In this document: piece after piece, positions 1 to 64,000 of the stretch | Position numbering within the stretch: the first letter of the stretch is position 1 | Layout: each line of letters opens with the position of its first letter | Assembly (NCBI GenBank): GCA_030704615.1 | Contig: CM060733.1 | Coordinates: forward strand, 40,548,001 to 40,612,000 | DNA: 64,000 bases | Direction of reading: 5' to 3' | From: Takakia lepidozioides | Taxonomy: Eukaryota; Plantae; Bryophyta | Made by a program: the position numbers and the translations under genes | Notes under the pieces: model-generated | The model's database searches: none | What the model was told of the DNA's origin: nothing | The model's input: only the letters and a program-made list of their open reading frames with translations

Positions 1-3000
1 CTTGATAGATTTGAAGAGAGCGTCTCTTTGGTGAGAGAACCCCGGACAATGTATCAGAAAATGAATAATGTCTTCAGGTTGCCCACACAACGAGCAATTG
101 CACTCTCCATTTCCTCTCTGCTTCTGTTTGCTTATCAAAGGTAGGCTTCGTGCCTTGAGTTTAAATTTCAGTCTAGTGCCGAGAGTGGGTAGACCCTTGA
201 GGTCATCCAAGATATCCTCCCCCATGTCATAGACTGGAAACAAGTTCAGGGAAGTTTTTTGCCTAACTTCATTTTCATCAGACAATCTCATGGCAACAGA
301 CATGGTTGGACACTACAGCCTCTAAGTCAGATTTATCTTGCAAGGTGAAGACTTGCGGTCCCAGGTCCAGGTCCTTGAGAATCTCTTCTATTGTCTTCTG
401 CTAGGACTTAGCCTGTTTGATAGGGCGGTGGGCGGTCCTGTTTCCAAGATATAGAATCGATTAACTTATGATATCTGGTGTTGGACATATGTTGCAGCTG
501 ACACCATCTGACCTTAAACTCATCTTGTTGGGAGCTTAAAAGAGAGGGAAGATACTTTTTGTCATGTCAAGACAAAGATAGGACCCCTAGGGTCATTGTC
601 ATGAAGAAGAAGAATAATCAGACATATCAGCCACTTAATAGTGGCACCATCCATCAATCATCAAGCTAGAAAATCCAGAATTACATCCATGCACAGTAAT
701 GTGTTCATGTTAGTAATATTCATAACCCCAAAGAGTATTTCACCGATGTTGATTGACCATCAGTCATGATCAGGATACACCTTCATAGGTCTGGGTGGGA
801 TGACGGGTACTTGGCTAGATTTTGGCCTTGATGTGGTGCAGGTCAAATGGTCATACAGATTTACAATCCAGATTGACTGGTGTCTGCAAGCTGTAATCCA
901 AGCATACTTACTCAAATCCCATGGGTTTCATGGAGGGTTTAAGAAAAAAGAAAAACAAAAACAATTGGATATCACAGATTTAAATACCTTGCCCTGCCAG
1001 TATTTGCTTAAACTGATCTGCAGCACAGCTTGCCCCCCACAGGGGAGGGGGATATGTCTGGTAAGTTTTCCAGAATACCCCTATACTATTATTTCTTGCT
1101 ACAGTTGAAAATCAAAGTTCATGACACGACAAAGTAAAAATAAAGGACTGCATACACATCCTGTGACAGTATATGATACTGTCAGCACACCCTATTCACA
1201 TCATTCACGTTTGACCATGTCATTACACCATGTCTAGGGGGTATTTCCACTTAACCACCCTGGCTGCCTCAAAAACCAGTTACCAATTATATTGCTGCCA
1301 TATTTCAGTATCAGCCAAATAGCCACAGGCATAATCGTCACCATACCTTGGCCTAAGCATCTAGCTAACAAAGCCATCCGGGTTGGAACATAACAGGGGG
1401 TATTTTACCATCAGGGGTACCTGAGTAGCTGCAGCAAACAGTTCCTTGCAGCCTCTCCTTTTGTTTCCAACTACCATAAGGCAAGCAAAGCAAACTAGTG
1501 CCTGAAAAACAGATGTGTGTCTCACACAAGCCATCATAAACACGGTTGTCACAGCCAAGCAAAGGTCTTCCACTGGCTGGGCCAAAATAGCCCACCTTAA
1601 ACAACACTATACTTGTTCTTCATAGATAAAAGAAAGAGGTAGGATCAAGAAAAACCATAGAGTAGTTTAATTTTTCAATATTTTCAGATGAATCCATGGC
1701 CAGCAATCCCTTTCCCAGCTCTGCAACCCATTTGGCATCCAACAGCACCTAGACATCAGCATATTAAGTGGAAGCCCTCACCTATGCCCGTCCCAAAAAC
1801 AACCACAACACATTGTGAGTTAGTGAGGATGCACGCGGTGAGTACCAGGCTTCCACATTTGCTATCGAGGTCAAATACACTTGAATCTAAGCACAGAGAA
1901 TGCCAAAGAAAGCAGGGAAGCAAGATAAACAGAAAAAGAACCTTTTTTACTGTTTGGGGGATGGTCACCATCTCTCCACAAGCCCAACCATGCAGGGAGG
2001 TCTCCACCAACACCACAACACTGCTACCTTAACCAAAGCAAAGTCTTGCCAAGCACAAGAAAAAAGAGCTTTGTCTCATAAGGTAGGGTTTATAAAGGGA
2101 GGGAGGGAGAGACTTCCTTGTTCTACTAAGACGCCACCATTTATCAAAGACCCAGAAGAGGGCTCCTAGGGAAACTTCACAAGCTGGCAGGTGGTACCTC
2201 CGCCATCACTGCCTTTATTCCCTTGTGCAACAAAAAAACAGACAAATGAGACAGTGAATCTTCCCTCATCTCTAAGCCACCGCCATCACCTTAAAGAGCC
2301 CGCAGAGGCGGCGCTCACAAGAGCCTTAAACACTCCAGGGATTGGCAGCTCATGGTATCTGCAGCACGAGCACCATCGCCACCTCCAAGCCGCCATCGCG
2401 CGCACTCTCGCAGCGCAAAAAGAAAGACATTAGGGTTGCGCAGGGCTTTTACCCTGTCCGGCTCGTCATTCATCCTTCTTAGGATGAAAAACATCCGCCA
2501 GCCCATACGCCCGGTGGACGTTGTCCGTTCTCATTCGCGGAAGATGAAAAACATCGTGTGTTCATCCTGTCTTGAACTCGACGGATGCAGTCCGTTTTTC
2601 ATCTAGGTTAGATGAAAAACATCGGGGTTTATTTATTTATTTATACCTGTCTTGTCCCGTATTTAGGTCCTGCCAGATGAAGTCCTTTTTTCATCCAGGT
2701 TGGATTGAAAAATAATAATAATGACGGAAGTTTTGCAATCAGTATATTCCGGGTTGATGTCCGGATGAAGCAAAACCTCACAGGTATTAATGAAGAAATG
2801 TCTCATTAGGGAAAAATGGATGTATTCTGGATGAAAAACATATAAATTCCCTGCAACCCAATTTTTCAATTTTTTTCAAGGATGGAAGTTGGGACAACAA
2901 TTCCATAAACCCAGTTTCCAGAGGGAGAGAGAGAAGGGAAGAAAAAAAATAAATAAAAAATAAAAAAAAAATGGGGGAGGGAAGTGACTGAGCAGCTGCT

Positions 3001-5317
3001 TGGTCACTCCCCGCCCCCCCCACCCCCCCTTTTTTTTTTCTTTGTTGCCCCCTCTCTCCCTCTGTCCCCCTCTCTACTGGGAATTGGCAGTTTACTATCA
3101 GTGTTGACTTCTTGTTTTCTCATCCTCTATCAGGCTTTTTCATCCATATCGGATGAGCCACCAGGATGGACACTAAGTTACCTCTAGGATGGTTCTTTTG
3201 GCCTTTTCTTTCCTCCTTTATTGACTCTCATCCATACCGGATGAGTCACCATGGAAGAAAAGAATTACCTTTATGGAGGTTGCCAACAACATCCTGTTTT
3301 TCCATCCGTACCGGATGAAAAACTACCAGGATGATAATTTTTCATTCCTCTTTTATTGACTCTTTTTATCCATACCGGATGGTCTGGTGAGGAATGATAG
3401 AATTACCTAGATGGAGGTAAGGCGCTGCCACGGATGATATTCCCTACTTTTTCATCCGGACACAAGTGATCTGTCTATGGATGATGTGATCATGGCCTGG
3501 AATTGATCTTTACTACCCCTAATTATGATTAATTACGGTGGAAACCCTAACCCCTACCCCAAAAACTATTTTTAACCTTGCTGCGGATGAAATCCGTCAG
3601 GGTATACGGATGCGTCCTACTATTTTTCATCCACGGATGAATAATCGGGGGACAACCCTGTGTCGTCTCTCCCGCTGTCAGAAGCACGCGATGTGCTTCT
3701 GAGCTCGCGAGGAGAGTGTTATGGCGGACGTGCTTCGGTGGCTGCCCCGTTTGTGGTGTCGTACCCATGCTGGACGAGCGTCTGGGGGGGGGGCGCGAAG
3801 GCGGTGCCTTGTCTCTCTTGCAGCGGGAAACACCGCTATGAATGCAGTGGCATCTTCCCTCCTCTGGTTTTTTCTGTGCTTAGCAAGGATGCTTATGATG
3901 GGAAGTTCTCTCCCTCCTTTCTAGTGCCTTGTGATGGTGCCTGCTTTGCTTCATTGCTTATGTGCTTTGTGGAGGCGGCTTGCTGTGGGTGGTGATGGCG
4001 CATAACCCTCTTCCCCAATCGCTTAAGGTGCCTTTGGAGCTTAGGGATTCTCATGTTCTTATCTCTTTCTCTTGCTTTTGAGTTTCTTAGTTGACATCGA
4101 TGACAAGTGTGAGGGTCTGTGATTCACCTGGGGTTCCACAATCCTCACTAACCTGTTGGTTTTTGTGGGGGCTTGTGATGACGGGCCTGTTTCCTGAGGC
4201 TTGCATACAAACCATACCCTACATTCTGATCTTTGACAGCAAAGCCTGTGGATTATTAAGATAGGTTGTAAGTTATTTTGGCCAAAGAGGATCTGGTTTT
4301 TGGTGGTATGTTTTTGGCGGTTTTGGGTATCTATGGATCTGGTGGCCTTGAAGTTTAAGGCGGCAGCCTGGTAGGGTACTGCCCTGCTCCTTTTCAGGCC
4401 TACTTCTGATGTGTACTGGATCGTAGTAAGGTGTTCTTTGCATGTCATAGCATGGAACTCTTGAAGGATGAGGATGGTAAGCTGCAATGGGATCCTACCT
4501 ATTGTTTTGGATTTGTCATGACATCAGGCCTATGACCTGCAATCTAATTTTTATACAAAAGAGGTTGGATCTCGGCTGTTCATGTTGCTTGTTGGTACAA
4601 GTCTTGAACCTGCAATTTGACAGGCTGCATTCACATTCTCTTGATACCTTGTATGATCACATGTCTCGGGGTGAATACAAATGATATGGAATCTACTTCA
4701 TCTGGCTCAAGTTGGACTGTTTGGTGGCATACTGAGATTTTGACAAACTGCAGGCTGGTCCTTATGCCTTGGCTGATGCATGACCTGCCATAATTAATGG
4801 CTGAAATGGTAAGCTGTTGGTATATGTATAGGCTGAACCAAGAGGCCTTGCAGCCTGCACAGGGACAACAATATCTTATCTTGTCCCACACAAGAACAAA
4901 CCCCGCCCTCCCACCCTGTTTTGTCTTGGATGATTGGGTGGTGTCTTTTGGGATGACTTGACAAGACTGGAAATGTGAGATAGTGCCCTATCCAGGGCTG
5001 TTTATGTCTTTAATTGACAATGACCCTTATGGGTCCTGTCCATGTCTTGACATGACGTGAATATCTTCCCTCCCTCCTTGGAATTGGCGGTTTTATCAGT
5101 GTTAATTTCCTGTTTTTTCATCCATACCGGATGGACTCTGGCAGTGTTTTCACCCGTCCTATAACGATTTTTTATCCATACCGGATGAACTACCAGGGTG
5201 GACACCGAATTACCTCTAAGATGAGTCTCTGATTTTTCATTCCTCTTTTATTGACTTTCATCCATACCGGATGAGTCACCAGAGAATGAGGAATTACCTC
5301 TGTGGGGGTTGCCACTA

Positions 5318-7763
5318 GCATCCTATTTTCCATCCATACCGGATGAAAAATGCCAGGATATTAATTTGATCATTCCTCTTTTATTGCCTTTTTCATCCGT
5401 ACCGGATGAGGCATTTTCGGGATGTTGAATTACCTGTAAGGATGTAAAACCGATGCCTTGGATGATATTTCCTATTTTTTCATCCTACTGATGGACTTTT
5501 TCCAACGGATGAACTCAATGATTTTTTTCATCTAAACCAGATGAAATGTACAGCTTTTGATGGCCCTGGACTGATATTAATTACCCCTAATTATGGTGAG
5601 TTAAGGTGTGAAACCCTAACCCCTACCCTAAAACCTATCGTTTAACCTAGCTACGGATGAAATCCATCAGGTTTTAATGGATGTGATGTTGATTGATAAA
5701 TCGGGCAAGTGCCCTAGGACGTCTCTCCCGCCGTCAGAAGCACGAGCAGTGCTTCTGAGCTCGCGGGGAGAGCGTTATGGCGTTTGCGTTTGCTGCTCCC
5801 CTGTTTGCTGCATCGTACCCGTGCGGGGCAATCTCCTGGGGATGCGCAATGGCGGCGCTTTGTTTTTCTTACAGGCGGGAGACAATGCTGTGAATACATC
5901 GTCTCTTTCCCTCCTCTGGCTTTTAATTTTTGCAGCGGCGCTTGTGTTGGGAAGTATCTCTCTCCTCTTCTTAAACCCAGCAAGTGTGCTTGTATGCTTC
6001 ACTTCTCCTTTGCTTTGCTGGAGGTGGCTTGCTGGTGGTGATGGCGCACAGTTCTCTTCCCCAATCGCTCAAGGTGCTTTTGGTGATTAGGGTTCAATTT
6101 TTTTTGTTTTATGTCTTTCTCTCTTGCTTTTGAGGTTCTTAGTTGACATCGATGACAAGTGTAGGGGTCTGTGATTCAACTGGGGTTCCACAATCCTCAC
6201 TAACCTGTTGGTTTTTGTGGGGGCTTGTGATGGGACCAGGTGAGGATCCCTACTTGCTTTGAATTCTCTTGAGCTTGCAGATAAGGATGTGGGCAAAGGG
6301 AACCTATTGTGTATGACGACTTTACTTGGCTGCTGCCTGCAGCCCCGATTTCGGCCCGCTTGCTCCTGGTTTGGCATGCTGATGCTTACTTTTGACTTAT
6401 GTTTTGCTGCCTTTGATGGAGCACTTCGGCCTGACAGGCTTGTCTCTTGAAGCCCAACATCTGGCCCTTACCTTGTCTTGAATCTTTGATAGTAGTGCCT
6501 GTGGATTATTAAGCTAGGTACTGTTTTTGCCTTGAAAGAGGAGTTGTGTTTTATGGGTAAGGCCTCAATGGCTGTTAGGTTCTAAGGAAGAGGAGGCCCT
6601 GTTTTTTAAGATGGCAGCCTGATAAGGCAATGACATGCCTCTTTCAGGCCTGAATCTTGTGTGGAATGGAGCATAGTGAGGCTTATTTGCAAACCCTGGC
6701 ATAAGCCTTCTGTAAAATAGTGTTGGTAAGCTTTACTGAACCTTTGCCAGAGATTATTAGCCTTCTCTTGCCATTAGACCAGTCACCTGCAATGTTTGAT
6801 TTATTTTTTGGCCAAGTGGGCTTGGTCTCGGGCACTCAAGATGTTTGTGTGTCCATATCTTGAATCTGTAATATGGCAGGCCGTTCTTCCATGCCCAAGA
6901 TGCCTTGCATGATGCATGTCTTGGGGCAATTATGAATGGTATAGAATGAGGCTGCAATCGGTCTTGTCATACCCAAGAGGTTTACTTGGTTGCATGTTTG
7001 GAATCTGAAAAACTGCAGGCTGGTCCATCAAGATGCTTGTGTATACAGGTCTTGAATCTGTAGTATGGCAGGCTGTTCTTACTTACCCAAGGGGCCTTGC
7101 ATGATGCATGTCTTGGGGTTATTACAAATGGTAAAGAATGAGGCTGCAATATGCTTTGTCATGCCCAAGAGGGTTACTTGGTTGCATGCTTGGAATTTGA
7201 TAAACTACAGGTTGGTCCATCAAGATGCTTGTGTATACATATCTTGAATCTGTAATATGGCAGGCTGTTCTTACTTGCCCAAGATACCTTGCATGATGCA
7301 TGTCTTGGGGTAATACTGATAAGGTAACTGCAAATTATTTTGTCATACCCAAGATGTTTGCTAGAAGGGCATGTCTTGAATCTGTAATATTGCAGGCTGG
7401 TTTCACATACCCAAGATGTTTTGCTCTATGCATGTCTTGTTGTAATTGTGATGCCAAGAAAGGGTATGACAGGCTGCAACAATCTGATTTTTCAATACAC
7501 AAGATGCTTGCTTATATGCTTGTCTTGTTGTCATGACATGTACATAAACAAACCCCTCCCTCCCACCCTGTTTTATCATGAATGATTGGGTGAAATCAAT
7601 TGGGAAGTCATGACAAGAATGGAAGTGTTAGATGGTGCCATGTTTATGGGCTGTTTATGTCTTTAATTGACAATAACCCTAGTGGGTCTTGTCCATGTCT
7701 TGACATAACATGAGTATCTTCCCTCTCTCTTTTTAACTTTTTCTACCCCCTCTCTCCCTCTGC

Positions 7764-7796
<33 letters not shown>

Positions 7797-10282
7797 TAAG
7801 CAGCACAAAAGAGAGGAGAGAGAAGATACTCATGTCATGTCAAGACATGGACAAGACCCACTAGGGTCATTGTCAATTAAATACATAAACAGCCCATAAA
7901 CATGGCACCATCTAACACTTCCATTCTTGTCATGACTTCCCAATTGATTTCACCTAATCATTCATGATAAAACAAGGTGGGAGGGCGGGGTTTGTTTATG
8001 ACAACAAGACAAGCATATAAGCAAGCATCTTGTGTACTGAAAAATCATATTGCTGCAGCATGTTCAAATTCTTGTAAGTAACCCAAGACATGCACCATGC
8101 AAGGCTCCTTGGGTAGGTAAGAATAGTCTGCCCTGCTACAGATTCAAGGTATGTTCATACAAGCACCTTGAAGGACCAGCCTGCAATTTACCAGATTTCA
8201 AACATGCAACCAAGTAATCTTCTTGGGCATGACAAAACATATTGCAGCTTCACTCTTTGCCATTTGTAAGTACCCCAAGACATGCATCATGCAAGGCTCC
8301 TTGGGTAGGTAAGAATAGCCTGTTCTACTACAGATTCAGGATATGTTCATACAAGTACCTTGAAGGACCGGCCTGCAATTAATCATATTTCAAGCATGCA
8401 ACCAAGTAAACTTCTTGGGCAAGACAAACCATATTGCAACTTCACACTTGGCCAATTGTAAGTACCCCAAGACATGCATCGTGCAAGGCCTCTTGGGTAG
8501 GTAAGAACAGCCTGCCATTGTACAGATTCAAGACCTGAGTACACAAGCATCTTGATGGACCAGCCTGCAGTTTATCATACTCCAAACATGCAACCAAGTG
8601 ACCCACTTGGGCATGACAAGATAAACTGCAACTTCATTCTACACCATGTACAGTTGCCCCAAGATATGCATCATGTAAGGCATTTTGGCATGGAAGAAAG
8701 GCCTGCCATGTTACAGCTTCAAGATATGGACACACATACACTTTGAGTGCCCGAGACCAAGCCCACTTGGCCAAAAAATAAATCAAACATTGCAGGTGAC
8801 TGGTCTGTTGGCAAGAGAAGGCTAATAATCTCTGGCAAAGGTCCAGTAAAGCTTATCAACACTATTTTACAGGAGGCTTATGCCAGGGTTTGCAAATAAA
8901 CCTCACTATGCTCCATTCCACATAAGATTCAGGCCTGAAAGAGGTATGTCATTGCCTTATCAGGCTGCCATCTTAAAAAACAGGGCCTCCTCTTCCTTAG
9001 AACCTAACAACCATTGAGGCCTTACCCATAAAACACAACTCATCTTTCAAGGCAAAAACAGTACCTAGCTTAATAATCCACAGGCACTACGGTCAAATAT
9101 TCAAGACAAGGTAAGGGCCAGATGCTGGGCTTCAAGAGACAAGCCTGTCAGGCCGAAGTGCTCCATCAAAGGCAACAAAACATAAGTCAAAAGTAAGCAT
9201 CAGCATGCCAAACCAGGAGCAAGCGGGCCGAAATCGGGGCTGCAGGCAGTAGCCAAGTAAAGACGCCATACACAATAGGTTCCCTTTGCCCACATCCTTA
9301 TCTGCAAGCTCAAGAGAATTCAAAGCAAGTAGGGATCCTCACCTGGTCCCATCACAAGCCCCCACAAAAACCAACAGGTTAGTGAGGATTGTGGAACCCC
9401 AGATGAGTCACAGACCCCTACACTTGTCATCGATGTCAACTAAGAACCTCAAAAGCAAGAGAGAAAGACATAAAGCAAAAAGAACCCTAATCACCAAAAG
9501 CACCTTGAGCGATTGGGGAAGAGAACTGTGCGCCATCACCACCAGCAAGCCACCTCCAGCAAAACAAAGGAGAAATGAAGCATACAAGCACACTTGCTAG
9601 GTTTAAGAAGGGAGAGAGAGATACTTCCCCACACAAGCGCCGCTGCAAGAACTAAAAGCCAGAGGAGGGCAAGAGACGATGCATTCACAGCATTGTCTCC
9701 CACCTGTGAGAAGAGACAAAACGCCGCCTTTGCGCATCCCCAGGATCTCATCCAGCATGGGCACGAAGCAGCAGACAAGGTAGCAGCAAAACGCAGACGC
9801 CATAATTCTTATTCCGCGAGCTCAGAAGCACGAGGAGTGCTGCTGACGGCGGGAGAGACACCCTAGGGCCATGCCCGATTTTTCATCCGTGCAGGATGAG
9901 TAATCAACACCATTTTTTTTTAAACTCGACGGATGTCATCTGTTAGCTAGGTTTAAAAAGTAGGTTATAGGGTAGGGGTTAGGGTTTCACTCCTTACATA
10001 GCCATAATTAAGGGTAATTAATCAACAGTCGAGGGCCATCATAGGCTGCATATTTCATCCGGTTCAGATGAAAAAGTCAATAAATTCATCCAGTTGGAGA
10101 AGGTTCGTCAATAGGATGGAAAAACAGTACATAACATCGGTTTCACATCCTAACAGGTAATTCAACATCCCCAAAAAAAATGGCTCATCCAGTACGGAAA
10201 AAAACCATAAAAGAGGAATAAACGAATTAATATCCTGGTATTTTTCATCCCGTATGGATGGAAAAATTTATATATAGGATGC
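5318..10282. repeat. Large inverted repeat (arms ~5318-7730 and ~7811-10282) with an ~80 bp poly-T-containing spacer
   Basis: 7811 onward is the reverse complement of the sequence ending at 7730. For example, 6130-6900 closely matches the reverse complement of 8700-9470, and near-identical ORF translations occur at 6259-6450(+) and 9132-9323(-). Confidence 0.92.
6850..7500 (+). repeat. ~190 bp tandem sub-repeats within the array unit (mirrored at ~8050-8750)
   Basis: TCTTGAATCTGTARTATGGCAGGC recurs at ~6859, ~7050 and ~7242. Confidence 0.8.
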
Positions 10283-12810
10283 CATGAGAGGGAGAGATCA
10301 GGAAACTTAAAAAAAAAAAATGTGGGGGGGGGGGGGGAGTGACTGAGCAGCTCCTCAGTCACTCCCCCCCATTTTATTTATTTATTTTTATTTTTCCTTT
10401 GATGTCCCTCTCTTCTCTGTCTCCCTCTCTCCTAGGAACTGGCATGTTGTTATCAGTATTGATTTCTTGTTCTTTCACCCATACTGGATGAAGTTTGATA
10501 GAGTTTCATCCATCCACTATCGGTTTTTCATCCATACCGGATGAGCCACCAGGATGGACACTGAATTACCGTTAGGATGATTTCTGGTTTTTTCATTCAT
10601 CTTTTATTGACTCTCATCCATACCGGATGAGTCACCAAGGAATGAAAAATTACCTCTATGAGGGTTGCCAACAACATCCTGTTTTTCATCCATACCGGAT
10701 GAAAAACTACCAGGATAATAATTTTTCATTCCTCTTTCATTGACTCTTTTTCATCCATACCGGGTGGTCTGGTGAGGAATGATGAATTACCTAGGTGGAG
10801 GTAAACCGCTGCCACGGATGATATACCCTAATTTTCATCCTGACAAGTGATCTGTTTATGGATGACGAGTACAGATGATTATGGCCTGGAATTGATCTTA
10901 ACTACCCCTAATTATGATTAATTACGGGGTGAAACCCTAACCCCTACCCTAAAACCTATTTTTAACTCTGCTATGGATGAAATCCGTCAGGTTAGAAGGA
11001 TGTTTTTTTACTGTTTTTCATCCTTCACGGATGAAAAATCGGGCCAGAAAAACCCTACGTTGTCTCTCCCGCTGTCAGAAGCACGAGATGTGCTTCTGAG
11101 CTCGCGGGGAGAGTGTTACGGCGGGCATGCTTTGGTGGCCGCCCCGTTTGTGGTGTCGTACCCGTGCTGGGCGAGCGCTTGGGATGCGTAAAGGCGGCGC
11201 CTTGTCTCTCTAGCAGCGGAAAACACTGTTGTGAATGCAGTGACATCTTCCCTCCTCTGGCTTTTAATTTTAGAAGTGGCATTTATGCTCGGAAGTCTCT
11301 CTCCCTCCCTTCTATTGCCTTGCAAGTTTGCCTGCTTTGCTTCATTGCTCATGTGCTTTGTGGAGGTGACTTGCCGCGGGTGGTGATGGTGCATAACCCT
11401 CTTCCCCAATCGCTTAAGGTGCCTTTGGAGTTTAGGGATCCTTGTGTTCTTATCTTCTTCACTTGCTTTTGAGATTCTTAGTTGACATCGATGACAAGTG
11501 CATGAGGGTCTGTGATTCACCTGGGGTTCCACAATCCTCACTAATCCGTTGATTTTGTGGGGGCTTGTGATGGGACCAGGTGAGGATCCTCACTTACTTT
11601 GAAATTTCTTGAGCATGCAGTTGGGGATATGGGCTGAGAAGACCTGTAAGTTATCGCGCCTTGAAGTGGCTGCTGCCTGTAGCCCCGAATTCAACCCGAT
11701 TGCTCCTGGTTTGGCATGCTACAACCTATATTTTGGCTTTTGTTTAGCCGTCGATGGGGCAGCTCGACCTGTCTGGCCTGTCTCCTGAGACCTACATACA
11801 GACCATACCCTATCTTTTGATCCTTGACAGCAGGGCATGTGGATTAATGAGCTAGGTTGTAATTTCTTTGGGCCATAGAGGATCTGGTTTTATGGGGGAC
11901 TTCCTCGGCGGGTTTGGGACTCTATGGACGTGGTGGTCTTGAATGTTATGGCGGCAGCCTGATAAGGCACCGACCTGCTCCTTTTTGGGCATGTTTCTGA
12001 TGTGTAATGGATCATAGTGAGGTGTTCTTTGCAAGCTTTAGCATGGACCTCTTGAAGGATGAGGATGGTAAGCTGTAATGGAGTCCTACCTATAGTTTTG
12101 GCCTTGTCATGACATCAAGCCTATGACCTGCAATCTGAGTTTTTTATGTGCCAAAGAGGCTGGATCTCGGCTGTTCAAGTTGCTTGTGTGTACAAGTCTT
12201 GAAGTTGCAATTTGATAGGTTGAATTCACATTCCCTTGACACCTTGTATGATTACATGTCTCGGGGTGAATACAAATGGTATGGAATCTATTTCATCATG
12301 CCCAAGTAGGATTGCTTGGAGGCATGTTTTGATTCTGAAAAATTGCAGGCTGGTCCTTATGCCTTGGCTGATGCATGACCTGCTGTAATTAAAGGCTGAT
12401 AAGATAAGATGCTGCAACCTGTATGTCATGCCCAAGGTGTATGTTTGAAAACGTGTCTTGAAATGGTAATAGGGCAGGCTGGACCATGGTACCTTTCCCT
12501 TTGCATGACCTCAGCACTTTGTGCTCTTTCAATACATGACCTACAGGTAAGGCATGTGGGCAGGCTGAACCAAGATGCTTTGAAACTTGCATGTAGGCAA
12601 CAATATCTTATCTTATCCCACACAAGAACGAACCCCGCCCTCCCACCCTGTTTTATCATGAATGATTGGGTGATGTCAATTGGGAAGCTATGACAAGAAT
12701 GTAAATGTTAGATGGTGCCCTGTTTTGGGCTGTTTATGTCAATAATTGACAATGACCTAAGTAGGGTCTTGTCCATGTCTTGACATTACATGAATATCTT
12801 CCCACTCTCT

Positions 12811-12950
12811 ATAGAGCCCACCCCCGAAAGGGGGCAGTAGCCGCAAGGCGAAGTGACTCTTAGTTACGCCGACTTCGGCCGGAGTCTTCTCTCTCTCTCT
12901 CTCTCCCCACTCTCTCCATCTCTTTTGTCTCTCTCCCTCTCCCTCTCTCT
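12811..12950 (-). mobile_element. Very short (5'-truncated) copy of the 3' end of the Dualen-like LINE family, with (CT)n tract
   Basis: 12811-12890 closely matches 56061-56140, and both are followed by (CT)n. The segment is absent from the homologous position of the array unit ending at 7730, so it is an insertion. Confidence 0.7.
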
Positions 12951-13599
12951 TTTTAATTTTTTCTGCACCCTCTCTCCCTTGTGGTTTGTTTATTTTTGTG
13001 AGTAGCAAAAAAAAAAGGAGAGAGAGAGAGAGGGAGTGAGAGGGAGAGAGAGGGAGAGAGAGAGGGAGTGAGAGAGAGAGATCAGGAAACAAAAAATTAA
13101 ATAAATAAATGTGGGGGGGTAGGGGGGAGGTCACCCCCCCCCCCCCCACCTTTTTCTTTTCTCTTTGGTGCCCCCTCTCGAGACCCCCAGCACTTGCTGC
13201 TCTCAGCCCCCGACATGCTTGGTTTTTTTTTGTTTTTGATCTGGAATGTAGAGGTTGTTTCCTAATGAGGCCAACTTGTGGGTTTGCATGACAGGTGCCA
13301 ACTTATGGGGAAAGAGAAGAAGTCCCCTGCCCCAAAGAAAGGGGCAGACAATCCGTTTGCTCTGCCGTGAGGGCTTCTACCCTGCTACGCATTTTTATTT
13401 TTTTTTTGGGGGGGGGGGGGGGGAGGAGGTATGGGCCGGTTTGGAGCGGCCTAGCCAATCAGCGACGTCGCCCCTTGAGCTTGCAAAGTACAACTGTCAC
13501 ACCTTGTTCCATGTTTTGTCCCTTCCATTGCATGCATGATTTTCTTTGTTGTTTGTTTCTTTTTTTGAATTTGGGGGGGTTATTTATCTTCAGGAGGCA

Positions 13600-14905
13600 G
13601 CAACATGGCTGGCCTCATTGGTGCAGTCCGATGGGGTTGCCAATGAGGGAGAGCACGTGGTGTTCATGAAGGACCCGAACACCAAAGGTAAGAAGAAGAG
13701 GTCTCGACCTCCCGAGATCCCTTGTACCATCAATGAAGGGGCTGCCGAGGAGAGAGAGAGAAGGGAGCGGGAGAAGGAGAGAGAGGAAGTAGCGGGGAAG
13801 GGGAATGAGATGGTCGTGGAGAGTTGAAGGAAAAGAAGAAGAAGAAGAAGAAGTCCCATGGAGAGGAAGGGGTGAGTGTGCATGCGGGGGAGGGCAGTGG
13901 GGTAACAAAGAAGCAGGGGAAGGAGGCTACAAAGAAGGGAGAGGGTGGGAGAAGAACATGGCCTTGGCGATAGAGGACGTGGAGTTGGCAAAGATCGTGA
14001 TGCCACCGGTGAAGGTGAATCGCCATGGTGACCCCTGCGGTGTGTTCGGGGAGGCTCTGAAGAAGCCAACCTTTGAGCTCGCAATGAGGTGGTTCCATTT
14101 GCACATTGAGTGGGCTGATCAGCACTTTGGCGCGAAGCGAGCGTATGCCTGTTAGTTACACCGCCGGTTTCCAGGCAATTGGAGTGACACAAGGGTGATG
14201 GAGATGGTGTGGCAAAACTTGAAGGACAGGAGGTACCGTGCCAGACAGATCATTCGGAGGGCAATGGAAAAGGGGGCCATACCCACAACGCTCCTGAATC
14301 ATTTCACCTTCCATTTGTCGCATGTGCATTAATGAGGTGGATTCGATGCAACGTATGTGTGTAATTCACTAATTTTGGGGGGGGGTAGGTATCGTGGGAT
14401 GCACTCATTGAGAATGATGCAGCAAACAAGGCCAAATTGGAGCGGGCACGCGAAGCAACAACAGTCCACCTTGACAAGCACGAAACCACACACAAGTGGG
14501 GCGCCGACGGATCCAAGGGTTTTATCTTGCGATTTGTAAGTCGTACTTCCCTATGTATTTTGTTATGTCTTCTTTCTGGCTCCATCATCGTGAAGAACTG
14601 ACTTTAATTTGTGGCATGTGTAGCAACGCGCGTTTGAGAGGAAGCCATCTCCGGTAGAGTACAACTACGCCAAGGAGCATGGTTGGCAATCCCTCATGAA
14701 GAACGTGGCCAACACGGAGGGGATGAGTGCACTACATGGCACTAGTATGGATGAGGGCGGGGGTCATGGCCAGGGATTGGATGAGAGCTCTGTGGGACTT
14801 AGGGGAATGTCGCCTCCTTTAGGTGCTCTGGCAAAAGGCGCGGAGTCATCAGGCTCATCGGATAGCTCTGAGTCCTCCACTGAGAATGAGGATGAGGATG
14901 ATTAG
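13600..14905 (+). pseudogene. Degenerate, probably intron-containing CACTA TnpA/ORF2-like coding remnants
   Basis: Coding-like stretch (…VKVNRHGDPCGVFGEALKK…WADQH…WQNLKDRRYR…) with a stop, GT-AG-bounded T-rich segments and an acidic tail. It lies upstream of a CACTA right end. Confidence 0.4.
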
Positions 14906-15179
14906 TCCTAGTCCATGTAGGTCCCAGGTTCAGCCTACTGAACCCTTGTAAGCTTTTCAGCTCATTTCTTGTAAATATATTTCCATATTTCCATCTTCCA
15001 TCTTCTTCATGTGTCGCACCGTCCTCACCCTCGATTCATGCTTGCTCAATTGTGTACCTGCTAAATCAGAGAAATGGAAGCTGTAAGGTCTCCCATCCCC
15101 CAAAACAAAACTAGGCAAAAAACAAAAACCACCCCCAATTCACCCCCAAAATCAACCCCCAACCCCCCCCCCACCAGGT

Positions 15180-17490
15180 TGGCCTCGCGTCTACAGGGCG
15201 TCGGAATTGGCGACGTGTTTTTTGGGAGGGGGTCGCAAGCCACGATGGCCGGGCGTCGCAAATCCCTTTTGCAGGCAGCAACGCCCGACCCCCCTCGCGA
15301 CTTGTTTTTTTGGTCCGGGGGTCGCAAAGCCGCGACGCACTGGCGTTGCGGATCCCACCACCCTGCCTGAGCCACGTGTTTTCATTTTTTGATTGAATAT
15401 AAAGAAAGCGATGCCAGAGCGTCGCGGAAACCCACGCCTGGGCGTCGCGGAGGCCAACTCCAGCTCCTCATGTTTTTTTTTTTTTCTGCCACGCCCAATA
15501 GTCGCTTGGCGTACCACTCGACTTACGCCGCGTGTTTTTGGTTTTAGGATGGGACTCCCGGGCAGGTTACAAAAAAAAAGGGATGCGACGCCATGTCGTC
15601 GCCCCCACCAATGTCATCGGTTGGAGGGCAGTGACGACGAGTCGTCGCTCGCAGGAGGCCCCTGCCATCGGCGTGGACGGCCCGAAAAGCGACATCCGGC
15701 AGTCGCGGGAGTGGGGGCGGGGGCTCGCGACCCCCATACGTCGCATTTTTGCGACTTCTTTTTGGCGACGCCCATGCAACGGTCGGGCATCGCAAATATG
15801 GCGCTTGCCCCGTGCCCGAAATGGGCGTTTTCCCAACGCCGCGGCGTGGCCCGGGCGTCGCAAAGGCCCCCCTTTTCTTTTAGTGCATGAACCCACAAAC
15901 TAGAAACATGCAAAGTCCGTAGCACTGCCTAGTGCAATAGAGAACACCATGCAAAAACAAGTCACCTTGCCCAAATGCGGTGAACATCACGCCAGCAACC
16001 TGCACCAAGCTGGCACATGAATTGACCCCACATTGAGGGCAATAATAGTGGGTCCTCTTGTGGCACTACCCACACAAACGCCTCAGAGGGCTGTGCAAGC
16101 TTTGTTAGCACCACCAACCACTGTATTTAATCTTCTGCTTTTTGTTTTTCCTTTGTTCATGCGTCCGATAGGTGAAGCCAACATTTGATAGCGCCAATAT
16201 TCATGCTCGGGTCACTAACAAAACATGTCAAATTATATGTGCAGATGAAAAAAGGTGACCAGGTGTAATTGTCCAACTGGGAGGATGAGTTGATCTATGT
16301 TGGCTGGGGAAGAATTCATGGGGTTTATGGCAGGAGCAAAGGCCACCACCCAAATGGACACTACTAGGTTTTTGTTGCAAGGTGCCTATATGCAACTTCA
16401 CTGGGGCTTGACAAACTACTGACCGCAAGTAGGAGCCAGTTCTGCGAGACTATATCAAGAATATTTGTGGAAGTACAAATATGTAGTGAAGATGATGTAA
16501 GACCTCTAGTACTGATTTTTGAGGTAGTACAGAGAGCTGAAAACCTTGGAGTGGGTAGGGGACGTTAGGCAGGGGTGGAAGAAAGCACTATCGATCTAGC
16601 ACATTTGCAAACGAATATTCTTAATTTAATGTAAGAGTAGTATTTTGATGTTAGTATGTTGTCAGACACTTTTACAGTTCAATGAAAATATTCCACTATT
16701 GAGTGAAATAGACAACAAATTGATTTTAATGCTTCACTATGTAGTGTTTGATTTCACTGTGCCTAGTCACTAATTTTAGTGAAAACAAATACTCCATAGT
16801 GAATCTTTACTGTTTGGTATTTTCATTCACTACAAAGGAGCACTAGTTGGTGTTACATCATACTAGATGGGTAGTGAATATATAGCCATGTATATTCACA
16901 ACATAGTGAAATAAAAAGACATGTTCCACTGCAAGGTATTATATTTAACTATATGTTGGATAACACGTTGACGGAATAGTGAAATTGTAGCCCAGAGATC
17001 AGTCACTATGTAGTAACTCTTATCAACTACAAGTTTAGACATGTCGTGTGCTAATCTACCACATAGTGAAAAATAATGGAACACATAGCCATAATTTCAC
17101 TAAAAAGTAATTAATTCAAGTGTAACTAGTTGAAGACGTGGCATGGGGTAGAATGCCATATAGTGAAACGTATCACTACCACGTGTACTATAATGAAACA
17201 TAGTCATGACACGTGTACTGATATAGTGAAATATTTTGACTGATCTCTATCCTAGTATAGTGAAATTGATCATTGCCACGTGTACACTCGTAGTGAAACA
17301 ATACATTGCCACCTGAAAACTCGACCATAGTGAAATATTTTCACTGACTGAAATGACTATCCACTTCACTTCAAGACGTGCTTGAAACGATGCACCTAAA
17401 ATGACTAGGGTGTCAGTTGTGAAACATGCCTGAAACGACTCAAAATGTAGTGAAAATGGGTAGTCGTAAAAACCAGATACTGTTGTAGTG
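15180..17490. mobile_element. Right-hand part of a CACTA (En/Spm) element: GCGTCGC/GCGACGC internal repeats, ATAGTGAA/TTCACTA sub-terminal repeats and TIR; left end not found in the window
   Basis: Ends …GTCGTAAAAACCAGATACTGTTGTAGTG at 17490 (reverse complement CACTACAACAG…, similar to the TIR at 49740). Dense ATAGTGAA motifs occur at 16700-17480. Confidence 0.75.
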
Positions 17491-17681
17491 AAGATTTTTT
17501 TTAAAGAAAAATCTGAACAAATGATGGGTTTTTTTCACACATGCCGCGACCTGTTTGGGGTCGCATAGGCAATTAATGGTTAAAGAAAGAGTAGCCATTT
17601 ATTTCTCACTAGCCAGCAAAGATTTAGGGCTAGATGATTACCTCATAATCCTTTAGCATAATATAACCATAGTGAAGGTTA

Positions 17682-18111
17682 TGTCATGGTTTTAGTCATG
17701 GTTATCTAGAATTACCTACTTCTAGTTAACTAGGACATTTTAGATATTTATATTTATATTTTGTGTGTTGGGACTTCATTTGGTCTCACATGCCAAGTGA
17801 GGTGTCGAGCCTCACTTGAGACATGGAGATAGGTTTTCCCCTTGTGAGTGTTGAGGAGGCTCATCTTCTTGTAGTTGAGCCTCCATGAGCTTCTCTCACC
17901 TCCATAGCTCTAGGTATTGAGAGGGAATGTGTTGAGGGCTTTGTAGGGTGGATTCCTTTAGCAAAGGTGCCCTTGGCTTGACTTAGTTTATGTGATAGAG
18001 TGGATTTCACTTGGAAGGACTAGGGCTTGTTCTTCATGTGATTGCTTCATGCTTGAGAGCTTTCATTGTCTTCTACTTCTCTCATTTCTCATCTCTTATC
18101 ACTACAAGAAG
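17682..18111 (+). repeat. 5' LTR (segment shared with the 3' LTR)
   Basis: Matches 34704-35132 with about 5 transitions and 2 small indels by manual comparison. Confidence 0.92.
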
Positions 18112-19399
18112 ATCACCTTATGCTTGTGAGTGTGGAGTGTAAGGATTAGTTTTGCACTTGTATTTTAAAGAGGTTGAGAGCTAGGAGAATTTAGCTCTTG
18201 TATCACAAGGCTTGCAAGGGGTTGCAAGGAAAGGTGCTCGAGTATTGCATGCACCAAGGAGTTGGAGAGCTTGAGAAGAAAGCTCTTGAGTTACAAGATT
18301 TTGCAAGGATTGTAAGGAGGAAGTCTTGCGTGTGTGGAAGCATGGATTCTAGGGTTTGAGAATCCTTTGTATGCATTATGGAGTCGATGGTGTGCGCCAT
18401 GGCTTGTGGAGAGTGACTAAAGGCTTGTTAGTGCTCATTTCACTATCAAGCTAGGGTTAAGCAAGTTCAAAGTGTGGATGTTGTGGAAGAGAAGCCAAGG
18501 AGCTATATATGCTTGGGCTTGAAGAGGCAAGCACTTGGAGAGCACTAAGAAGCTCAAGAGGTTTTGAAAGGGAGCATGTGAAGAAATCTTCCAATCATGG
18601 TGGTGTGGAGCCAAGCTTAGGGTGCCATTGGAAGGGCTTGGAGAACATGTGGTGGGAAATCCTTGAAGGGAAATCATCATTCAATGTATGCATAACTTCA
18701 CCCTAACTATGTAATGTGACAAGAGGGGGAGGCAATACTTGGCTATTCATGCTCTTGGTAGTGCGAGCTTTGTGGTAGATAGTTGACCAAGCAAGTGGTG
18801 CATGTGTGGAGCATGTTCGCTTGAGTTTGTAAGTTCAAGTTTGAGAAGGGGAGCTCTTGAACTAGCAAGAGATGAAGGCCTTTGAGATCCATTTGTGTGT
18901 GAAGTGGAGAGGTGTTGATTCATGTTATGATGAAGGAGAGCAACACATAGGCCAAGAGGTCATGAAACATGCATTCAAATGACCACGAGGAGCACATGGA
19001 TGATGGATTGGTGCAAGACCCCAAATGAGGCATATGGCGTGAGAGTGGGATCCAAGGCGGATTGCTTGGGAGCATTATTGTAGGTGACAAGCATTGCTCC
19101 TACACATTGAGATAATTTGTGTTGATTTGGAGCAATTGTCAAGTGATGAGGAGACAAATGTATGATTGCTCGGCAATGGAGATATGGTAGTTTGCAATCA
19201 AATCCCAAGGACTAGAAAGGGGATTGATTTGGTGGACAATGACTTGCAAGTTGAGTTGGACCACTCTTGGTTGCACATTGGGGTGGAAGAGAGCAAGAAG
19301 ATGCCTCTTATGACCACCTAGAGACCATATTTTTGCTTGAGTAGAAGCATAGAAGTCAAGGACTTGCATTCTAGCTCTTCATTATAAACCCTAGTAGTG

Positions 19400-19800
19400 T
19401 ATGCTCAGACTATACCTCTGTTAGTATACCAAACAGGAGCTTGTCCCTTTGACTATACCTCTGTTGAGGTATCACCATATGTGAACCCTAATGTGAGACT
19501 ATACCTTTGTTAGTATACCAAACATGAGCTTGTCCATTTTTCTATACCTCTATTGAGGTATCACCATATGTGAACCCTAATCAGCTCAGACTATACCTCT
19601 GTTAGTATACCAAACAGGAGCTTGTCCCTTTTACTATACCTCTGTTGAGGTATCACCATATGTGGACCCTAATCAGCTCAGACTATACCTCTGTTAGTAT
19701 ACCAAACAGAACCCTCATTTTCAGACTATACCTCTGTAAAGGTATCATCAACGTAAGGGACCCTAGCAACCTCAGACTATACCTCTGTTAAGGTATCAAC
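19400..19800 (+). repeat. Tandem repeat (~90 bp unit made of two ~45 bp halves) in the Gypsy 5' untranslated region
   Basis: ACTATACCTCTGTT-type core repeated about 9 times, followed mostly alternately by AGTATACCAAAC and GAGGTATCACC. Confidence 0.9.
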
Positions 19801-20613
19801 AGTGAAAGGACTTAGTGAAATTTAAGGGCCTTTGGAGGATTGTTTGGAAGATATTTGAGGGCCCTTGGAAGAGTATTTGGAGGATCTTTGGGGTCCTTAG
19901 AGGAGTGTTTGGAGGATCTTTGGGGTCCTTGGAGGACCCTTCGAGGAGCTTTGGTGGACAATGTTGAAGAGCTCTTGAAGGATTGATTGAGGGATATTGA
20001 AGGATACTTGCCACGGCCATACAAGCGAGTGGATAGAGACAGGAGGGAGAGTGGTGGGATGAGAGCATTCTGGGGTTAGGAATTGCTTTAGTTTCTCTTT
20101 TCCATAGTCTTTCACCCTCTCTGTAGGCCAAAACCTTTCCGTAGGTGGAGGCAAGAGTCAGTCCGGGTTTGGGCTGGGGTGTCCTTGCAGGAGCGACACT
20201 GTGGAGTGTTTTTGGTGTGGGGGAGTTGCTGTCTTGATTTTCTTGTGTTTGGATCTCCTCCACGCCTGCATGCTTGACTGTGCGCCATGTTAGCTTTATG
20301 TGGGCGTTTGTTTTCATAGGAGGTTGGTCCGGATTTGATCACTGGCCAATCCTAGAGTATGCTGTCGGTGGTGAGGCTGGAGTGATGACCAGCAAGACCA
20401 CCAGTGTTTCTTCTATGGTGAGGCTGGGTTGATGACCAGCAGACCATAGGAGTGTTTGCGGTGGATGCAGGTGCAGGTACAGGTCTACGTTAGAAACCTA
20501 TTATTCCTGCTTGAACCAGTAGCCGCAACAAGTTCTTTACCCGGTTACCTTGTAGAAAGTGGGGATTAGAGACAGGTTGACAACCGGTTGGGTTGTGAGT
20601 TTTCATCACGGAG

Positions 20614-22614
20614 GTGCCACTAGCTGCTGAGGGGAGTGCCGGTACAAGCACCAGCGATACTAGTGGGTACACAAGACAAGGTGTGCGGTTTAGGCCACGT
20701 TCACCTTCAGTGTCTTCTAAGGAAGGTTCAGACTCGGAGTCAGGAGGATTCTCGCCGAGGGTGCAAGTCATTTCCGTGCCATTGTTGTGGGACACGATGG
20801 AGGAGACGTATGGAGCTACCAAGGGGCCACGTAGGTACTCTGGAGCTGTGGGCACCATCGAGCTTGATGACTTTATACAAGAGTTTGACAGTTGGCGTGA
20901 TTTGCAGCAAATGCGCAATCCACAATTGTTTACGCCCTTTATGGCGTGGAAGGGGCTATTCCAGCACCTTGAGGGGCCGCCCATGGATGATTACCATGAA
21001 TTTAGGCGGGGACATGCGGTGGAGATTGAGGAGTGGCGAGAGTATTGGTCACCTAACTATGTCTCAATTACTAGAGGCACAAGGGCAGCGGTGACACCAA
21101 CAGCTACACAAATATCTCCAACTACAAGCACTAGTAGTGAAACAAGTAGTGCCGACACTTCTGCAGGTGGTACCAGTTCAAAAGGTGCTACTACTCCTCC
21201 TGCCACAATTACAACACATGTGCCTAGATTCAACCCGGTGGTGGAGTTCTTCCAGGAGTTGCGGAGGAACTACCAAGGTGTACGGACAGAGAAGCTGCGA
21301 AGTTTGCAAGACTTCCAACGCAAATCCAGTGAGAGCTTGCGAGAGGCCTACACTCGTATGAGGCGCTTGATAAGTGTGACCCAAGGGGTTACTGAAGCTC
21401 AGGCAGTCCAGTTCTGGTATGGAATTTTGGACAAGGAGCTCAAGAGAAGGGTGCGGGATGCAACCCTGTTACAAGCGGCCCAACCCACATTAGCGGATGT
21501 GTTTCTGCTGGCTGAATGGATTGAGCTCAACATGGTGGAGGAGCGAGTTGTTACCATTGGATTTGGCAAGGACATGCCTGCACGAGGTGCAGCTGCCAGC
21601 CCACAGACACAAGGGACTGCCCAACAGCGTGGTCAGGGGGGCAAGGTTTCCCAACCCAAGTTCCATGGAGCTTACAGGGGACCTCAGGTGCAGAGGCCCG
21701 TGGCATCTTTTGCAGGCCAACAACAACCAGGGGTGATATGTTGGACATGTGGAGGACCCCATGTCAAGAGAGATTGCCCAGAGAGTGGCAGAAGGCCGGC
21801 ACAAGCACAGCCTGCACAGTTGCAGTGTGGGCATTGTGGCAAGTATGGGCATGGAGATGCCTAGTGTTATGATTTGCATCCTGAGTTGCGCCCAGGCCAG
21901 TTCCAAGGGAACAATGGTGACCGGGGGCAAGGTGGACCAGTCCAGAGAGGACGAGGTGGTCGGGCACGAGGTGCAGGCCAAGGGCAAGCTCAACATGGCC
22001 AAGGACGCGGAGGTCAGGGTGTTGACCAAGACATGGCCAACCGGCTTTAGCAGCTAGAGTAGAGGCTCGATGCTATGGCTACAGCTCAGGTGGAACCGGC
22101 TCCCAGGCGGGATGGTCCACCTCCTGCTCCTGAGGGAGGAGATATGGGAGGCATGGGATTCATGTGTGGAGCGGCACTACCACTGGTGCAGGTGGAGTCT
22201 GCTGCAGCCGTGACTCGAGGAGCAGCACGAGTTCCTGAGCCACGAGGTGCAGAGGTGGAATTGGATCCACAGCGTGGGGAGGCAAGCCGTCAGGTGAGGC
22301 TTCCTCAGTCATTCACATTGGCGGAGACAGTGTCGACCCCATCCATGGCATCTAGTTCTCGCCCGACTGTTACCGAGGCGGAGGTTACTATGCCATTGGG
22401 GAGAGCTACACGTGCAGCACTAACACCTGCTACCAAGGCTAGTGCAACCGGTGTGTTATTGGGGGCAGCCACCTCTGTGTGTCAAGCCCCACTGTTCTCG
22501 GCAACCATGATTGTGACGCCGGGGGTAAGACCAGCTGCAGTGTTCAGACTAGCAACAACACTCTGCGAGAGTGGGAGGTCACTTCATCTTCTGCGGAGTT
22601 ACTGGAAGTTGTAG
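20614..22614 (+). pseudogene. gag: Retrotransposon gag with two zinc knuckles (two in-frame TAG stops)
   Basis: Capsid-like QRKSSESLREAYTRMRRL…QFWYGIL; knuckles CWTCGGPHVKRDC and CGHCGKYGHGDA*C. ORFs 20614-21864 and 22075-22614 share a frame. Confidence 0.88.
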
Positions 22615-23369
22615 TGGCAGAGGGATCCTCGGATTTGAGGGTCACAACTACCACGGCTGCGCCATGGCAAGCTGCAGCTACAAGGTTGACGGAGCTGCCA
22701 GCTAGGCCAGCCTTTGAGCGCGCCATGGTGACACCTGGAGTTGTCTTGTTAGACAACCAGGGAGACATTTTCACTTTGAGTGGACCGGTAGGCAAGAAGT
22801 ACCGGCCACTGCGGGTCTTGTTGGACTCAGGAGCTCAGCCACTGATGTTGGGCAGAGCTGCTATTGCAGGTTTGGGCCTCATGGAGGCGGATATAGAGCC
22901 TTGTCCTTTCCAGATACAGACATCTCTGGGAGGATCAGAGCAGGCTCGGGGCATGACACGACGTGAATTGGCCATTGGACTACAACCAGATCATCCTGTA
23001 GATGGCTCAGTGATGCAAGCCAAGGCCATTGTGACAGACGCGGTCTCTTACGATGTCCTTGTTGGTGGGGCAGTGTTATATCCCATGGGTTTCACCCTGG
23101 ACTTTTGGGAGGAGTCAGCATCCTACAGGCCTGGATGGCAGTCAGGGGATGGTCGTCGTGCACAGCTCCTTGTGACATTCATTGGGGGTATTGCGGCTAC
23201 CCAGCGGGGCAAGATGCCAATACTAGCCGCCTTTACAGCTGTAGTTAGTTGGCTTGGAGAGTTGCTGGAAGACAATGCCCATGCAGAGGATGTGCCACCT
23301 CCAGCAGAGCAGGATGACATGCATGGTACGGCGGAGTTGCCTACCATGGTTGCTCACACTCCATTATAG
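22479..23369 (+). CDS. Retropepsin-like aspartic protease region of pol
   Basis: VLLDSGAQ catalytic motif and YDVLVGGAVL closing motif. Confidence 0.88.
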   Translation: MSSPTVLGNHDCDAGGKTSCSVQTSNNTLREWEVTSSSAELLEVVVAEGSSDLRVTTTTAAPWQAAATRLTELPARPAFERAMVTPGVVLLDNQGDIFTLSGPVGKKYRPLRVLLDSGAQPLMLGRAAIAGLGLMEADIEPCPFQIQTSLGGSEQARGMTRRELAIGLQPDHPVDGSVMQAKAIVTDAVSYDVLVGGAVLYPMGFTLDFWEESASYRPGWQSGDGRRAQLLVTFIGGIAATQRGKMPILAAFTAVVSWLGELLEDNAHAEDVPPPAEQDDMHGTAELPTMVAHTPL

Positions 23370-23384
23370 GGTACGAGCAAGGAT

Positions 23385-24785
23385 TTGCAGCAGGCTGCTG
23401 ATGGACGGGTACAACAAGCCTGGGTAGAGGCCTTCGTACCGTCAGGAGAAGAGGAGAGTGTGGTGATTGCACTAGGACCACCTCAGTTGTCGCCATCGGA
23501 CACCACACCTCTTGTGTGGCAGTGCCCGGATGAAGGCATATGCCTTCTGGACTTGTTTGGCGGGATCAGCACTGGATTGGCTGCAGTACTGCAGGCAGGT
23601 ATACAAGTTCGACGTTACCTGTATGTGGAGAGGGATGAGACTGCACGACGCGTCTCACTATGCCATGTTGCTCAGTTGGTACAGCAGTACCCTGATTTGT
23701 TGCCAGTGTCTGCAGTTCGTGGATACCAACAAGCCTTGCCAGCAGACATTTCGTTGCTGGGGGTGCAGGATTTGGAGCGGGTTGGCTCCATTGATCTGGT
23801 AGTGGCAGGTTGGCCCTGCCAAGGGCATTCATCAGCCGGGCATGGCAATGGATTGCGAGACTCGAGGACAGGTCTGTTTTGGGAGATGGTGCGGATTTTG
23901 CGCCACTTGCAGCTTCATCAAGCTGTATCTCCAGCATACATCTTGGAGAATGTGCCACTGATGGGTGATTCTCGGGCCAAGGTGATGGCCAGTGTGCATC
24001 AAGTCCGGTCATGGCTTGGGTCAGCAGTGTTGCTGGATGCAGCTGCAGTGGGGTCATGGGCTCATCGTCCACGGCTATGGTGGACTAACTTGATGCCACC
24101 CGCACTGCTCAAGCGTGCATTTGATGGGGTGCAGCGGCCAGCACACCTCACAGTGGATAGCATTTTGGACACAGGGAGGCAGTCTCAACGTGTGAGACAC
24201 GATGACCGTTCGCCTTTGGCAGTGGTCAATAGGGTGGGTCAACCACGAGCAACATTACCTACACTGCTCAGCTTCCCAGGATCCCATGCTTTTCTGGATG
24301 GTGGACCTGGCCTCTTGTGGGATAGCCAATTGCAACAATTAGTGGAGCCCAATGCTGACGAGCGCGAGCGGGCGATGGGTTTTACCACAGGTACCACGGC
24401 GGTGCCATCTCTTTCTGAGGCATCACGTCGTCAGGTGTTGGGGCAAGCAATGGATCTCAACTTGACCTGGATTATCAGCTTGGCTATGGTTGAGCAGCGC
24501 AGAGTACGGAGTACACTTCCTTTCATGGTCTCCTTGCCTACCGAGACGGTACAGGCAGCGAGTGGGGGCGAGCAGGTGAGGACCACGAGGTGCAGGCCGC
24601 ATCCATGGCACACATGGGAGGTGCTCGAGGTTCAGAAGGAGTTGGCAGCCAAGGCGGCGGTAATGGATCAGGTTGGGGATTTTTCTCGGATTGAGGAGGT
24701 CCTCAAGGATGGGATGATGGGGCAGGATGAGACATTGTCACTGACAGAGGAGGTAGTGGTCACTGCTCAAGAGGTTGCAGCATAG
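23385..24785 (+). CDS. DNMT3-like C5-cytosine DNA methyltransferase domain inside the Gypsy pol (domain ~23541-24460)
   Basis: Motifs in canonical order: I LLDLFGGISTG, II RYLYVERD, IV DLVVAGWPCQGHS, VI YILENV, VIII AHRPRLWWTNL, IX ERERAMGF, X QVLGQAM. Same reading frame as PR upstream and the RT start downstream. Confidence 0.93.
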   Translation: MQQAADGRVQQAWVEAFVPSGEEESVVIALGPPQLSPSDTTPLVWQCPDEGICLLDLFGGISTGLAAVLQAGIQVRRYLYVERDETARRVSLCHVAQLVQQYPDLLPVSAVRGYQQALPADISLLGVQDLERVGSIDLVVAGWPCQGHSSAGHGNGLRDSRTGLFWEMVRILRHLQLHQAVSPAYILENVPLMGDSRAKVMASVHQVRSWLGSAVLLDAAAVGSWAHRPRLWWTNLMPPALLKRAFDGVQRPAHLTVDSILDTGRQSQRVRHDDRSPLAVVNRVGQPRATLPTLLSFPGSHAFLDGGPGLLWDSQLQQLVEPNADERERAMGFTTGTTAVPSLSEASRRQVLGQAMDLNLTWIISLAMVEQRRVRSTLPFMVSLPTETVQAASGGEQVRTTRCRPHPWHTWEVLEVQKELAAKAAVMDQVGDFSRIEEVLKDGMMGQDETLSLTEEVVVTAQEVAA

Positions 24786-24911
24786 CAACCACGGGACGCG
24801 TCTTCTACCTCTAAGCATGCTGGACTCAAGGTTGCAGTCACGGAGGACAACTGGGAGCCTGATGTTGGACCTATAGTCACCGGAGGAGAGAGACGACGTA
24901 TACGGCGGTTC

Positions 24912-25739
24912 TTGAGGGCTTACAGGAACTACTTTGCCTTCAGTTTGAAGGACTTAGGAGCACTGAAGGGTCAAGAGATTCGCATTGACTTGGCTACTGA
25001 CACGCCAATCTTTTGGAGACCCTATAGATACAGTGACACGGAGAGGTCCTTGATTCAGATGAGAACTCAGAACCTTTGGGAGGCTGGTTTGGTGGAGCTA
25101 TCTGGGGAGAGTATGCTTCAGCCACAGTGATGCCAGCCAAGAAGGATGTCTTTGGCAATTGGACGGAGAGACGTATGTGCGGTGATTACCGGCCTGTAAA
25201 TCGTCAGTCCAAGTCCGATATGTATGCCATGCCAACACTAGAGGAGATCTTTGATGCCATTGGGCATGCCAAGGTCTTTAGCACGTTGGCTTTACGATCC
25301 GGATATCACCGGTTGCCGATCAAGGAGGCGGATAAGCAAAAGACAGAATTCTGGGGGATCAATGAGCACGGGAAGGATTGCCTATACCAGTGGCGGTTCT
25401 TATCATTTGGGCTTAAGAACGCTCCGGCAGAGTTTCAGAGAGTCATGGACAAGATTCTAGCAGGGGTGGAGTTTGCTCGGTGCTACATAGATGACATCAT
25501 CATCTTTAGTGCTACGGTGGAAGAGCATGAGAGACACCTTCAGGGGGTATTTGAGCGCTTGAGGGCGCACGGATTGAAGTTACATCCGGGAAAGTGCAAG
25601 TTTTTCCACAACCAAATTAAGTATCTGGGTCACATGATATATCCTGGAGGATTGGGGGTACAACAGACTAAGGTAGAGTCCATTGCACAGGTTCCACGCC
25701 CCACGGATGTGAGCCGAGTTTGAGCTTTCATGGGGTTAG
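24912..25739 (+). pseudogene. Gypsy reverse transcriptase (one frameshift at ~25105, stop at 25721, then interrupted by CACTA)
   Basis: RMCGDYRPVN, FGLKNAPAEFQRVMD, CYIDDIIIFS, KCKFFHNQIKYLGH. Confidence 0.95.
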
Positions 25740-26589
25740 CACTAGAAGCATTTGTGTCTTTTCCGAATCGACTGCATGTCCAAAACCACTGAGGGAACAA
25801 CTTTGAGATGTTTGTTACTACTGCATAGTCGTAACGGATAAATTCACATTTCTAATGGCGGATAGAAGTTGCATCAATGACTCCGCAGTCGGCACAATAT
25901 TCGCGGCGATTTAATTCAATTACGTAAATTGTTTTTTTTTAAAAACAGCAATTACAAGTGGTTTTAAGCACTAGAGAGCGACTCTTAACAACTAGGCATT
26001 CATTGCACACCCTATTCAAAAATGGAATTTTTATAAGTGCTCCACATGGCTCATGACGTGGAATATTTTAATGTATTTTAGGGCTTGTGTGGCTCGTAGA
26101 GATTGTTCTAATCGTCGGATGTAAAATGATCTAAGGGTGGAAGAGTAACTTTGTCCTTTGCCTAAATTTGTCTAAGTGTTGGGAGAGGGATGGAGGCTTG
26201 AGAGAGAGACGAACAAGTGATGCGAGAAGGACGAAGACCAAATCGAGGCCCATGTCCTATTGTCGCAAGCGTTTATGGCGTCAAGGGCGCATTATGTGCA
26301 AATGTGGGCTCTTGGCTCCCCTTTGTACCATGATTTGGTATTCTTCCTGATGATCACAAGGTTCTTGGGGGAATCAGCTTGGTCTTAGCAACCCATATTT
26401 TAATCTCTGCCCGCTCAGCTGCACCGTGGTGGTTCTTACGAACCAATCCCACATTACCTGACTAGAGATACAAGCAGCACGCACAAGAGGTCTTCTTGGG
26501 TTCATGGTCAGTCTAATCCGCAATGGGTCATGACACAAGGTAGAGGACAATGTGGTGAGGGCACCTTCTTCTTCGAGCTATTTCAGCCT

Positions 26590-27403
26590 GTTTTGCCGAG
26601 ATGTAGTGTCGTGGAGTGCGATGCTTGCAGGGTATGCACAGCAGGGACGTGGGATGGAGGCTTTGGAGACCTATGAAGTTGCGAAGGGAGAGTTTGATAA
26701 CATGGCTGAACAAGATGTTGTCTCAAGGAACACGCTGAATCTTGCAAGATATGGCCAGCATGTGTGCGGGATGAGGGCATTGGAGACATATGAGCAAATG
26801 TTGAGAAGAGGTGCAGCCTGACCGGGTCACGTTCATTTGTGTTTGCAATGCATGTGCAAACCTGGCAGCCCTGGAGACTTGGTAAAGGGCAAAGGGTCCA
26901 TCGTGACATTGTCAAAGCTGGAACTGTACCAGATGTAACAATACCTCGTCGACATGTATGCCAAACGTGGGAGCATTCCCTTGTGGACAAGGAGTGTTTA
27001 ACAATATGGCTGAGCGAAATGTGGTGTGGTGAAACGTGATGATCGCAGGACATGCACAACATGGGCGGGGATTGCGGGTTTTGGAGACCTATGAGCAAAT
27101 GATGTGGGTCTAGGGGGTGAAGCCCGAGCACATTACGTTTGTTTGTGTTTGTAGTGCATATGTGAGCCTGTTGGAGAAGGGCAAAGAGGTCCATGGTTGC
27201 ATCGTCAAAGCTGGAATTGTGGTAGATGTCATTCTGAACATGAATACCTTCTAGATAGGGAGTGTTCAACAATATGGCTGAGCGAAATGTGGTGTCGTGG
27301 AAAGTGATGATCGCAGGACATGCACAACAGGGGCGGGGATTGTAGGTTTTGGAGACCTATGAGCAGTTGATGTGGGAGGGGGTGAAGTCCGACCACATTA
27401 CGT
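26590..27403 (+). pseudogene. Scrambled PLS-class PPR gene fragments carried by the CACTA (resuming at 30078-30222)
   Basis: RDVVSWSAMLAGYAQQGRGMEALETYE, (P)DRVTFICVCNACANLAALE and GQRVHRDIVKAG, with many frameshifts. Confidence 0.88.
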
Positions 27404-30222
27404 TCAGAGAGTTCAAATGCCTCTCCACCATGACCTTGCTTAGCTAACCATGCCTTGCTGATGTTGTTGTCTTGCACTTGAGCTGTTTTTGGACACTGGC
27501 TGGAACATCCACAAGGCGGCTCTGCTCGAGAGAGAAATCAGCTTGAATGCAGGGGCAGATTTTGAGATCACAATCGCCACTTAGAACGTTGTTCTTTGCA
27601 CCGGCATGGCATATCAACATGCATATCAGCCCAAACTCATTACTCCGTGAGCCTTCCACTGCCGGAGTGTGCCCATTCAAGCCAGATCTTCGAAACGCAG
27701 GGATGGAACGGGGTTTTGAAACCAGCATTGCCTAATTGGATACCCAATTCAGCTCTGCATCTTGGTCCATTAATCTGCTGCACATTGTGAAGTTTTCTGC
27801 CCGTTCACCGCAAGTTGAAGAAGGAGTATTCTTAAAACACGGGTACTCATAATCTGAAAATGGCTCCAGCTTACGTTGCTTGAGTGCAAATATGAGTGTG
27901 GTTGGCTTGGCAGCTTTACATCTGGTCCATCCCACTCGATATGATGAGCAGGTTCAGCTTGACTTCTCTCACACAAAAGACGCTGCCAAGATGGGGTTTG
28001 TTGCCCTAGATGACTTCCCGTCGTTGTTCTGGGCTGCAACATACAATTAATCTGGCCCATGGCGAGGGGCCTTGCCTTCCACCAATCATCTGTAAGTCCT
28101 GTGAAACTATTTTTGTGGCAGTTTGTAAGCAGTGGGCAGCAATGGTGGGCTGTTGTAGGATTTGATGAACTCAATGCTGTGTATTGACAGCAACCCCTCA
28201 TCTCTTATGCAAGCATTCAACAAGCCAAGTTGACTGCAGAGCATATTCAGCCCCCCGCGTTTCTAGTTGCCTAATGTTCTTCATCTCCTGGGTAGAGCAT
28301 TTTCTAGGGTCTCCATCTGTGATGACACACTATCTTCTCATGTGGTTCAGCTTCTGGTCTTGCTCTTGTTTGCACCACCCCAATGAAGGGCAGTTCCCAC
28401 CTGCTTGATTTTTCTCTATATGGTTGTCTTGGGTCTTGGCAGGGTTTCCCACAACCGCCTTTCCTTTTCAGACTGCCAGTCATCAGCCTCGTTCTCCAAT
28501 GCTTCACTTTCTTCCCAAGTGAAGTGCTCTCCTCTTTTATGCTTCAACGTCCCTGCATGTGTCTTTTCCTTCATGTGGTGCTTTCGAATGAATGAGCACT
28601 GATTTACATCTGTTGGCAACACTTACGGTGTCCCTTTCCTTGCATGCCACTGCAGGCCCGCATTGACTTTCTTGGCAGGGAAGTCTCCTCCTTCTCCCTC
28701 ATTTTCTGGCTCTGTTGGTGCCCCACTCACCATGCTATCAGGGCTGCACTTATTTTGTGGTGTTGCGCCAGCCAAGGGCGATCTTTCACTGGTCCGATTG
28801 TTGGCAACAGCTGATTGGAGTCTTCTTGGCAGAGTCTCCCACGAGCTCCCATCAATTTCAGGCATCAGGTTTTCTACCCTGCCCTTCCACTTTTCATAAG
28901 CGAGGTGCCTGTCTTCCTCCCTTTCACTCTTCAGCCTCTCAGGCAGATTTTTCTTCATGCGATTGCTGCTCCCATACTTCCAGTCCTTGTTTAATTTTCT
29001 CCAGCCATCACCCTCAGATTTGACAAGGTATTGCTGCCATTCCTTGTGTCTTTCCTCACTCCCAGCTGCTGGTTTTATCCCAGATTTACCTCTCATCCTT
29101 GCCTGGGGTTTTGCTTGCCAAACAGCCCTTGTGTGGGGAACTTCAACGAAAGGCAACATCTCATTCTCAGCTCCTGTCTTTGTACCTCTTTGCAGCAGTC
29201 CAGCCTCGGGTGCCTCACTTTCTGATTGCTGGGTGCATTCTTTGCCGCCAACCTTTGACAAGAAAGTGTGCTCCATCTTCCTCATCTCCTACTGGTTCCC
29301 TTGATGCTTCACCTCGTATGTCTTCCTCCTCATGTTTTAGCAGCAGCTCCCATGCTTGAATTGCTACTTTTCCTCGTAGTTGATCTTGTGCTTTCTTTTT
29401 CTCCGTAGCTAATCAACAGTTTTGTCTTGGCAGCTCCCTTGCCATGAGTGCCTTGTCTCACTGCATCTCCCTTGGCTGCCCACCATCCGTGGAGTCTTTC
29501 TTGCACTATTCTGACCCTCGTTGGCATGCACTTTGCTGCGATGCCCCACATGTATTTGTGCTCCCTTTAATCATCAACATAGTGCTCCAGAGCCAGTTCC
29601 TCATTGTTGACCAGTTGACCTTCTCAGCCCTTGGACCCCATTTTCCCTTCTCCCATGTTGCCTCGTCTTTCTGCTTCATCATTTGCTTTACTTGCACGAT
29701 GTTGCTTCTTCCCTACAGCTCATCATGTGTTGTGGCTCTTTCCCATGTTGCACTCACTCCCATCATACGTTGTGCAGTTGATAAGACTGAGATGAGTTGA
29801 TGCAGGATAGGGGGAGGGCTTGCTGGTGTATGTTGTCCGATAGGCCCCATGCACAGAGTCAAAGCTGGAAGTCAGCCTTGCAAGGACCCAAGTGAGAGAA
29901 GTCTGGTGGGGGTAGCATCTTGGGGGATGGCAGTTAGGGCAATGTGTGTCTAGGGCAATATATGTCATAGCAGCGGGTGATGTGCTGCCAATTTTGAGGA
30001 TAGAGACAGCCTGTAAGCTGTAGATTTGTATAAGTGGTTTCTTCTGACACATATTGCTCCCAGTTTGCCACAACTAGTTGTTTGCGTTTGTAGTGCATGT
30101 GCGAGCCTGCTGGGGAAGGGCAAAGAGGTCCATGGTTGCATCGTCAAAGCTGGAATTGTGGCAATGTCATTCTGAACAATACCCTTGTGGACAGGGAGTG
30201 TTCAACAATATGGCTGAGCGAA

Positions 30223-31325
30223 GGATAGAGTGTAATGACTGCTAATGAAGGCACCTTCTTCAATTTCACCTTGTTTTCCCCTCTTATCAGAATCGCCCAT
30301 AATTATTCATGTCTGAATTCTGCAAGTTAGCTGGTTGAGTGAAGCTTTGATAGTTTGGAGTGACTTTGACATGATTCTGCCAATGTGACAACAGGAAAGT
30401 ATCAGAAACAGGTAACACAGACGAGGAGAAGTTGTGGAATGAATATTTTTCTGACCCCAGTCAATGGTGGGACAATCGAGGCAAGAAGGTGAATGTTTGT
30501 TGGATTATAGAGAGTAGCAGATGCAATTGAGCGTAGGAACTAGTGTGATAAGTTGAGTTGGGTGCTTCCTAGAACAAGTCTAGGCTGTCATCGTCAACTG
30601 CTAGCAACAAGGCAAGGTTGTATGCATGATTCGTGCGAGGCATGGATAGTTGAAGGAGCAAGGATAGAGTGTGGGTGCAGATTCACCCAAGAGGGCCAGA
30701 CTTCAAGCTCCAGATTAACTATGAAGCTACAAGAAACCTGCATGGGTAGATGGTCAACTGGCAGCAACGGCACAATTGATAAAATCAGACATTGTTAATG
30801 AAGGCATCTTCTTCAGCACATTTCACCCTGTTTTTCCCTCTTATTAGAATCGGTCCAAAATTTCCATGTTGAATTATGCAAGTTAACTGGTTGAGTGAAT
30901 CTAGTTTGGAGTGACTTTGACATGATACTGCTATGTGACAACAGGAAAGTATCAAAAAACAAGTAATAGACATGAGGAGAAGCTGTGGAATGAATACTTT
31001 TCTGCCCCCAGTCAATGATGGGACAACCGAGGCAAAAAGGTGAATGCCTGCTACATTTCAGAGAGTAGCAGACGCAATTGAGCATATGAACTAGTGTGAT
31101 AAGCTGAGTTGGGTGTTTCCTAGAACAAATGTAGGTTGTTTTTGTCAGCTACTAGCAGCAAGGCAAAGATGAATGCATGATTTGTGCAGGGGCATGGATA
31201 GCTGAAGGAGCAGGGATAGAGTGTGGTCCAGATTCATCCTAGAGGACCAAATTTCAAGCAAAAGATTTACCTATGATTCCCTGTGGATCAATAACTACAA
31301 GAAACCTCCATGGGTAGATGGTCTA
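30223..31325 (+). repeat. Two copies of a ~550 bp repeat, also present as about 4-5 partial or full copies at 51330-53910
   Basis: Shared landmarks GAAGGCAYCTTCTTC, TAGTTTGGAGTGACTTTGACATGAT, GAACTAGTGTGATAAG and CATGGGTAGATGGT. Confidence 0.85.
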
Positions 31326-32176
31326 TTCCGTGGAACTCACTGAAGTCTTGCATTATGAGGATCAGAACTGCTTGACTTGCACGAGGCCTTGATCCTTAGG
31401 CAATCCCCAGAGCAGCAGTAGCTTTTGGGCTGCTTTTTTACTTTGTGTTTTTCATTTTGTCCCATAAGCTCTTTGAGCTTTCCGCAGATGTTATAAAGTA
31501 CCATTTTGTTTCATTTCATTCATTTTCATTTCATTTTGTTTCATGGCATGTCTTTCATCGTTTGTGCATTTCTAATGCATGATTAGTTCTCTTGTATGGC
31601 ATTACTAGTCGACTCACTACAAACACCGAAACTCCAAAGCATGAATCACTATGAATGATTGTTCAAGTAATTTCGAACACTTCATGTAAAGTAGTAAAGC
31701 AGTGGTTGCGCCAACTTCCGCAGTCGCAATTGCCACTGGGCATGTAACACTGCAAGTTATGTGGTCTACTACCACGTGGTGCCCCGGGCCCGTGGCCACG
31801 TGGCAGCAGTGGTGCTCGTCGTGGCGCCGCCACGTCGGCATCCACATCGTCGTCCACGTCCGCGTCCATGTGTCACCGCGCTTCAGTGAGTCGGTCCACT
31901 CATCCGGAGGGAAAAGTCAAAGTCAGCCCAAAAGGTCAGACACACGGGCGGCCCGCCTGGTTACGCCACGTGGTTCTTCAGCATTAATCGCATTAATCGC
32001 TGAGCAGTTGTTCGCGCGTCTGCGTCCTTTACCACTCCAATCATTGGATGTCCAACCCAACTACCACGTCTGTTGTAACTAGTCTGTTGTAACTTCCAGT
32101 CGATCCCAGTTTTTTGACTTTTACGACTCAAAATGAGTCGTTACCCCAGTGATAAATGACACGAATGGTTCTAGTG

Positions 32177-34359
32177 TAGCAAACTATTATAGACGGTTTG
32201 TTAAGGGATTTAGTGCCATTGCAAAGGCTCTAACCAAGCTGACCAAGGTGGACCAAGAGTGGCAGTGGGAAGGTGAGCAAGAACAAGCTTTTCAAGAGCT
32301 CAAGGCGAGGTTGACCTCGGCGCCCATCTTGAGACGACGTATCAGGGGGCGTCCTTTTCAGTTGCATACAGATTGGAGCATGCTGGGGCTTGGAGCGGTG
32401 CTCACACACGTGGATGATGAGGGAAGAGAGTTCGTAGTGGCTTATGCTAGCCGCTCGAACAACGTTGCAGAGTCTAAGTATAGCTCATATAAGGGAGAAT
32501 GCTTAGTTGCAGTGTGGGCCGTGGCACACTTCAGGTGCTATCTATACGGCAATCTCTTCACCCTTGTCACGGATCACCAACCACTCAAGTGGTTGATGGA
32601 GTCAGACAAGCTTACGGGAAAGCTTGCACGGTGGGCACTCATCCTTCAAGAGTATGACTTTCAGGTGGTGCATCGACCGGGTTTGGTCAATCGCAATGCA
32701 GATGGGTTGAGTCGCAATCCATGCACGAGCCAGCAGGATGACACTGGAGCTCGGTGGCATGGTGAGACGGACGAGGAGATGGTGCCCGGATGGCATGCAT
32801 CTGCATTTCTGTGTATCTTGGCAGCGGAAGGCCAGGTTGGACTTGCAACAGGAATGACTGTAGATCAAGTGTCTGAGGACCCTGAGGCCAGCAATGAGCA
32901 AGGTGGCGCCAAAGATATACATGAGGATTCAGTTGTGTTGGACTACCTCCGCACTGGAGCCACTGCAGCCACTGTGACTGCCAAGAAGAGGGATCGGATC
33001 CTACAACGAGCCAAGAGGTTAAAGTGGGAGGGGATACACCTGCTCCGAGTGTGGGAGGATGGTCGAGTGAGGATTGTGCCTCACCCAACACAGCGGGCAC
33101 GGTTAGTGCGGCATGCCCATGAGGAGTTGGGGCATTTTGGGGTGTGACGCACTCATAGTCTACTGTAGGGGCAGTATTGGTGGCGTGGTATGCACACAGA
33201 GGTGCAACAATTTGTGGCTAGGTGCATGGTGTGTGACAGGGTGCGTGCTTCATTCAACGCCCCTACTCCACAATTGCACCCTCTTCCGATCATGGGATTG
33301 GGCTACAGGTGGAGTCTTGACTTTGTAGGGCCGTTGCCACTGACCATGTGCCACAACAAGTACGTGTTGGTGATGGTGGAGCACTTCTCCAAGTGGATTG
33401 AATTGGTTCCATTGCCTGATAAGGCTAGTGAGGGAGCTGCGTATGCATTCTTGGATTGTGTGCTTAGCCGATTCGGTGCTCCAGCTGAGGTACTCACGGA
33501 CCAAGGGAGAGAGTTCTTGGGGGAGTTTCAGGTTTTGTGTGACAAGGCCTTGATAGACCACCGCACCACTTCTCGAGATCATCCTGAGGCCGATGGCTTG
33601 GCAGAGAGAGTTGTTCAGACAGTAAAGAGGGGTTTGCGCAAGTATGGCTTGCAAAAGGGACACCTAGGAGATTGGGACCTTTAGTTACCCTGGTTAGCCA
33701 TGGGCTACAGGTTCAGCAAGCAAGCATCACTTGCCTCCTTCTCACCATACTTTCTTCTCTTTGGCCGAGAGCCGGATTTGCCTACATCCATTCGCAGAGA
33801 AGCTGCTACAGTTCTTAGCCTTGACGATCCGGACGTGTGGGCACGGGCATGTGAGCAGCGTGCAGAGTTGTTCAAGAAAGTCATGCCCATGGCTTTCGAG
33901 AACCTTGCCATTGCACAACATCGTGATACATTGAGGTATGCTACCATACGTGGTGGGGGCTATCGTCCTGGTGTTCAGAGATTCAACCCTGGTGACTATG
34001 TCTATCTGCAGCAGACTGCTCCTACGACATTGGATGTGACTGCAGGACGTGTTATTTTGAGGGTTCGAGAGGTTTTGTCCTCAGGCGTCTTGGTCTTGGA
34101 GGGTCGGGATGGCATAACTTGGAAGGACCATGTGCGTAATTGTGCGCCATGTCACCTTCCGAATGTCGATGGCAGGATTGACCCAAACCTGGCAGTGATA
34201 TCTGCAAGTTTGAAATGCATGTTGTGTGGGTCTGCTAGAGGGGCAGCCACCATGCTGGTGTGTGATCGATGCTCTAGAGGTTGGCATATGTGATGCTTGA
34301 CTCCACCTCTTGAGATGGTTCCTGATGGGGATTGGTTATGTCCGTATTGCATTGGATAG
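32177..34359 (+). pseudogene. Gypsy pol C-terminal part: RNase H, integrase and C-terminal PHD finger (several in-frame stops)
   Basis: RH: LHTDWS, LVTDHQPL, NADGLSR. INT: HEELGH…CMVC, WSLDFVGPL, VLTDQGREF, GLAERVVQT. PHD: CMLC…LVCDRCSRGWHM*CLTPPLEMVPDGDWLCPYC (34216-34350). Confidence 0.93.
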
Positions 34360-34605
34360 TGGGAGTGGATACAACCATGGAAGGCTAACAAGAAATGCAA
34401 GGCCAAGGTACTAGGAGACCAACACACGAGATCCTGACTCAAGTTCACAGATTGCAAGACGGCGACTAACGATGGGGTTGCTCTTGTACCCAGCCTCTTG
34501 GTCTATAGAGTTTGAGTACAATAGGGACAGTGATAGAGGACTTAGTACGGTTGTGGCTATTACATCTTGTAGCTATCTGGAGTTAGAGGGACCTAACCAC
34601 CAGCT

Positions 34606-34615
34606 AGGGGGGCGA
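34606..34615 (+). other. Candidate polypurine tract
   Basis: AGGGGGGCGA followed by T and then TGTGG, ~90 bp upstream of the 3' direct repeat. Confidence 0.55.
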
Positions 34616-34703
34616 TTGTGGTATAGCTTTCTAGGATTATGTGCTTAGATTGTGTGGTGGACAGCGATGTATGTTGTGGCACGATGCTTAGGTGCACGAC
34701 AGC

Positions 34704-35146
34704 TGTCATGGTTTTAGTCATGGTTATCTAGAATTACCTACTTTTAGTTAACTAGGACATTTTAGATATTTATATTTATATTTTGTGTGTTGGGACTTCA
34801 TTTGGTCTCACATGCCAAGTGAGGTGTCGAGCCTCACTTGAGACATGGAGATAGGTTTTCCCCTTGAGTGTTGAGGAGGCTCATCTTCTTGTAGTTGAGC
34901 CTCCATGAGCTTCTCTCACCTCCATAGCTCTAGGTATTGAGAGGGAGTGTGTTGAGGGCTTTGTAGGGTGGATTCTTTTAGCAAAGGTGCCCTTGGCTTG
35001 ACTTAGTTTATGTGATAAAGTGGATTTCACTTGGAAGGACTAGGGCTTGTTCTTCATGTGATTGCTTCATGCTTTGAGAGCTTTCATTGTCTTCTACTTC
35101 TCTCATTTCTCATCTCTTACCACTACAAGAAGTGAAGTGCACGACA
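34704..35146 (+). repeat. 3' LTR
   Basis: TGTCATG…CACGACA followed by the TSD GTTA. The first 429 bp match the 5' copy. Confidence 0.9.
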
Positions 35147-35819
35147 GTTATTATTCTTCCTTAGGATAGCTGTCATAAAGTCTCTCAGGCACCTAGCCCA
35201 ATCGTGACAATAGGATTTGGCTCATGATTGCCTATATTTTCTTCAATCTAGGTTTCCCTGGATCTAAAAACTAGCACTTCGCAAGTTTTTCTATGAAGAC
35301 TCAAAGTGATCGAGTCCACATGTCTACCAATTCCGCCATGCCCCCTTTTGTCTATGAAAGCAGGGCCAGGTAGCCATAGGAGCTCCCAAACCCGACACAC
35401 TTATGGGCTATGACTCCAAATATCAAATAACAAATAAGATATGTAAGTAGCTTTTCACTCCCACACTCACAATTTAGAAGCTCGTCACAGTTTGGTCAAC
35501 AATGCATTTAACAATATCACTCTCCCGCACTACTCTCATACTCTCATTCCCTTCACAGTTAACAACATCCTTCCTTATCAGTACTTCACCACCATTCCCA
35601 CACATTCTATATCCTCTCATCATAAAATGCCACAACAAACTATATATTTAAAAATTAATGTTTTTCTTAAAAATAATTCATTGCTGAATGTTACACGAAA
35701 TCATGTAATCATAATATGTCATAAATGCTAGTTACAAAATGAGTGGTTAAATCAACGCCAATTTTCCATCTAATTATAAAAAATACAATCAGAATCAAGT
35801 AGTTAAAACAACTCATAAT

Positions 35820-36044
35820 AGCACATCAGCTGGTAGCTCAGCTGGTAAGTGCACAGTGTGTCGCCCTGGTAGTTCTGGCTTACTGCCCGTGTGTGGTATT
35901 GTTAGTGACGGTATGTCTGGGCGTTGATAATCCTGTAGGTCTCATGGCCCATAAATGAAAGGGGGTTAATTTTCCCCCCTCCTCCGGCAAGGGTCTGAAT
36001 TGTGGGCTGTCGCCCTAGGTTTCCTTAAAAAAAAATTAAAAAAA
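35820..36044 (+). mobile_element. tRNA-derived SINE
   Basis: A-box TAGCTCAGCTGG, A-rich tail and TSD AACTCATAAT (35810-35819 / 36045-36054). A related copy at ~50203-50387 retains a B-box. Confidence 0.85.
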
Positions 36045-36396
36045 AACTCATAATTTTTGTAATACTATTGTTGCTGAAATGTTTCTCTAGAAAAAAAAAG
36101 AAAAAGAAAAAGCCAAAAAAATTGATGCCTAACCCCGAGTTGTGCAGGACACTACCTTCAATGCTACGGTGACAGAAGATTGACTGCAGTCGCAGAATGG
36201 GTGCTTTTGGACACCAGTCGCATAGACTCCGGTTGGAACGGACATGATTCCTACTAGTGCTCCACAAAATCAAAGAGAATATAAGACTTTAATGCCATCT
36301 TTGGTAGTTCTTCAACATTTGTTTGAGTTTTGCCAACAAGTCAGCACCCCTATCACGGTGGATTGTGCTCACGAGTGGATTCAACTTGACGGTTGA

Positions 36397-36573
36397 GAGG
36401 TGGGGTGGCAACAATGGATGAACATGGCCCTGGGGGATCTGATGGCATGACAGTTTTTACTTATTTTTAACATGGGCAAGTTGGGAGGTGGGGTGGCAAC
36501 AATGGATGAACATGGCCCTGGGGGATCTGATGGCATGACGGTTTTTACTTATTTTTAACATGGGCAAGTTGGG
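36397..36573 (+). repeat. 88 bp tandem duplication
   Basis: GAGGTGGGGTGGCAACAATGG…ATGGGCAAGTTGG occurs twice with one mismatch. Confidence 0.95.
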
Positions 36574-37999
36574 CAGCCCAATGTGGTCTCGCCAAATGGC
36601 ACAGAGTTCGCCAAAAAAATGTTGAGTATCACTCTCATGTACGCTTCCTAAAAGGAAAAGAAAAGAAAAACTGAAACTGAAAACTGAAAACTAAACATTC
36701 CAAAAAAATCCAGATGGTACCTAGTGCAAGGAATCCAATGTAGTATTGAGCTCATATTGTGAGCGGAGATTTGTAATAGTTTCACAAAGTTCCTAGCCTG
36801 ACAGCACATTTTTGTTTTGCAATTATATACTCTCTGGATATTCCCAAATGTAGAATATCCCGTTCTGCTCCCCTAAGCACACTACCCAACCTCTACCCAA
36901 CCTCCACGGCACAAGAAGCATATCTAAGCGAGTTACTAAACTTACTAGTGTTGTCTCTAGAGCTCAATAGCTGTATTACTGGATACATAAGGTAGACTGG
37001 CTCTATATTACCACATCCACTCAGTTGAGCCACTCTAATACACACATCGGATGAGTCCATAATTTTGACATATCAACATGGATTCTTTGTTGAGAATACA
37101 AGGCTGGTGCTAGAAATGGCCTCCTGTGATATCCAAAGCTCCACCGACACTTCAAATCCCAACTGCCTGAGATGCAATTAGTGTACACAAATGGATCGGA
37201 AGTACCTAGTTTGCACTAATGTCATATTTTCCAGGATCCTTTCAGCCATGACTTAGTCCAATCTAAGGGCCTTACCCTTTATATATATGCTATTAATGGG
37301 ACAATTGGGGAAAAAGGGGACTCAGGGGAGCCCCAGAATTGGGACACTTTCAATTGGATTAAATACCTCCAGTCAAAAGAAGAAGATAAAGAAAAGAAAA
37401 AAGAAAGAAAATTACTCCATCCGACACAGAGTGAGGACTGAGGACCCACAACACCCACAATACAAGACGGAGGAAATGTGCGGAAAGTGGTTGAGGGACA
37501 CATGTAGAACCACACACTCATTGTTCCTAAGTTTCTTGTTTGAGCATCCATTATAAAGTTCATACAAAAGAAACACAAAGAAAGACATTAAATAAGAGAA
37601 AGAAATGAAATGAAATGGTACTTTATAATGTCCACTTGAAGCTCAAAGACGAGGAAGAAAGAAACAAGAAAAAGTGAGGGGCCACAAACAGCCCAAAAGC
37701 AACTAAAGCTCAAGGCATTGTCTAAGAGTGAACGCTCCATGCAGGTAAACTGCCAAGCATTTCTGATCCTTGTAATGGAAGACCTTCGTAAGAGATTGGG
37801 TATCCTGGAAAAGACAGTTGAATCTCCCACAGATCTCTTAAGTATAAAGGACAGAGAAAAAAAGAAGTTCTTCACTTTCAATTTCCCTGTAGAAAGAAAG
37901 AAAGAAAATAACTTTACATCATCCACAGAGGGGCCACAGAGGAAGGTAGAACGAACCAAAAACTAATTCAGACTACATTAAGAGAGAGAGGTGAAATGG

Positions 38000-40900
38000 C
38001 TAGATGGGAGGCGTTGATTCTTCAAAGGAGTTTGAAGGCGAATCGAGTAGGCGTTGGGTGTTGGAATTCTTCTCAATGTCCAGGTCAACTGGGTGCAAAG
38101 CAGGGTGAAGATAGGCCTGTTTTATGCATCTCAACACTTCTTCCTTCCTTCCTGTGTGCTCATCCTCCGTATCCTTTTTTCTTGTGGCCTGCCCCAATGG
38201 TCACGGCGACACTATAGTGGGTAAATCAAGTAAAAGGTGTATACAGTGATCACAATTGTTAACAGTTAAGATGCCTGCTAACTAAAAAAGATAGAGTTCA
38301 TACTGGATTGTCACACCCATCAAGTGCTTTAAAGTTCAAATGCACTATGTGCCAGCCAGAACCTCCACTGACCCAAAACCGTACAATTTCATAAACAACC
38401 ATCGGAACCTTGGCAATACTTCATGCGCGAAATTTCAATTTTGCAGGACTGCAACTCCTCATGGCTCATGTTGAGATTAATATGTACATACTGTGTGACC
38501 TTGTCACAGCTCTAAGGTGAAAGTAGGCATTTTTGACTGACCAGGCTCAGCCAAAAATAGACATAAAATGCACATACAGCCAGCTACAATCTGGTTCCAG
38601 GTTCATTACAGTGATGCTTCAAGGGATGGTTTTAATGTCATACTGAGAAGGCAGATGTGACATCAGTAATCCTAAATGAGAGAGTGGACGCTTATAACTT
38701 TCCAAAACTAGGAGAAAAAAGCTCAAAGTGCATTACCTCCACATTGAAGTTCTTGAAGGCTGGTTTAAACCGCTGCTCGCAGTGCGCATTGAAAAGTAAT
38801 GTTACAATGGGAAGGGGGATACACGCAACCGAAGCCACCCCCAATCCCTTAACGGTAAACACCCCAATAAATAGCACTTGCATCAATATCAAGCAGCTAG
38901 TTATACGAACATGTACTTCTGGCCAAAGCTGCCCGCCTGTCTCGTATGCTGGTTCATAAACATGCAATATCTGCACACACTTGCCAAAACCTTTCTTAGG
39001 AATGCAGACTTGGTCCCTGTCTCACTCTAAATTCCATCCAACTTGGGCTAGATGTACATGGCGCACACAATTGAGAACAATTCCAGGCACTATTTGTAAA
39101 GAACTCACCTAGTCCATCAGAAGTATAAGGCTTATTTTGGTTTTGGGAGTCTTGTGTGGGGCTTCATTTGTCCCACAAATCTTTTGTCAGCAGTGAAGGA
39201 GACACATTATGTTTTCTATAATGAACTCTACACCAGCTCATACATCAAAAAATCAATTGCATGGACTGAGATTTTCATTTTCTGTATCAAGCTCTGTCAC
39301 AATTCCAAATTGAGCCTCTTGGACTGAAATTCCACAGCAAGCTATCCAGCATAGCCAATGTTTGCAGGGAACACTCCATGAGTACATCTCTCTCTCTCCC
39401 TTCCCAGGTGACTGTTTATTCCTTGGTTCACTGGATATAACGTTCTACCCTTTCCTTCACAGTGTTACTGGGAGTCCACAGTCACATCTTGTTCAGCCGG
39501 GTGGTTAGACATGCAGTGCCACATTCAATCTCATACATGCTAATTTATCAATGCCAGCACATAAATCACCCAACTCCCTGTAGCAAGTCAGCTCAGCATG
39601 GCAGTTTTGGGTGAGTGGCTGAAGGCTGATTTCTTCACTCTCTCTCTCTCCTTTCATCCAGAATCTTTGCCTCAACAGTGTGCCTGGCTGCGCAACGCCA
39701 AACCATGTGTCGGTTGCAAGGTAATGGCTAGAGAGGAGTGGCACTGGGATGAACCTCACGTTTCTAGTACAATGTCAATGCCAATTGATTAATCAACACT
39801 CAGTTTCCTGCGCTAAAATTGTCTTTGGCTGCAAGCAAGCAGCCAATTTGGCAATTTCGAGCTGCATCTCTGATCTTCGGTGTGCACTCCACAACCAGAT
39901 CTGGCAGGTTTTGTTTGCTTGAGGACTATGGCCACCTCATAGCCATTCAAATTTGCAGAAATTGACATTGACTATATTCTGTCTCTGAGACCCTAGTGCT
40001 TACAGATGATGCAACCATAGCTGCATGTCACAATCTGTGTGGAGCTTAAGGGCTGTATTAGCCATGCAGCCTATACAATCATTAAATAAGACTGTAACCA
40101 AGTTTTCCTCGGATTTACATGAGCACCAGGACAATTTCGGGCTTAGAAAACTGATCCTTTACAATCCACAACTAGCTCCAAGGGGTTTGATATCCGACAA
40201 GGACCATCCCTCTCATAGCCAATTTCGTATGGAGTCTTTATGAAGTGTACTTCTCTTACAATATACATGCACACCAACATACATGAGTGTGCATATGAAA
40301 ATCAAACAAAAAAACTGTATCATGATTCACCAAGGGACAAGGACAAGAGAAAGATAGATGTGTCAGGACCTGATTGCGATATACGATGTAACCGAGTACG
40401 AAATATATGAGAAGAAAAGGGAGCAGCAGAGGCGAAATGATGGAGTACGCAAGTCCCAATAACACAAAGAGGAGCACACTTGGCATTATTCGGTAGTAAG
40501 CCACTGGTCGAACAGCATCCAACAGGGGAACACTCTTCTTGATGGTGTGCCTTTTCAAGAAGTTCAAAACAAGAGTACCTGTCTGTAAGATCTCAAGTGG
40601 AAATCCTGCCACTCCTGTTGTCAGTACATAAGTAATGAAGAAATTTGCCTGCAGACACAGACAAGAGACAAAGTTGCCGTCCATTCAGACCCCAAATTAC
40701 TGGCTGGTAGTATACGCAGAATAATTGATGCCAGTGGCAATAAGATCCTTTAGATTGTATCTAGGCAACTTGACACTGACCAAAGGCAGTGTGACTATTA
40801 TGCTTCTGCCCATTGCTTGGTGGACCACATAGCTTACACATCCAAGAGTCCTCAAGTACCTGTAGGACTATATGAACTACGACAGAGAGAAACAGGAGAG

Positions 40901-43900
40901 AGTTAGCTTACTTTGCTAGGTATCGCTTCAGCTAGGCGCCTTGGTATTTCCCTTGGGTCCTTGGAGAAGGTGCTAAACACGTCAAGTAGAGAACCTCCCA
41001 ACACGCCAACAAGGAAGACATTACCGGCCAAAAGATAGAAAAATCTCCCTGCAGCCCTCCTCTCCTGGTGGCTGAAGGAGATATAGCCTTCAAGTTTGGA
41101 AAGGAAAAGCATAATGGGGGGCAGGATGTAGAGAACTGCAGAGAGAAGTACCGCAGGAAGATACCCTGTAATCACCTCCTTCACAAGAGGTCTGCAATGA
41201 TGAAAAAGATTTCAGAGCATTCAACAATTTGGCAAAATTCTTAACCACTACTTCCAAAAGGAGAGCAAAGTTTAGAATGTGCAGGCCCGGTCAAAACACA
41301 CTGTAAAGGCCAGAGGCAATCAATCCAGACAAACATCTCTAGGGAGGGGGAAGCTTACATTGTCAGCACATGGTCTGATATGAAGTTTGGTAGATACTTT
41401 TTGAGTTGATCAAGGTTTGCCAGAGCAAGGATGAAAGTGACCACAGGAACATAGAAGAGAGTGATGAGGCCAGCAGCTACTGCTGTTACAACGGTACGAA
41501 AAAATAGCTGCCCAAAAGGTATTTCTACATTTCCCCAGTCCACATCTCTCGGTTCCGGAGCCCATTCAGTGACCCACAACATTGGGTCTGTTGACTGCTG
41601 TGCCTGGGCTGTGACGACTGCTGCCCACCGTGTCCTAAATGAAACAAATGCGGCTGGCAACTCCTGCTCAAGAAGAGGTAGAGTTGTCAAATAACATCTC
41701 TGTCTGATGAAATTTCACTTTGTTCTCGTGTCCATAGACACTTCAGAAGTCAGTGGATGTAACAAAAATAAAAGTACATATATTCATTCTTTACTCTTTC
41801 CTTCACTTCCTTCTCTGTCCAATGGAAAAAACAGTGTTCTGTTAGAACTCATTGAGGAATGTAACATAGACTGCGTAAACTTGAACGAGATAGTCACTTA
41901 GGTCAAGATATGGGCGAGAAGTTTGAAAGTCCCAACTTTAGCTCGTAGCACACTTCTCTGACATGGGGGATTAGAAAATGCAGAGGGGGGAAGAGTTAGG
42001 TAGCATCAGGTAGAAGGAACATGAGGTACCTTCTTCCTGTTGAGAAATTCAGACTGTCTCTCGCGAATCTGCTGATGGAGCTCTTCAAGCTTCTCCGAGT
42101 GGAACTCAACAGGATCCACTAGCGGCCCATATAGCCCACAGAACCCTGCTTGGCGAGGCTTCCTCTCTCCTGGAGGTTTTTGCTTCAGAGACAAAATTTT
42201 GCTCTTCAATTTCTCAAATTGTTTCTGACAGGGAAACAACATTCATGAGCTATCTTCAGTGTTTGAATTATACTAACGAGTGATTTGCTCACGTACGCAT
42301 CTGCGTGTGGAAGGGAGAGAAGGAAAGGAAAGGACGAGAAAGAAAGGGAACTATGCACAGTAGGCCCAGAGAGCTTCTGGGACAAGAACACACCACAAAC
42401 AAGTGACAACTAGCAAATAAATGCAGGCCTACATCGCTGCGTGGAGATGGAGTGCCTCATGAAGGTCAAGTATCTCTTATCTCCATGATTGAATGCCTCT
42501 GCCAAGGATGAGCTGCATCTGAATTGATGTGATCTCCTGAAGTATAAGAGAGGAAGAAAAAACAAGGGAGACTGCTACCATTCAGTGAAAGGAAAAAATT
42601 ATAATGTCCACAGGGAGAAAATAGTACCAGCATGCTCTCCACTTTGCCGGAGTGGAAAACCATTTGATGTGACAGGTATTCGAAGGGATGGAACTCTGTG
42701 AAAAAGTATTCCACGTTGTCACTGTATGATTTTTCATCACTCTCAGGCTTGGGTATGGCACGAACCAACACTGAAAATTGATCCGGTTGAGGCCGAAGGG
42801 CCGTAAGAAACGCCTGTCGCTTACGAGCTATACTGTTGTACTCCTGTGTCAAAACCCAGATCCAATGTCCAAGTACTCATCGCTCACTGCCTCTTTGTCT
42901 CTTAAAAGCCAGTTCCCAGACTCCCTCCTTCTCATCCCAGTCTCCCAGCCTCATAGCGCTGCTTCTCTCTTCTTCTCTGAGCGTATATGTTTCATTTTTT
43001 ACTACAACTACTTGTCAAGGACACCAGGTCTACAAATACAGAGGAGAGACGATGGAGGGTGTTCGTACCAGATAAAGTAGGGTATAAGCAGTGAATGAGA
43101 TGAAGTAGAGCACTGCAAAGTGACACCACAGCCTACCACACACAAAACATCACCTATTGGTCATCAATAAAATAAAAGAAAGCAAGGTAATGATGTGTGA
43201 GAAGTGATGTAGGGTGCTGGGACAGGGCTACGGTGTCGTCAACAACAGCATAGCCTTCTCAACTAATGGACACATAATCTTTACTTTGAACATTCTGAAT
43301 GATCTACTCTGGATGTACCAAGCTCCTGACTCTTAAGAATGTAACTTGGGACGCATGCTCTCGATCCAGTCTTGCAAACCCTACGCCTGACGCTTAACCG
43401 TGGGAATCCACAACATCACCTTGAGAAGCAATTCATGGCATCATGGTCACTACAACAACTTTTCAATCAGAAGTCAGATGGACACAATGATGGGACCATA
43501 GGGCATGGTAGAACTACAGAACCAAAGAGCCAATCAAACCCAAGCATTACACGAAGAGGTTTACACGCAATGGCTGATAGGTTTATTTGCATGAGAGTAA
43601 AGAAGACAAAGAGAGGAAAGAGAGGGTACCGGGCAGAGCCATTAGAAATGTTAAGAATAGTGAGTTTATCCAGTGTCCCATACTCGTTTTCCTCTTTCTC
43701 CCTTGGATTGTTGGCTAGGTACGTATCAGTGAAATTGAGAGGTGCCAATATGCCAAATCCCACCACCGTGCAGATTGAGAAGAAACGCATACTGCAGTTT
43801 CCCAAGAGTTATTCAGAAGCAGAACCGAAAACAAGGATTTTTAAAATGAGACAAAGCACCAGCCAAAAGGGTAGACCCAGAAGCATTCTACCACCACACT

Positions 43901-46327
43901 GAAGTAACCCTCTGCAAAACAGTGGGTTTCACTACTGACAAAATCAAAATATACTGCTACAAGTCTAGGAAGTTGAGTACCTCGGGCATTGATGTTTCCA
44001 GCACCATAAATCACATGTGCATATACATGAGCCGATTGTCTCAACTATAGCAGTGGCTGGATTCCCTTATCCATCAAGCAAGTGCCCGTAGTTTTAGGAC
44101 ATAGATAATCGCGAAATCATGAGGGAACATCTTTGTGAGGGACTCAACTCCAGGTACTTACCTTGGTATAACAACTGGTTCGGGCATTCCAGATTTCCTC
44201 TAGACAGCCCTTCACATAAGCATCAATGGGACGGCAGAGACCCCGTGCGTGGACGAGACACAAACTCATTGTTGTGCAGCTTTGGAGAATGTAGAGTGTG
44301 ACCGATACGAGTGACAATTCACAGTGCTTGGGAGTTCAAAGCGTAAATAGAGCCAATCCGAAGACAAGGGACTTCATTCCTGACAAAACGAGGCTGTAAA
44401 TCGAGCATTACAAGCCTAAATGCAGGAGGTGAGACCTGAGAAGAAGGGGTTGGTAATCAGGTGTTGCAACAACTTAAGGGCAGCTCCTAGGTCCTAGAGA
44501 TGAGCATAAATACTTTTCTGCTAGAGGACCAGGAGTCCATGAAGCGGACAACAAGTTTCTATCGTTGCGTTCTCCCATTACATGAGCGTAAGTATTCCAC
44601 CCACACGAGCTGACTTTGGACATAAATCCGTAAAGTCCTTTCGGGCATTATATGCGTGCATTTTTCAATTGCTTCAACCTCTCCTGAAAGTGTTAGCGCA
44701 GCTTCGGCAGAGCGGTTGCCTTGCATACCACCGGCGTTTGCAGCGCGTTCAAGAAAGTACGCCTTTGATGTTGATCATCATAAATCTACATTTGTATGAA
44801 TCAGAGTTATCACTAGAGAGAGAGGATTCGACAGGAACGCCAACTTTGTGAAACCACAGGCACTCACGCAAGCTACTCTTTCTTGCTCCTCGATACTACA
44901 CACTGGACATGCCACTGGTCAGTCAGGTCAAACTACTTCATGCCTGGGTGTGAAGGGGAACTCCACACAGCAAACTCGTGCATTTTCATGAGGTGCTTCT
45001 CAAATACTTTTGCGTTCGAGTACAGCACTGACGTGGTTTCCAGTGAACTTCGCCTAGTTGGAATTGTATTGCGATAAGACTCGAGCCTGGAGTCTTTCAG
45101 TGGCCAGCTGAGTTGGAAAAGAAAGCAGACATAGGGACAACTTCATTGCGGCTCACCTCTGCTCCCCAAAGGGAGGCTACGTGGAGGGAAATCCGGACAC
45201 CACTTCACAACTGTTTCAATTCTTGGATACAATCTGCTCTTCTTGTTGATTATAGTATTGGGTTTCCAGTCGTCCCTACTTGTCTATGAAGGGGATCATA
45301 CAGACAGGTAAACACTGGATGATGGTTATGTTGTTCAGCTTGCTGGAAATATATGGTAACAATGATCTGTACGTACGTTGGTTTTGTTTCAGTCCCAAGA
45401 ATGGAGCCTGATCCTGTAGCTGTTGAAGCTTTGGGATGAGGAAATGATCATTCTGAGTTAGCTTGTCCAAATACAGAATCATTGCAAGTCTGGCAAGCTG
45501 ATATAACTGTCTTTTAACTGTTGCCTCTTTCATCTGAATATTAAAAAAGCTAGCTCCAACATTGCTCGGACATCGCAGACTCAAGCAATCACATTATGAT
45601 GTACATTCATTTGAAAGCTCACCGTTTCTTTCATCCAGTACATGAATGAGCAGTCTCTAGACAAAGAGTCACTGTTTCCTTATTTGAAAGGTTTGGATAA
45701 TGTTCTGTGTGTGAGCTGCCCAGCAATTAGACCCCAACAGGGCCTGGTCGCTGAAAGAGAGGGACGGAAATGAAGAGAAGTTTTCCAACACAATGTGCTA
45801 CTGATGATGAGTGTAGTTTACCATCCCTGTGTCAACCAAAGTACAGAGGAAAACTATGCGCGAGTCTTTTGTCACGCGAACAAAGATTACAAGAGTGCCA
45901 CGGAAAACGAGAATAAGGCAGAATTTGAGAGAAAGGCCACCTCACCCTGGCGCTCTGTGACCAACAAGATTACAGCAACAAAAATACATCCTCTATAGGA
46001 GAGGGAAAGAATACTATCGGCTTACATGAATGTCACTCACCAGAAGACGAAAATTCGCAGGAATACCACGGCATCGAGACCGGACGACTCCAGGATGTCG
46101 TCCTCTGTCGCCTGCCATGCTCGCTTGACCCATCCCGCCGAAGGCACCAGATTCTCTATAGAAAATGCCTGCTTCTTGTGCTCCTTCCTCTTCTCTCTCA
46201 GCAAATGCCTCGTAAAATATACGCCGGCATTGCCTTGTTGCTTCCTGAACACAGAATAAAGGGCAAGAAACAGAATGGCAAGCCCTAGATTGATGCCTGC
46301 AGAGGTTGCCAAATCCGCAATTTCCAT
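38000..46327 (-). CDS. OSCA: OSCA/CSC1/TMEM63-family calcium-permeable stress-gated channel (OSCA2/HYP1-like), 10 coding exons, ~736 aa
   Basis: Exons 46327-46041, 43791-43630, 43132-43069, 42843-42628, 42224-42030, 41663-41359, 41191-40912, 40648-40370, 38970-38737 and 38188-38000. All introns are GT-AG and the exons join in frame (2211 nt). Motifs LATSAGINL, GLDAVVFLR, AAFVSFRTR, WAPEPRDVDW, ANFFITYVLT, YETGGQLWP, AYLHPAL. Confidence 0.95.
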
Positions 46328-47539
46328 GTTCAATTGTCTGGAATCAGCATTACCAATGCATCTGGAACATCAGTTGTCTGGACAACGCAGATTATTCTCC
46401 CTAGTAATTGTGTGAACCAGTGCTTTTGGCAGCTACAAAGACGCCTTGGAGGGAATAATGAGATGAATAGCCTGGAGCGTCGAGGATAGCTGATTATTCA
46501 GTGCTTCAGGTGTGCAACAGCCTTGTAAATTAGTATGATTGAGCTGTCTCTGACCTAAGACCAATTTCATATTCGACGCCGATCCTCCACCTCTTGACTG
46601 TAGTTACTCTTCCGTGAAGAGGTGGCTCACCAACCGGTTAGCACATTACACATGTCCGAGAGAGTGACGAAGCATTGGAACTCAATGTAGGGGACTTGAT
46701 CAATCTGCCTTCTACGTAGTGTATTCTGTGAAAAAGCGGCCGCATCATTCCAGCAAGAAGATGAAGACGAGCGCATCCCAACAGTGCAGCTCACGTGTGC
46801 ACGCTATCCGCTTTTTCAGCCCTGGACGCTGGCATCCAGGGTGCATCAGTACACGTGGCATTCAATTATACGCCACGAGATTGCGTTATGCAAAACGTAC
46901 CAGGCACGCGCTCCCAGAGAGAACGTGGGAGTCAGAGTGTGGTGGGCGCCGTTCAGTGCTCTAAGAAACCAACACGTGGATCAGAAACAGCTGGATACGA
47001 CCACCACGTGGCTACGTTGGATGGTTTCGGATGTAGAATCGAACGGCACAGAGCACGTAGTTGGACGAGCTGAGTGTCAGTGTGCGGGTAGATATGTAAC
47101 AAGTAAATAAAATAAAAATATATATTTCTTATCAAAAACTTTGAGCTACGAGACTCAGAACGAGTCTCGTAGGTGGTTATTTTTTCCACCTGTTGTCACA
47201 TTTCTTTTTAATTAATTTGAGTAAAAGGGCCTCCGTCCCCTTTCTCTTGAAAAAAAGAAAAAAAAAGAACGAGTGAAAATTGTGAAAATTGCAGTCGTTT
47301 CTAAGATTTTCCACAGCAGCGAGATCAAGAATAAGAAATAAAAATGATTTTCTTATATTTTTATTTTTGTGGAAAACATTTTGGAGCTATAGACGGCCGG
47401 GCAATCAACAACCGCGATTTCTCTAACTTTTTTTTGTTAAAAACATTAATGATAACTGAAATTGTTTCTATATAATTATTGTGAGCAAACAAGGGAAGAG
47501 CCCTCGAAATATATTAAAGAACATGGAATAAAAAATAAA

Positions 47540-47705
47540 AAATATGACGCCTCCCGAAGGGAGCGTAACTTATGGTATCACTTCACCACAAGGGCTATTG
47601 CCTTCCAGCTGAAAGGTGGACACCTTCATGACACACGAGACCGTGGATTGAACCCACAACCACATCCAACGTGGTATGTGCCCATTACCACTGGGCTACA
47701 TGTTG
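47540..47705 (-). mobile_element. tRNA-derived SINE-like element (second family)
   Basis: Minus strand shows A-box TAGCCCAGTGG, B-box GGTTCAATCC, a non-tRNA body and a T-run at the 3' end. Confidence 0.7.
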
Positions 47706-48189
47706 GTTGTCATAAACATGGAAAATCATACAACTAGGGCTTGACGTTGCTCCGCACTACTAGCAACGAATTCTGAGAACTAAGTTCAATTTTTCACAAA
47801 AAAATGGTAGGTCATCCCCGCGGTGTTACATGCAGAGATCCCGTGTTTTGTTTTTTTTGGAAGAAAAATGCGGATGTGCATTTCAATGTTCAATTTTCAC
47901 AAGCCCATCGATCAATAACAACATACCCAAATACCTTTACATTCACTATATGAACTTTCAAGCACCACCGTGGGATTGGATCTTGGTGGGTTAAGGCTAG
48001 CTTTTGACAATATTTATGCAAGTTCGTCAATGGCTCCATCCAAAGCCACACCACGAGAAACAAACAAACATGTCCAAATTTAAGATGCTGAACAAACTTG
48101 TGCACATGACTACCCCTCTCATCAAGCTCATTAAAATTTGTATTTACTTCCATCTTCAAGCTTTGGAGAAGCTCCACCACCCAAACCCA

Positions 48190-49010
48190 GAATTATAGCA
48201 ACACATAAGTCGCGGCATCATGTTTATCCCACTTGAGGATAGATGTTGCCACACATTCAGCCATCTCCACATTGTCATGGATTCTGCAGGCACCAAGCAA
48301 GGTCTTCCACACCACAACATCTGGATTGATTCGCATTTTATTAATCAGGTACCCTGCCTCATGTAGTTGTCACGCACGTCCAGAAGGTCCACCATGCAGC
48401 CAAAGTGTTTTACTGGCAAGGTGACACCATGATGTTGATTCAGGGAATCGAAGTAGCATCTTCCTTCATTCAGTAGGCCAGTGTGGTTGCATGCAAAGAA
48501 AACACATATAAAGGTGATATTGTCCAGCTTCAAGCCATTCTTTTGCATTCCTTCAAATAGTTGCAGGACCTCCCTATGACAACCATGTTAGGCATATCCT
48601 GTGATCCACGACACCACATTTCATTAGCCACATTGTCAAATACTCCCTTTGCATCCTCAATGCACCCACATTTCGCATACATGTCCACCAGGGCAGTGTC
48701 CAGAATGACATTTGGTACAATTCCAACTTTGATGATGTCACTATGCACCCTTTGCCCTTTTCCAGGGCTGCCAGGCTTGCACAAGCATTGCAAACGCACA
48801 CAAACGTGATGTGGTCGGACTTCAACCCTTACCCATCATTTGCTCATAGGTCTCCAAGGCCTCTATCCTGCGCCCCTGCTGTGCATATCCTTCAAGCATG
48901 ACATTCCATGACACAAAATCTCGTTCAGCCATACTGTTGAACACTCCTTCCGCATCGATGCACCCACATTTGGCATACATGTCCACGAGGGTATTGTTCA
49001 GAATTATATG
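48190..49010 (-). pseudogene. PLS-E class PPR pseudogene
   Basis: NTLVDMYAKCG, RDFVSWNVMLEGYAQQGR, DNITFICVFFACNHTGLLNEGRCYFDS, HFGCMVDLL, PDVVVWKTLLGACRIH (E domain); frameshifted. Confidence 0.9.
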
Positions 49011-49210
49011 CTCCAGCACCATGCAAGTCTATAGTGGCCATTTTCCATCGTTTCACAAAAACCGCCCCGGTCTTTCTCGCCAACTCTGCATCTAGTGAGA
49101 ATGGAGGGTCTTTCAATGAAAATACATGTTGCTGAAGGTTCCTCAATAGCAACCATGCATTTCCCATAACTGGTTTCTTTCCATCGAACTCCCGTAACAC
49201 AACAAGAGCT
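49010..49210 (-). pseudogene. hAT transposase fragment inserted in the PPR pseudogene
   Basis: LREFDGKKPVMGNAWLLLRNLQQHV…FVKRWKMATIDLHGAG resembles the hAT segment preceding the LH.A…LNP motif. PPR sequence flanks it on both sides. Confidence 0.65.
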
Positions 49211-50202
49211 GGTTTACAATTCCAGCTTTGAACCCTATTTTAAGTAATTCCGGACTTTTGGCTTAAATCCGGACCAAACTTAATATATAACATAATTAAA
49301 ATTAATTCAGGTATTAATAATAAATATCGTGGAATATTGAGTCATTTAACTTGTGAAGTTGCACAATCCTATTCATGTAACATCGAATGGTAAGTCGAAT
49401 GACGTACTTTGCATCAGAAAATTATAAAGGTAAGATTGATTGAATGAAGTTATTAATAATTGATAGATGTATGACATAAACAGATGATTCAAGAAGATAA
49501 TATACAAATGAAAAGTAAAACATCCATACCATGCTTACAGTATAGTAGTACCATGAACCAATGTATTGCAAGTTTTCAATTGATGGATTAAAACGTTGAA
49601 TGGAATAAGGTTGGATCTCAATGAAACATGTGAATTATGTTTCAAAATATTTAGGGATCATTCCGATGTTCATATGACAACCAAATATTGTGGAAGAGTG
49701 TCATGTAGATTCAGCTATAAAGTCATTGAACCAAGCTGGCACTACAACAGATTGCGGCTTTTATGACTCCCATGGCTGCGCAGTCATGACAGATTTGTGG
49801 CAGAAATGCCATTTGAAGTCGTAGATGCCTTTTGAAGTCATAACGCAGGTCCGGGGAAGGCATATATGTGATTGCATGACTACGGACTCTGCGCAACACA
49901 AGTCAAACATGTTTGACCACGAATATTGGCATGGCAAATATGACTACCAGTCACGGTCATACCTACACTGGAATGACGTGTACAAATTGCTAGACGGACA
50001 TATGACTTTATGACTCTCACTCTAATGCATTCTGCCAGATCATCACATGGATGAATCACTACATGACTACACGTGTCGATACATGCTTTTCTGGTTATAT
50101 ATATAATATATCAATATCTATATTTTGAAAAAATGTCGGAGACTCTAACTACTAGAATGAGTTTTTTTTTTTTAAAATCAAAGTGCAAAAGATTTGAAAA
50201 AA

Positions 50203-50387
50203 ACACATCGGCTGGAGGTGCACAGTGTGTCGCCCCGGTGGTTCGGGGTTCAAACCCGCTTCCCTTGTTCATGACGATATGTTTGGGCGTTGATCGTCCT
50301 GTAGGTCTCATGGCCCAAATGAAAGGGGGTTAATTTTTTCCCCTCCTCAAGGGCCTGAGGCTTCTTTTAAAATTTAAAAAAAAAATC
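50203..50387 (+). mobile_element. tRNA-derived SINE (same family as 35820) nested in the CACTA
   Basis: GTGCACAGTGTGTCGCCC…CCTGTAGGTCTCATGGCCCA is shared with the 35820 copy; B-box GGTTCAAACC; A tail. Confidence 0.8.
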
Positions 50388-51739
50388 AAAAAATTGCTTA
50401 TAGGGTTTGCAAGAAGGTTAAAAAACTTAAAAAAGTTGCCCATCACGGTAGCCGTGAATAGAATTAGAGTGAGCGGGAGGGAGGGAGATAGAGAGAGAGG
50501 GCTGGGACTTAGAGCGAGCGAGCGGGAGGGAAGGCAAACATGCATGGGAGGCCGCAGTTGGAGCAACCTTCGCATCTGAAGCAAGCAACCCTAGAAACGC
50601 TAGGGTATGTGTGCGAGGAGGTTTTGGCTGGGAGCTCGTCGTTCTTGGGAGAATCAGCTTGGTCTTAGCAGGCCGTGTTTCAATCTCTACCCGCTCAGCT
50701 GCACCGTGGTGGTTCTCACAGACCAATCCGACATTACCTGACTACAGAAACAAGCAGCACACTGAAGAGGTCCTCTTGGGTTCATGGTCAGTCAAATCCT
50801 CCATGGGTCATGACACAAGGTCGAGGACAATGTGGTGAGGGCACCTTCTTCTTTGACCTATTTCAACCTGTTTTGCCCTCTCATCTGACTCGGCCCTTCA
50901 TTTGCAACACGGAGCAGAGTTGGCATGAGATTTTTAAATATCCTTCACGATGGTGCGACAACCGCAATGGCAAGGTGTGGCTTTTCCTTAATGTACGATG
51001 TGAAGAAGTTTGTCCATCCTGCAAATGTGGGCTGTTGGCTCCTGTTAGTACCATGATTTGGTATTCTTCCTGATGTTTCAAGGTTCTTGGGAGAGTCAGC
51101 TTGGTCTTAGCAGGCCGTGTTTCAATCTCTGTCTGCTCATCTACACCGTGCTGGTTCTCACAGACCAATCCGACATTATCTGACTACAAGACACAAGCAG
51201 CACACACAAGAGGTCCTTTTGGGTTGATGGTCGGTCAAATCCTCTATGGGTTCTTCTTCGACCTATTTCAGCCTGTTTTGCCCTCTCATCAGACTCGGCC
51301 TTGAGATGCATATTGAATTATGTAAGTTAGCTCGTTGCTCATTGATAAGTAGGGTTGGGGGTGTTTGCTGGAATGATTGTTGTATGCATGATTTTGTGCA
51401 GAGGATAGATAGCTAAAGGAGCAGGGATAGAGTGTGGAAGAGGGCCAGATTATCTCTGATTCCCTGTGGAAGGATAGATACAAGAAACCTGCATGGGTAG
51501 ATGGTCAATTGGAAGCCGCAGCAGCAGCGGCACAATTGATAAAATCAAGCACTACTAATGAAGGCACCTTCTGAAACACATTTCACCCTATTTTCCCCTC
51601 TTATCAGAATCGGCCCTAAATTTTCATGTTCAATTTTGCAAGTTAGCTGGTTGAGTGAATCTAGTTGGAGTGACTTTGACATGATACTGCCAATGTGACA
51701 AGAGTATGCATTGAACCCATTGGTAGCGGGATATTGGGA

Positions 51740-52770
51740 TATCTCTTGGCCATGTGCCATCGTCAAAGCTGAAATAGTACTAGTTGTCATTCTGACCACT
51801 GCCCTAGTGGACATGTATGCCAAATGTGGGTGCAGCAAGCCTTATGCAAAGGGAGAGTTCGACAACATGGCTAAATGAGATGTGGTGTTGTGGACTGCCA
51901 TGATTGTAAGGTGTGTGTAGCATAGGTGTGGGAGTAAGGCTTTGGAAACCTAAGAACAAATGATGTGGGAAAGGATGAAGCCAAACCAGGTCATGTTCAT
52001 TTGTGTTTGTTAATATGCATATGCGAGCCTAGCAGCCCTGGGAAGGGGCCAAGAGGTTCATGGTGACATCATCAAAGCTGGAATTGTACCTAATGTCATT
52101 CTGAACATTCCCTTGGTGTACATGTATGTCAAATGCGAGCCTGGTAGCCCCGGAAAGGACGCAAAGGTCCATTATGAAATCTGGAATTGTACCACTGGAT
52201 GTCACTCTAAACACTGCCTTGGTGGATATGTATGTCAAATGCACACCTAGCAGCCCTGAAAAAGGGAACAGAGGTCCACGGTGATATTGTCAAAGTTGGT
52301 ATTGTATCTGATGTGATTCTGAACGTTGCCGTAGTGGACATGTATGCCAAGGTTGCAGGGTGCAACTATAAGGATACATGGCTGTTTTGATAATATGGCT
52401 GAATGAGATGTGGTACCAGCCTAGCCCATAATTGCACTTAACTAGAGTAGGCAATGAGTGAAGACGGGGTTTGTGATGACATCGTCCAAGCTGGAATTAA
52501 ACAAATGTTGTTCTGAACTATGCCCTTGTGGACTTGTATGCCAAATTGGGGTGCATGGAGGATGATGATCCCAGGATATGCACAACAGCGGTGCGGGATG
52601 GAGGCCCTTTGGAGAGGTCTATGAGCAAGTGGTGTGGGAAGGGTCGATACTGCAGCGCAACCACATCGCGTTTGTTACATTTGCAACATGTGTGCAAGCC
52701 TGGCAGCCCTGCAAAATAGCAAAGAGGTTCGTGGTAACATCGTCCAAGCTGGAATTGTACTAGATGTCGA
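51740..52770 (+). pseudogene. Scrambled PLS-class PPR fragments within the CACTA
   Basis: Repeated TALVDMYAKCG and VHGDIIKAGIVPNVIL-type segments with stops and frameshifts. Confidence 0.85.
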
Positions 52771-54461
52771 TCTGAACTTTGACATGATGCCAATGTGACA
52801 ACAGGAAAGTATCCAAAAACAGGTCACAGAGACGAGGAGAAGTTGTGGAATGGTGGGACAACCGAGGGAAAAAAGGTTAATGTCTGTTAGATTATAGAGG
52901 GCAGACGCAATTCAGCATAGGAACTAGTGTGATAAGTTGAGTTGGGTGTTTCCTAGAACAAATCTAGGCTGTCGTTATCAGCTGCAAGGTAAGGAAGTAT
53001 ACATGATTTGTGCAGAAGCAGTGATAGCTGAAAGAGCAGGGATAGAGTATGGGTCCAGATTCATCCAAGAGGGCCGGATTTCAAGCACATGATTACCAAT
53101 GATTACCTGTGGATTTAGCTATAAGAAACCTGCATGGGTAGATGGTGAACTGGATCCGCAGGAGTAGCGGCACAATTGATAAAATCAAGCACTGCTAATA
53201 AAGGCACCTTCTTCAACACATGTCACCCTGTTTTTCCCTCTTATCAGAACCGGTCCTAAATTTCAATGTCTGCAAGTTAGCTGGTTGAGTGAATCTAGTT
53301 TGGAGTGACTTTGACATGATATTGCCAATGTGACAACAGGAAAGTATCGAAAAACAGTTAACGGAGATGAGGGGAAGCTGTGGAATGAATACTTTTCTGA
53401 CCCCAGTCAATGGTGGGACAACCGAGGCAAAAAGGTAAATGCCTGTTGGATTACAGAGAGTAGCAGATGCAATTGAGAGAGGAACTAGTGTGGTAAGTTA
53501 AGTTGGGTGTTTGCTGAAACAAATGTAGGCTGTCATTGTCAGCTGCTAACAACAATGCAAGGATATATGCATGATTTGTGCAGAGGCATGGATAGCTGAA
53601 GGAGCAGCGATAGAGTGTGGGTTTAGATCATCCAAGAAAGCCGGATTTCAAGCTCCAGATTACCGATGATTCCCTGTGGAAGGATAGCTACAAGAAACCT
53701 GCATGGGTAGATGGTAGATAGTTTGGAGTGACTTTGACATGATACTGCCAAAGTGACAATAAAAAAAGTATCCATAAACAGGTAACAGAAATGAGGAGAA
53801 GTTGTGGAATGAACTTTTCTGACCCCAGTCAATGGTGGGACAACAGAGGCAAAAAAGTGAATGCCTGTTAGATTACAGAGAGTAGCAGACGCAATTCAGC
53901 ATAGGCACTAAGGCAAACTCTCCTTCCCCGCAAGGGTGTGTTTTGGTATCTGAGCGAATAAATATTTTATCTAAGAATATAATTTCAAAAATTCATTATT
54001 TAATAATGTGCCACTGTCCCATGTTGGTCAAAAGTAATAATAATAATAATAAATTAAATCCCCAAACCCCCCCCCCCCCCCCCCCCCCCAGCGACGCGTG
54101 TCAATTGACATGAGGAACCACGTGTCAAAATCACGATGCGACACATGATGACGTCTGATTCCCTCCTCTACAGTCGGGATGGCGTCACAGTCTGACACGT
54201 GGCGTGTTCTGTAGAAAGCACGCGTCTTTCTTACACAGCGGCTGACATGGACCCGTTCAGTCATTCAGTAAAGCCAACGTGTATGACTACCCCCACAGCT
54301 GCTCAGGCGACACGTCACAGCCAGGCTGGCGAGTCATATCTGCCATGCCACAACTGACTAGGGTTTTACGACTGCAGAGTCATGAAGTCGTAAGTGGCTT
54401 TCATAACTGCATTTGCAGTCATAACACAGAGTCGTAAAAGCCGCAATCTGTTGTAGTGTGG

Positions 54462-55340
54462 ATTTAGGTTTTAGGTTATAGAGTTTGCTAGGGTACATTG
54501 AAACATAGTACTTGGTATGAATGGAAAAGAAAATATGGAAAAGTGTACAGATGACTTGGCACCTATGAAAATTTGTTAATGAAATATCCCAACCACAGAT
54601 TGCATCCAAATTTCTATGAGGTGGAGTTTGGTTTAGGGTTTAGGATTTTAGAAAACTGTAAATGGACAAACAATTATGGAGTTTGAGTCTTTACCCATAC
54701 GTAGAACAATTCATGAAATATTATCCCCACCACTTCGACCGTACCCAAAATTGGAAGTAATAAATAAATAAGCATCAAACATTGAAATTAGGTTTTAGGG
54801 TATAGAGTTTGCGAGGGTACTAACCATAGTACTCGGTATGAATGAAAAAGAAAATATTGGGAATGGTACAGATGACTTGTCACCTATGATTTAGGGTTTA
54901 GGGAATAAAATTTCCCAACCATAGATTGTATCTAATCTATGAAGAATGCGCATCAAACAATGGAGTTACGTTTAAGGGCTTAGGGTTTAGGGTTTAGAGA
55001 ACTATAAATGGACAAACAATTATGGAATGTGTGTCTTTATGTGGAGGTCGTACAATAATTCAGGAAATATCCCCTCCACTTTGACCGCACCCAAAACTGG
55101 AAGCAACAAATTAAATAGGCATCAGACATTGGAATTAGGTTTTAGGGTACGGAGTTGAGTAGTGTAGTAAACATACTACTGGGTATGAATAGACCAAAAA
55201 ATCTGGGAAAGTGTACAAGTGACTTGTCACCTAAGAAATTAGACTTGAATGAAATATCCCAAGGGCCATTCTATTATGCCCAATCTTGTAACCCTTGAAG
55301 AATGCGCATCAAACATTCGAATTAGGTTTAGGTTATATGG
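54462..55340 (+). repeat. ~330-345 bp tandem repeat (about 2.5 copies) containing TTTAGGG-like motifs
   Basis: TTAGGTTTTAGG..A..GAGTT recurs at ~54464, ~54788 and ~55135; GACTTG.CACCTA occurs three times. Confidence 0.8.
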
Positions 55341-56058
55341 TTTAAGGTGAGGACAATATAAAGACTGAAGGCCCCAGAAGTATTGTCTTTAGAAGGTCCT
55401 AATAAGATAAATAGACCCAAGATAAATTGACCTGAGATGACACGGAATAACGGGTGGCAAAACGAGGTTCAGGACTGATTAGTGACGAAGAAAATTGAGA
55501 AGAATCTTAAGTAGTCCGAAAAGGCAGTAAATGAAATGTAACTCTGTACTTGAAGCCAGACTTACAGAATGCTACTGACGAGTAATGGGAGAAGATTCAC
55601 AAGCAGTAAACCGCGAAAAAGCTTGTCCATTGAAGCAACAACTTTCACAAATTGCCACGCGGTTTATACTCAGGACATTTTTTAGACCAATCATATTGAG
55701 CCCAACAATACAACCATGTGGACCGAGAATGAAGGAGATGGGCGAATCTGTTGAGGAGAAGACACTTTGGTGAGAACCAGAGAACCAAAAGAACGGTTAT
55801 TACGGCTAGCACTCGAGGCGGCATTCATAACACCAGTATCGATGCACTACACACTAACTTTAAATTCCCTATCCTCTCCATTCATAAATGCTTCAAAGCA
55901 ATATACCTCACAACCCTTCGCTCCCTTCCAACCATTATTACCAACAGACGTAAATTTGAATCTAACCCTTCTCTGACTCCCGGAGTACCTCGGGTACCCT
56001 AGGTACCCCAGGTACCCACGGTACCGTTGCTCATCTAGACTCCTTCCTATGGACACGT

Positions 56059-56137
56059 TTTAGAGAGGGCCCACCCCCGAGAGGGGGCAGTAGCCGTGAG
56101 GCGAAGTGGCTCTTAGTTACGCCGGCTTTGGCCAAAG

Positions 56138-56181
<44 letters not shown>

Positions 56182-59100
56182 ACGTGTTCAAATATTAATA
56201 TACCTTCTTTGCCAGCCACCAGCTTTTTTCTGGACCTCATCTCTGTAACGTTTCAGGAACCTCGAGTGATCATCCGGAGTTCCTAGTTTTCCTGATGTCA
56301 CTGCTTCCTTCTCTTTGCAGTTCCTCTCTCACATTACACCTGACCCAGCCCTTATGTCGGAGCGCAAGGATAAGTGACGCGTATTTAAGCCGTTTGTCTA
56401 GCGTTGAATCAGCGGGGTATCAATCATGGCAGTATGTGAATTCAATAAAGTAGATGGTAAGGTTGGGGGTTGGGGCGGTGGGTGGGGGGGAGTTTATGGG
56501 TAAACCATGTACAAGCAAGATGTCTGGGCATAGTCTGGCGGGGCAGGTGCATGGGGGGTGGGAGCAAGTACAAGGGAGAAGCCAGTGGGGGACGGTGTGG
56601 TCTGGGGGTCGTCCTTGGTAAGTACCAGCATTGATTAACGAGAACCATCTTGTCTCGGCGCGATGTAGAAGGAGTTTATGGATGTGCCAGACTGCTTGGT
56701 TATGGCGGGTTATACAAAGCCCGTGGATGACTGGGTGTGTACATCGGCTAAGAAGGTGTGGCCAGGTGTCACGTTCCTGGTGGGTATGAGAATAGAGGGG
56801 ACAATGCGGGGATGGGAAAAGGCGTGGCCAGAATATGTGTTTACGTTGATGTCCCATATATTGTGCGTATCGGAATTTAAGCGTCTGTTTGATTTGGGCG
56901 TCAGTAGCTGCTTTGGAGTGCCAAAAGTAGTTTGAGAGTTTGTTATGGAGTACATCGGATTGTGTCCATTTCTGTGTGTATAGTTTAGTGTGGCTAGCAG
57001 ATACCGAGGTTTGCTTATTGGCTTCTTGAGTAAGGGATTTCAAAAGGTTGCGTATGGGTCGGGGTTCAAGGGGGTCGGGTATGGGGTGTATTAGCCAGAA
57101 TGGGTGGGTATGTGCTATGTGGATGGGATCATTGGGAGGGTCAACAGGGGGTTCGTCGGCACCTTCCTGGGCAAGAAAGTCGGCAGCCTCGTTCCCCCGG
57201 ATACCTGTGTGTACGCGTACTTTGATTAAGTGAATGGGTTGGTTGATAGAGATAGCTAGGTTGGCGATGGCTGTGATAAGATTACGGTCAGAGTGATAAT
57301 GGCCCAGAAGGTGGGCAAGAGAGGTGGTTGCGGATGAGAAAGAGCGAGGCGAGGCTGTCTGTGAAGATATAATGTGGAGGGGGGAATGAGGATAGTTGGG
57401 TGAGCGCTTCAAATATTGCTATTAGTTCTGCACGAAGTATGGTGGCAGGACCAAGAAGTCTGTGTGTTGTGCCCTGATTGGTAGCGGCATGGTATACTCC
57501 ATAGCCTGCGTGGGAGCCATTGAGGGAGCCGTCGGTGTAGTGGGAGTGGGAAGGTGGAAATTTGGGAGGTATAGATTGGCAGTAGGATGGGAGGAGTGGG
57601 GGGAGCGTAGGTGGGGCAGGGGACGGGCGCGGTAGCGTCCTGTTCCATGCCTTGCTTAAGTTAATCTGATGGAGTGGGCCAGGTGGAATTGTGAGGACTG
57701 GGTGTGTGAGATGTTGGGGGTAGATGGTGGTTTTTAGCTTGTGATTGCGCTTAAGGAGTTGATCGAGTAGGGCAGGGAAGGTGGGAGGTATGGTGGAATG
57801 CGTGGTGTGTTGGACATGAAGAAGAAGGGTAAGGGTGGGTTCTTTGTAACGAAGGTATTTGGGGAGGGGCGGGGTGTGGATGTACCGGAGTGGGTTAGGT
57901 TCGATAGCGGCGAGGAGTATTACACCGGGTGGGAATTGTAGGAGGGGGTGGGGACTGTTGGGTAGCTTTTGGTGAGTGAGTAAAAGGATCGTGACGCTTG
58001 AGGGGGAGGACTGTGTGGCCATACGGGCCCATTGGAGGGCCTCAAGTGTGAGGGGGCCTGAAGGGGGGTGGGCAAATCCCCTCCCTGCCCATGCGTGTTG
58101 GGTGGCATGTCCGGTGGCTCCGAAGATGCAGTCTCGGGGGTGGGGGCTGGCAAAGGTTGTGATTCCCATCGGGCACGTAAGCGGATTGGAATAATATGAA
58201 TGAGTAAGTTCAAAAGTGGTAATGAGCAGAGAGAGGATATCCGGGGGAATAGTAGTATGAGCAAAGGCTTGTGATAGTTTTGTCAGGGAACGGGGTTTTT
58301 TGGGAGGAGTGTCTTGGAGGTAGCAGGTAACAAGCCAACTGAGTTCGGTAGCGAAGTCTTGGCGGGGTGGGTGGATTTGAGCGTCATAGGGGGAGGAAAT
58401 AGAGTATTTAGCCAATAGCCATGTTAGTCTGTCATTGGGAATGAGGCCAAGACAACAGCCGTTGAAGGTGTAGATAGTTGACATACGAGGGCCTTGACAG
58501 ATTGTGGGGGAGATGTGCATGATATCCTTATCTGGATTACATTCAGTAATGTGTATGTGTACGTTGGGGGCGGTAAGTGGTTGATGTACATGGCGAGCAT
58601 CTTTGGGTTGGGTTTGGGAGATATGTTGTTGGTGGGTATGCACGAGGTAGTTAGTGTCGGTACGTTTGTGGAATGCGGTGAGGAGTGTGAGATTGTGGGC
58701 GGGGTCGCAATCATCATGTGAGCCAAAGAGTCGTCCTCGATTTGCCATGAGTTATCATCAGTTGTGTAGCCAGCCCATTGGCATAGGTAATAGATATCAA
58801 CACAAGTGGCCCCATATGAGTCTGTAGAAGTTTGGGTTTTAATACCTAGAATGGCTTCAATAACATATGCGTCTGGGTTATCTGTGTGGTCATGATGAGT
58901 TGTAGGAGTGCCAGGTGAGGTGGGAGCTGGGGTGGAAGTAGTTTGCGTAAGGAATGGCGTATGGATGTGGGCGGGAGGGGTCTGGGACAAGTCCCTATCC
59001 GAGTGGGGAGATGGTATAGGGGAGGTGGATGTGGATGGGGTGTCTCTAGTGCCAAATGTACCTGAGGTTTGGGAAGCCCTAAGCGTGTGGAGAATAGAGG

Positions 59101-61782
59101 GGGATGGGCCTGATCTGTAGGTAGGTAGTAAGTCGCGTTGGGTATGAGGGAAGAGTGAGCATGGAAGATCGCATTCAAGGGTACATGATGCAGATGGGTG
59201 GCAGAGTAGGGTACGTAGGTGTTGGAGGAACCTGCATGTTTTGGCTGTGGCACGAGAATGTTTAAGTGTGAATTCTCCCGGGGTTATAAGTTGAGTCCCT
59301 GTGGCGGTGGTAAGTTGGGTGAGATGAGTGATATGCCGTTCTTTAAAATAGGTGAGGAGGGAGCGCTTTTGGCGGGGATGAAGGCGTTCAAAATGGGAGA
59401 GGGAGGGGCTGGTATTTAGAGCGTGTTCCAGCTGTGGTATCATGTTAGGATAGCCGGGTAGGTCGGTTTGGATGTTGATATGCATTTGTCATAGGATGAG
59501 TAGTGTACGTGCCGTGGGGGAGTGTAGGCAAGATTGGGAATGAAGAGATGGGAGGGCTTGTAGTCCATTAAATTTGTGGGCTAGGAATTTAAGAAGTCCG
59601 CGGTAGATAAGTCCTAGGCGTCCAGGGTCATTGAGTGCTTCTTGTAGCTAGGTACCAAGGGTTCGGGCATATGAAATAATCAGGGGGCTGGAGCTGACGC
59701 CAGAACAGTCTGTTGGGAGTTGGGTGAGGGCATTAGGAGTACTGGTAGGTAAGCCACATCTTCACTTGGTTAGTTGAGTGATGTGTTTGTCTAGTATTTT
59801 GAGATTTGGTAGGGAGAAAGGGGCGGCGTGAAAAGAGTATTGGACTTGTGGCTTAAGCACAGAGCTAATGATTGATAGTTTGGGTCTAATGGAGACAGGG
59901 GATTTAAGAAAAGCCAGGCTTTTGTTAGAGAGCTTAGCAAGTGTGGTGGTCTTCTGTACATGTCAGGTAAGTGATGGGACTAGCTGGATACCTAAGTATG
60001 TGTAAGGCTCATCAAGTCCCAAAAAGGGGAGGGGTTTTTAGGTAATGGATATAGAGTTTACAATGAGAAGCAATCGCAATTTTTGTTAATTTATTGCGGT
60101 GGGTTGCTGCGATAATGGCGCACTTGTGGAGACTAAGTTCCATGCCGGACCATAAGTTAAAGCGGGATAACTTGCTGACTTGTCAGTTGAGGTGTTGGGG
60201 TTTGTGAGCAAGAATAGCGAGGTCGTCAGCGTATGCGGCAGCGGAGATTTCACTAAGGGAGGTTTTATAGAGATAGCCGAGATTTCCGCGTGCTAACCAT
60301 CTTAGTAGAGGTTCTAAAAAGATAATAAAGAGGTATGGACTGAGGGTGTCACCCTGGATGGTACCGCGTAGGATAGGAATAGGGGGGGGTAGTACCATAG
60401 TATGCGCCGGAGTATTCCGTAGTGCTGTTGGTATAAATGTTGCCAATGAGTTGGATGGCATCGATGGGATAACCGAGGTCCGTCATGATTGCAAGTAGTC
60501 TGGCATGGTCTAAGGATCCGAAGGCATTTTTAAAGTCTATATACAAGAGATAGATATCTTGTTTAGTGAGCTTGGCATCTTCGAGGACTGAGAGGACGTA
60601 TTGTATTTGACGAGTTGTGTTGCGTGTGGCTCGGAAGCCCTCCTGGGGGTCACTCAGAATATGGTGTTGTTCTCCGTAATTGGACAGCAGCGTGGTCAAT
60701 GTGCTGGTAAGCAATTTATAGATAGTATTGGCTAGGGCTATGGGTCTATAGTTACCGAGGTTAGTTGGGTCGCCTTTCTTAAATAACAGGATGGTGCGGC
60801 TATGTTTCCAAGTAGGTGGGATACGCTTGAGTTGGTAACATAGCTTGAAAAATTTGAAGAAGATGGTGTGAAGATGGGGGTCGAGCGCTTGTAATATAGT
60901 GTTAGGGATCATATCTGGTCCAGGGGCTTTTGATTTGGATAGACCTTTAAGGCAAGAGTCATAGAGATCTAGTGTGAATAGGTCATGTATGCGATCTGTG
61001 GGTATCCCACGTTTGTCTAATGAGAAGCCGTCAAGGTCATGCCATGGGTAATGTTTGACTTTACATAAACAGTTGGGGTGGCGGTGGTCAGGGTGTAGGC
61101 AGTTTGCGACAGCGGGCGTATAGGAAGCGGATGCTTGTATCCATATTTCTTTGTTGATATCAGTGGGGCTTGTCAAGAAGTGGCCCAATCGATGTTTAAG
61201 GCGGTCAATTGGTGGATTGAGCGTAGGGTTAAAGATGGCTTTGTGAGCTCTTTTAGGATGGTCATGTAGGAGCTGGGCAAAGGAGGTGATAAACTTTTTG
61301 TGGTTATCGCTAGCTTTTTGTTTGGTTATAAGATATGCAGCTTTTTTTGCGTCCCTTCCTAGCTTGGCGAGGGCAGCAACCCAATTTGGGATGGTACTGT
61401 GGTCCATAGGAGGGGGCAAGAGGGCTTGGCATACTGGGAGAGAGTTTAGGCAAATAATACGGGGGTCACGTCTCCATTCTATGTGATGATTGTTGGATGG
61501 GGAATTGGGGATGATAGTAAGGGCACGGCGTATGGTATGATGGGTGTTAAGGTGAGAGGTCCAGACACGTTTTTGTGAGCGGGTAAGGTATCCTCCATTT
61601 TGTTTGGATCGGGTAGTCTGGGAGAGGTCCTGGGGGGCCAAGCATGTTGCTAACACGCTTGTGGTCATTCTTGGAGGATGGTTGTGAGGGTACGCTCCGC
61701 CTCGAACCAGGAATCCTCATGGGATTGCGTCATATTTGTGTCGGAAAGGGTGTAGGAGAGTTTTTGGGTAAGGAGTGAGCAG
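56059..61782 (-). mobile_element. 5'-truncated, degenerate Dualen/RandI-like non-LTR retrotransposon (RT, chromodomain, MTase-like domain, RNase H, Zn knuckle, RLE)
   Basis: RT: KAPGPD, NYRPIAL, YIDFKNAFGS, QGDTLSPYLF, AYADD. RNH: YTDGS, RAELIAI, IFTDS, HTGIRGNEAAD. Knuckle: CPLY…HLLSRC. RLE: RHNQAV…PDIL…FIEFTYC. Possible 3-bp TSD (CGT at 56056-56058 / 61783-61785). Confidence 0.85.
60183..61668 (-). pseudogene. LINE reverse transcriptase (frameshifted at ~60385)
   Basis: ORFs 60349-61668 and 60183-60461 together contain the non-LTR RT motifs up to YADD. Confidence 0.93.
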
Positions 61783-64000
61783 CGTAGCTACGGCGTGAGC
61801 CCAGCCCCGTGAGCCTGGGAGCTGAGCTCACGTTGTAGCTGCAAAGCGTGAGCGGCACAAATCTGCTGGAGAAGCAGGTCCTATAGGCGAGGATTGCAAG
61901 AAGAGGGCCTATTACCGTGGACAGCACTGTGTAAATCCGTCCATACCCCGGGGCAGGGACTTCGGTGATACGAGCCGCCCGAGCCTGCAAAATTCTAGCC
62001 GATTCCATCTTGCATTCGTGATCTGCACCCGAAGCGACACGGCGCACTGTTTTTCCATCTCTTTTTGTTGGGTGGGAGTCGGCACCGGGTGGAGGCATTG
62101 CCGGAGCATGTGGCACATCTGTGCCGACAGTGCACAAGGGCACCACTCGGGATAGTGCAAGACAAAACCCTCCCTCCTCCAGCATGCTTATCTCGGTTGT
62201 TGACAGCGACGTCCCAAGTTTCACAGGCCAAATTGCGGGGGGAGGGGGTTTTATTATCACCGAAGGACGAACTGTTCCCTTGACGCATCGTGCCATATCG
62301 TCTAGGCAGAACCAGAACTTGTGGTCCTTTGACTCCCCACTATGATAAGGTCGGAACAACCCTGTGAATGTTGGAGCTGGAGTCCCCCTGGAGCCTTTGC
62401 ATATTTTTGATTTGCATTTCTTGAAAGAGGGGGTCCGAATTGCCATGCAAGCAACTTTAGATCCTGGTGGGGTGCGTTCTATATGCCACTCACTATCAAT
62501 GCAATCAGATTCCTGCACCATGGCCACCACCTCCTCCAATAGGATTCCTGCTGCTGTGCTTGCATGTTCTGCACCTGCTCCACAGGAGAAGGACCCACCT
62601 GGGAAGGGGCCGGCACACGACTTAGTCTGCACTGGAGACACCTTTGGCACAGAGAAATTGACCCTGTCTGGGCGATGGGAATCTCCATCTGACCCTGGAA
62701 GAGTGTTCAATTTCCTTTTGCATGATCCAAATCTTTCCTCGCCTTTCAAATGAGGGAGCCTGGATTGCAAAGGGGAGCCTTCAGTGCACCTGTTCAGAGC
62801 TCTGGCCATCTTGGATGGGTCTCCGGACCTACTCGCAGCCCTTAGCATCAACAAAGTCGTACCGGGGCCTTTGCCTCCACCCCGTCCCATCAGAAAATTG
62901 CGGTACCTGATTTGTTGTGTAAGTGCCTGCACCATGTCATCAGCAGTGGCCACATACAAGTCACGACCTGCTTTGGTAGATTGCTGCATCCAGGCGTTAT
63001 GAACAGTCTCCGCCAAATTACAGGATGGCATGTCGGCCAAGTCCTCCAAGGACATGTCCTGCAGGAGGCATTGCATGGAAATGTGAGGAAGGAAAGGAAA
63101 TGAAAGAGGTTCTGCAAGCGACAATCCAAGAACCCCAAATGAAGAGGCACGATGCAAAATTTCTGATTTTGGGATTCAAGAGGCTTACCGTCGTCATGAA
63201 AGCTCCCCACTGTTTGTATCTGAAGTGCCAGAAAACCAACCAGTCCTCCAACTCCTTCAGGTGGATACCAGTAGCAGCACCAGAGGAGAACCACCAAGCC
63301 CGGATTGCTTGGTAAGTGCTCTCAGCTTCTCCCATTGAGTTGGCATTTTTGTACTTGAGACAGAGCATTTTGTGCTCCAACTGAAGGTCAGGGCGAATGC
63401 AGCGCTTTGTATGACGTGCCAGAGATTGACTCCAATGGAAGAGGCATGTGCGCTCCCTACTTTCCATTGGGACCTTAGGATCCCCCGAACCAAACACGCG
63501 CCGCACTGCATTGAAATTTGCCTGTGCACTATCAGCCATGAAGCCCGCAAAATTTGTGTTTTGTATTCCATTGCGCTGCATGACGGCCAGGAGCGAATTC
63601 CACATGAGCATCTGGGATTCAGTGTCCTCCGACTGCATATCACAAATTGCTATTGAGAGCACACGCTGGTACGCTGGATCATACACATGGCACGCCATGG
63701 TTGTCCAACCCTTCACCCGTTTGCAGTGATCAAACATCAACCAGCATTTAGCCAAATCTCCTCCAGGTTGCATTCGGCGGACAATGCTCACACCACTGCC
63801 TTCGCCCATTGCGGACATCTTGAACAAATACACCTTGGACGAGCCCTGGCCAGGGAAGATACTGTTTTGAATGAATTCATAGCGACTTCTCCGTTTGAGG
63901 TCCATAATGTTGTCCATGAATCCAGCAGTGCCTGTGCCGACTCTGAGTGCATTCACCTGGTTTCGAATATTGGGAGAGCTCAACACGGAGAAATGGTCCA
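61783..64000 (-). CDS. Mutator-like (MULE) DDE transposase; N-terminus outside the window, C-terminus interrupted by the LINE
   Basis: WLMFDHCKRV (D), GFMADSAQAN (D), CLFHW (CxxH) and CNLAETVHN (E). A phase-0 GT-AG intron at 63188-63059 joins the two ORFs. Confidence 0.82.

Follow-up and report, generated by a model that had tools for sequence, protein, structure and literature searches.

One member of a high-copy Ty3/Gypsy family, now decayed, lies in the window, meaning the whole stretch of 64,000 nucleotides analysed here; it has a DNMT3-like cytosine methyltransferase (DNMT) domain. A stop codon between this domain and the reverse transcriptase (RT) is invariant in the four runs, kept in nearly all assessable relatives, and accompanied by a CAR-YY(A) context and a predicted RNA stem, suggesting that the likely layout of the family is Gag-protease-DNMT (Gag-PR-DNMT), a leaky stop, and RT, RNase H, integrase and PHD finger (RT-RH-IN-PHD). 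This layout was not found in the literature searched.

Element architecture and the methyltransferase domain

The Gag-PR-RT-RH-IN domain order of Ty3/Gypsy is present in the element, distributed over the following features:

20599-22614 (+): gag region with zinc knuckles (PF03732, E 0.002); stops, and a frameshift near 22572
22443-23366 (+): aspartic protease, LLDSGA (PF13975, E 0.001)
23367-23369 (+): TAG, private lesion; 23368 differs in 99.9% of the depth in run X1, and also in X2, X5 and X7
23520-24500 (+): DNMT3-like C5 cytosine methyltransferase domain (PF00145), one codon missing near 24460
24783-24791 (+): conserved TAG with CAA CCA (CAR-YYA readthrough context), end of the Gag-PR-DNMT ORF
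24796-24899 (+): predicted long-range RNA stem 3′ of the stop, from folding of 14 junctions
24786-25739 (+): reverse transcriptase (PF00078, E 7e-30); frameshift near 25103-25105, stop at 25721
25740-32176 (no strand): later CACTA-type insertion outside the retrotransposon proper; ends CACTAGAA/TTCTAGTG, 3-bp target-site duplication TAG, PPR fragments inside
32180-34360 (+): RT connection, RNase H, integrase and C-terminal PHD finger (PF17917, E 1e-33; PF00665, E 1e-14; PF00628, E 0.007), broken by stops

The window copy is dead, carrying stops, frameshifts and the 6.4 kb CACTA-type insertion, after which the RNase H, integrase and PHD part of pol restarts at about 32180; contigs of other copies lack this insertion and run uninterrupted into RNase H at 25741. 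The second ORF of the relative L024 gave no chromodomain match and has a PHD finger at its C-terminus instead, and the tyrosine recombinase of the DIRS order is absent from the element, which has an rve (DDE) integrase. A preliminary description placed protease, methyltransferase and RT start in a common frame with single TAG codons between them, and the ORFs bear this out (protease, 22443-23369; DNMT, 23370-24785; RT start, 24786-25130; lone TAGs at 23367 and 24783), however the two TAGs are not equivalent. Both had been read as damage; the TAG at 23367 is private to the window copy, whereas that at 24783 is fixed in the family, and relatives encode a single Gag-PR-DNMT ORF of 1278-1369 amino acids.

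The methyltransferase proposed between protease and RT is confirmed by a Pfam PF00145 match in 23370-24785 (E 5.2e-13, 49.6 bits against a cut-off of 22). The domain contains LFGG, the motif II E, GWPCQ, ENV, HRPR, RERAMGF and LGQAM, with motifs I, IV (PC), VI (ENV), VIII (RxR), IX and X in unpermuted order, not in the DRM-type rearrangement. DNMT3A is the top PDB match both by sequence (E 7e-11; DRM 3e-5; HhaI 5e-4) and by fold of the DNMT model (E 1.7e-20; model pLDDT 89.8). The earlier assignment of a DNMT3-like enzyme with all key motifs thus stands, but the domain is not fully intact, having lost one codon directly after motif X. Judged from substitution rates, the DNMT domain is under purifying selection, its dN/dS among the three metagenome relatives L024, L025 and L032 being 0.09-0.13, as is that of the protease, and not near 1, a value the preliminary description had held against its own proposal (dS is saturated between the window and the moss-associated copies). 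Of 225 homologues, 206 retain catalytic motif IV, 216 motif VI and 210 motif VIII, which argues for catalysis, and the domain is a family trait, not the one-off capture that had been raised as an alternative.

The conserved stop before the reverse transcriptase

No variant of at least 1% occurs at 24781-24791 in any of the four runs, while positions 24779, 24780 and 24793 do vary. Among 42 close metagenome loci, 37 of them assessable, the stop is kept in 36 and the stop with CAR-YY in 35, although the 36 amount to about five independent subfamilies and not 36 events, many being copies of one subfamily; the CAR-YY context follows only 3 of the 219 other in-frame stops of these loci. The stop is lost in one locus, L026, and L064 could not be placed. 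A pattern match to the stop context in L028 was spurious, as it falls within RT, past a deletion, and is excluded from these counts. In L024 this is the only stop across two ORFs (1369 and 1047 amino acids) and in L032 the only one across the 1010 codons that span protease and RT, and named Marchantia and Calypogeia models terminate at the equivalent place.

The CAR-YYA sequence, a readthrough signal of the plant virus TMV (PMC2194720), is exact in the window, L024, L025, L032, L036 and L061, and the moss-associated subfamily has CAA CCC or CCT after the stop, CAA CCC being one letter off the consensus. The second codon past the stop encodes Pro, Ser or Leu, yet the YY is kept, a constraint acting at the nucleotide level. 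Readthrough can also be signalled by a 3′ stem, and a long stem is predicted in 13 of the 14 junctions folded (it is absent in L025), beginning 13-14 nt from the first base of the stop; its 5′ arm differs between three subfamilies, and in each it pairs with the same RT codons. This feature, defined after the folds were seen, matches 0-4% of sliding windows, and its z-scores are weak in the window copy (-0.2) and in L016 (-0.5). An in-frame stop between two ORFs, here with six 3′ nucleotides fitting CAR-YYA, recalls TMV, soybean SIRE1, MuLV gag-pol and Candida Tca2 as covered in PMC2194720, however in the window's family readthrough is a prediction, and an accessory enzyme and the protease lie upstream of the stop.

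Occasional readthrough of the conserved stop would yield the RT-RNase H-integrase-PHD portion. Since the DNMT lies upstream of a stop that would rarely be read through, it would be made at Gag level, in bulk alongside the particle protein and not at the low level of RT, and this position makes bulk packaging more plausible. The enzyme may then be packaged at Gag level, released by the protease inside the particle, and likely methylate the new cDNA. Taken as a whole, from Gag-PR-DNMT as first frame through the leaky stop to packaging and cDNA methylation, this is the account that we consider probable, with readthrough, release of the enzyme, packaging and activity as inferred steps.

It is also conceivable, though unlikely, that readthrough is real but that the element's own cDNA is not what the DNMT methylates: the domain might instead target host chromatin or the site of insertion, or work as a module for DNA binding or protection (guarding, for example, the CG in the CACGACA end). 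KnitGypsy-Dnmt3 was inactive in yeast, the Klebsormidium Gypsy DNMT giving no methylation of yeast DNA in a test that the paper itself calls inconclusive (PMC5890265). The decay in moss-associated copies (CG 0.18, CHG 0.22, CHH 0.06) resembles ordinary host methylation, with no element-specific methylation signal in their mutation-context counts, and the PHD finger on the integrase suggests contact with chromatin. The retention of the catalytic motifs speaks against such a role, as does the fusion to Gag, which places the enzyme at the site of cDNA synthesis.

More unlikely still is that the stop is fixed and that RT-RH-IN arises from a separate message or start, whether by splicing (with the TAG as acceptor or part of an intron), AUG reinitiation or an internal promoter, the DNMT remaining at Gag level. 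In Ogre elements the stop region is spliced. The moss-associated subfamily has a TAG followed by C after a U-rich run, resembling a 3′ splice site, and an in-frame ATG two codons past the stop, making reinitiation possible, but the window's family, L024, L032 and L061 have neither a nearby AUG nor a U-rich tract; no in-frame AUG past the stop occurs in the window copy or among variants of at least 1% up to 24850. Two Marchantia gene models, P0008 and P0012, bypass the stop by predicted introns, however they skip different stretches. Eight loci with TAA in place of TAG are compatible with splicing, because their G-to-A rate of 0.33 falls in the range of other TAG sites (0-0.38). Splicing would have no use for the CAR-YY context or the 3′ stem, both of which match readthrough signals (PMC2194720 for CAR-YYA).

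The single open PR-DNMT-RT polyprotein with both TAGs as decay, which had been taken as ancestral, is described for Klebsormidium by the authors when answering their reviewers, holds for a more distant clade and is right about 23367, but is highly improbable here, being refuted for the window's clade by the stop at 24783, which is invariant in four runs, kept in nearly all assessable relatives within a readthrough context, and the sole stop in the L024 coding region. In that distant clade the DNMT and RT share one frame (stop in 0 of 17 in-frame loci), as they do in the Klebsormidium model P0465, and the stop is thus not needed for carrying a DNMT. Decay has left the gag-protease junction of that clade unreadable.

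Terminal repeats and integration

The element works like Gypsy, with non-standard ends composed of the following features:

17678-17681 (+): left target-site duplication GTTA, equal to 35147-35150
17682-18111 (+): repeat A1, left end of the element, starting TG; inferred 3′ part of U3, R and U5; 98.1% identical to A2; preceded by unique flank, not by B
17863-17875 (+): putative self-primer at the inferred transcript 5′ end, 13/13 complementary to 18101-18113
18101-18113 (+): putative primer-binding site for self-priming, no tRNA-type TGG
34602-34615 (+): polypurine tract (PPT) immediately 5′ of B1, likewise in relatives
34616-34701 (+): repeat B1, inferred 5′ part of U3, ending CACGACA
34702-34703 (+): 2-nt spacer in the internal CA-GC-TG junction
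34704-35132 (+): repeat A2, extending 11 nt into a copy of the primer-binding site; 98.1% identical to A1
35133-35146 (+): short B2, right end of the element, ending CACGACA
35147-35150 (+): right target-site duplication GTTA, equal to 17678-17681

The order is A-coding-PPT-B-nn-A-B, not two complete LTRs with the PPT directly before the terminal TG of the 3′ LTR. An alignment of A1 and A2 over 431 columns shows 5 substitutions and 2 indels, in keeping with the LTR identity of about 98-99% from which a young element had been argued, however the two make up only part of the split LTR and the coding region has many private lesions. The ends are TG...CA with a 4-bp target duplication, which matches in 7 of the 10 elements listed. 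Two relatives show the self-primer arrangement as well, over 17 nt in L034 and 15 nt in L049. The absence of a tRNA primer site, the predicted self-priming and the non-seed-plant hosts are shared with self-priming Ty3/Gypsy elements (Tf1/Sushi, plant Tcn1), from which, as these are portrayed in the relevant part of PMC6317226, the window's family differs in its PHD finger in place of a chromodomain, its DNMT domain and its split LTR. The A-coding-B-A-B layout and the presence of a methyltransferase on a retrotransposon recall the DIRS order, SymbioDIRS-Dnmt3, DAM-LTR and EpiLTR (PMC5890265; bioRxiv 10.64898/2026.05.21.726589), but those with split repeats employ a tyrosine recombinase, in contrast to the DDE integrase and 4-bp target duplication of the window element, and the EpiLTR DNMTs are DNMT4-related and paired with an adenine methyltransferase.

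The split LTR, the 4-bp target duplication, the self-primer and the integrase-type ends inside the LTR point to integration of end-joined cDNA. Self-primed and PPT-primed reverse transcription would give cDNA with an LTR of B-nn-A at both ends; the two ends would be joined, leaving an A2-B2 joint with primer remnants and deletions, and integrase would open the CA-nn-TG site inside the LTR to give A-coding-B-A-B with TG...CA ends. The full B-A-B is found in 8 loci and the short B2 in the window, L058 and L078, and 7 of 20 loci with B past the end of the coding region end after B1. No B lies at the left end in 26 loci plus the window, and this asymmetry counts against a plain 2-LTR circle, which has two equal junctions; the A-B-A-coding-B form predicted by a symmetric circle was not seen among the loci examined. 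With somewhat less than an even chance, A-B-A-B could instead arise when reverse transcription jumps between templates, or through repair by the host once linear cDNA has integrated at an internal junction, with no free 2-LTR circle and with A-coding-B produced by recombination between B1 and B2 or by 1-LTR circles. The missing A-B-A-coding-B form and the loci ending after B1 favour these routes, as does the fate of the retroviral circle-junction model, abandoned in favour of linear DNA according to the section of PMC11054761 that treats it. Every such route still requires an integrase cut inside the LTR, and the exact joints of A end to B start with primer remnants are those expected of end-joining.

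Relatives and implications

The DNMT-carrying family, whose copies were sampled from public contigs, occurs in liverworts, Sphagnum and charophytes, with many copies in Marchantia polymorpha annotated as hypothetical genes; viral contigs gave one weak locus, L001. The element very likely belongs to a land-plant lineage, as had been proposed, its nearest named relatives being from Calypogeia and Marchantia at 74%, with a PPR fragment in the window. Two proteins of Klebsormidium, P0391 and P0465, are homologous and show the order PR-DNMT. In a quick unrooted tree with long branches, restricted to element copies and built without 59 of 104 integrase-side rows, 7 of 21 unplaced rows, partial domains and most cluster members, the window DNMT lies far from P0391 and near liverwort and moss copies; the window and Klebsormidium DNMTs are homologous and hold an equal position in the element.

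The design is already known in kind from KnitGypsy-Dnmt3 of Klebsormidium nitens (de Mendoza et al. 2018, PMC5890265), of which the window's family is a variant and not a plain member. Within what the available text of that paper covers, the two share Gypsy domains with a DNMT3-like domain, the DIRS-like A-coding-B-A-B repeats, conserved key residues and purifying selection on the DNMT (Ka/Ks < 0.2). KnitGypsy-Dnmt3 has its DNMT in one ORF with RT and RNase H, in contrast to the conserved stop between them in the window's family, and the same text yielded no land-plant hosts, target duplication, PPT position, self-primer or internal att junction. A broader proposal, of a widespread streptophyte Gypsy clade, found in liverworts and mosses, that makes DNMT3 at Gag level via a leaky stop, self-methylates its cDNA before it meets chromatin, and integrates through the CA-nn-TG site in an end-joined LTR, is tentative and, as a complete package, rather doubtful.

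The split ends suggest that a DDE integrase acts on a junction within the LTR; for retroviruses this route has been set aside. Counts of DNMT genes in bryophytes may be inflated by copies of the element. Why transposons keep an enzyme that silences them has been a question since 2018, and the position of the stop offers a first handle on it, predicting DNMT at the level of structural protein and abundant in particles, whereas a sister clade encodes it in one frame with RT. The many copies in Marchantia polymorpha, a genetic model, make the question testable there.

Coding order and methyltransferase domain

The methyltransferase element in the window is real. The ORF map bears out the protease, methyltransferase and reverse transcriptase (RT) ORFs of the preliminary description, in position and in their common frame, and their Pfam matches are to an aspartic protease, DNA_methylase (E 5.2e-13) and RVT_1. 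Downstream lie:

25740-32176, CACTA-type insertion with ends CACTAGAA/TTCTAGTG and a 3-bp target site duplication, TAG
32137-34293, RNase H, integrase and PHD finger (Pfam)

This copy is dead, carrying several stops, two frameshift sites (near 22572 and at 25103-25105) and the CACTA-type insertion. The insertion contains PPR fragments, which we take to be PLS-type (one in the window at E 4.5e-7), and repeated WWDNR-motif fragments; no Pfam-supported transposase was seen in it, and related pieces recur at ~50600-53900. The element's long 5′ untranslated region holds four tandem 89-92 nt repeat units (19403-19790). Upstream of the element are blocks duplicated 5.4-7.7 kb apart (3907-5350/10504-12757, with 6836-8688 listed alongside) and, in the same listing, 192-nt tandem arrays. 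On the minus strand, 56420-63175 is another retroelement with strong GC skew and ORFs matching RVT_1, Chromo and RNase_H (PF00075); its scanned ORFs gave no integrase or recombinase match.

The closest solved structure to the methyltransferase is DNMT3A, both by sequence (E 7e-11, versus 3e-5 for DRM and 5e-4 for HhaI) and by fold (Foldseek E 1.7e-20, TM 0.72; model pLDDT 89.8). Every catalytic motif is kept, with a single codon missing directly after motif X, and among 225 full-length homologues motif IV is retained in 206, VI in 216, VIII in 210 and IX in 172. Among the metagenome relatives L024, L025 and L032, dN/dS is 0.09-0.13 for the DNMT, 0.09-0.13 for the protease and 0.04 for RT. For a Klebsormidium DNMT domain, section 10 of PMC5890265 gives no activity in yeast.

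Two different stops

Both TAG codons had been read as decay of a single open PR-DNMT-RT polyprotein. This holds for the TAG at 23367, a private lesion, because position 23368 carries another letter in 99.9% of contig depth in sequencing run X1 and differs in runs X2, X5 and X7 as well, but not for the TAG at 24783, which ends the Gag-PR-DNMT ORF and is kept by relatives across the family. No variant of at least 1% falls within 24781-24791 in any of the four runs, while variation is present at 24779, 24780 and 24793. Junctions were compared in 42 close metagenome loci (DNMT identity at least 45%), of which four with the junction deleted or uncovered and one that could not be placed (L064) were left out. 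An in-frame stop lies at the DNMT/RT junction in 36 of the 37 assessed loci, which represent about five subfamilies with certain insertions counted twice, and a stop followed by CAR-YY in 35 (33 direct matches and two displaced by insertions).

Junction sequences in the 33 direct matches
TAG CAA CCC, 19
TAA CAA CCC, 8
TAG CAG TTA, 2
TAG CAA TCA, 2
TAG CAA CCT, 1
TAG CAA CCA, 1

CAR-YYA is described in the available text of PMC2194720 as a readthrough signal of tobacco-mosaic type. CAR-YY is rare elsewhere, following 3 of 219 other in-frame stops of the same loci and 43 of 5600 stop triplets of the window. In L024 the conserved stop is the sole separator of two ORFs in the same frame, Gag-PR-DNMT (1369 aa) and RT-RH-IN-PHD (1047 aa), and the liverwort gene models P0001, P0003, P0004 and P0010 terminate at the same point as the Gag-PR-DNMT ORF. 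A distant clade (~40% identity) has the stop in none of 17 in-frame loci. The single open polyprotein is thus not the form found in the window's clade, the junction stop being conserved and invariant in all four runs.

Stems 3′ of a stop codon play a role in readthrough, and Ogre elements, with splicing, offer a comparison for a stop between ORFs. In 13 of 14 folded junctions, spanning three subfamilies with different 5′ arms, a long RNA stem is predicted to start 13-14 nt from the stop's first base and to pair each time with the same RT codons. Sliding windows of the same elements equal it in 0-4% of cases, for a feature picked post hoc after inspection of the folds, with z-scores of -0.2 to -3.9.

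Hosts, domain position and element ends

The domain recurs across a family and is not a one-off capture, as contig, protein and metagenome searches agree. In X1, 49,557 contigs matched a 5.4-kb stretch covering the DNMT, and a metagenome scan confirmed 307 relatives, of which 80 were kept. Named protein homologues come from Calypogeia fissa and Marchantia polymorpha (74%), M. paleacea, Riccia sorocarpa, three Sphagnum species and the algae Closterium, Klebsormidium nitens, Monoraphidium and Chromochloris, and a Coleochaete scutata transcript matches the RT-RH-IN-PHD part (64%); the protein matches listed (73, 120 and 120 rows) name neither ferns nor seed plants. In an unrooted quick tree the window's DNMT groups with liverwort and moss-associated copies (100% support). 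This grouping and the PPR fragment in the window make a non-seed land plant the probable host. Copies under bacterial names in public sets (P0167, Obscuribacterales; P0543, Synechococcales) are probably mis-binned eukaryotic elements.

The same DNMT occupies two positions, between protease and RT, where every named case is a streptophyte, or, in Chromochloris and many further contigs, between RNase H and integrase. One branch splits the two sets with 99% support (unrooted quick tree, 110 rows), and DNMT3-Gypsy elements appear to occur in chlorophytes too, with the domain at a different position. The second arrangement is that of a large set of Gypsy-PHD polyproteins (P0036-P0067, P0270-P0402), among them one from Chromochloris. 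In one Klebsormidium lineage (P0391 = KFL_013780020, P0440 = KFL_013780010; P0058, P0446) Gag-PR-DNMT stops 12 residues past the domain and RT lies in a separate gene model, on a contig of equal length, a second and possibly independent separation of DNMT from RT; P0465, also Klebsormidium, holds Gag-PR-DNMT and RT within a single model.

The repeats described as LTRs are 98.1% identical, but they are the A repeats only, not entire LTRs. The window's element reads A1, coding region, polypurine tract, B1, two bases, A2, B2, where B is a second repeat; A1 opens with TG, B2 closes with CACGACA, and a 4-bp GTTA duplication flanks the whole. The target duplication matches in 7 of 10 elements listed (L047 fails, L026 matches at 3/4 bases, and in L077 there is an interruption). 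B follows the coding region in 20 loci, of which eight have the full B-A-B, two have A and a short B, seven end after B1 and three are deleted, cut or interrupted; B precedes A at none of 26 left ends.

The bases 3′ of A1 are complementary to a site within A over 13/13 positions in the window and over 15-17 nt in 10 of 20 relatives, against null maxima of 8-12, as would be expected of self-priming. Together with the PPT/B/A order, this pairing suggests that reverse transcription should give an LTR of the form B-nn-A (nn, a 2-nt spacer), and that the genomic copy would be a permuted form opened at CA-nn-TG, for which two equal junctions are expected and just one is seen used. Most copies have an exact A2/B2 joint; in others it retains remnants of the primer or shows deletions, the kind of trace that end-joining would be expected to leave. 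An A-primer remnant-B joint lodged within another copy (L027:5531-5819) is a clear end-to-end cDNA joint.

Relation to known elements and proposed expression

DNMT3-carrying Gypsy elements are already known as a kind; what is new is the conserved putative leaky-stop layout, the occurrence in land plants and the structure of the ends. KnitGypsy-Dnmt3, with DIRS-like repeats, has DNMT and RT in one ORF in the portion of PMC5890265 consulted, whereas the window's family has a conserved stop between them. The available portions of PMC12344493 and bioRxiv 10.64898/2026.05.21.726589 give 'streptophytes' and nothing narrower. Within the accessible text of the literature compared, which also includes PMC6317226, PMC6453930, PMC11244446 and PMC11054761, with subscription papers and Repbase entries outside its scope, no description of a DNMT-Gypsy from a land plant, of readthrough in one or of how its ends are built was found.

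If a few percent of ribosomes read through the stop, as in known cases, the bulk products would be Gag, protease and DNMT, and the rare ones RT and integrase. Such a leaky-stop layout would place DNMT3 at the Gag level, so that many methyltransferase copies would enter each particle, where the protease would release the enzyme next to new cDNA. The idea that the element packages its methyltransferase would thereby be strengthened, with an altered architecture.

Follow-up and report, generated by a model that had tools for sequence, protein, structure and literature searches.

In animals, the ADD domain adjoins and regulates the catalytic domain of DNMT3, and it reads H3K4me0. A DNMT3-like domain is also known from a retrotransposon of the green lineage: KnitGypsy-Dnmt3, described from one charophyte, Klebsormidium nitens, combines a Ty3/Gypsy Pol with an intronless DNMT3-like domain and DIRS-like split repeats (PMC5890265), and the name "Gypsy-DNMT3 of streptophytes" is in use (bioRxiv 10.64898/2026.05.21.726589). 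As for the ends of KnitGypsy-Dnmt3, the legend goes no further than "same as a DIRS retrotransposon", the A1/B1/A2/B2 wording being found in the review file (PMC5890265). De Mendoza et al. proposed that the DNMT methylates the element's own cDNA, and in yeast the enzyme produced no de novo methylation, a result that the authors called inconclusive (PMC5890265). The text and three supplementary files of that paper, the domain map in Fig. 4c aside, do not mention a PHD finger.

PHD fingers in retrotransposons have been called widespread (PMC6673714) and have been surveyed (bioRxiv 10.1101/2021.11.30.470311). Gypsy-7a_cRei (PMC9940879) and REM1 (cited in PMC6673714 and PMC9940879) carry a PHD finger as an accessory domain of a green Gypsy polyprotein, and a role in guiding insertion has been proposed for it. 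The same job has been proposed for the chromodomain that follows the GPY/F-SH3 module in chromoviruses such as MAGGY, Tekay and Chlamyvir (PMC6317226). In the EpiLTRs, a histone reader and one or more DNA methyltransferases occur in one LTR element, namely a chromodomain, DAM and a DNMT4-related enzyme (bioRxiv 10.64898/2026.05.21.726589). In the literature covered, with figures, Repbase, theses, subscription papers and bioRxiv supplements outside its scope, we found no text on a PHD finger and DNMT3 in one Gypsy element, and none that places the Gypsy-DNMT3 clade in chlorophytes or land plants.

The window (the whole stretch of 64,000 nucleotides of Takakia lepidozioides DNA that was analysed) holds an element of the Gypsy-DNMT3 kind, with a DNMT3-like domain inside a Ty3/Gypsy Pol (PR-DNMT-RT-RH-IN) and split direct repeats. 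The whole element spans 17682 to 35146 with a 4-bp target-site duplication, and its domain order, obtained with Pfam and, for the barrel, with a structural model, is gag, protease, DNMT, RT, RNase H, integrase, SH3-like barrel and PHD finger. Its features are as follows.

17678-17681 and 35147-35150: target-site duplication GTTA, 4 bp
17682..18111, plus strand: left terminal repeat A1, beginning TGTCATG (98% identity to A2, with 5 transitions over 428 bp; K2P 0.012)
20599..22440, plus strand: gag region, interrupted by stops, with Cys motifs resembling zinc knuckles (translation; Retrotrans_gag E 0.004, under the cut-off)
22731..23250, plus strand: aspartic protease, LLDSGA (gag-asp_proteas E 0.006; family profile matches)
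23520..24500, plus strand: DNMT3-like C5 cytosine methyltransferase catalytic domain (PF00145 48 bits; DNMT3A the best of PDB, E 7e-11; motifs)
25157..25739, plus strand: reverse transcriptase, YIDD, past a frameshift near 25100 (RVT_1 E 8e-30)
25740..32176: CACTA-type DNA transposon, CACTAG...CTAGTG, with a 3-bp duplication TAG, parting RT from RNase H (empty site in 4/4 runs)
32179..32730, plus strand: RNase H (RT_RNaseH E 4e-33)
33064..33790, plus strand: integrase H2C2 zinc finger and DDE core, with three in-frame stops (PF17921, PF00665)
33790..34190, plus strand: long helix of the integrase C-terminus, a GGYxP (GPY/F-like) motif and an SH3/Tudor-like barrel, with a conserved CxPCH at its end (model pLDDT 85)
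34216..34350, plus strand: PHD finger, C4HC3 (Pfam, sequence relatives, pattern scan and fold match), with a TGA at 34291-34293 and the natural stop at 34357-34359
34572..34623, plus strand: conserved non-coding motif closing in a G-rich tract before repeat B1 (83-95% identity in 51/80 related loci)
34616..34701, plus strand: repeat B1, the internal one of the split direct repeats (L022, L030 and L060 have it at a homologous position and with homologous ends)
34704..35146, plus strand: right repeat A2 (34704-35132) and a 10-bp remnant of B2 (35137-35146)

The ends deserve some explanation. The 430-bp repeats, at first doubted, were assigned to the element because a related locus (L022:1679-10797) shows the same layout, A1...B1 A2 B2, together with a 4-bp target duplication. 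Among the 18 long loci checked, A1/A2 pairs with B repeats were found in three (L022, L030 and L060); the split repeats are complete in these relatives, while in the window only 10 bp of B2 remain. In the three relatives, DIRS-like ends are thus coupled to an element with a DDE integrase. The 52-54-nt motif at 34572-34623 keeps its identity across loci while synonymous sites are near saturation; to judge from this conservation and its position, it is likely a plus-strand priming site, and it may be a priming or packaging signal of a split-repeat replication scheme. In the 5′ leader, a 90-bp unit is repeated in tandem about four times (19403-19790). The A1/A2 divergence is low and looks young, as against 167 sites in about 3 kb at which the window differs from the family at a share of at least 30% in run X1.

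The gap of 10 kb between the DNMT and the PHD finger is mostly the 6,437-bp CACTA-type insertion between RT and RNase H. In 4/4 public runs, contigs depart from the window at 25741 and resume with the bases after the insertion. In run X6 (organism B), a contig of 5,009 nt joins 23227-25741 and 33600-34644 at the expected spacing, reading from DNMT to PHD uninterrupted; since this insertion-free contig spans both domains, the DNMT-like domain and the PHD finger belong to one element. The insertion itself contains broken PPR gene fragments (Pfam PPR), which recur at 48.6-53.9 kb and by which the host would probably be a land plant; it resembles a Pack-CACTA element, and the ORFs scanned in it gave no transposase. 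Elsewhere in the window, nested large inverted repeats with 801-bp arms at 96% and 192-bp tandem units lie at about 2900-12800, the three ORFs adjoining them (12.8-14.2 kb) having no Pfam match, and a 481-codon open frame, also without a Pfam match, lies on the minus strand at 61730-63175.

The DNMT domain has DNMT3A/B as its best solved relatives, and motifs I (LDLFGG), IV (PC), VI (ENV) and VIII (RxR) are intact in the window. Among 173 aligned DNMT domains of the family, 98 keep ENV and RxR without the canonical PC, mostly as xC (WEC). Neither ADD nor PWWP was found beside the catalytic domain, Pfam giving only the protease and DNA_methylase in 22443-25130. The element resembles animal DNMT3 in that a DNMT3-type catalytic domain and a PHD-type finger occur in one translation product; it differs in that its finger, a canonical C4HC3 PHD, sits on the integrase and lies over 1,000 codons from the DNMT. 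From the EpiLTRs, it differs in having a PHD finger and a DNMT3-like enzyme. In Gypsy-7a, compared here by description, the legend puts the PHD before INT and shows no DNMT (PMC9940879), whereas in the window the PHD ends the integrase.

The original prediction described a complete C4HC3 pattern in frame after the integrase, with one TGA, and this was matched exactly in the translation (CMLC-x10-VCDRC-x3-WHM*C-LTPPL-x2-VPDGDWLCPYC): Cys1 begins at 34216, the final Cys closes at 34350, and all eight zinc ligands and the core Trp are present. With X placed at the stop, PF00628 scored 44.2 bits (E 1.9e-11; cut-off 24 bits) over its full length (1-47/47), so that the Pfam search proposed for it was positive. 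Across all six frames of the window the pattern turned up a single time, and it never appeared in 60 shuffles. The finger shares its frame with RNase H and integrase, and the TAG terminator follows it.

The TGA falls between the zinc His and Cys5. It is not the only lesion: three further in-frame stops lie in the integrase at 33145, 33166 and 33682, making four in the same frame. Since stops are found upstream of the finger too, it is the whole copy that is decayed and dead, and not the PHD alone. The TGA is not fixed in the family: another letter was found at 34291 in 614,732 of 617,098 summed contig depth in X1 (99.6%), in 490/496 in X5 and in all the covering depth in X6 and X9, where summed contig depth compares letters and is not used as copy number. 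The TGA is damage specific to the window's copy, and the finger is the normal C-terminal PHD of the integrase in a decayed Ty3/Gypsy element of the Gypsy-DNMT3 kind.

With a stop in the finger and a dead element around it, one might regard the PHD as a non-functional passenger, or as a captured host fragment peculiar to this copy. The conservation data refute this reading, which we consider very improbable. When 80 metagenome loci were retrieved by the integrase core alone (74-87% identity, many being the same copies across several assemblies), 63 had the PHD, 4 lacked it despite enough flank and 13 ended too early; among 51 near-complete fingers, 3 had stops and 35 fitted the strict intact pattern. 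The zinc ligands are nearly invariant across 164 relatives. In comparisons across lineages, the PHD shows a dN well under its dS (0.067/1.29 for L056-L063; 0.21/1.09 for the window and L003), and the same is true of DNMT, RT and integrase. The median pN/pS of the PHD, a domain of only about 46 codons, was 0.39 versus 0.17-0.30 for DNMT, RT and integrase. These comparisons support a PHD that is conserved and under selection at the C-terminus of the integrase.

The residues of the finger give a clue to what it would read. At the cage-Trp position of H3K4me3 readers, two before the zinc His, Gly occurs in 155/164 relatives and in the window, and Trp in 0/164; judged by this position, the finger is not of the H3K4me3-reading type (ING2/BPTF/TAF3). 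The Asp after Cys3 is kept in 153/164 relatives and the aromatic residue (W/F) of PxGxW in 163/164, and both are present in the window. In KDM5B PHD1, D328 contacts H3R2, W351 lies in the interface, and a cage Trp marks the K4me3 readers (PMC4225485). By sequence, the nearest solved PHD relatives are CHD4, PHF12, KDM5A/B PHD1, ATXR5, DPF3, BHC80, BAZ2 and UHRF1. In the AlphaFold2 model of the integrase C-terminus and finger (mean pLDDT 85, pTM 0.48), the finger fits PHD fingers at rmsd 1.2-1.8, the ATXR5 PHD (Z 9.7, rmsd 1.6, 52 aligned) being tied with MOZ/MORF/DPF3 PHD2. Residues and modelled fold support the prediction that the finger is of the unmodified-H3-reading type (AIRE/BHC80/KDM5 PHD1/ATXR5).

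The barrel that precedes the finger matches the Tudor domains of PHF19/PHF1 in the same model (Z 8.9, rmsd 1.6, 55 aligned). As a second methyl-lysine reader it was ruled out, conserved aromatic cage residues being absent despite the Tudor fold; a sequence search with the barrel gave no match, and we read it as the usual integrase C-terminal domain. At its end, the Cys of CAPCHL (about 34141-34158) is invariant in 64/64 aligned relatives with an adjacent His, and the motif is missing in the sub-clade without PHD; it may represent an additional metal site or help to pack the PHD.

A less certain point is the acidic residue that would bind K4. It was found at -2 to -4 from Cys1 in 92/150 pattern-matched relatives (about 60%; 14 were outside the pattern), and it is missing in the window's copy and in the close relatives shown. 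Because this acid is variable, and absent here, K4 selectivity may be weak. The PHD could then be a general nucleosome tether or protein-contact module, which binds H3A1/R2 irrespective of K4, or a host factor, without real site choice. The nearly invariant A1/R2 contacts agree with this, and the UHRF1 PHD, a fold match, has been solved with both unmodified and K4me3 H3 peptides according to the entry titles. However, KDM5B PHD1, whose surface is similar, shows a more than 15-fold drop in affinity for K4me3, partly through steric exclusion (PMC4225485), and thus selectivity need not depend on the acid before Cys1. We regard a tether blind to K4 as possible but rather doubtful.

The reading that we prefer, with a probability of roughly 0.6 on the basis of residues and model, is that the finger would grip the free H3 N-terminus and tether the intasome to nucleosomes lacking H3K4me3, away from active promoters. 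Processing by the protease would leave IN-SH3-PHD as a single protein, the Asp after Cys3 would take H3R2 and the Trp of PxGxW would take H3A1, as in KDM5B PHD1, and integration would be targeted so as to avoid active promoters. By analogy with the proposal for KnitGypsy-Dnmt3, the DNMT3-like domain would most likely act in a separate step, methylating the element's cDNA; if so, the two domains travel together by descent, with no mutual need.

To find relatives of the element, three protein searches were made, with integrase-PHD (best 120 of 259), DNMT alone (43 of 43) and RT-RNase H alone (best 120 of 2,474). Among the matches listed, 254 proteins were pooled, 201 of which have the whole RT-RH-IN, and one clade accounts for 147 of these 201 (support 0.957). 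Its named members come from Chlamydomonas, Haematococcus, Pleodorina, Tetrabaena, Astrephomene and Closterium, two Closterium proteins being placed inside it; no K. nitens protein is among the named matches, and KnitGypsy-Dnmt3 is likened to it by layout and description. The RT-RNase H search was dominated by multi-RT animal gene models, which serve as outgroups only. Since 120 proteins were found by a PHD-containing query, members without PHD are undercounted; with the DNMT-only query, the PHD was present in 32/32 matches that reach the integrase end, while 11 others stop earlier.

The original prediction placed the finger "in place of" a chromodomain. In terms of position, this holds: no PF00385 chromodomain was found in the RH-IN-PHD frame of the window or in the domain lists of the clade members examined, the one weak sub-threshold match (P0095) lying behind a second integrase fragment. 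Only in this sense does it hold: the few green references of chromovirus type, three in all (Oryza, Haematococcus), do not enclose the clade. The RT-RH tree sets it apart from them (SH-aLRT 99.3), as does the integrase tree, and the concatenated FastTree makes it sister to two of the three. The element differs from chromoviruses in its reader and, in the RT-RH tree with these few references, in its placement. Another retroelement in the window also has a possible chromatin reader: a broken non-LTR retrotransposon on the minus strand at 56420-61716, with RT, a weak chromodomain match (E 2e-4), RNase H and a C-terminal restriction-type-endonuclease-like motif. We take it to recall the Dualen/RandI LINEs of green algae.

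Among the matches listed, both domains occur in 118 of the 147 clade proteins, 117 having catalytic DNMT motifs and a PHD, and P0066 having a divergent finger. The PHD occurs with a decayed or absent DNMT in 22 (18 after setting aside 4 N-truncated, uninformative proteins), and the DNMT occurs without PHD in 7 (5 after setting aside 2 that are truncated or apparently frameshifted). With these 6 rows left out, parsimony places both domains at the clade root and requires, among the matches listed, that the DNMT was lost or decayed 5 times, that the PHD was lost once and that the DNMT moved once. At the DNA level, of 32 loci informative on both sides, 28 have both, 3 the PHD only and 1 the DNMT only. 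The PHD was lost in a sub-clade of Closterium and metagenome sequences in which the integrase is otherwise whole, and thus the finger is dispensable there. The DNMT moved once: it lies in the protease-RT slot in the window and in early branches (P0006, P0007, P0110, P0213), and between RNase H and integrase in a large chlorophyte-containing branch (P0009-P0248). In the sister group, P0249, P0250 and P0253 have a Dam adenine methylase along with a PHD inserted between RNase H and integrase, another layout of reader plus methylase.

The co-occurrence can be explained by one shared ancestor, the root state being both. Judged by the sequences compared, the pair is old, inherited and separable, and neither newly assembled nor obligate. 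The proposed check of co-occurrence across related Gypsy lineages found PHD and DNMT together in most relatives, the two being separable. The idea that this element may have independently assembled a histone reader and a DNMT is not supported, because parsimony traces both back to the root of the clade, to which chlorophytes as well as charophytes belong.

The same data bear on whether the two domains work as a coupled reader and writer, in which, in the manner of ADD, the PHD would recruit or activate the element's DNMT3 on H3K4me0 so that the new insertion or its flanks are methylated. Apart from the co-occurrence, one can point to purifying selection on both domains, to the specificity class of the finger, which by sequence is that of ADD, and to the 124 mid-position members listed in which the DNMT lies directly before IN-PHD. 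Nevertheless, the single ancestor accounts for the co-occurrence, and in the window's element the finger is on the integrase, with RT and RNase H between it and the DNMT. Each domain also persists alone: the 18 informative listed proteins in which the DNMT has decayed or is missing have an intact PHD (5 events), and the 5 listed proteins without PHD keep catalytic DNMT motifs (1 event). The negative, if inconclusive, yeast result (PMC5890265) is a further point against it, and on account of that result the "writer" role of the DNMT-like domain is unproven. We consider the coupled action unlikely, and the ADD-like pair originally envisaged is not upheld by this arrangement.

As for the tether away from H3K4me3, which remains the preferred reading, the retention of the PHD through 5 separate DNMT losses or decays among the matches listed counts in its favor, as does the report that a PHD-bearing Chlamydomonas Gypsy element inserts between genes 2.6x over chance, targeting and selection being unseparated there (PMC9940879). 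Counted against it are the acid before Cys1, which is found in only part of the relatives, the PHD loss in one sub-clade, and the chlorophyte branch, in which the DNMT lies between RNase H and integrase and could stay fused to IN-PHD.

The window contributes a single dead copy and no mechanism, and the pairing of PHD with DNMT is an old trait, common in a family already described in part, and no new invention. The useful gain lies in the clade, which is broad and has lost domains naturally. It seems improbable to us, from the sequences at hand, that a green-lineage-wide Gypsy clade carries its own H3K4me0 reader and DNMT3 for joint use, the PHD docking the intasome and the DNMT3 methylating the new copy or its flanks on arrival; if true, the logic of animal ADD-DNMT3 would have been rebuilt in a transposon, and TE-made methylation would be added to plant genomes. 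PHD-guided integration has been proposed for twenty years and stated only as a possibility in the sources cited here (PMC6673714, PMC9940879), and the clade offers natural contrasts for it: PHD with and without DNMT, DNMT without PHD, and DNMT in two positions. Finally, the range of Gypsy-DNMT3 is widened from one charophyte to chlorophytes, through named chlorophyte and Closterium proteins, and to a very abundant land-plant family, and such a wide family could inflate DNMT3 gene counts in plant annotations.

Follow-up and report, generated by a model that had tools for sequence, protein, structure and literature searches.

The window, i.e. the entire stretch of 64,000 nucleotides analysed here, carries on its minus strand the remains of a non-LTR retrotransposon, 5'-truncated and decayed, in which a reverse transcriptase (RT) is followed by a chromodomain, an RNase H, a CCHC zinc knuckle and a restriction-like endonuclease (RLE). 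All of the motifs listed in an earlier note on this DNA were recovered on this strand at or near the positions claimed, and the domains it named are present, but its list was incomplete in that a PCIF1-like domain between chromodomain and RNase H had been overlooked. The open reading frame (ORF) is interrupted by six in-frame stops and shifts its frame at four places (near 60382, 60030, 58729 and 57305), and the locus is one damaged copy of an element that occurs in multiple copies and likely belongs to the Dualen/RandI clade. Its 5'-most ORF remnant, detected by tblastn at 60950..61671 (minus strand), comprises the APE-to-RT linker and the N-terminal extension of the RT. The APE itself is absent from this copy; matches of the relatives P0220, P0005 and P0008, which have both APE and RT, end at 61647-61671, in agreement with the previous suggestion that 5' truncation had made the APE invisible. 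This truncation, near 61671-61780, adjoins a high-copy repeat, with contig depth (not to be equated with copy number) rising about 100-fold from 61767 onward. Downstream of the RT, a thumb-like region and a Pro/Thr/Ser-rich linker with four in-frame stops were traced along 58880..59985 (minus strand) by tblastn of P0005, P0006 and P0007.

At its other end the element does not stop at 56300, as had been assumed. Rather, an inversion of approximately 55796-56340 has cut the RLE at about 56345 and displaced its C-terminal 57 codons to 55796..55966 on the plus strand, where residues 678-734 of P0241 match by tblastn with 49% identity (E 7e-10); in run X5, a loose end at 56340 corresponds to reverse-strand sequence immediately to the left of 55796. 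These codons are followed by a probable 3' UTR (55967..56180, plus strand), at whose end lie a 70-nt segment containing small hairpins (56066-56140) and a (CT)n tail, a microsatellite ending like those given for RandI (PMC3747384). A contig from another copy covers 55809-56112, and the 70-nt segment recurs, together with (CT)n, at 12813-12926 of the window (87% identity). Since this segment matches no Rfam family at gathering level and its sense strand folds no better than shuffled sequences (z -0.5 and -1.6), we do not claim a ribozyme. No target-site duplication was found between the two flanks, the best match being 11 bases long (E 0.73).

The RT (59985..60950, minus strand; Pfam RVT_1, E 4e-13) displays the motifs GPDMIP (60921), QGDTLSP (60368) and YADD (60233), contains the first two of the frame changes as well as a stop at 60185, and is 60-62% identical to that of P0006. 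With IQ-TREE, applied to 30 of 67 RT rows, the window and 11 relatives formed a clade with support of 100/99, and FastTree, applied to all 67 rows, placed the window in an 18-row clade with support of 99. Members of the RT clade include the dual-endonuclease proteins P0238, P0250 and P0262, and three clade ORFs of 3386-3855 amino acids each bear APE, RT, CCHC and PD..E motifs. An APE is present not only in these 3/3 full-length members but also in the nearest RT relatives (P0001, P0002, P0003, P0005 and P0220), whereas APE-only LINEs, one of which is named LINE-1 ORF2, fall outside the clade. L1 membership was therefore rejected: an RLE is present and the RT lies outside the APE-only rows. The outcome that the earlier note had set against its own classification, an RT grouping with L1 together with unconserved RLE motifs, is thus not what was found.

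The domains at the distal end fit the same picture. Pfam RNase_H matches 57150..57545 (minus strand) in two frames (E 2e-6 and 5e-4) that are split near 57305; the D-E-D-H-D residues are present, with the motifs YTDGS (57539), RAEL (57440), IFTDS (57368) and HTG..NE (57211), and the position between RT and RLE is that of the RNase H in Dualen/RandI. The zinc knuckle (56741..56803, minus strand), recognized by its motif, has its second Cys replaced in the window copy; relatives have a full CxxC..H..C. The RLE (56345..56710, minus strand) was likewise identified by its RHN, PD, E and K motifs (RHN at 56707, PD at 56530, EF at 56443), contains a stop at 56422 and is 42-48% identical to P0080 and P0241. 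Both the degenerate CCHC and the RH..PD..E endonuclease that had been proposed for this locus are therefore borne out, and their motifs recur in relatives.

Dualen/RandI elements are described as encoding APE, RT, RNase H, CCHC and RLE in a single long ORF, in some cases together with a cysteine protease (PMC5029228, PMC4640811, PMC9977147). RT, RNase H, CCHC and RLE are found here and the APE in the RT-clade relatives of the window; moreover, one of three full-length relatives, P0238, matches Peptidase_C48 (E 2e-6) in an N-terminal region missing from the window copy, so that its set of APE, RT, CCHC, PD..E and C48 corresponds to that given for Dualen (PMC5029228). Because the RT groups, at 100/99, with full-length ORFs bearing both APE and RLE, assignment to the Dualen/RandI type is, at the level of sequence comparison, well supported. 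The classification in the earlier note has thereby gained a clade of dual-endonuclease ORFs, within a tree to which neither Dualen nor the R2 group nor CRE contributes a named reference and in which RTE references are unlabelled; neither a Dualen nor an algal name occurs among the 20 clusters looked up, and within the sub-clade to which the window belongs none of the proteins extends all the way from APE to RLE. The host is probably a streptophyte rather than a chlorophyte or cryptophyte as for Dualen. If the element were instead a sister RLE lineage, the absence of a named Dualen reference from the comparison, the lack of an APE in the window copy and the best PDB matches of the RT, which are R2 proteins (E 8e-14 versus 2e-6 for L1), would be in line with this, but the APE of the nearest RT relatives and the full-length ORFs with APE and RLE in the clade argue against it.

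The chromodomain (58733..58867, minus strand) is recognizable by YVIEAI (58867), YYLCQWAGY (58792) and SWQIED (58750-58733), with a core Trp at W58747; in the window copy, its C-terminal helix is cut off by the frame change near 58729. The Pfam search that had been suggested as a check does return Chromo (E 2.3e-4), with a score of 21.5 bits that lies below the curated cut-off of 25.1. Among 38 PDB sequences matching at E up to 10, the MPP8 chromodomain was best (E 0.003) and nearly all others are chromodomain proteins by name. The Y/W/Y aromatic cage seen in the earlier note stands, as Y58867, W58777 and Y58768 align to the F/W/Y of MPP8. A fold of three strands plus helix is indicated for the window by sequence and for the homologous segment of P0075 by predicted structure, with the P0075 model matching the chromodomains of Rhino (Z 7.1, rmsd 2.0, 64/64) and SUV39H1 (Z 6.9, rmsd 1.9, 61/62). 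In P0067, Chromo (E 4e-9) with WxGY..TWEPE is located in the same ORF as a PCIF1-like domain. A private insertion into this copy, which had been named as an outcome that would speak against the proposal, was rejected: the segment is homologous in six close relatives, with 0-4 of 2000 shuffles scoring as high (26/2000 for a seventh), and other genomic copies span it. Whether taken as a sister lineage or as a private capture or chance match in the window copy, this alternative account thus appears very improbable, and a real chromodomain, conserved across the sub-clade, is supported.

Among 70 contigs per run, 10 substitutions are common, and all of them spare the cage and core-Trp codons; the synonymous excess in the chromodomain is weak (5/10, p 0.08), the two runs representing one sample. 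Beyond the copies of this element, the third cage aromatic is found in just 1/14 close relatives, both Trp residues being kept in 13/14 each, and a full cage pattern at this position occurs in 1 of 270 stored proteins, i.e. the full Y/W/Y cage is confined to the window's sub-lineage. For this reason, a family-wide role in histone reading is excluded. No chromo-like strand is seen at the chromo position in P0013/P0238, P0066/P0262 or P0065, some full-length members among them, and in the distant members P0250 and P0014 pairwise comparison detects no homology (813 and 1248 of 2000 shuffles as high). With 13/14 close relatives lacking the third aromatic and some full-length members lacking the strand, the idea that the element may be targeted to chromatin, as read from these sequences, is weakened.

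GEN1 is a junction resolvase whose chromodomain serves as a structural nucleic-acid-binding accessory. Similarly, the chromodomain here could be a structural part of the integration machinery that helps it to bind DNA or RNA, and not a histone reader, the full cage in this sub-lineage being a leftover. This would suit relatives that have lost the third aromatic yet kept both Trp residues, and GEN1 and chromoshadow domains are indeed among the structural matches of the cage-less P0075 (Z 5.6-6.1). On the other hand, the cage is shared by the window and P0067, which belong to separate families with just 43% identity in the adjacent domain, and it is unchanged among the common variants of genomic copies, so this alternative, though a serious one, has the lesser chance of being correct. 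For the cage-bearing chromodomain, reading of H3K9me or H3K27me has about an even chance.

Between chromodomain and RNase H, a domain of about 270 residues (57750..58550, minus strand) is predicted to adopt a PCIF1/CAPAM-like N6-adenine methyltransferase fold of the Rossmann type on the basis of AlphaFold with VIA-align, a family profile and the ESM Atlas. Its model (pLDDT 81, pTM 0.76) matched 6IRX among 48,161 chains with Z 17.0 (rmsd 4.1, 227 residues aligned, 15% identity), the next chain reaching Z 7.9, and shares FASPLN-type and FGS-type motifs with PCIF1/CAPAM (6IRX, 6IRV), the methyltransferase that makes cap-specific m6Am. The only PDB sequences found by the family profile are the two of PCIF1, with HPP aligned to NPPF, whereas single-sequence PDB search gave nothing useful and a word-indexed search of the methyltransferase piece against longer proteins gave no match among 2391 candidates. 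A HMMER-wide search yielded 248 relatives; of 52 scanned, 39 match PCIF1_WW with E no higher than 0.05, 19 of these exceeding the curated cut-off, and none matches Dam. Unlike in PCIF1 itself, whose WW and helical domains serve to bind the Pol II tail and the cap, no WW domain was matched in the window or in full-length relatives, and the structural match covers only CAPAM 423-673, leaving the full helical domain unmatched; since the cap pocket of CAPAM also uses this helical domain, cap binding is doubtful. The modelled fold is conserved throughout the clade, and it is better conserved and arguably more novel than the chromodomain.

In the window, the motif YYSNPLT (58196) is followed by HPPS in the catalytic loop (58070-58059), where PCIF1 has NPPF. 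The catalytic (D/N)PP(F/Y/W) motif is thus missing, and the relatives, many of which are short and possibly decayed fragments, mostly deviate in the same way: the first residue is His in 64/92 and Asn in 2/92, and most have lost the aromatic residue at position four. The three full-length ORFs have HPPN, HPPH and FPDF. Mutation of the two residues at the ends of this motif abolishes the activity of METTL5, and mutation of the Asn that of METTL16 (PMC8287941); PCIF1-clade domains of DIRS elements were judged inactive on similar grounds (PMC4738411). Because the NPPF position mostly begins with His, the methylase is likely to be a non-catalytic or weak nucleic-acid-binding pseudo-enzyme. Strict conservation of the His could also mean changed chemistry instead of loss.

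An active His-motif methyltransferase might alternatively mark the element's own RNA, at a cap-adjacent or internal adenine, or new cDNA, with the chromodomain placing the complex on chromatin. Conservation extends over the entire fold and the SAM-side motif (F178 in 87/94, W189 in 82/94, D175 in 77/94), NPEY is retained by P0065 and P0205, HPPY or HPAY by some members, and 6mA is raised at DAM-bearing LTR elements (bioRxiv 10.64898/2026.05.21.726589). With the Asn in so few relatives and the aromatic mostly gone, however, and with heterologous retrotransposon DAMs, even those with NPP, producing no 6mA in E. coli (same preprint), we regard this scenario as rather unlikely. That a LINE would both read and write marks, its cage-bearing chromodomain directing target-primed insertion to H3K9-methylated chromatin and a captured His-based PCIF1-type enzyme methylating adenine in its own RNA or cDNA, is less probable still.

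Capture of such domains has precedents in other retrotransposons. In DIRS1 and CrRem1 (PMC4738411), a PCIF1-related fold, its active site often degenerate, likewise lies in the polyprotein near RT and RNase H, but DIRS are tyrosine-recombinase elements and not LINEs, and the relatives studied here match PCIF1_WW rather than Dam; neither Dualen nor Exo_endo_phos occurs in the available part of the supplement of Iyer et al. 2016 (PMC4738411). Chromodomains are known from the polyproteins of chromoviruses, Chronos and CoDi-I (PMC5348765) and of EpiLTR/DAM-LTR elements, where EpiLTRs likewise pair them with an adenine methyltransferase (bioRxiv 10.64898/2026.05.21.726589). All of these are LTR elements, with the chromodomain beside the integrase in the PMC5348765 cases, whereas here it is found mid-ORF in a target-primed LINE, directly ahead of the PCIF1-like domain; the available text of the EpiLTR preprint mentions neither PCIF1 nor Dualen. 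SymbioLINE-Dnmt (de Mendoza et al. 2018, PMC5890265) is a LINE that carries a methyltransferase, but of the C5-cytosine type and in a separate upstream ORF. For Dualen, the domain list in the available part of PMC5029228 has a SET methyltransferase, in cryptophyte members, and no chromodomain or PCIF1-like fold.

Overall, the explanation we somewhat favour is that of a decayed Dualen/RandI copy in which RT and RNase H are separated by a chromodomain and a PCIF1-like fold, working as follows. The protein of a non-LTR element binds its own RNA, the endonuclease nicks the target, the RT copies from the nick and the RNase H removes the RNA. Within this process, the PCIF1-like fold would hold the element RNA, or the RNA:DNA hybrid, beside the RNase H; for this domain, a holder that is no normal m6A writer seems slightly the better bet, an active enzyme being a minority prospect and any other role a poor one. 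A cage-bearing chromodomain would bind methylated histone tails and bias insertion towards repeat-rich chromatin, while cage-less relatives may use the same chromo fold for nucleic-acid or protein binding. As modelled, the pair of domains thus likely helps the element to choose its insertion place and to hold its own RNA.

In the papers and preprints searched, neither a chromodomain nor a PCIF1-clade methylase was found reported for LINEs; with PCIF1-clade methylases known from DIRS and chromodomains from LTR elements, it is their pairing in a LINE that is apparently undescribed. In evolutionary terms, Dualen has been regarded as bridging the RLE-type and the APE-type LINEs (PMC4640811), and the literature searched gave no domain assignment for its long stretch between RT and RNase H. 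Our analysis assigns to this stretch a clade-wide PCIF1-like fold and, in the window's sub-clade, a chromodomain. The capture of adenine-methyltransferase folds and of chromatin readers, two themes known from DIRS and LTR elements, is thereby extended to target-primed LINEs, and cage-bearing versus cage-less chromodomains as well as HPPx versus NPEY catalytic loops provide natural contrasts. If the chromodomain does steer insertion, this would be a chromatin-guided LINE protein, with a bearing on how LINEs choose their targets.

On the minus strand, the coding region at 56300–61780, which shows a purine skew, yielded by three-frame translation and motif mapping all of the domains that the earlier note had read from the sequence, i.e. 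RT (RVT_1, Pfam E 4e-13), a chromodomain (Chromo, E 2.3e-4, 21.5 bits, below the 25.1 cut-off), RNase H (RNase_H, split over two frames), a CCHC motif and a restriction-like endonuclease (RLE). What that list had overlooked is a domain between the chromodomain and RNase H which weakly matches PCIF1_WW (Pfam E 0.059). Because its frame changes near 60382, 60030, 58729 and 57305 and it contains six in-frame stops, this copy is dead.

An RT search returned 64 proteins, the best 14 at E <=1e-35 and the others at E >=1e-20; among these RT relatives, P0001, P0002, P0003, P0005 and P0010 match the family of the N-terminal endonuclease (APE). Cluster look-ups provided three clade ORFs of 3386–3855 aa, in which a domain scan found C48 protease, APE, RT, PCIF1_WW and RNase H (P0238), APE, RT, PHD and PCIF1_WW (P0250), or APE, RT and RNase H (P0262). 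All three have CCHC, PD and E motifs at their C-terminal end and match the methyltransferase region of the window (tblastn, E 8e-11 to 2e-13). After exclusion of 6 of 72 candidate proteins with too short an RT cover, the window RT fell into an 18-row clade with full-length APE+RLE ORFs (support 99, FastTree, 67 rows; 100/99, IQ-TREE, 30 hand-picked rows), in midpoint-rooted trees drawn without named Dualen, R2-group or CRE rows; the window's own sub-clade has no single protein running from APE through RLE. Passages in PMC5029228 and PMC4640811 give APE plus RLE within one ORF as the hallmark of Dualen/RandI. The proposed Dualen/RandI type is thus borne out as likely by this grouping.

Other copies are abundant. 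Five sequencing runs contain part of the element stretch, four of them from one sample (32–37% of sampled words), and in run X1 5526 contigs, a total that takes in flanking repeats, align to 55800–62400 with a likeness of 99% down to <90% and cover all 30 bins. Since contigs of other copies cross the chromodomain into its neighbours (58663–58970 and 58516–58952), it is not a private insertion of this copy. Among 70 contigs in each of two runs, both from one sample, ten chromodomain substitutions reach a share of at least 12%; five are synonymous (p 0.08 against 25%), and none falls in the codons of the cage residues Y58867, W58777 and Y58768 or of the core W58747. Near 58729, 4 contigs of one run and 5 of the other differ by a single base, which is consistent with the chromodomain and the following domain lying in one frame in other copies.

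At its start P0067, the top-matching relative (43% identical across the adjacent domain), has the latter half of a canonical chromodomain (Chromo E 4e-9), from which one ORF continues into the PCIF1-like domain. With hand-chosen ranges, the segment at the same place is homologous in close relatives, six at 0–4 of 2000 shuffles and a seventh at 26/2000; two distant members showed no such homology above 2000 shuffles. Of 14 aligned relatives, 13 retain each Trp; the first cage aromatic is present in 7/10 and the third in 1/14. The model of the cage-less relative P0075 (pLDDT 85.7) best matches CAPAM, i.e. PCIF1 (Z 11.4), followed by whole-length chromodomains of Rhino (Z 7.1, rmsd 2.0, 64/64) and SUV39H1 (Z 6.9, rmsd 1.9, 61/62); its chromodomain stays below Z 8, yet the domain is small, and ranks 2–12 are exclusively chromo-fold proteins. 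GEN1, whose chromodomain has a nucleic-acid-binding role, is among the matches of this segment, and such binding is the main rival to histone reading. A chromo-type strand pattern is absent at that place in P0013/P0238, P0066/P0262 and P0065, and PHD fingers lie near it, immediately before the PCIF1-like domain, in P0250, P0253, P0203 and P0205; in P0065 a PHD finger is located after the RLE. As PHD finger placement shows, the reader slot differs from member to member. Given the strand-less members, the PHD members and the cage counts, the chromo fold is a trait of a sub-clade and the full cage one of a sub-lineage.

Queried against 1.84 billion representatives, 57699–58655 found 248 proteins at E <=0.001. 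A domain scan of 52 relatives (50 of 150 listed matches plus two from a separate search) gave PCIF1_WW in 39, 19 over the curated cut-off, Chromo in one and Dam in none. In the ESM Atlas, all 30 matches fell into PF12237 clusters (top score 0.92), with a recognition value of 2011, below the 2300 guide and weak alone. Within the PDB, family profiles matched solely PCIF1, from zebrafish and from human (best E 1.5e-6 and 2.4e-7). An AlphaFold2 model from 101 sequences (pLDDT 81.3, pTM 0.76) was aligned best by VIA-align with CAPAM (6IRX; Z 17.0, rmsd 4.1, 227 aligned, CAPAM residues 423–673), the next being RlmJ-type at 7.9. The CAPAM catalytic-loop motif, given as NPPF in a passage of PMC8287941, is HPPS in the window copy and HPPN, HPPH, HPAA or FPDF in the long ORFs; its first residue is His in 64 and Asn in 2 of 92 relatives. 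The PCIF1-type fold is retained throughout the clade, with the standard catalytic residues mostly lost. It is rather unlikely that the domain is an active enzyme; P0065/P0258 and P0205, which carry the Asn-type NPEY, would by their motif be the best candidates for active methyltransferases.

At the 5' side, the homology of APE+RT relatives ends at ~61671 within the APE–RT linker, no APE match occurs anywhere in the 64-kb window, and a high-copy repeat starts near 61780. This repeat (61780–64000, minus strand) has two long ORFs of 481 and 326 aa, neither matched by Pfam, and may encode a DNA-transposon transposase. At the other side the RLE is interrupted at 56345, and its final 57 codons lie on the plus strand at 55796–55966 (49% identity to the relative P0241, E 7e-10, tblastn). 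One contig of run X5 departs from the window at 56340 and matches the reverse strand immediately left of 55796. The simplest reading is that ~55796–56340 (~545 bases) was inverted after insertion; one breakpoint lies in RLE coding sequence, the second in DNA that flanks the element. Read in the element's own orientation, what comes after the RLE end is ~100 bases, then a segment of 70 nt containing small hairpins, and finally (CT)n. As a contig from another copy covers 55809–56112, this stretch is probably the element's 3' end; no target-site duplication was detected for the element. The 70-nt segment with (CT)n is present at 56066–56140 and at 12813–12926 (plus strand) and has two short hairpins, each closed by a purine-rich tetraloop; it had no Rfam match at gathering level and folds no better than shuffled sequences. 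About 95 contigs per run start exactly at 56066 with dissimilar, T-rich flanks, which suggests that a high-copy short element shares its 3' end with the LINE.

Repeats are dense throughout the window. One of them, a decayed LTR element of Gypsy type on the plus strand, comprises gag, protease, a C5-cytosine DNA methyltransferase (DNA_methylase, 23370–24782, plus strand, Pfam E 5e-13) and RT at 20599–25723; after a gap of ~6 kb it resumes at 32137–34350 with RNase H, integrase and a PHD finger; a 431-bp repeat (98%) at 17682–18111 and 34704–35132 may represent its LTRs. With its methyltransferase it resembles KnitGypsy-Dnmt3 of the streptophyte alga Klebsormidium, as described in part of PMC5890265, which also reports a LINE carrying a C5 methyltransferase. 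Several diverged copies (73–85% alike, direct and inverted) of a multi-kilobase repeat occupy 2962–12810, and TTTAGGG-like words occur at 54400–55400. Together with the likeness of the Gypsy element to those of Klebsormidium and a small share of the stretch in a plant metagenome, these words make a streptophyte host likely, which may be a land plant.

Literature searches yielded, in the text accessible to them, a single paper for Dualen with a chromodomain, which there belongs to a Gypsy element, and a single one for PCIF1 with a non-LTR retrotransposon, on human L1 m6A. PCIF1-clade domains are known, from excerpts of PMC4738411, in DIRS and CrRem1 elements, and the supplement, as far as available, has zero mentions of Dualen or Exo_endo_phos. 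According to parts of a 2026 preprint (bioRxiv 10.64898/2026.05.21.726589), DAM domains occur in elements of the DIRS and LTR types, some of which also have a chromodomain; its main text, to the extent available, mentions neither PCIF1 nor Dualen, and its supplements may bear on the point. Since PF12237 is already assigned automatically to some clade proteins, and the original Dualen paper and Repbase Reports lie outside the literature scope, earlier notice of the PCIF1-like domain is possible; within the literature searched, the combination of a chromodomain and a PCIF1-like module in a likely Dualen LINE was previously unnoted.

The protein of a non-LTR element binds the element's RNA and makes a nick in the target, from which it reverse-transcribes, and RNase H clears the RNA. 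The element described here is real and not an artefact; what we infer is the function of its chromodomain and PCIF1-like module. We lean towards a PCIF1-like fold that would act as a nucleic-acid-binding pseudo-enzyme sited beside RNase H. The repeat-dense window is compatible with a possible chromodomain bias of insertion. By analogy to chromoviruses, as treated in part of PMC5348765, it is an even chance that the cage-bearing chromodomain would read methylated H3 and thereby bias insertion.
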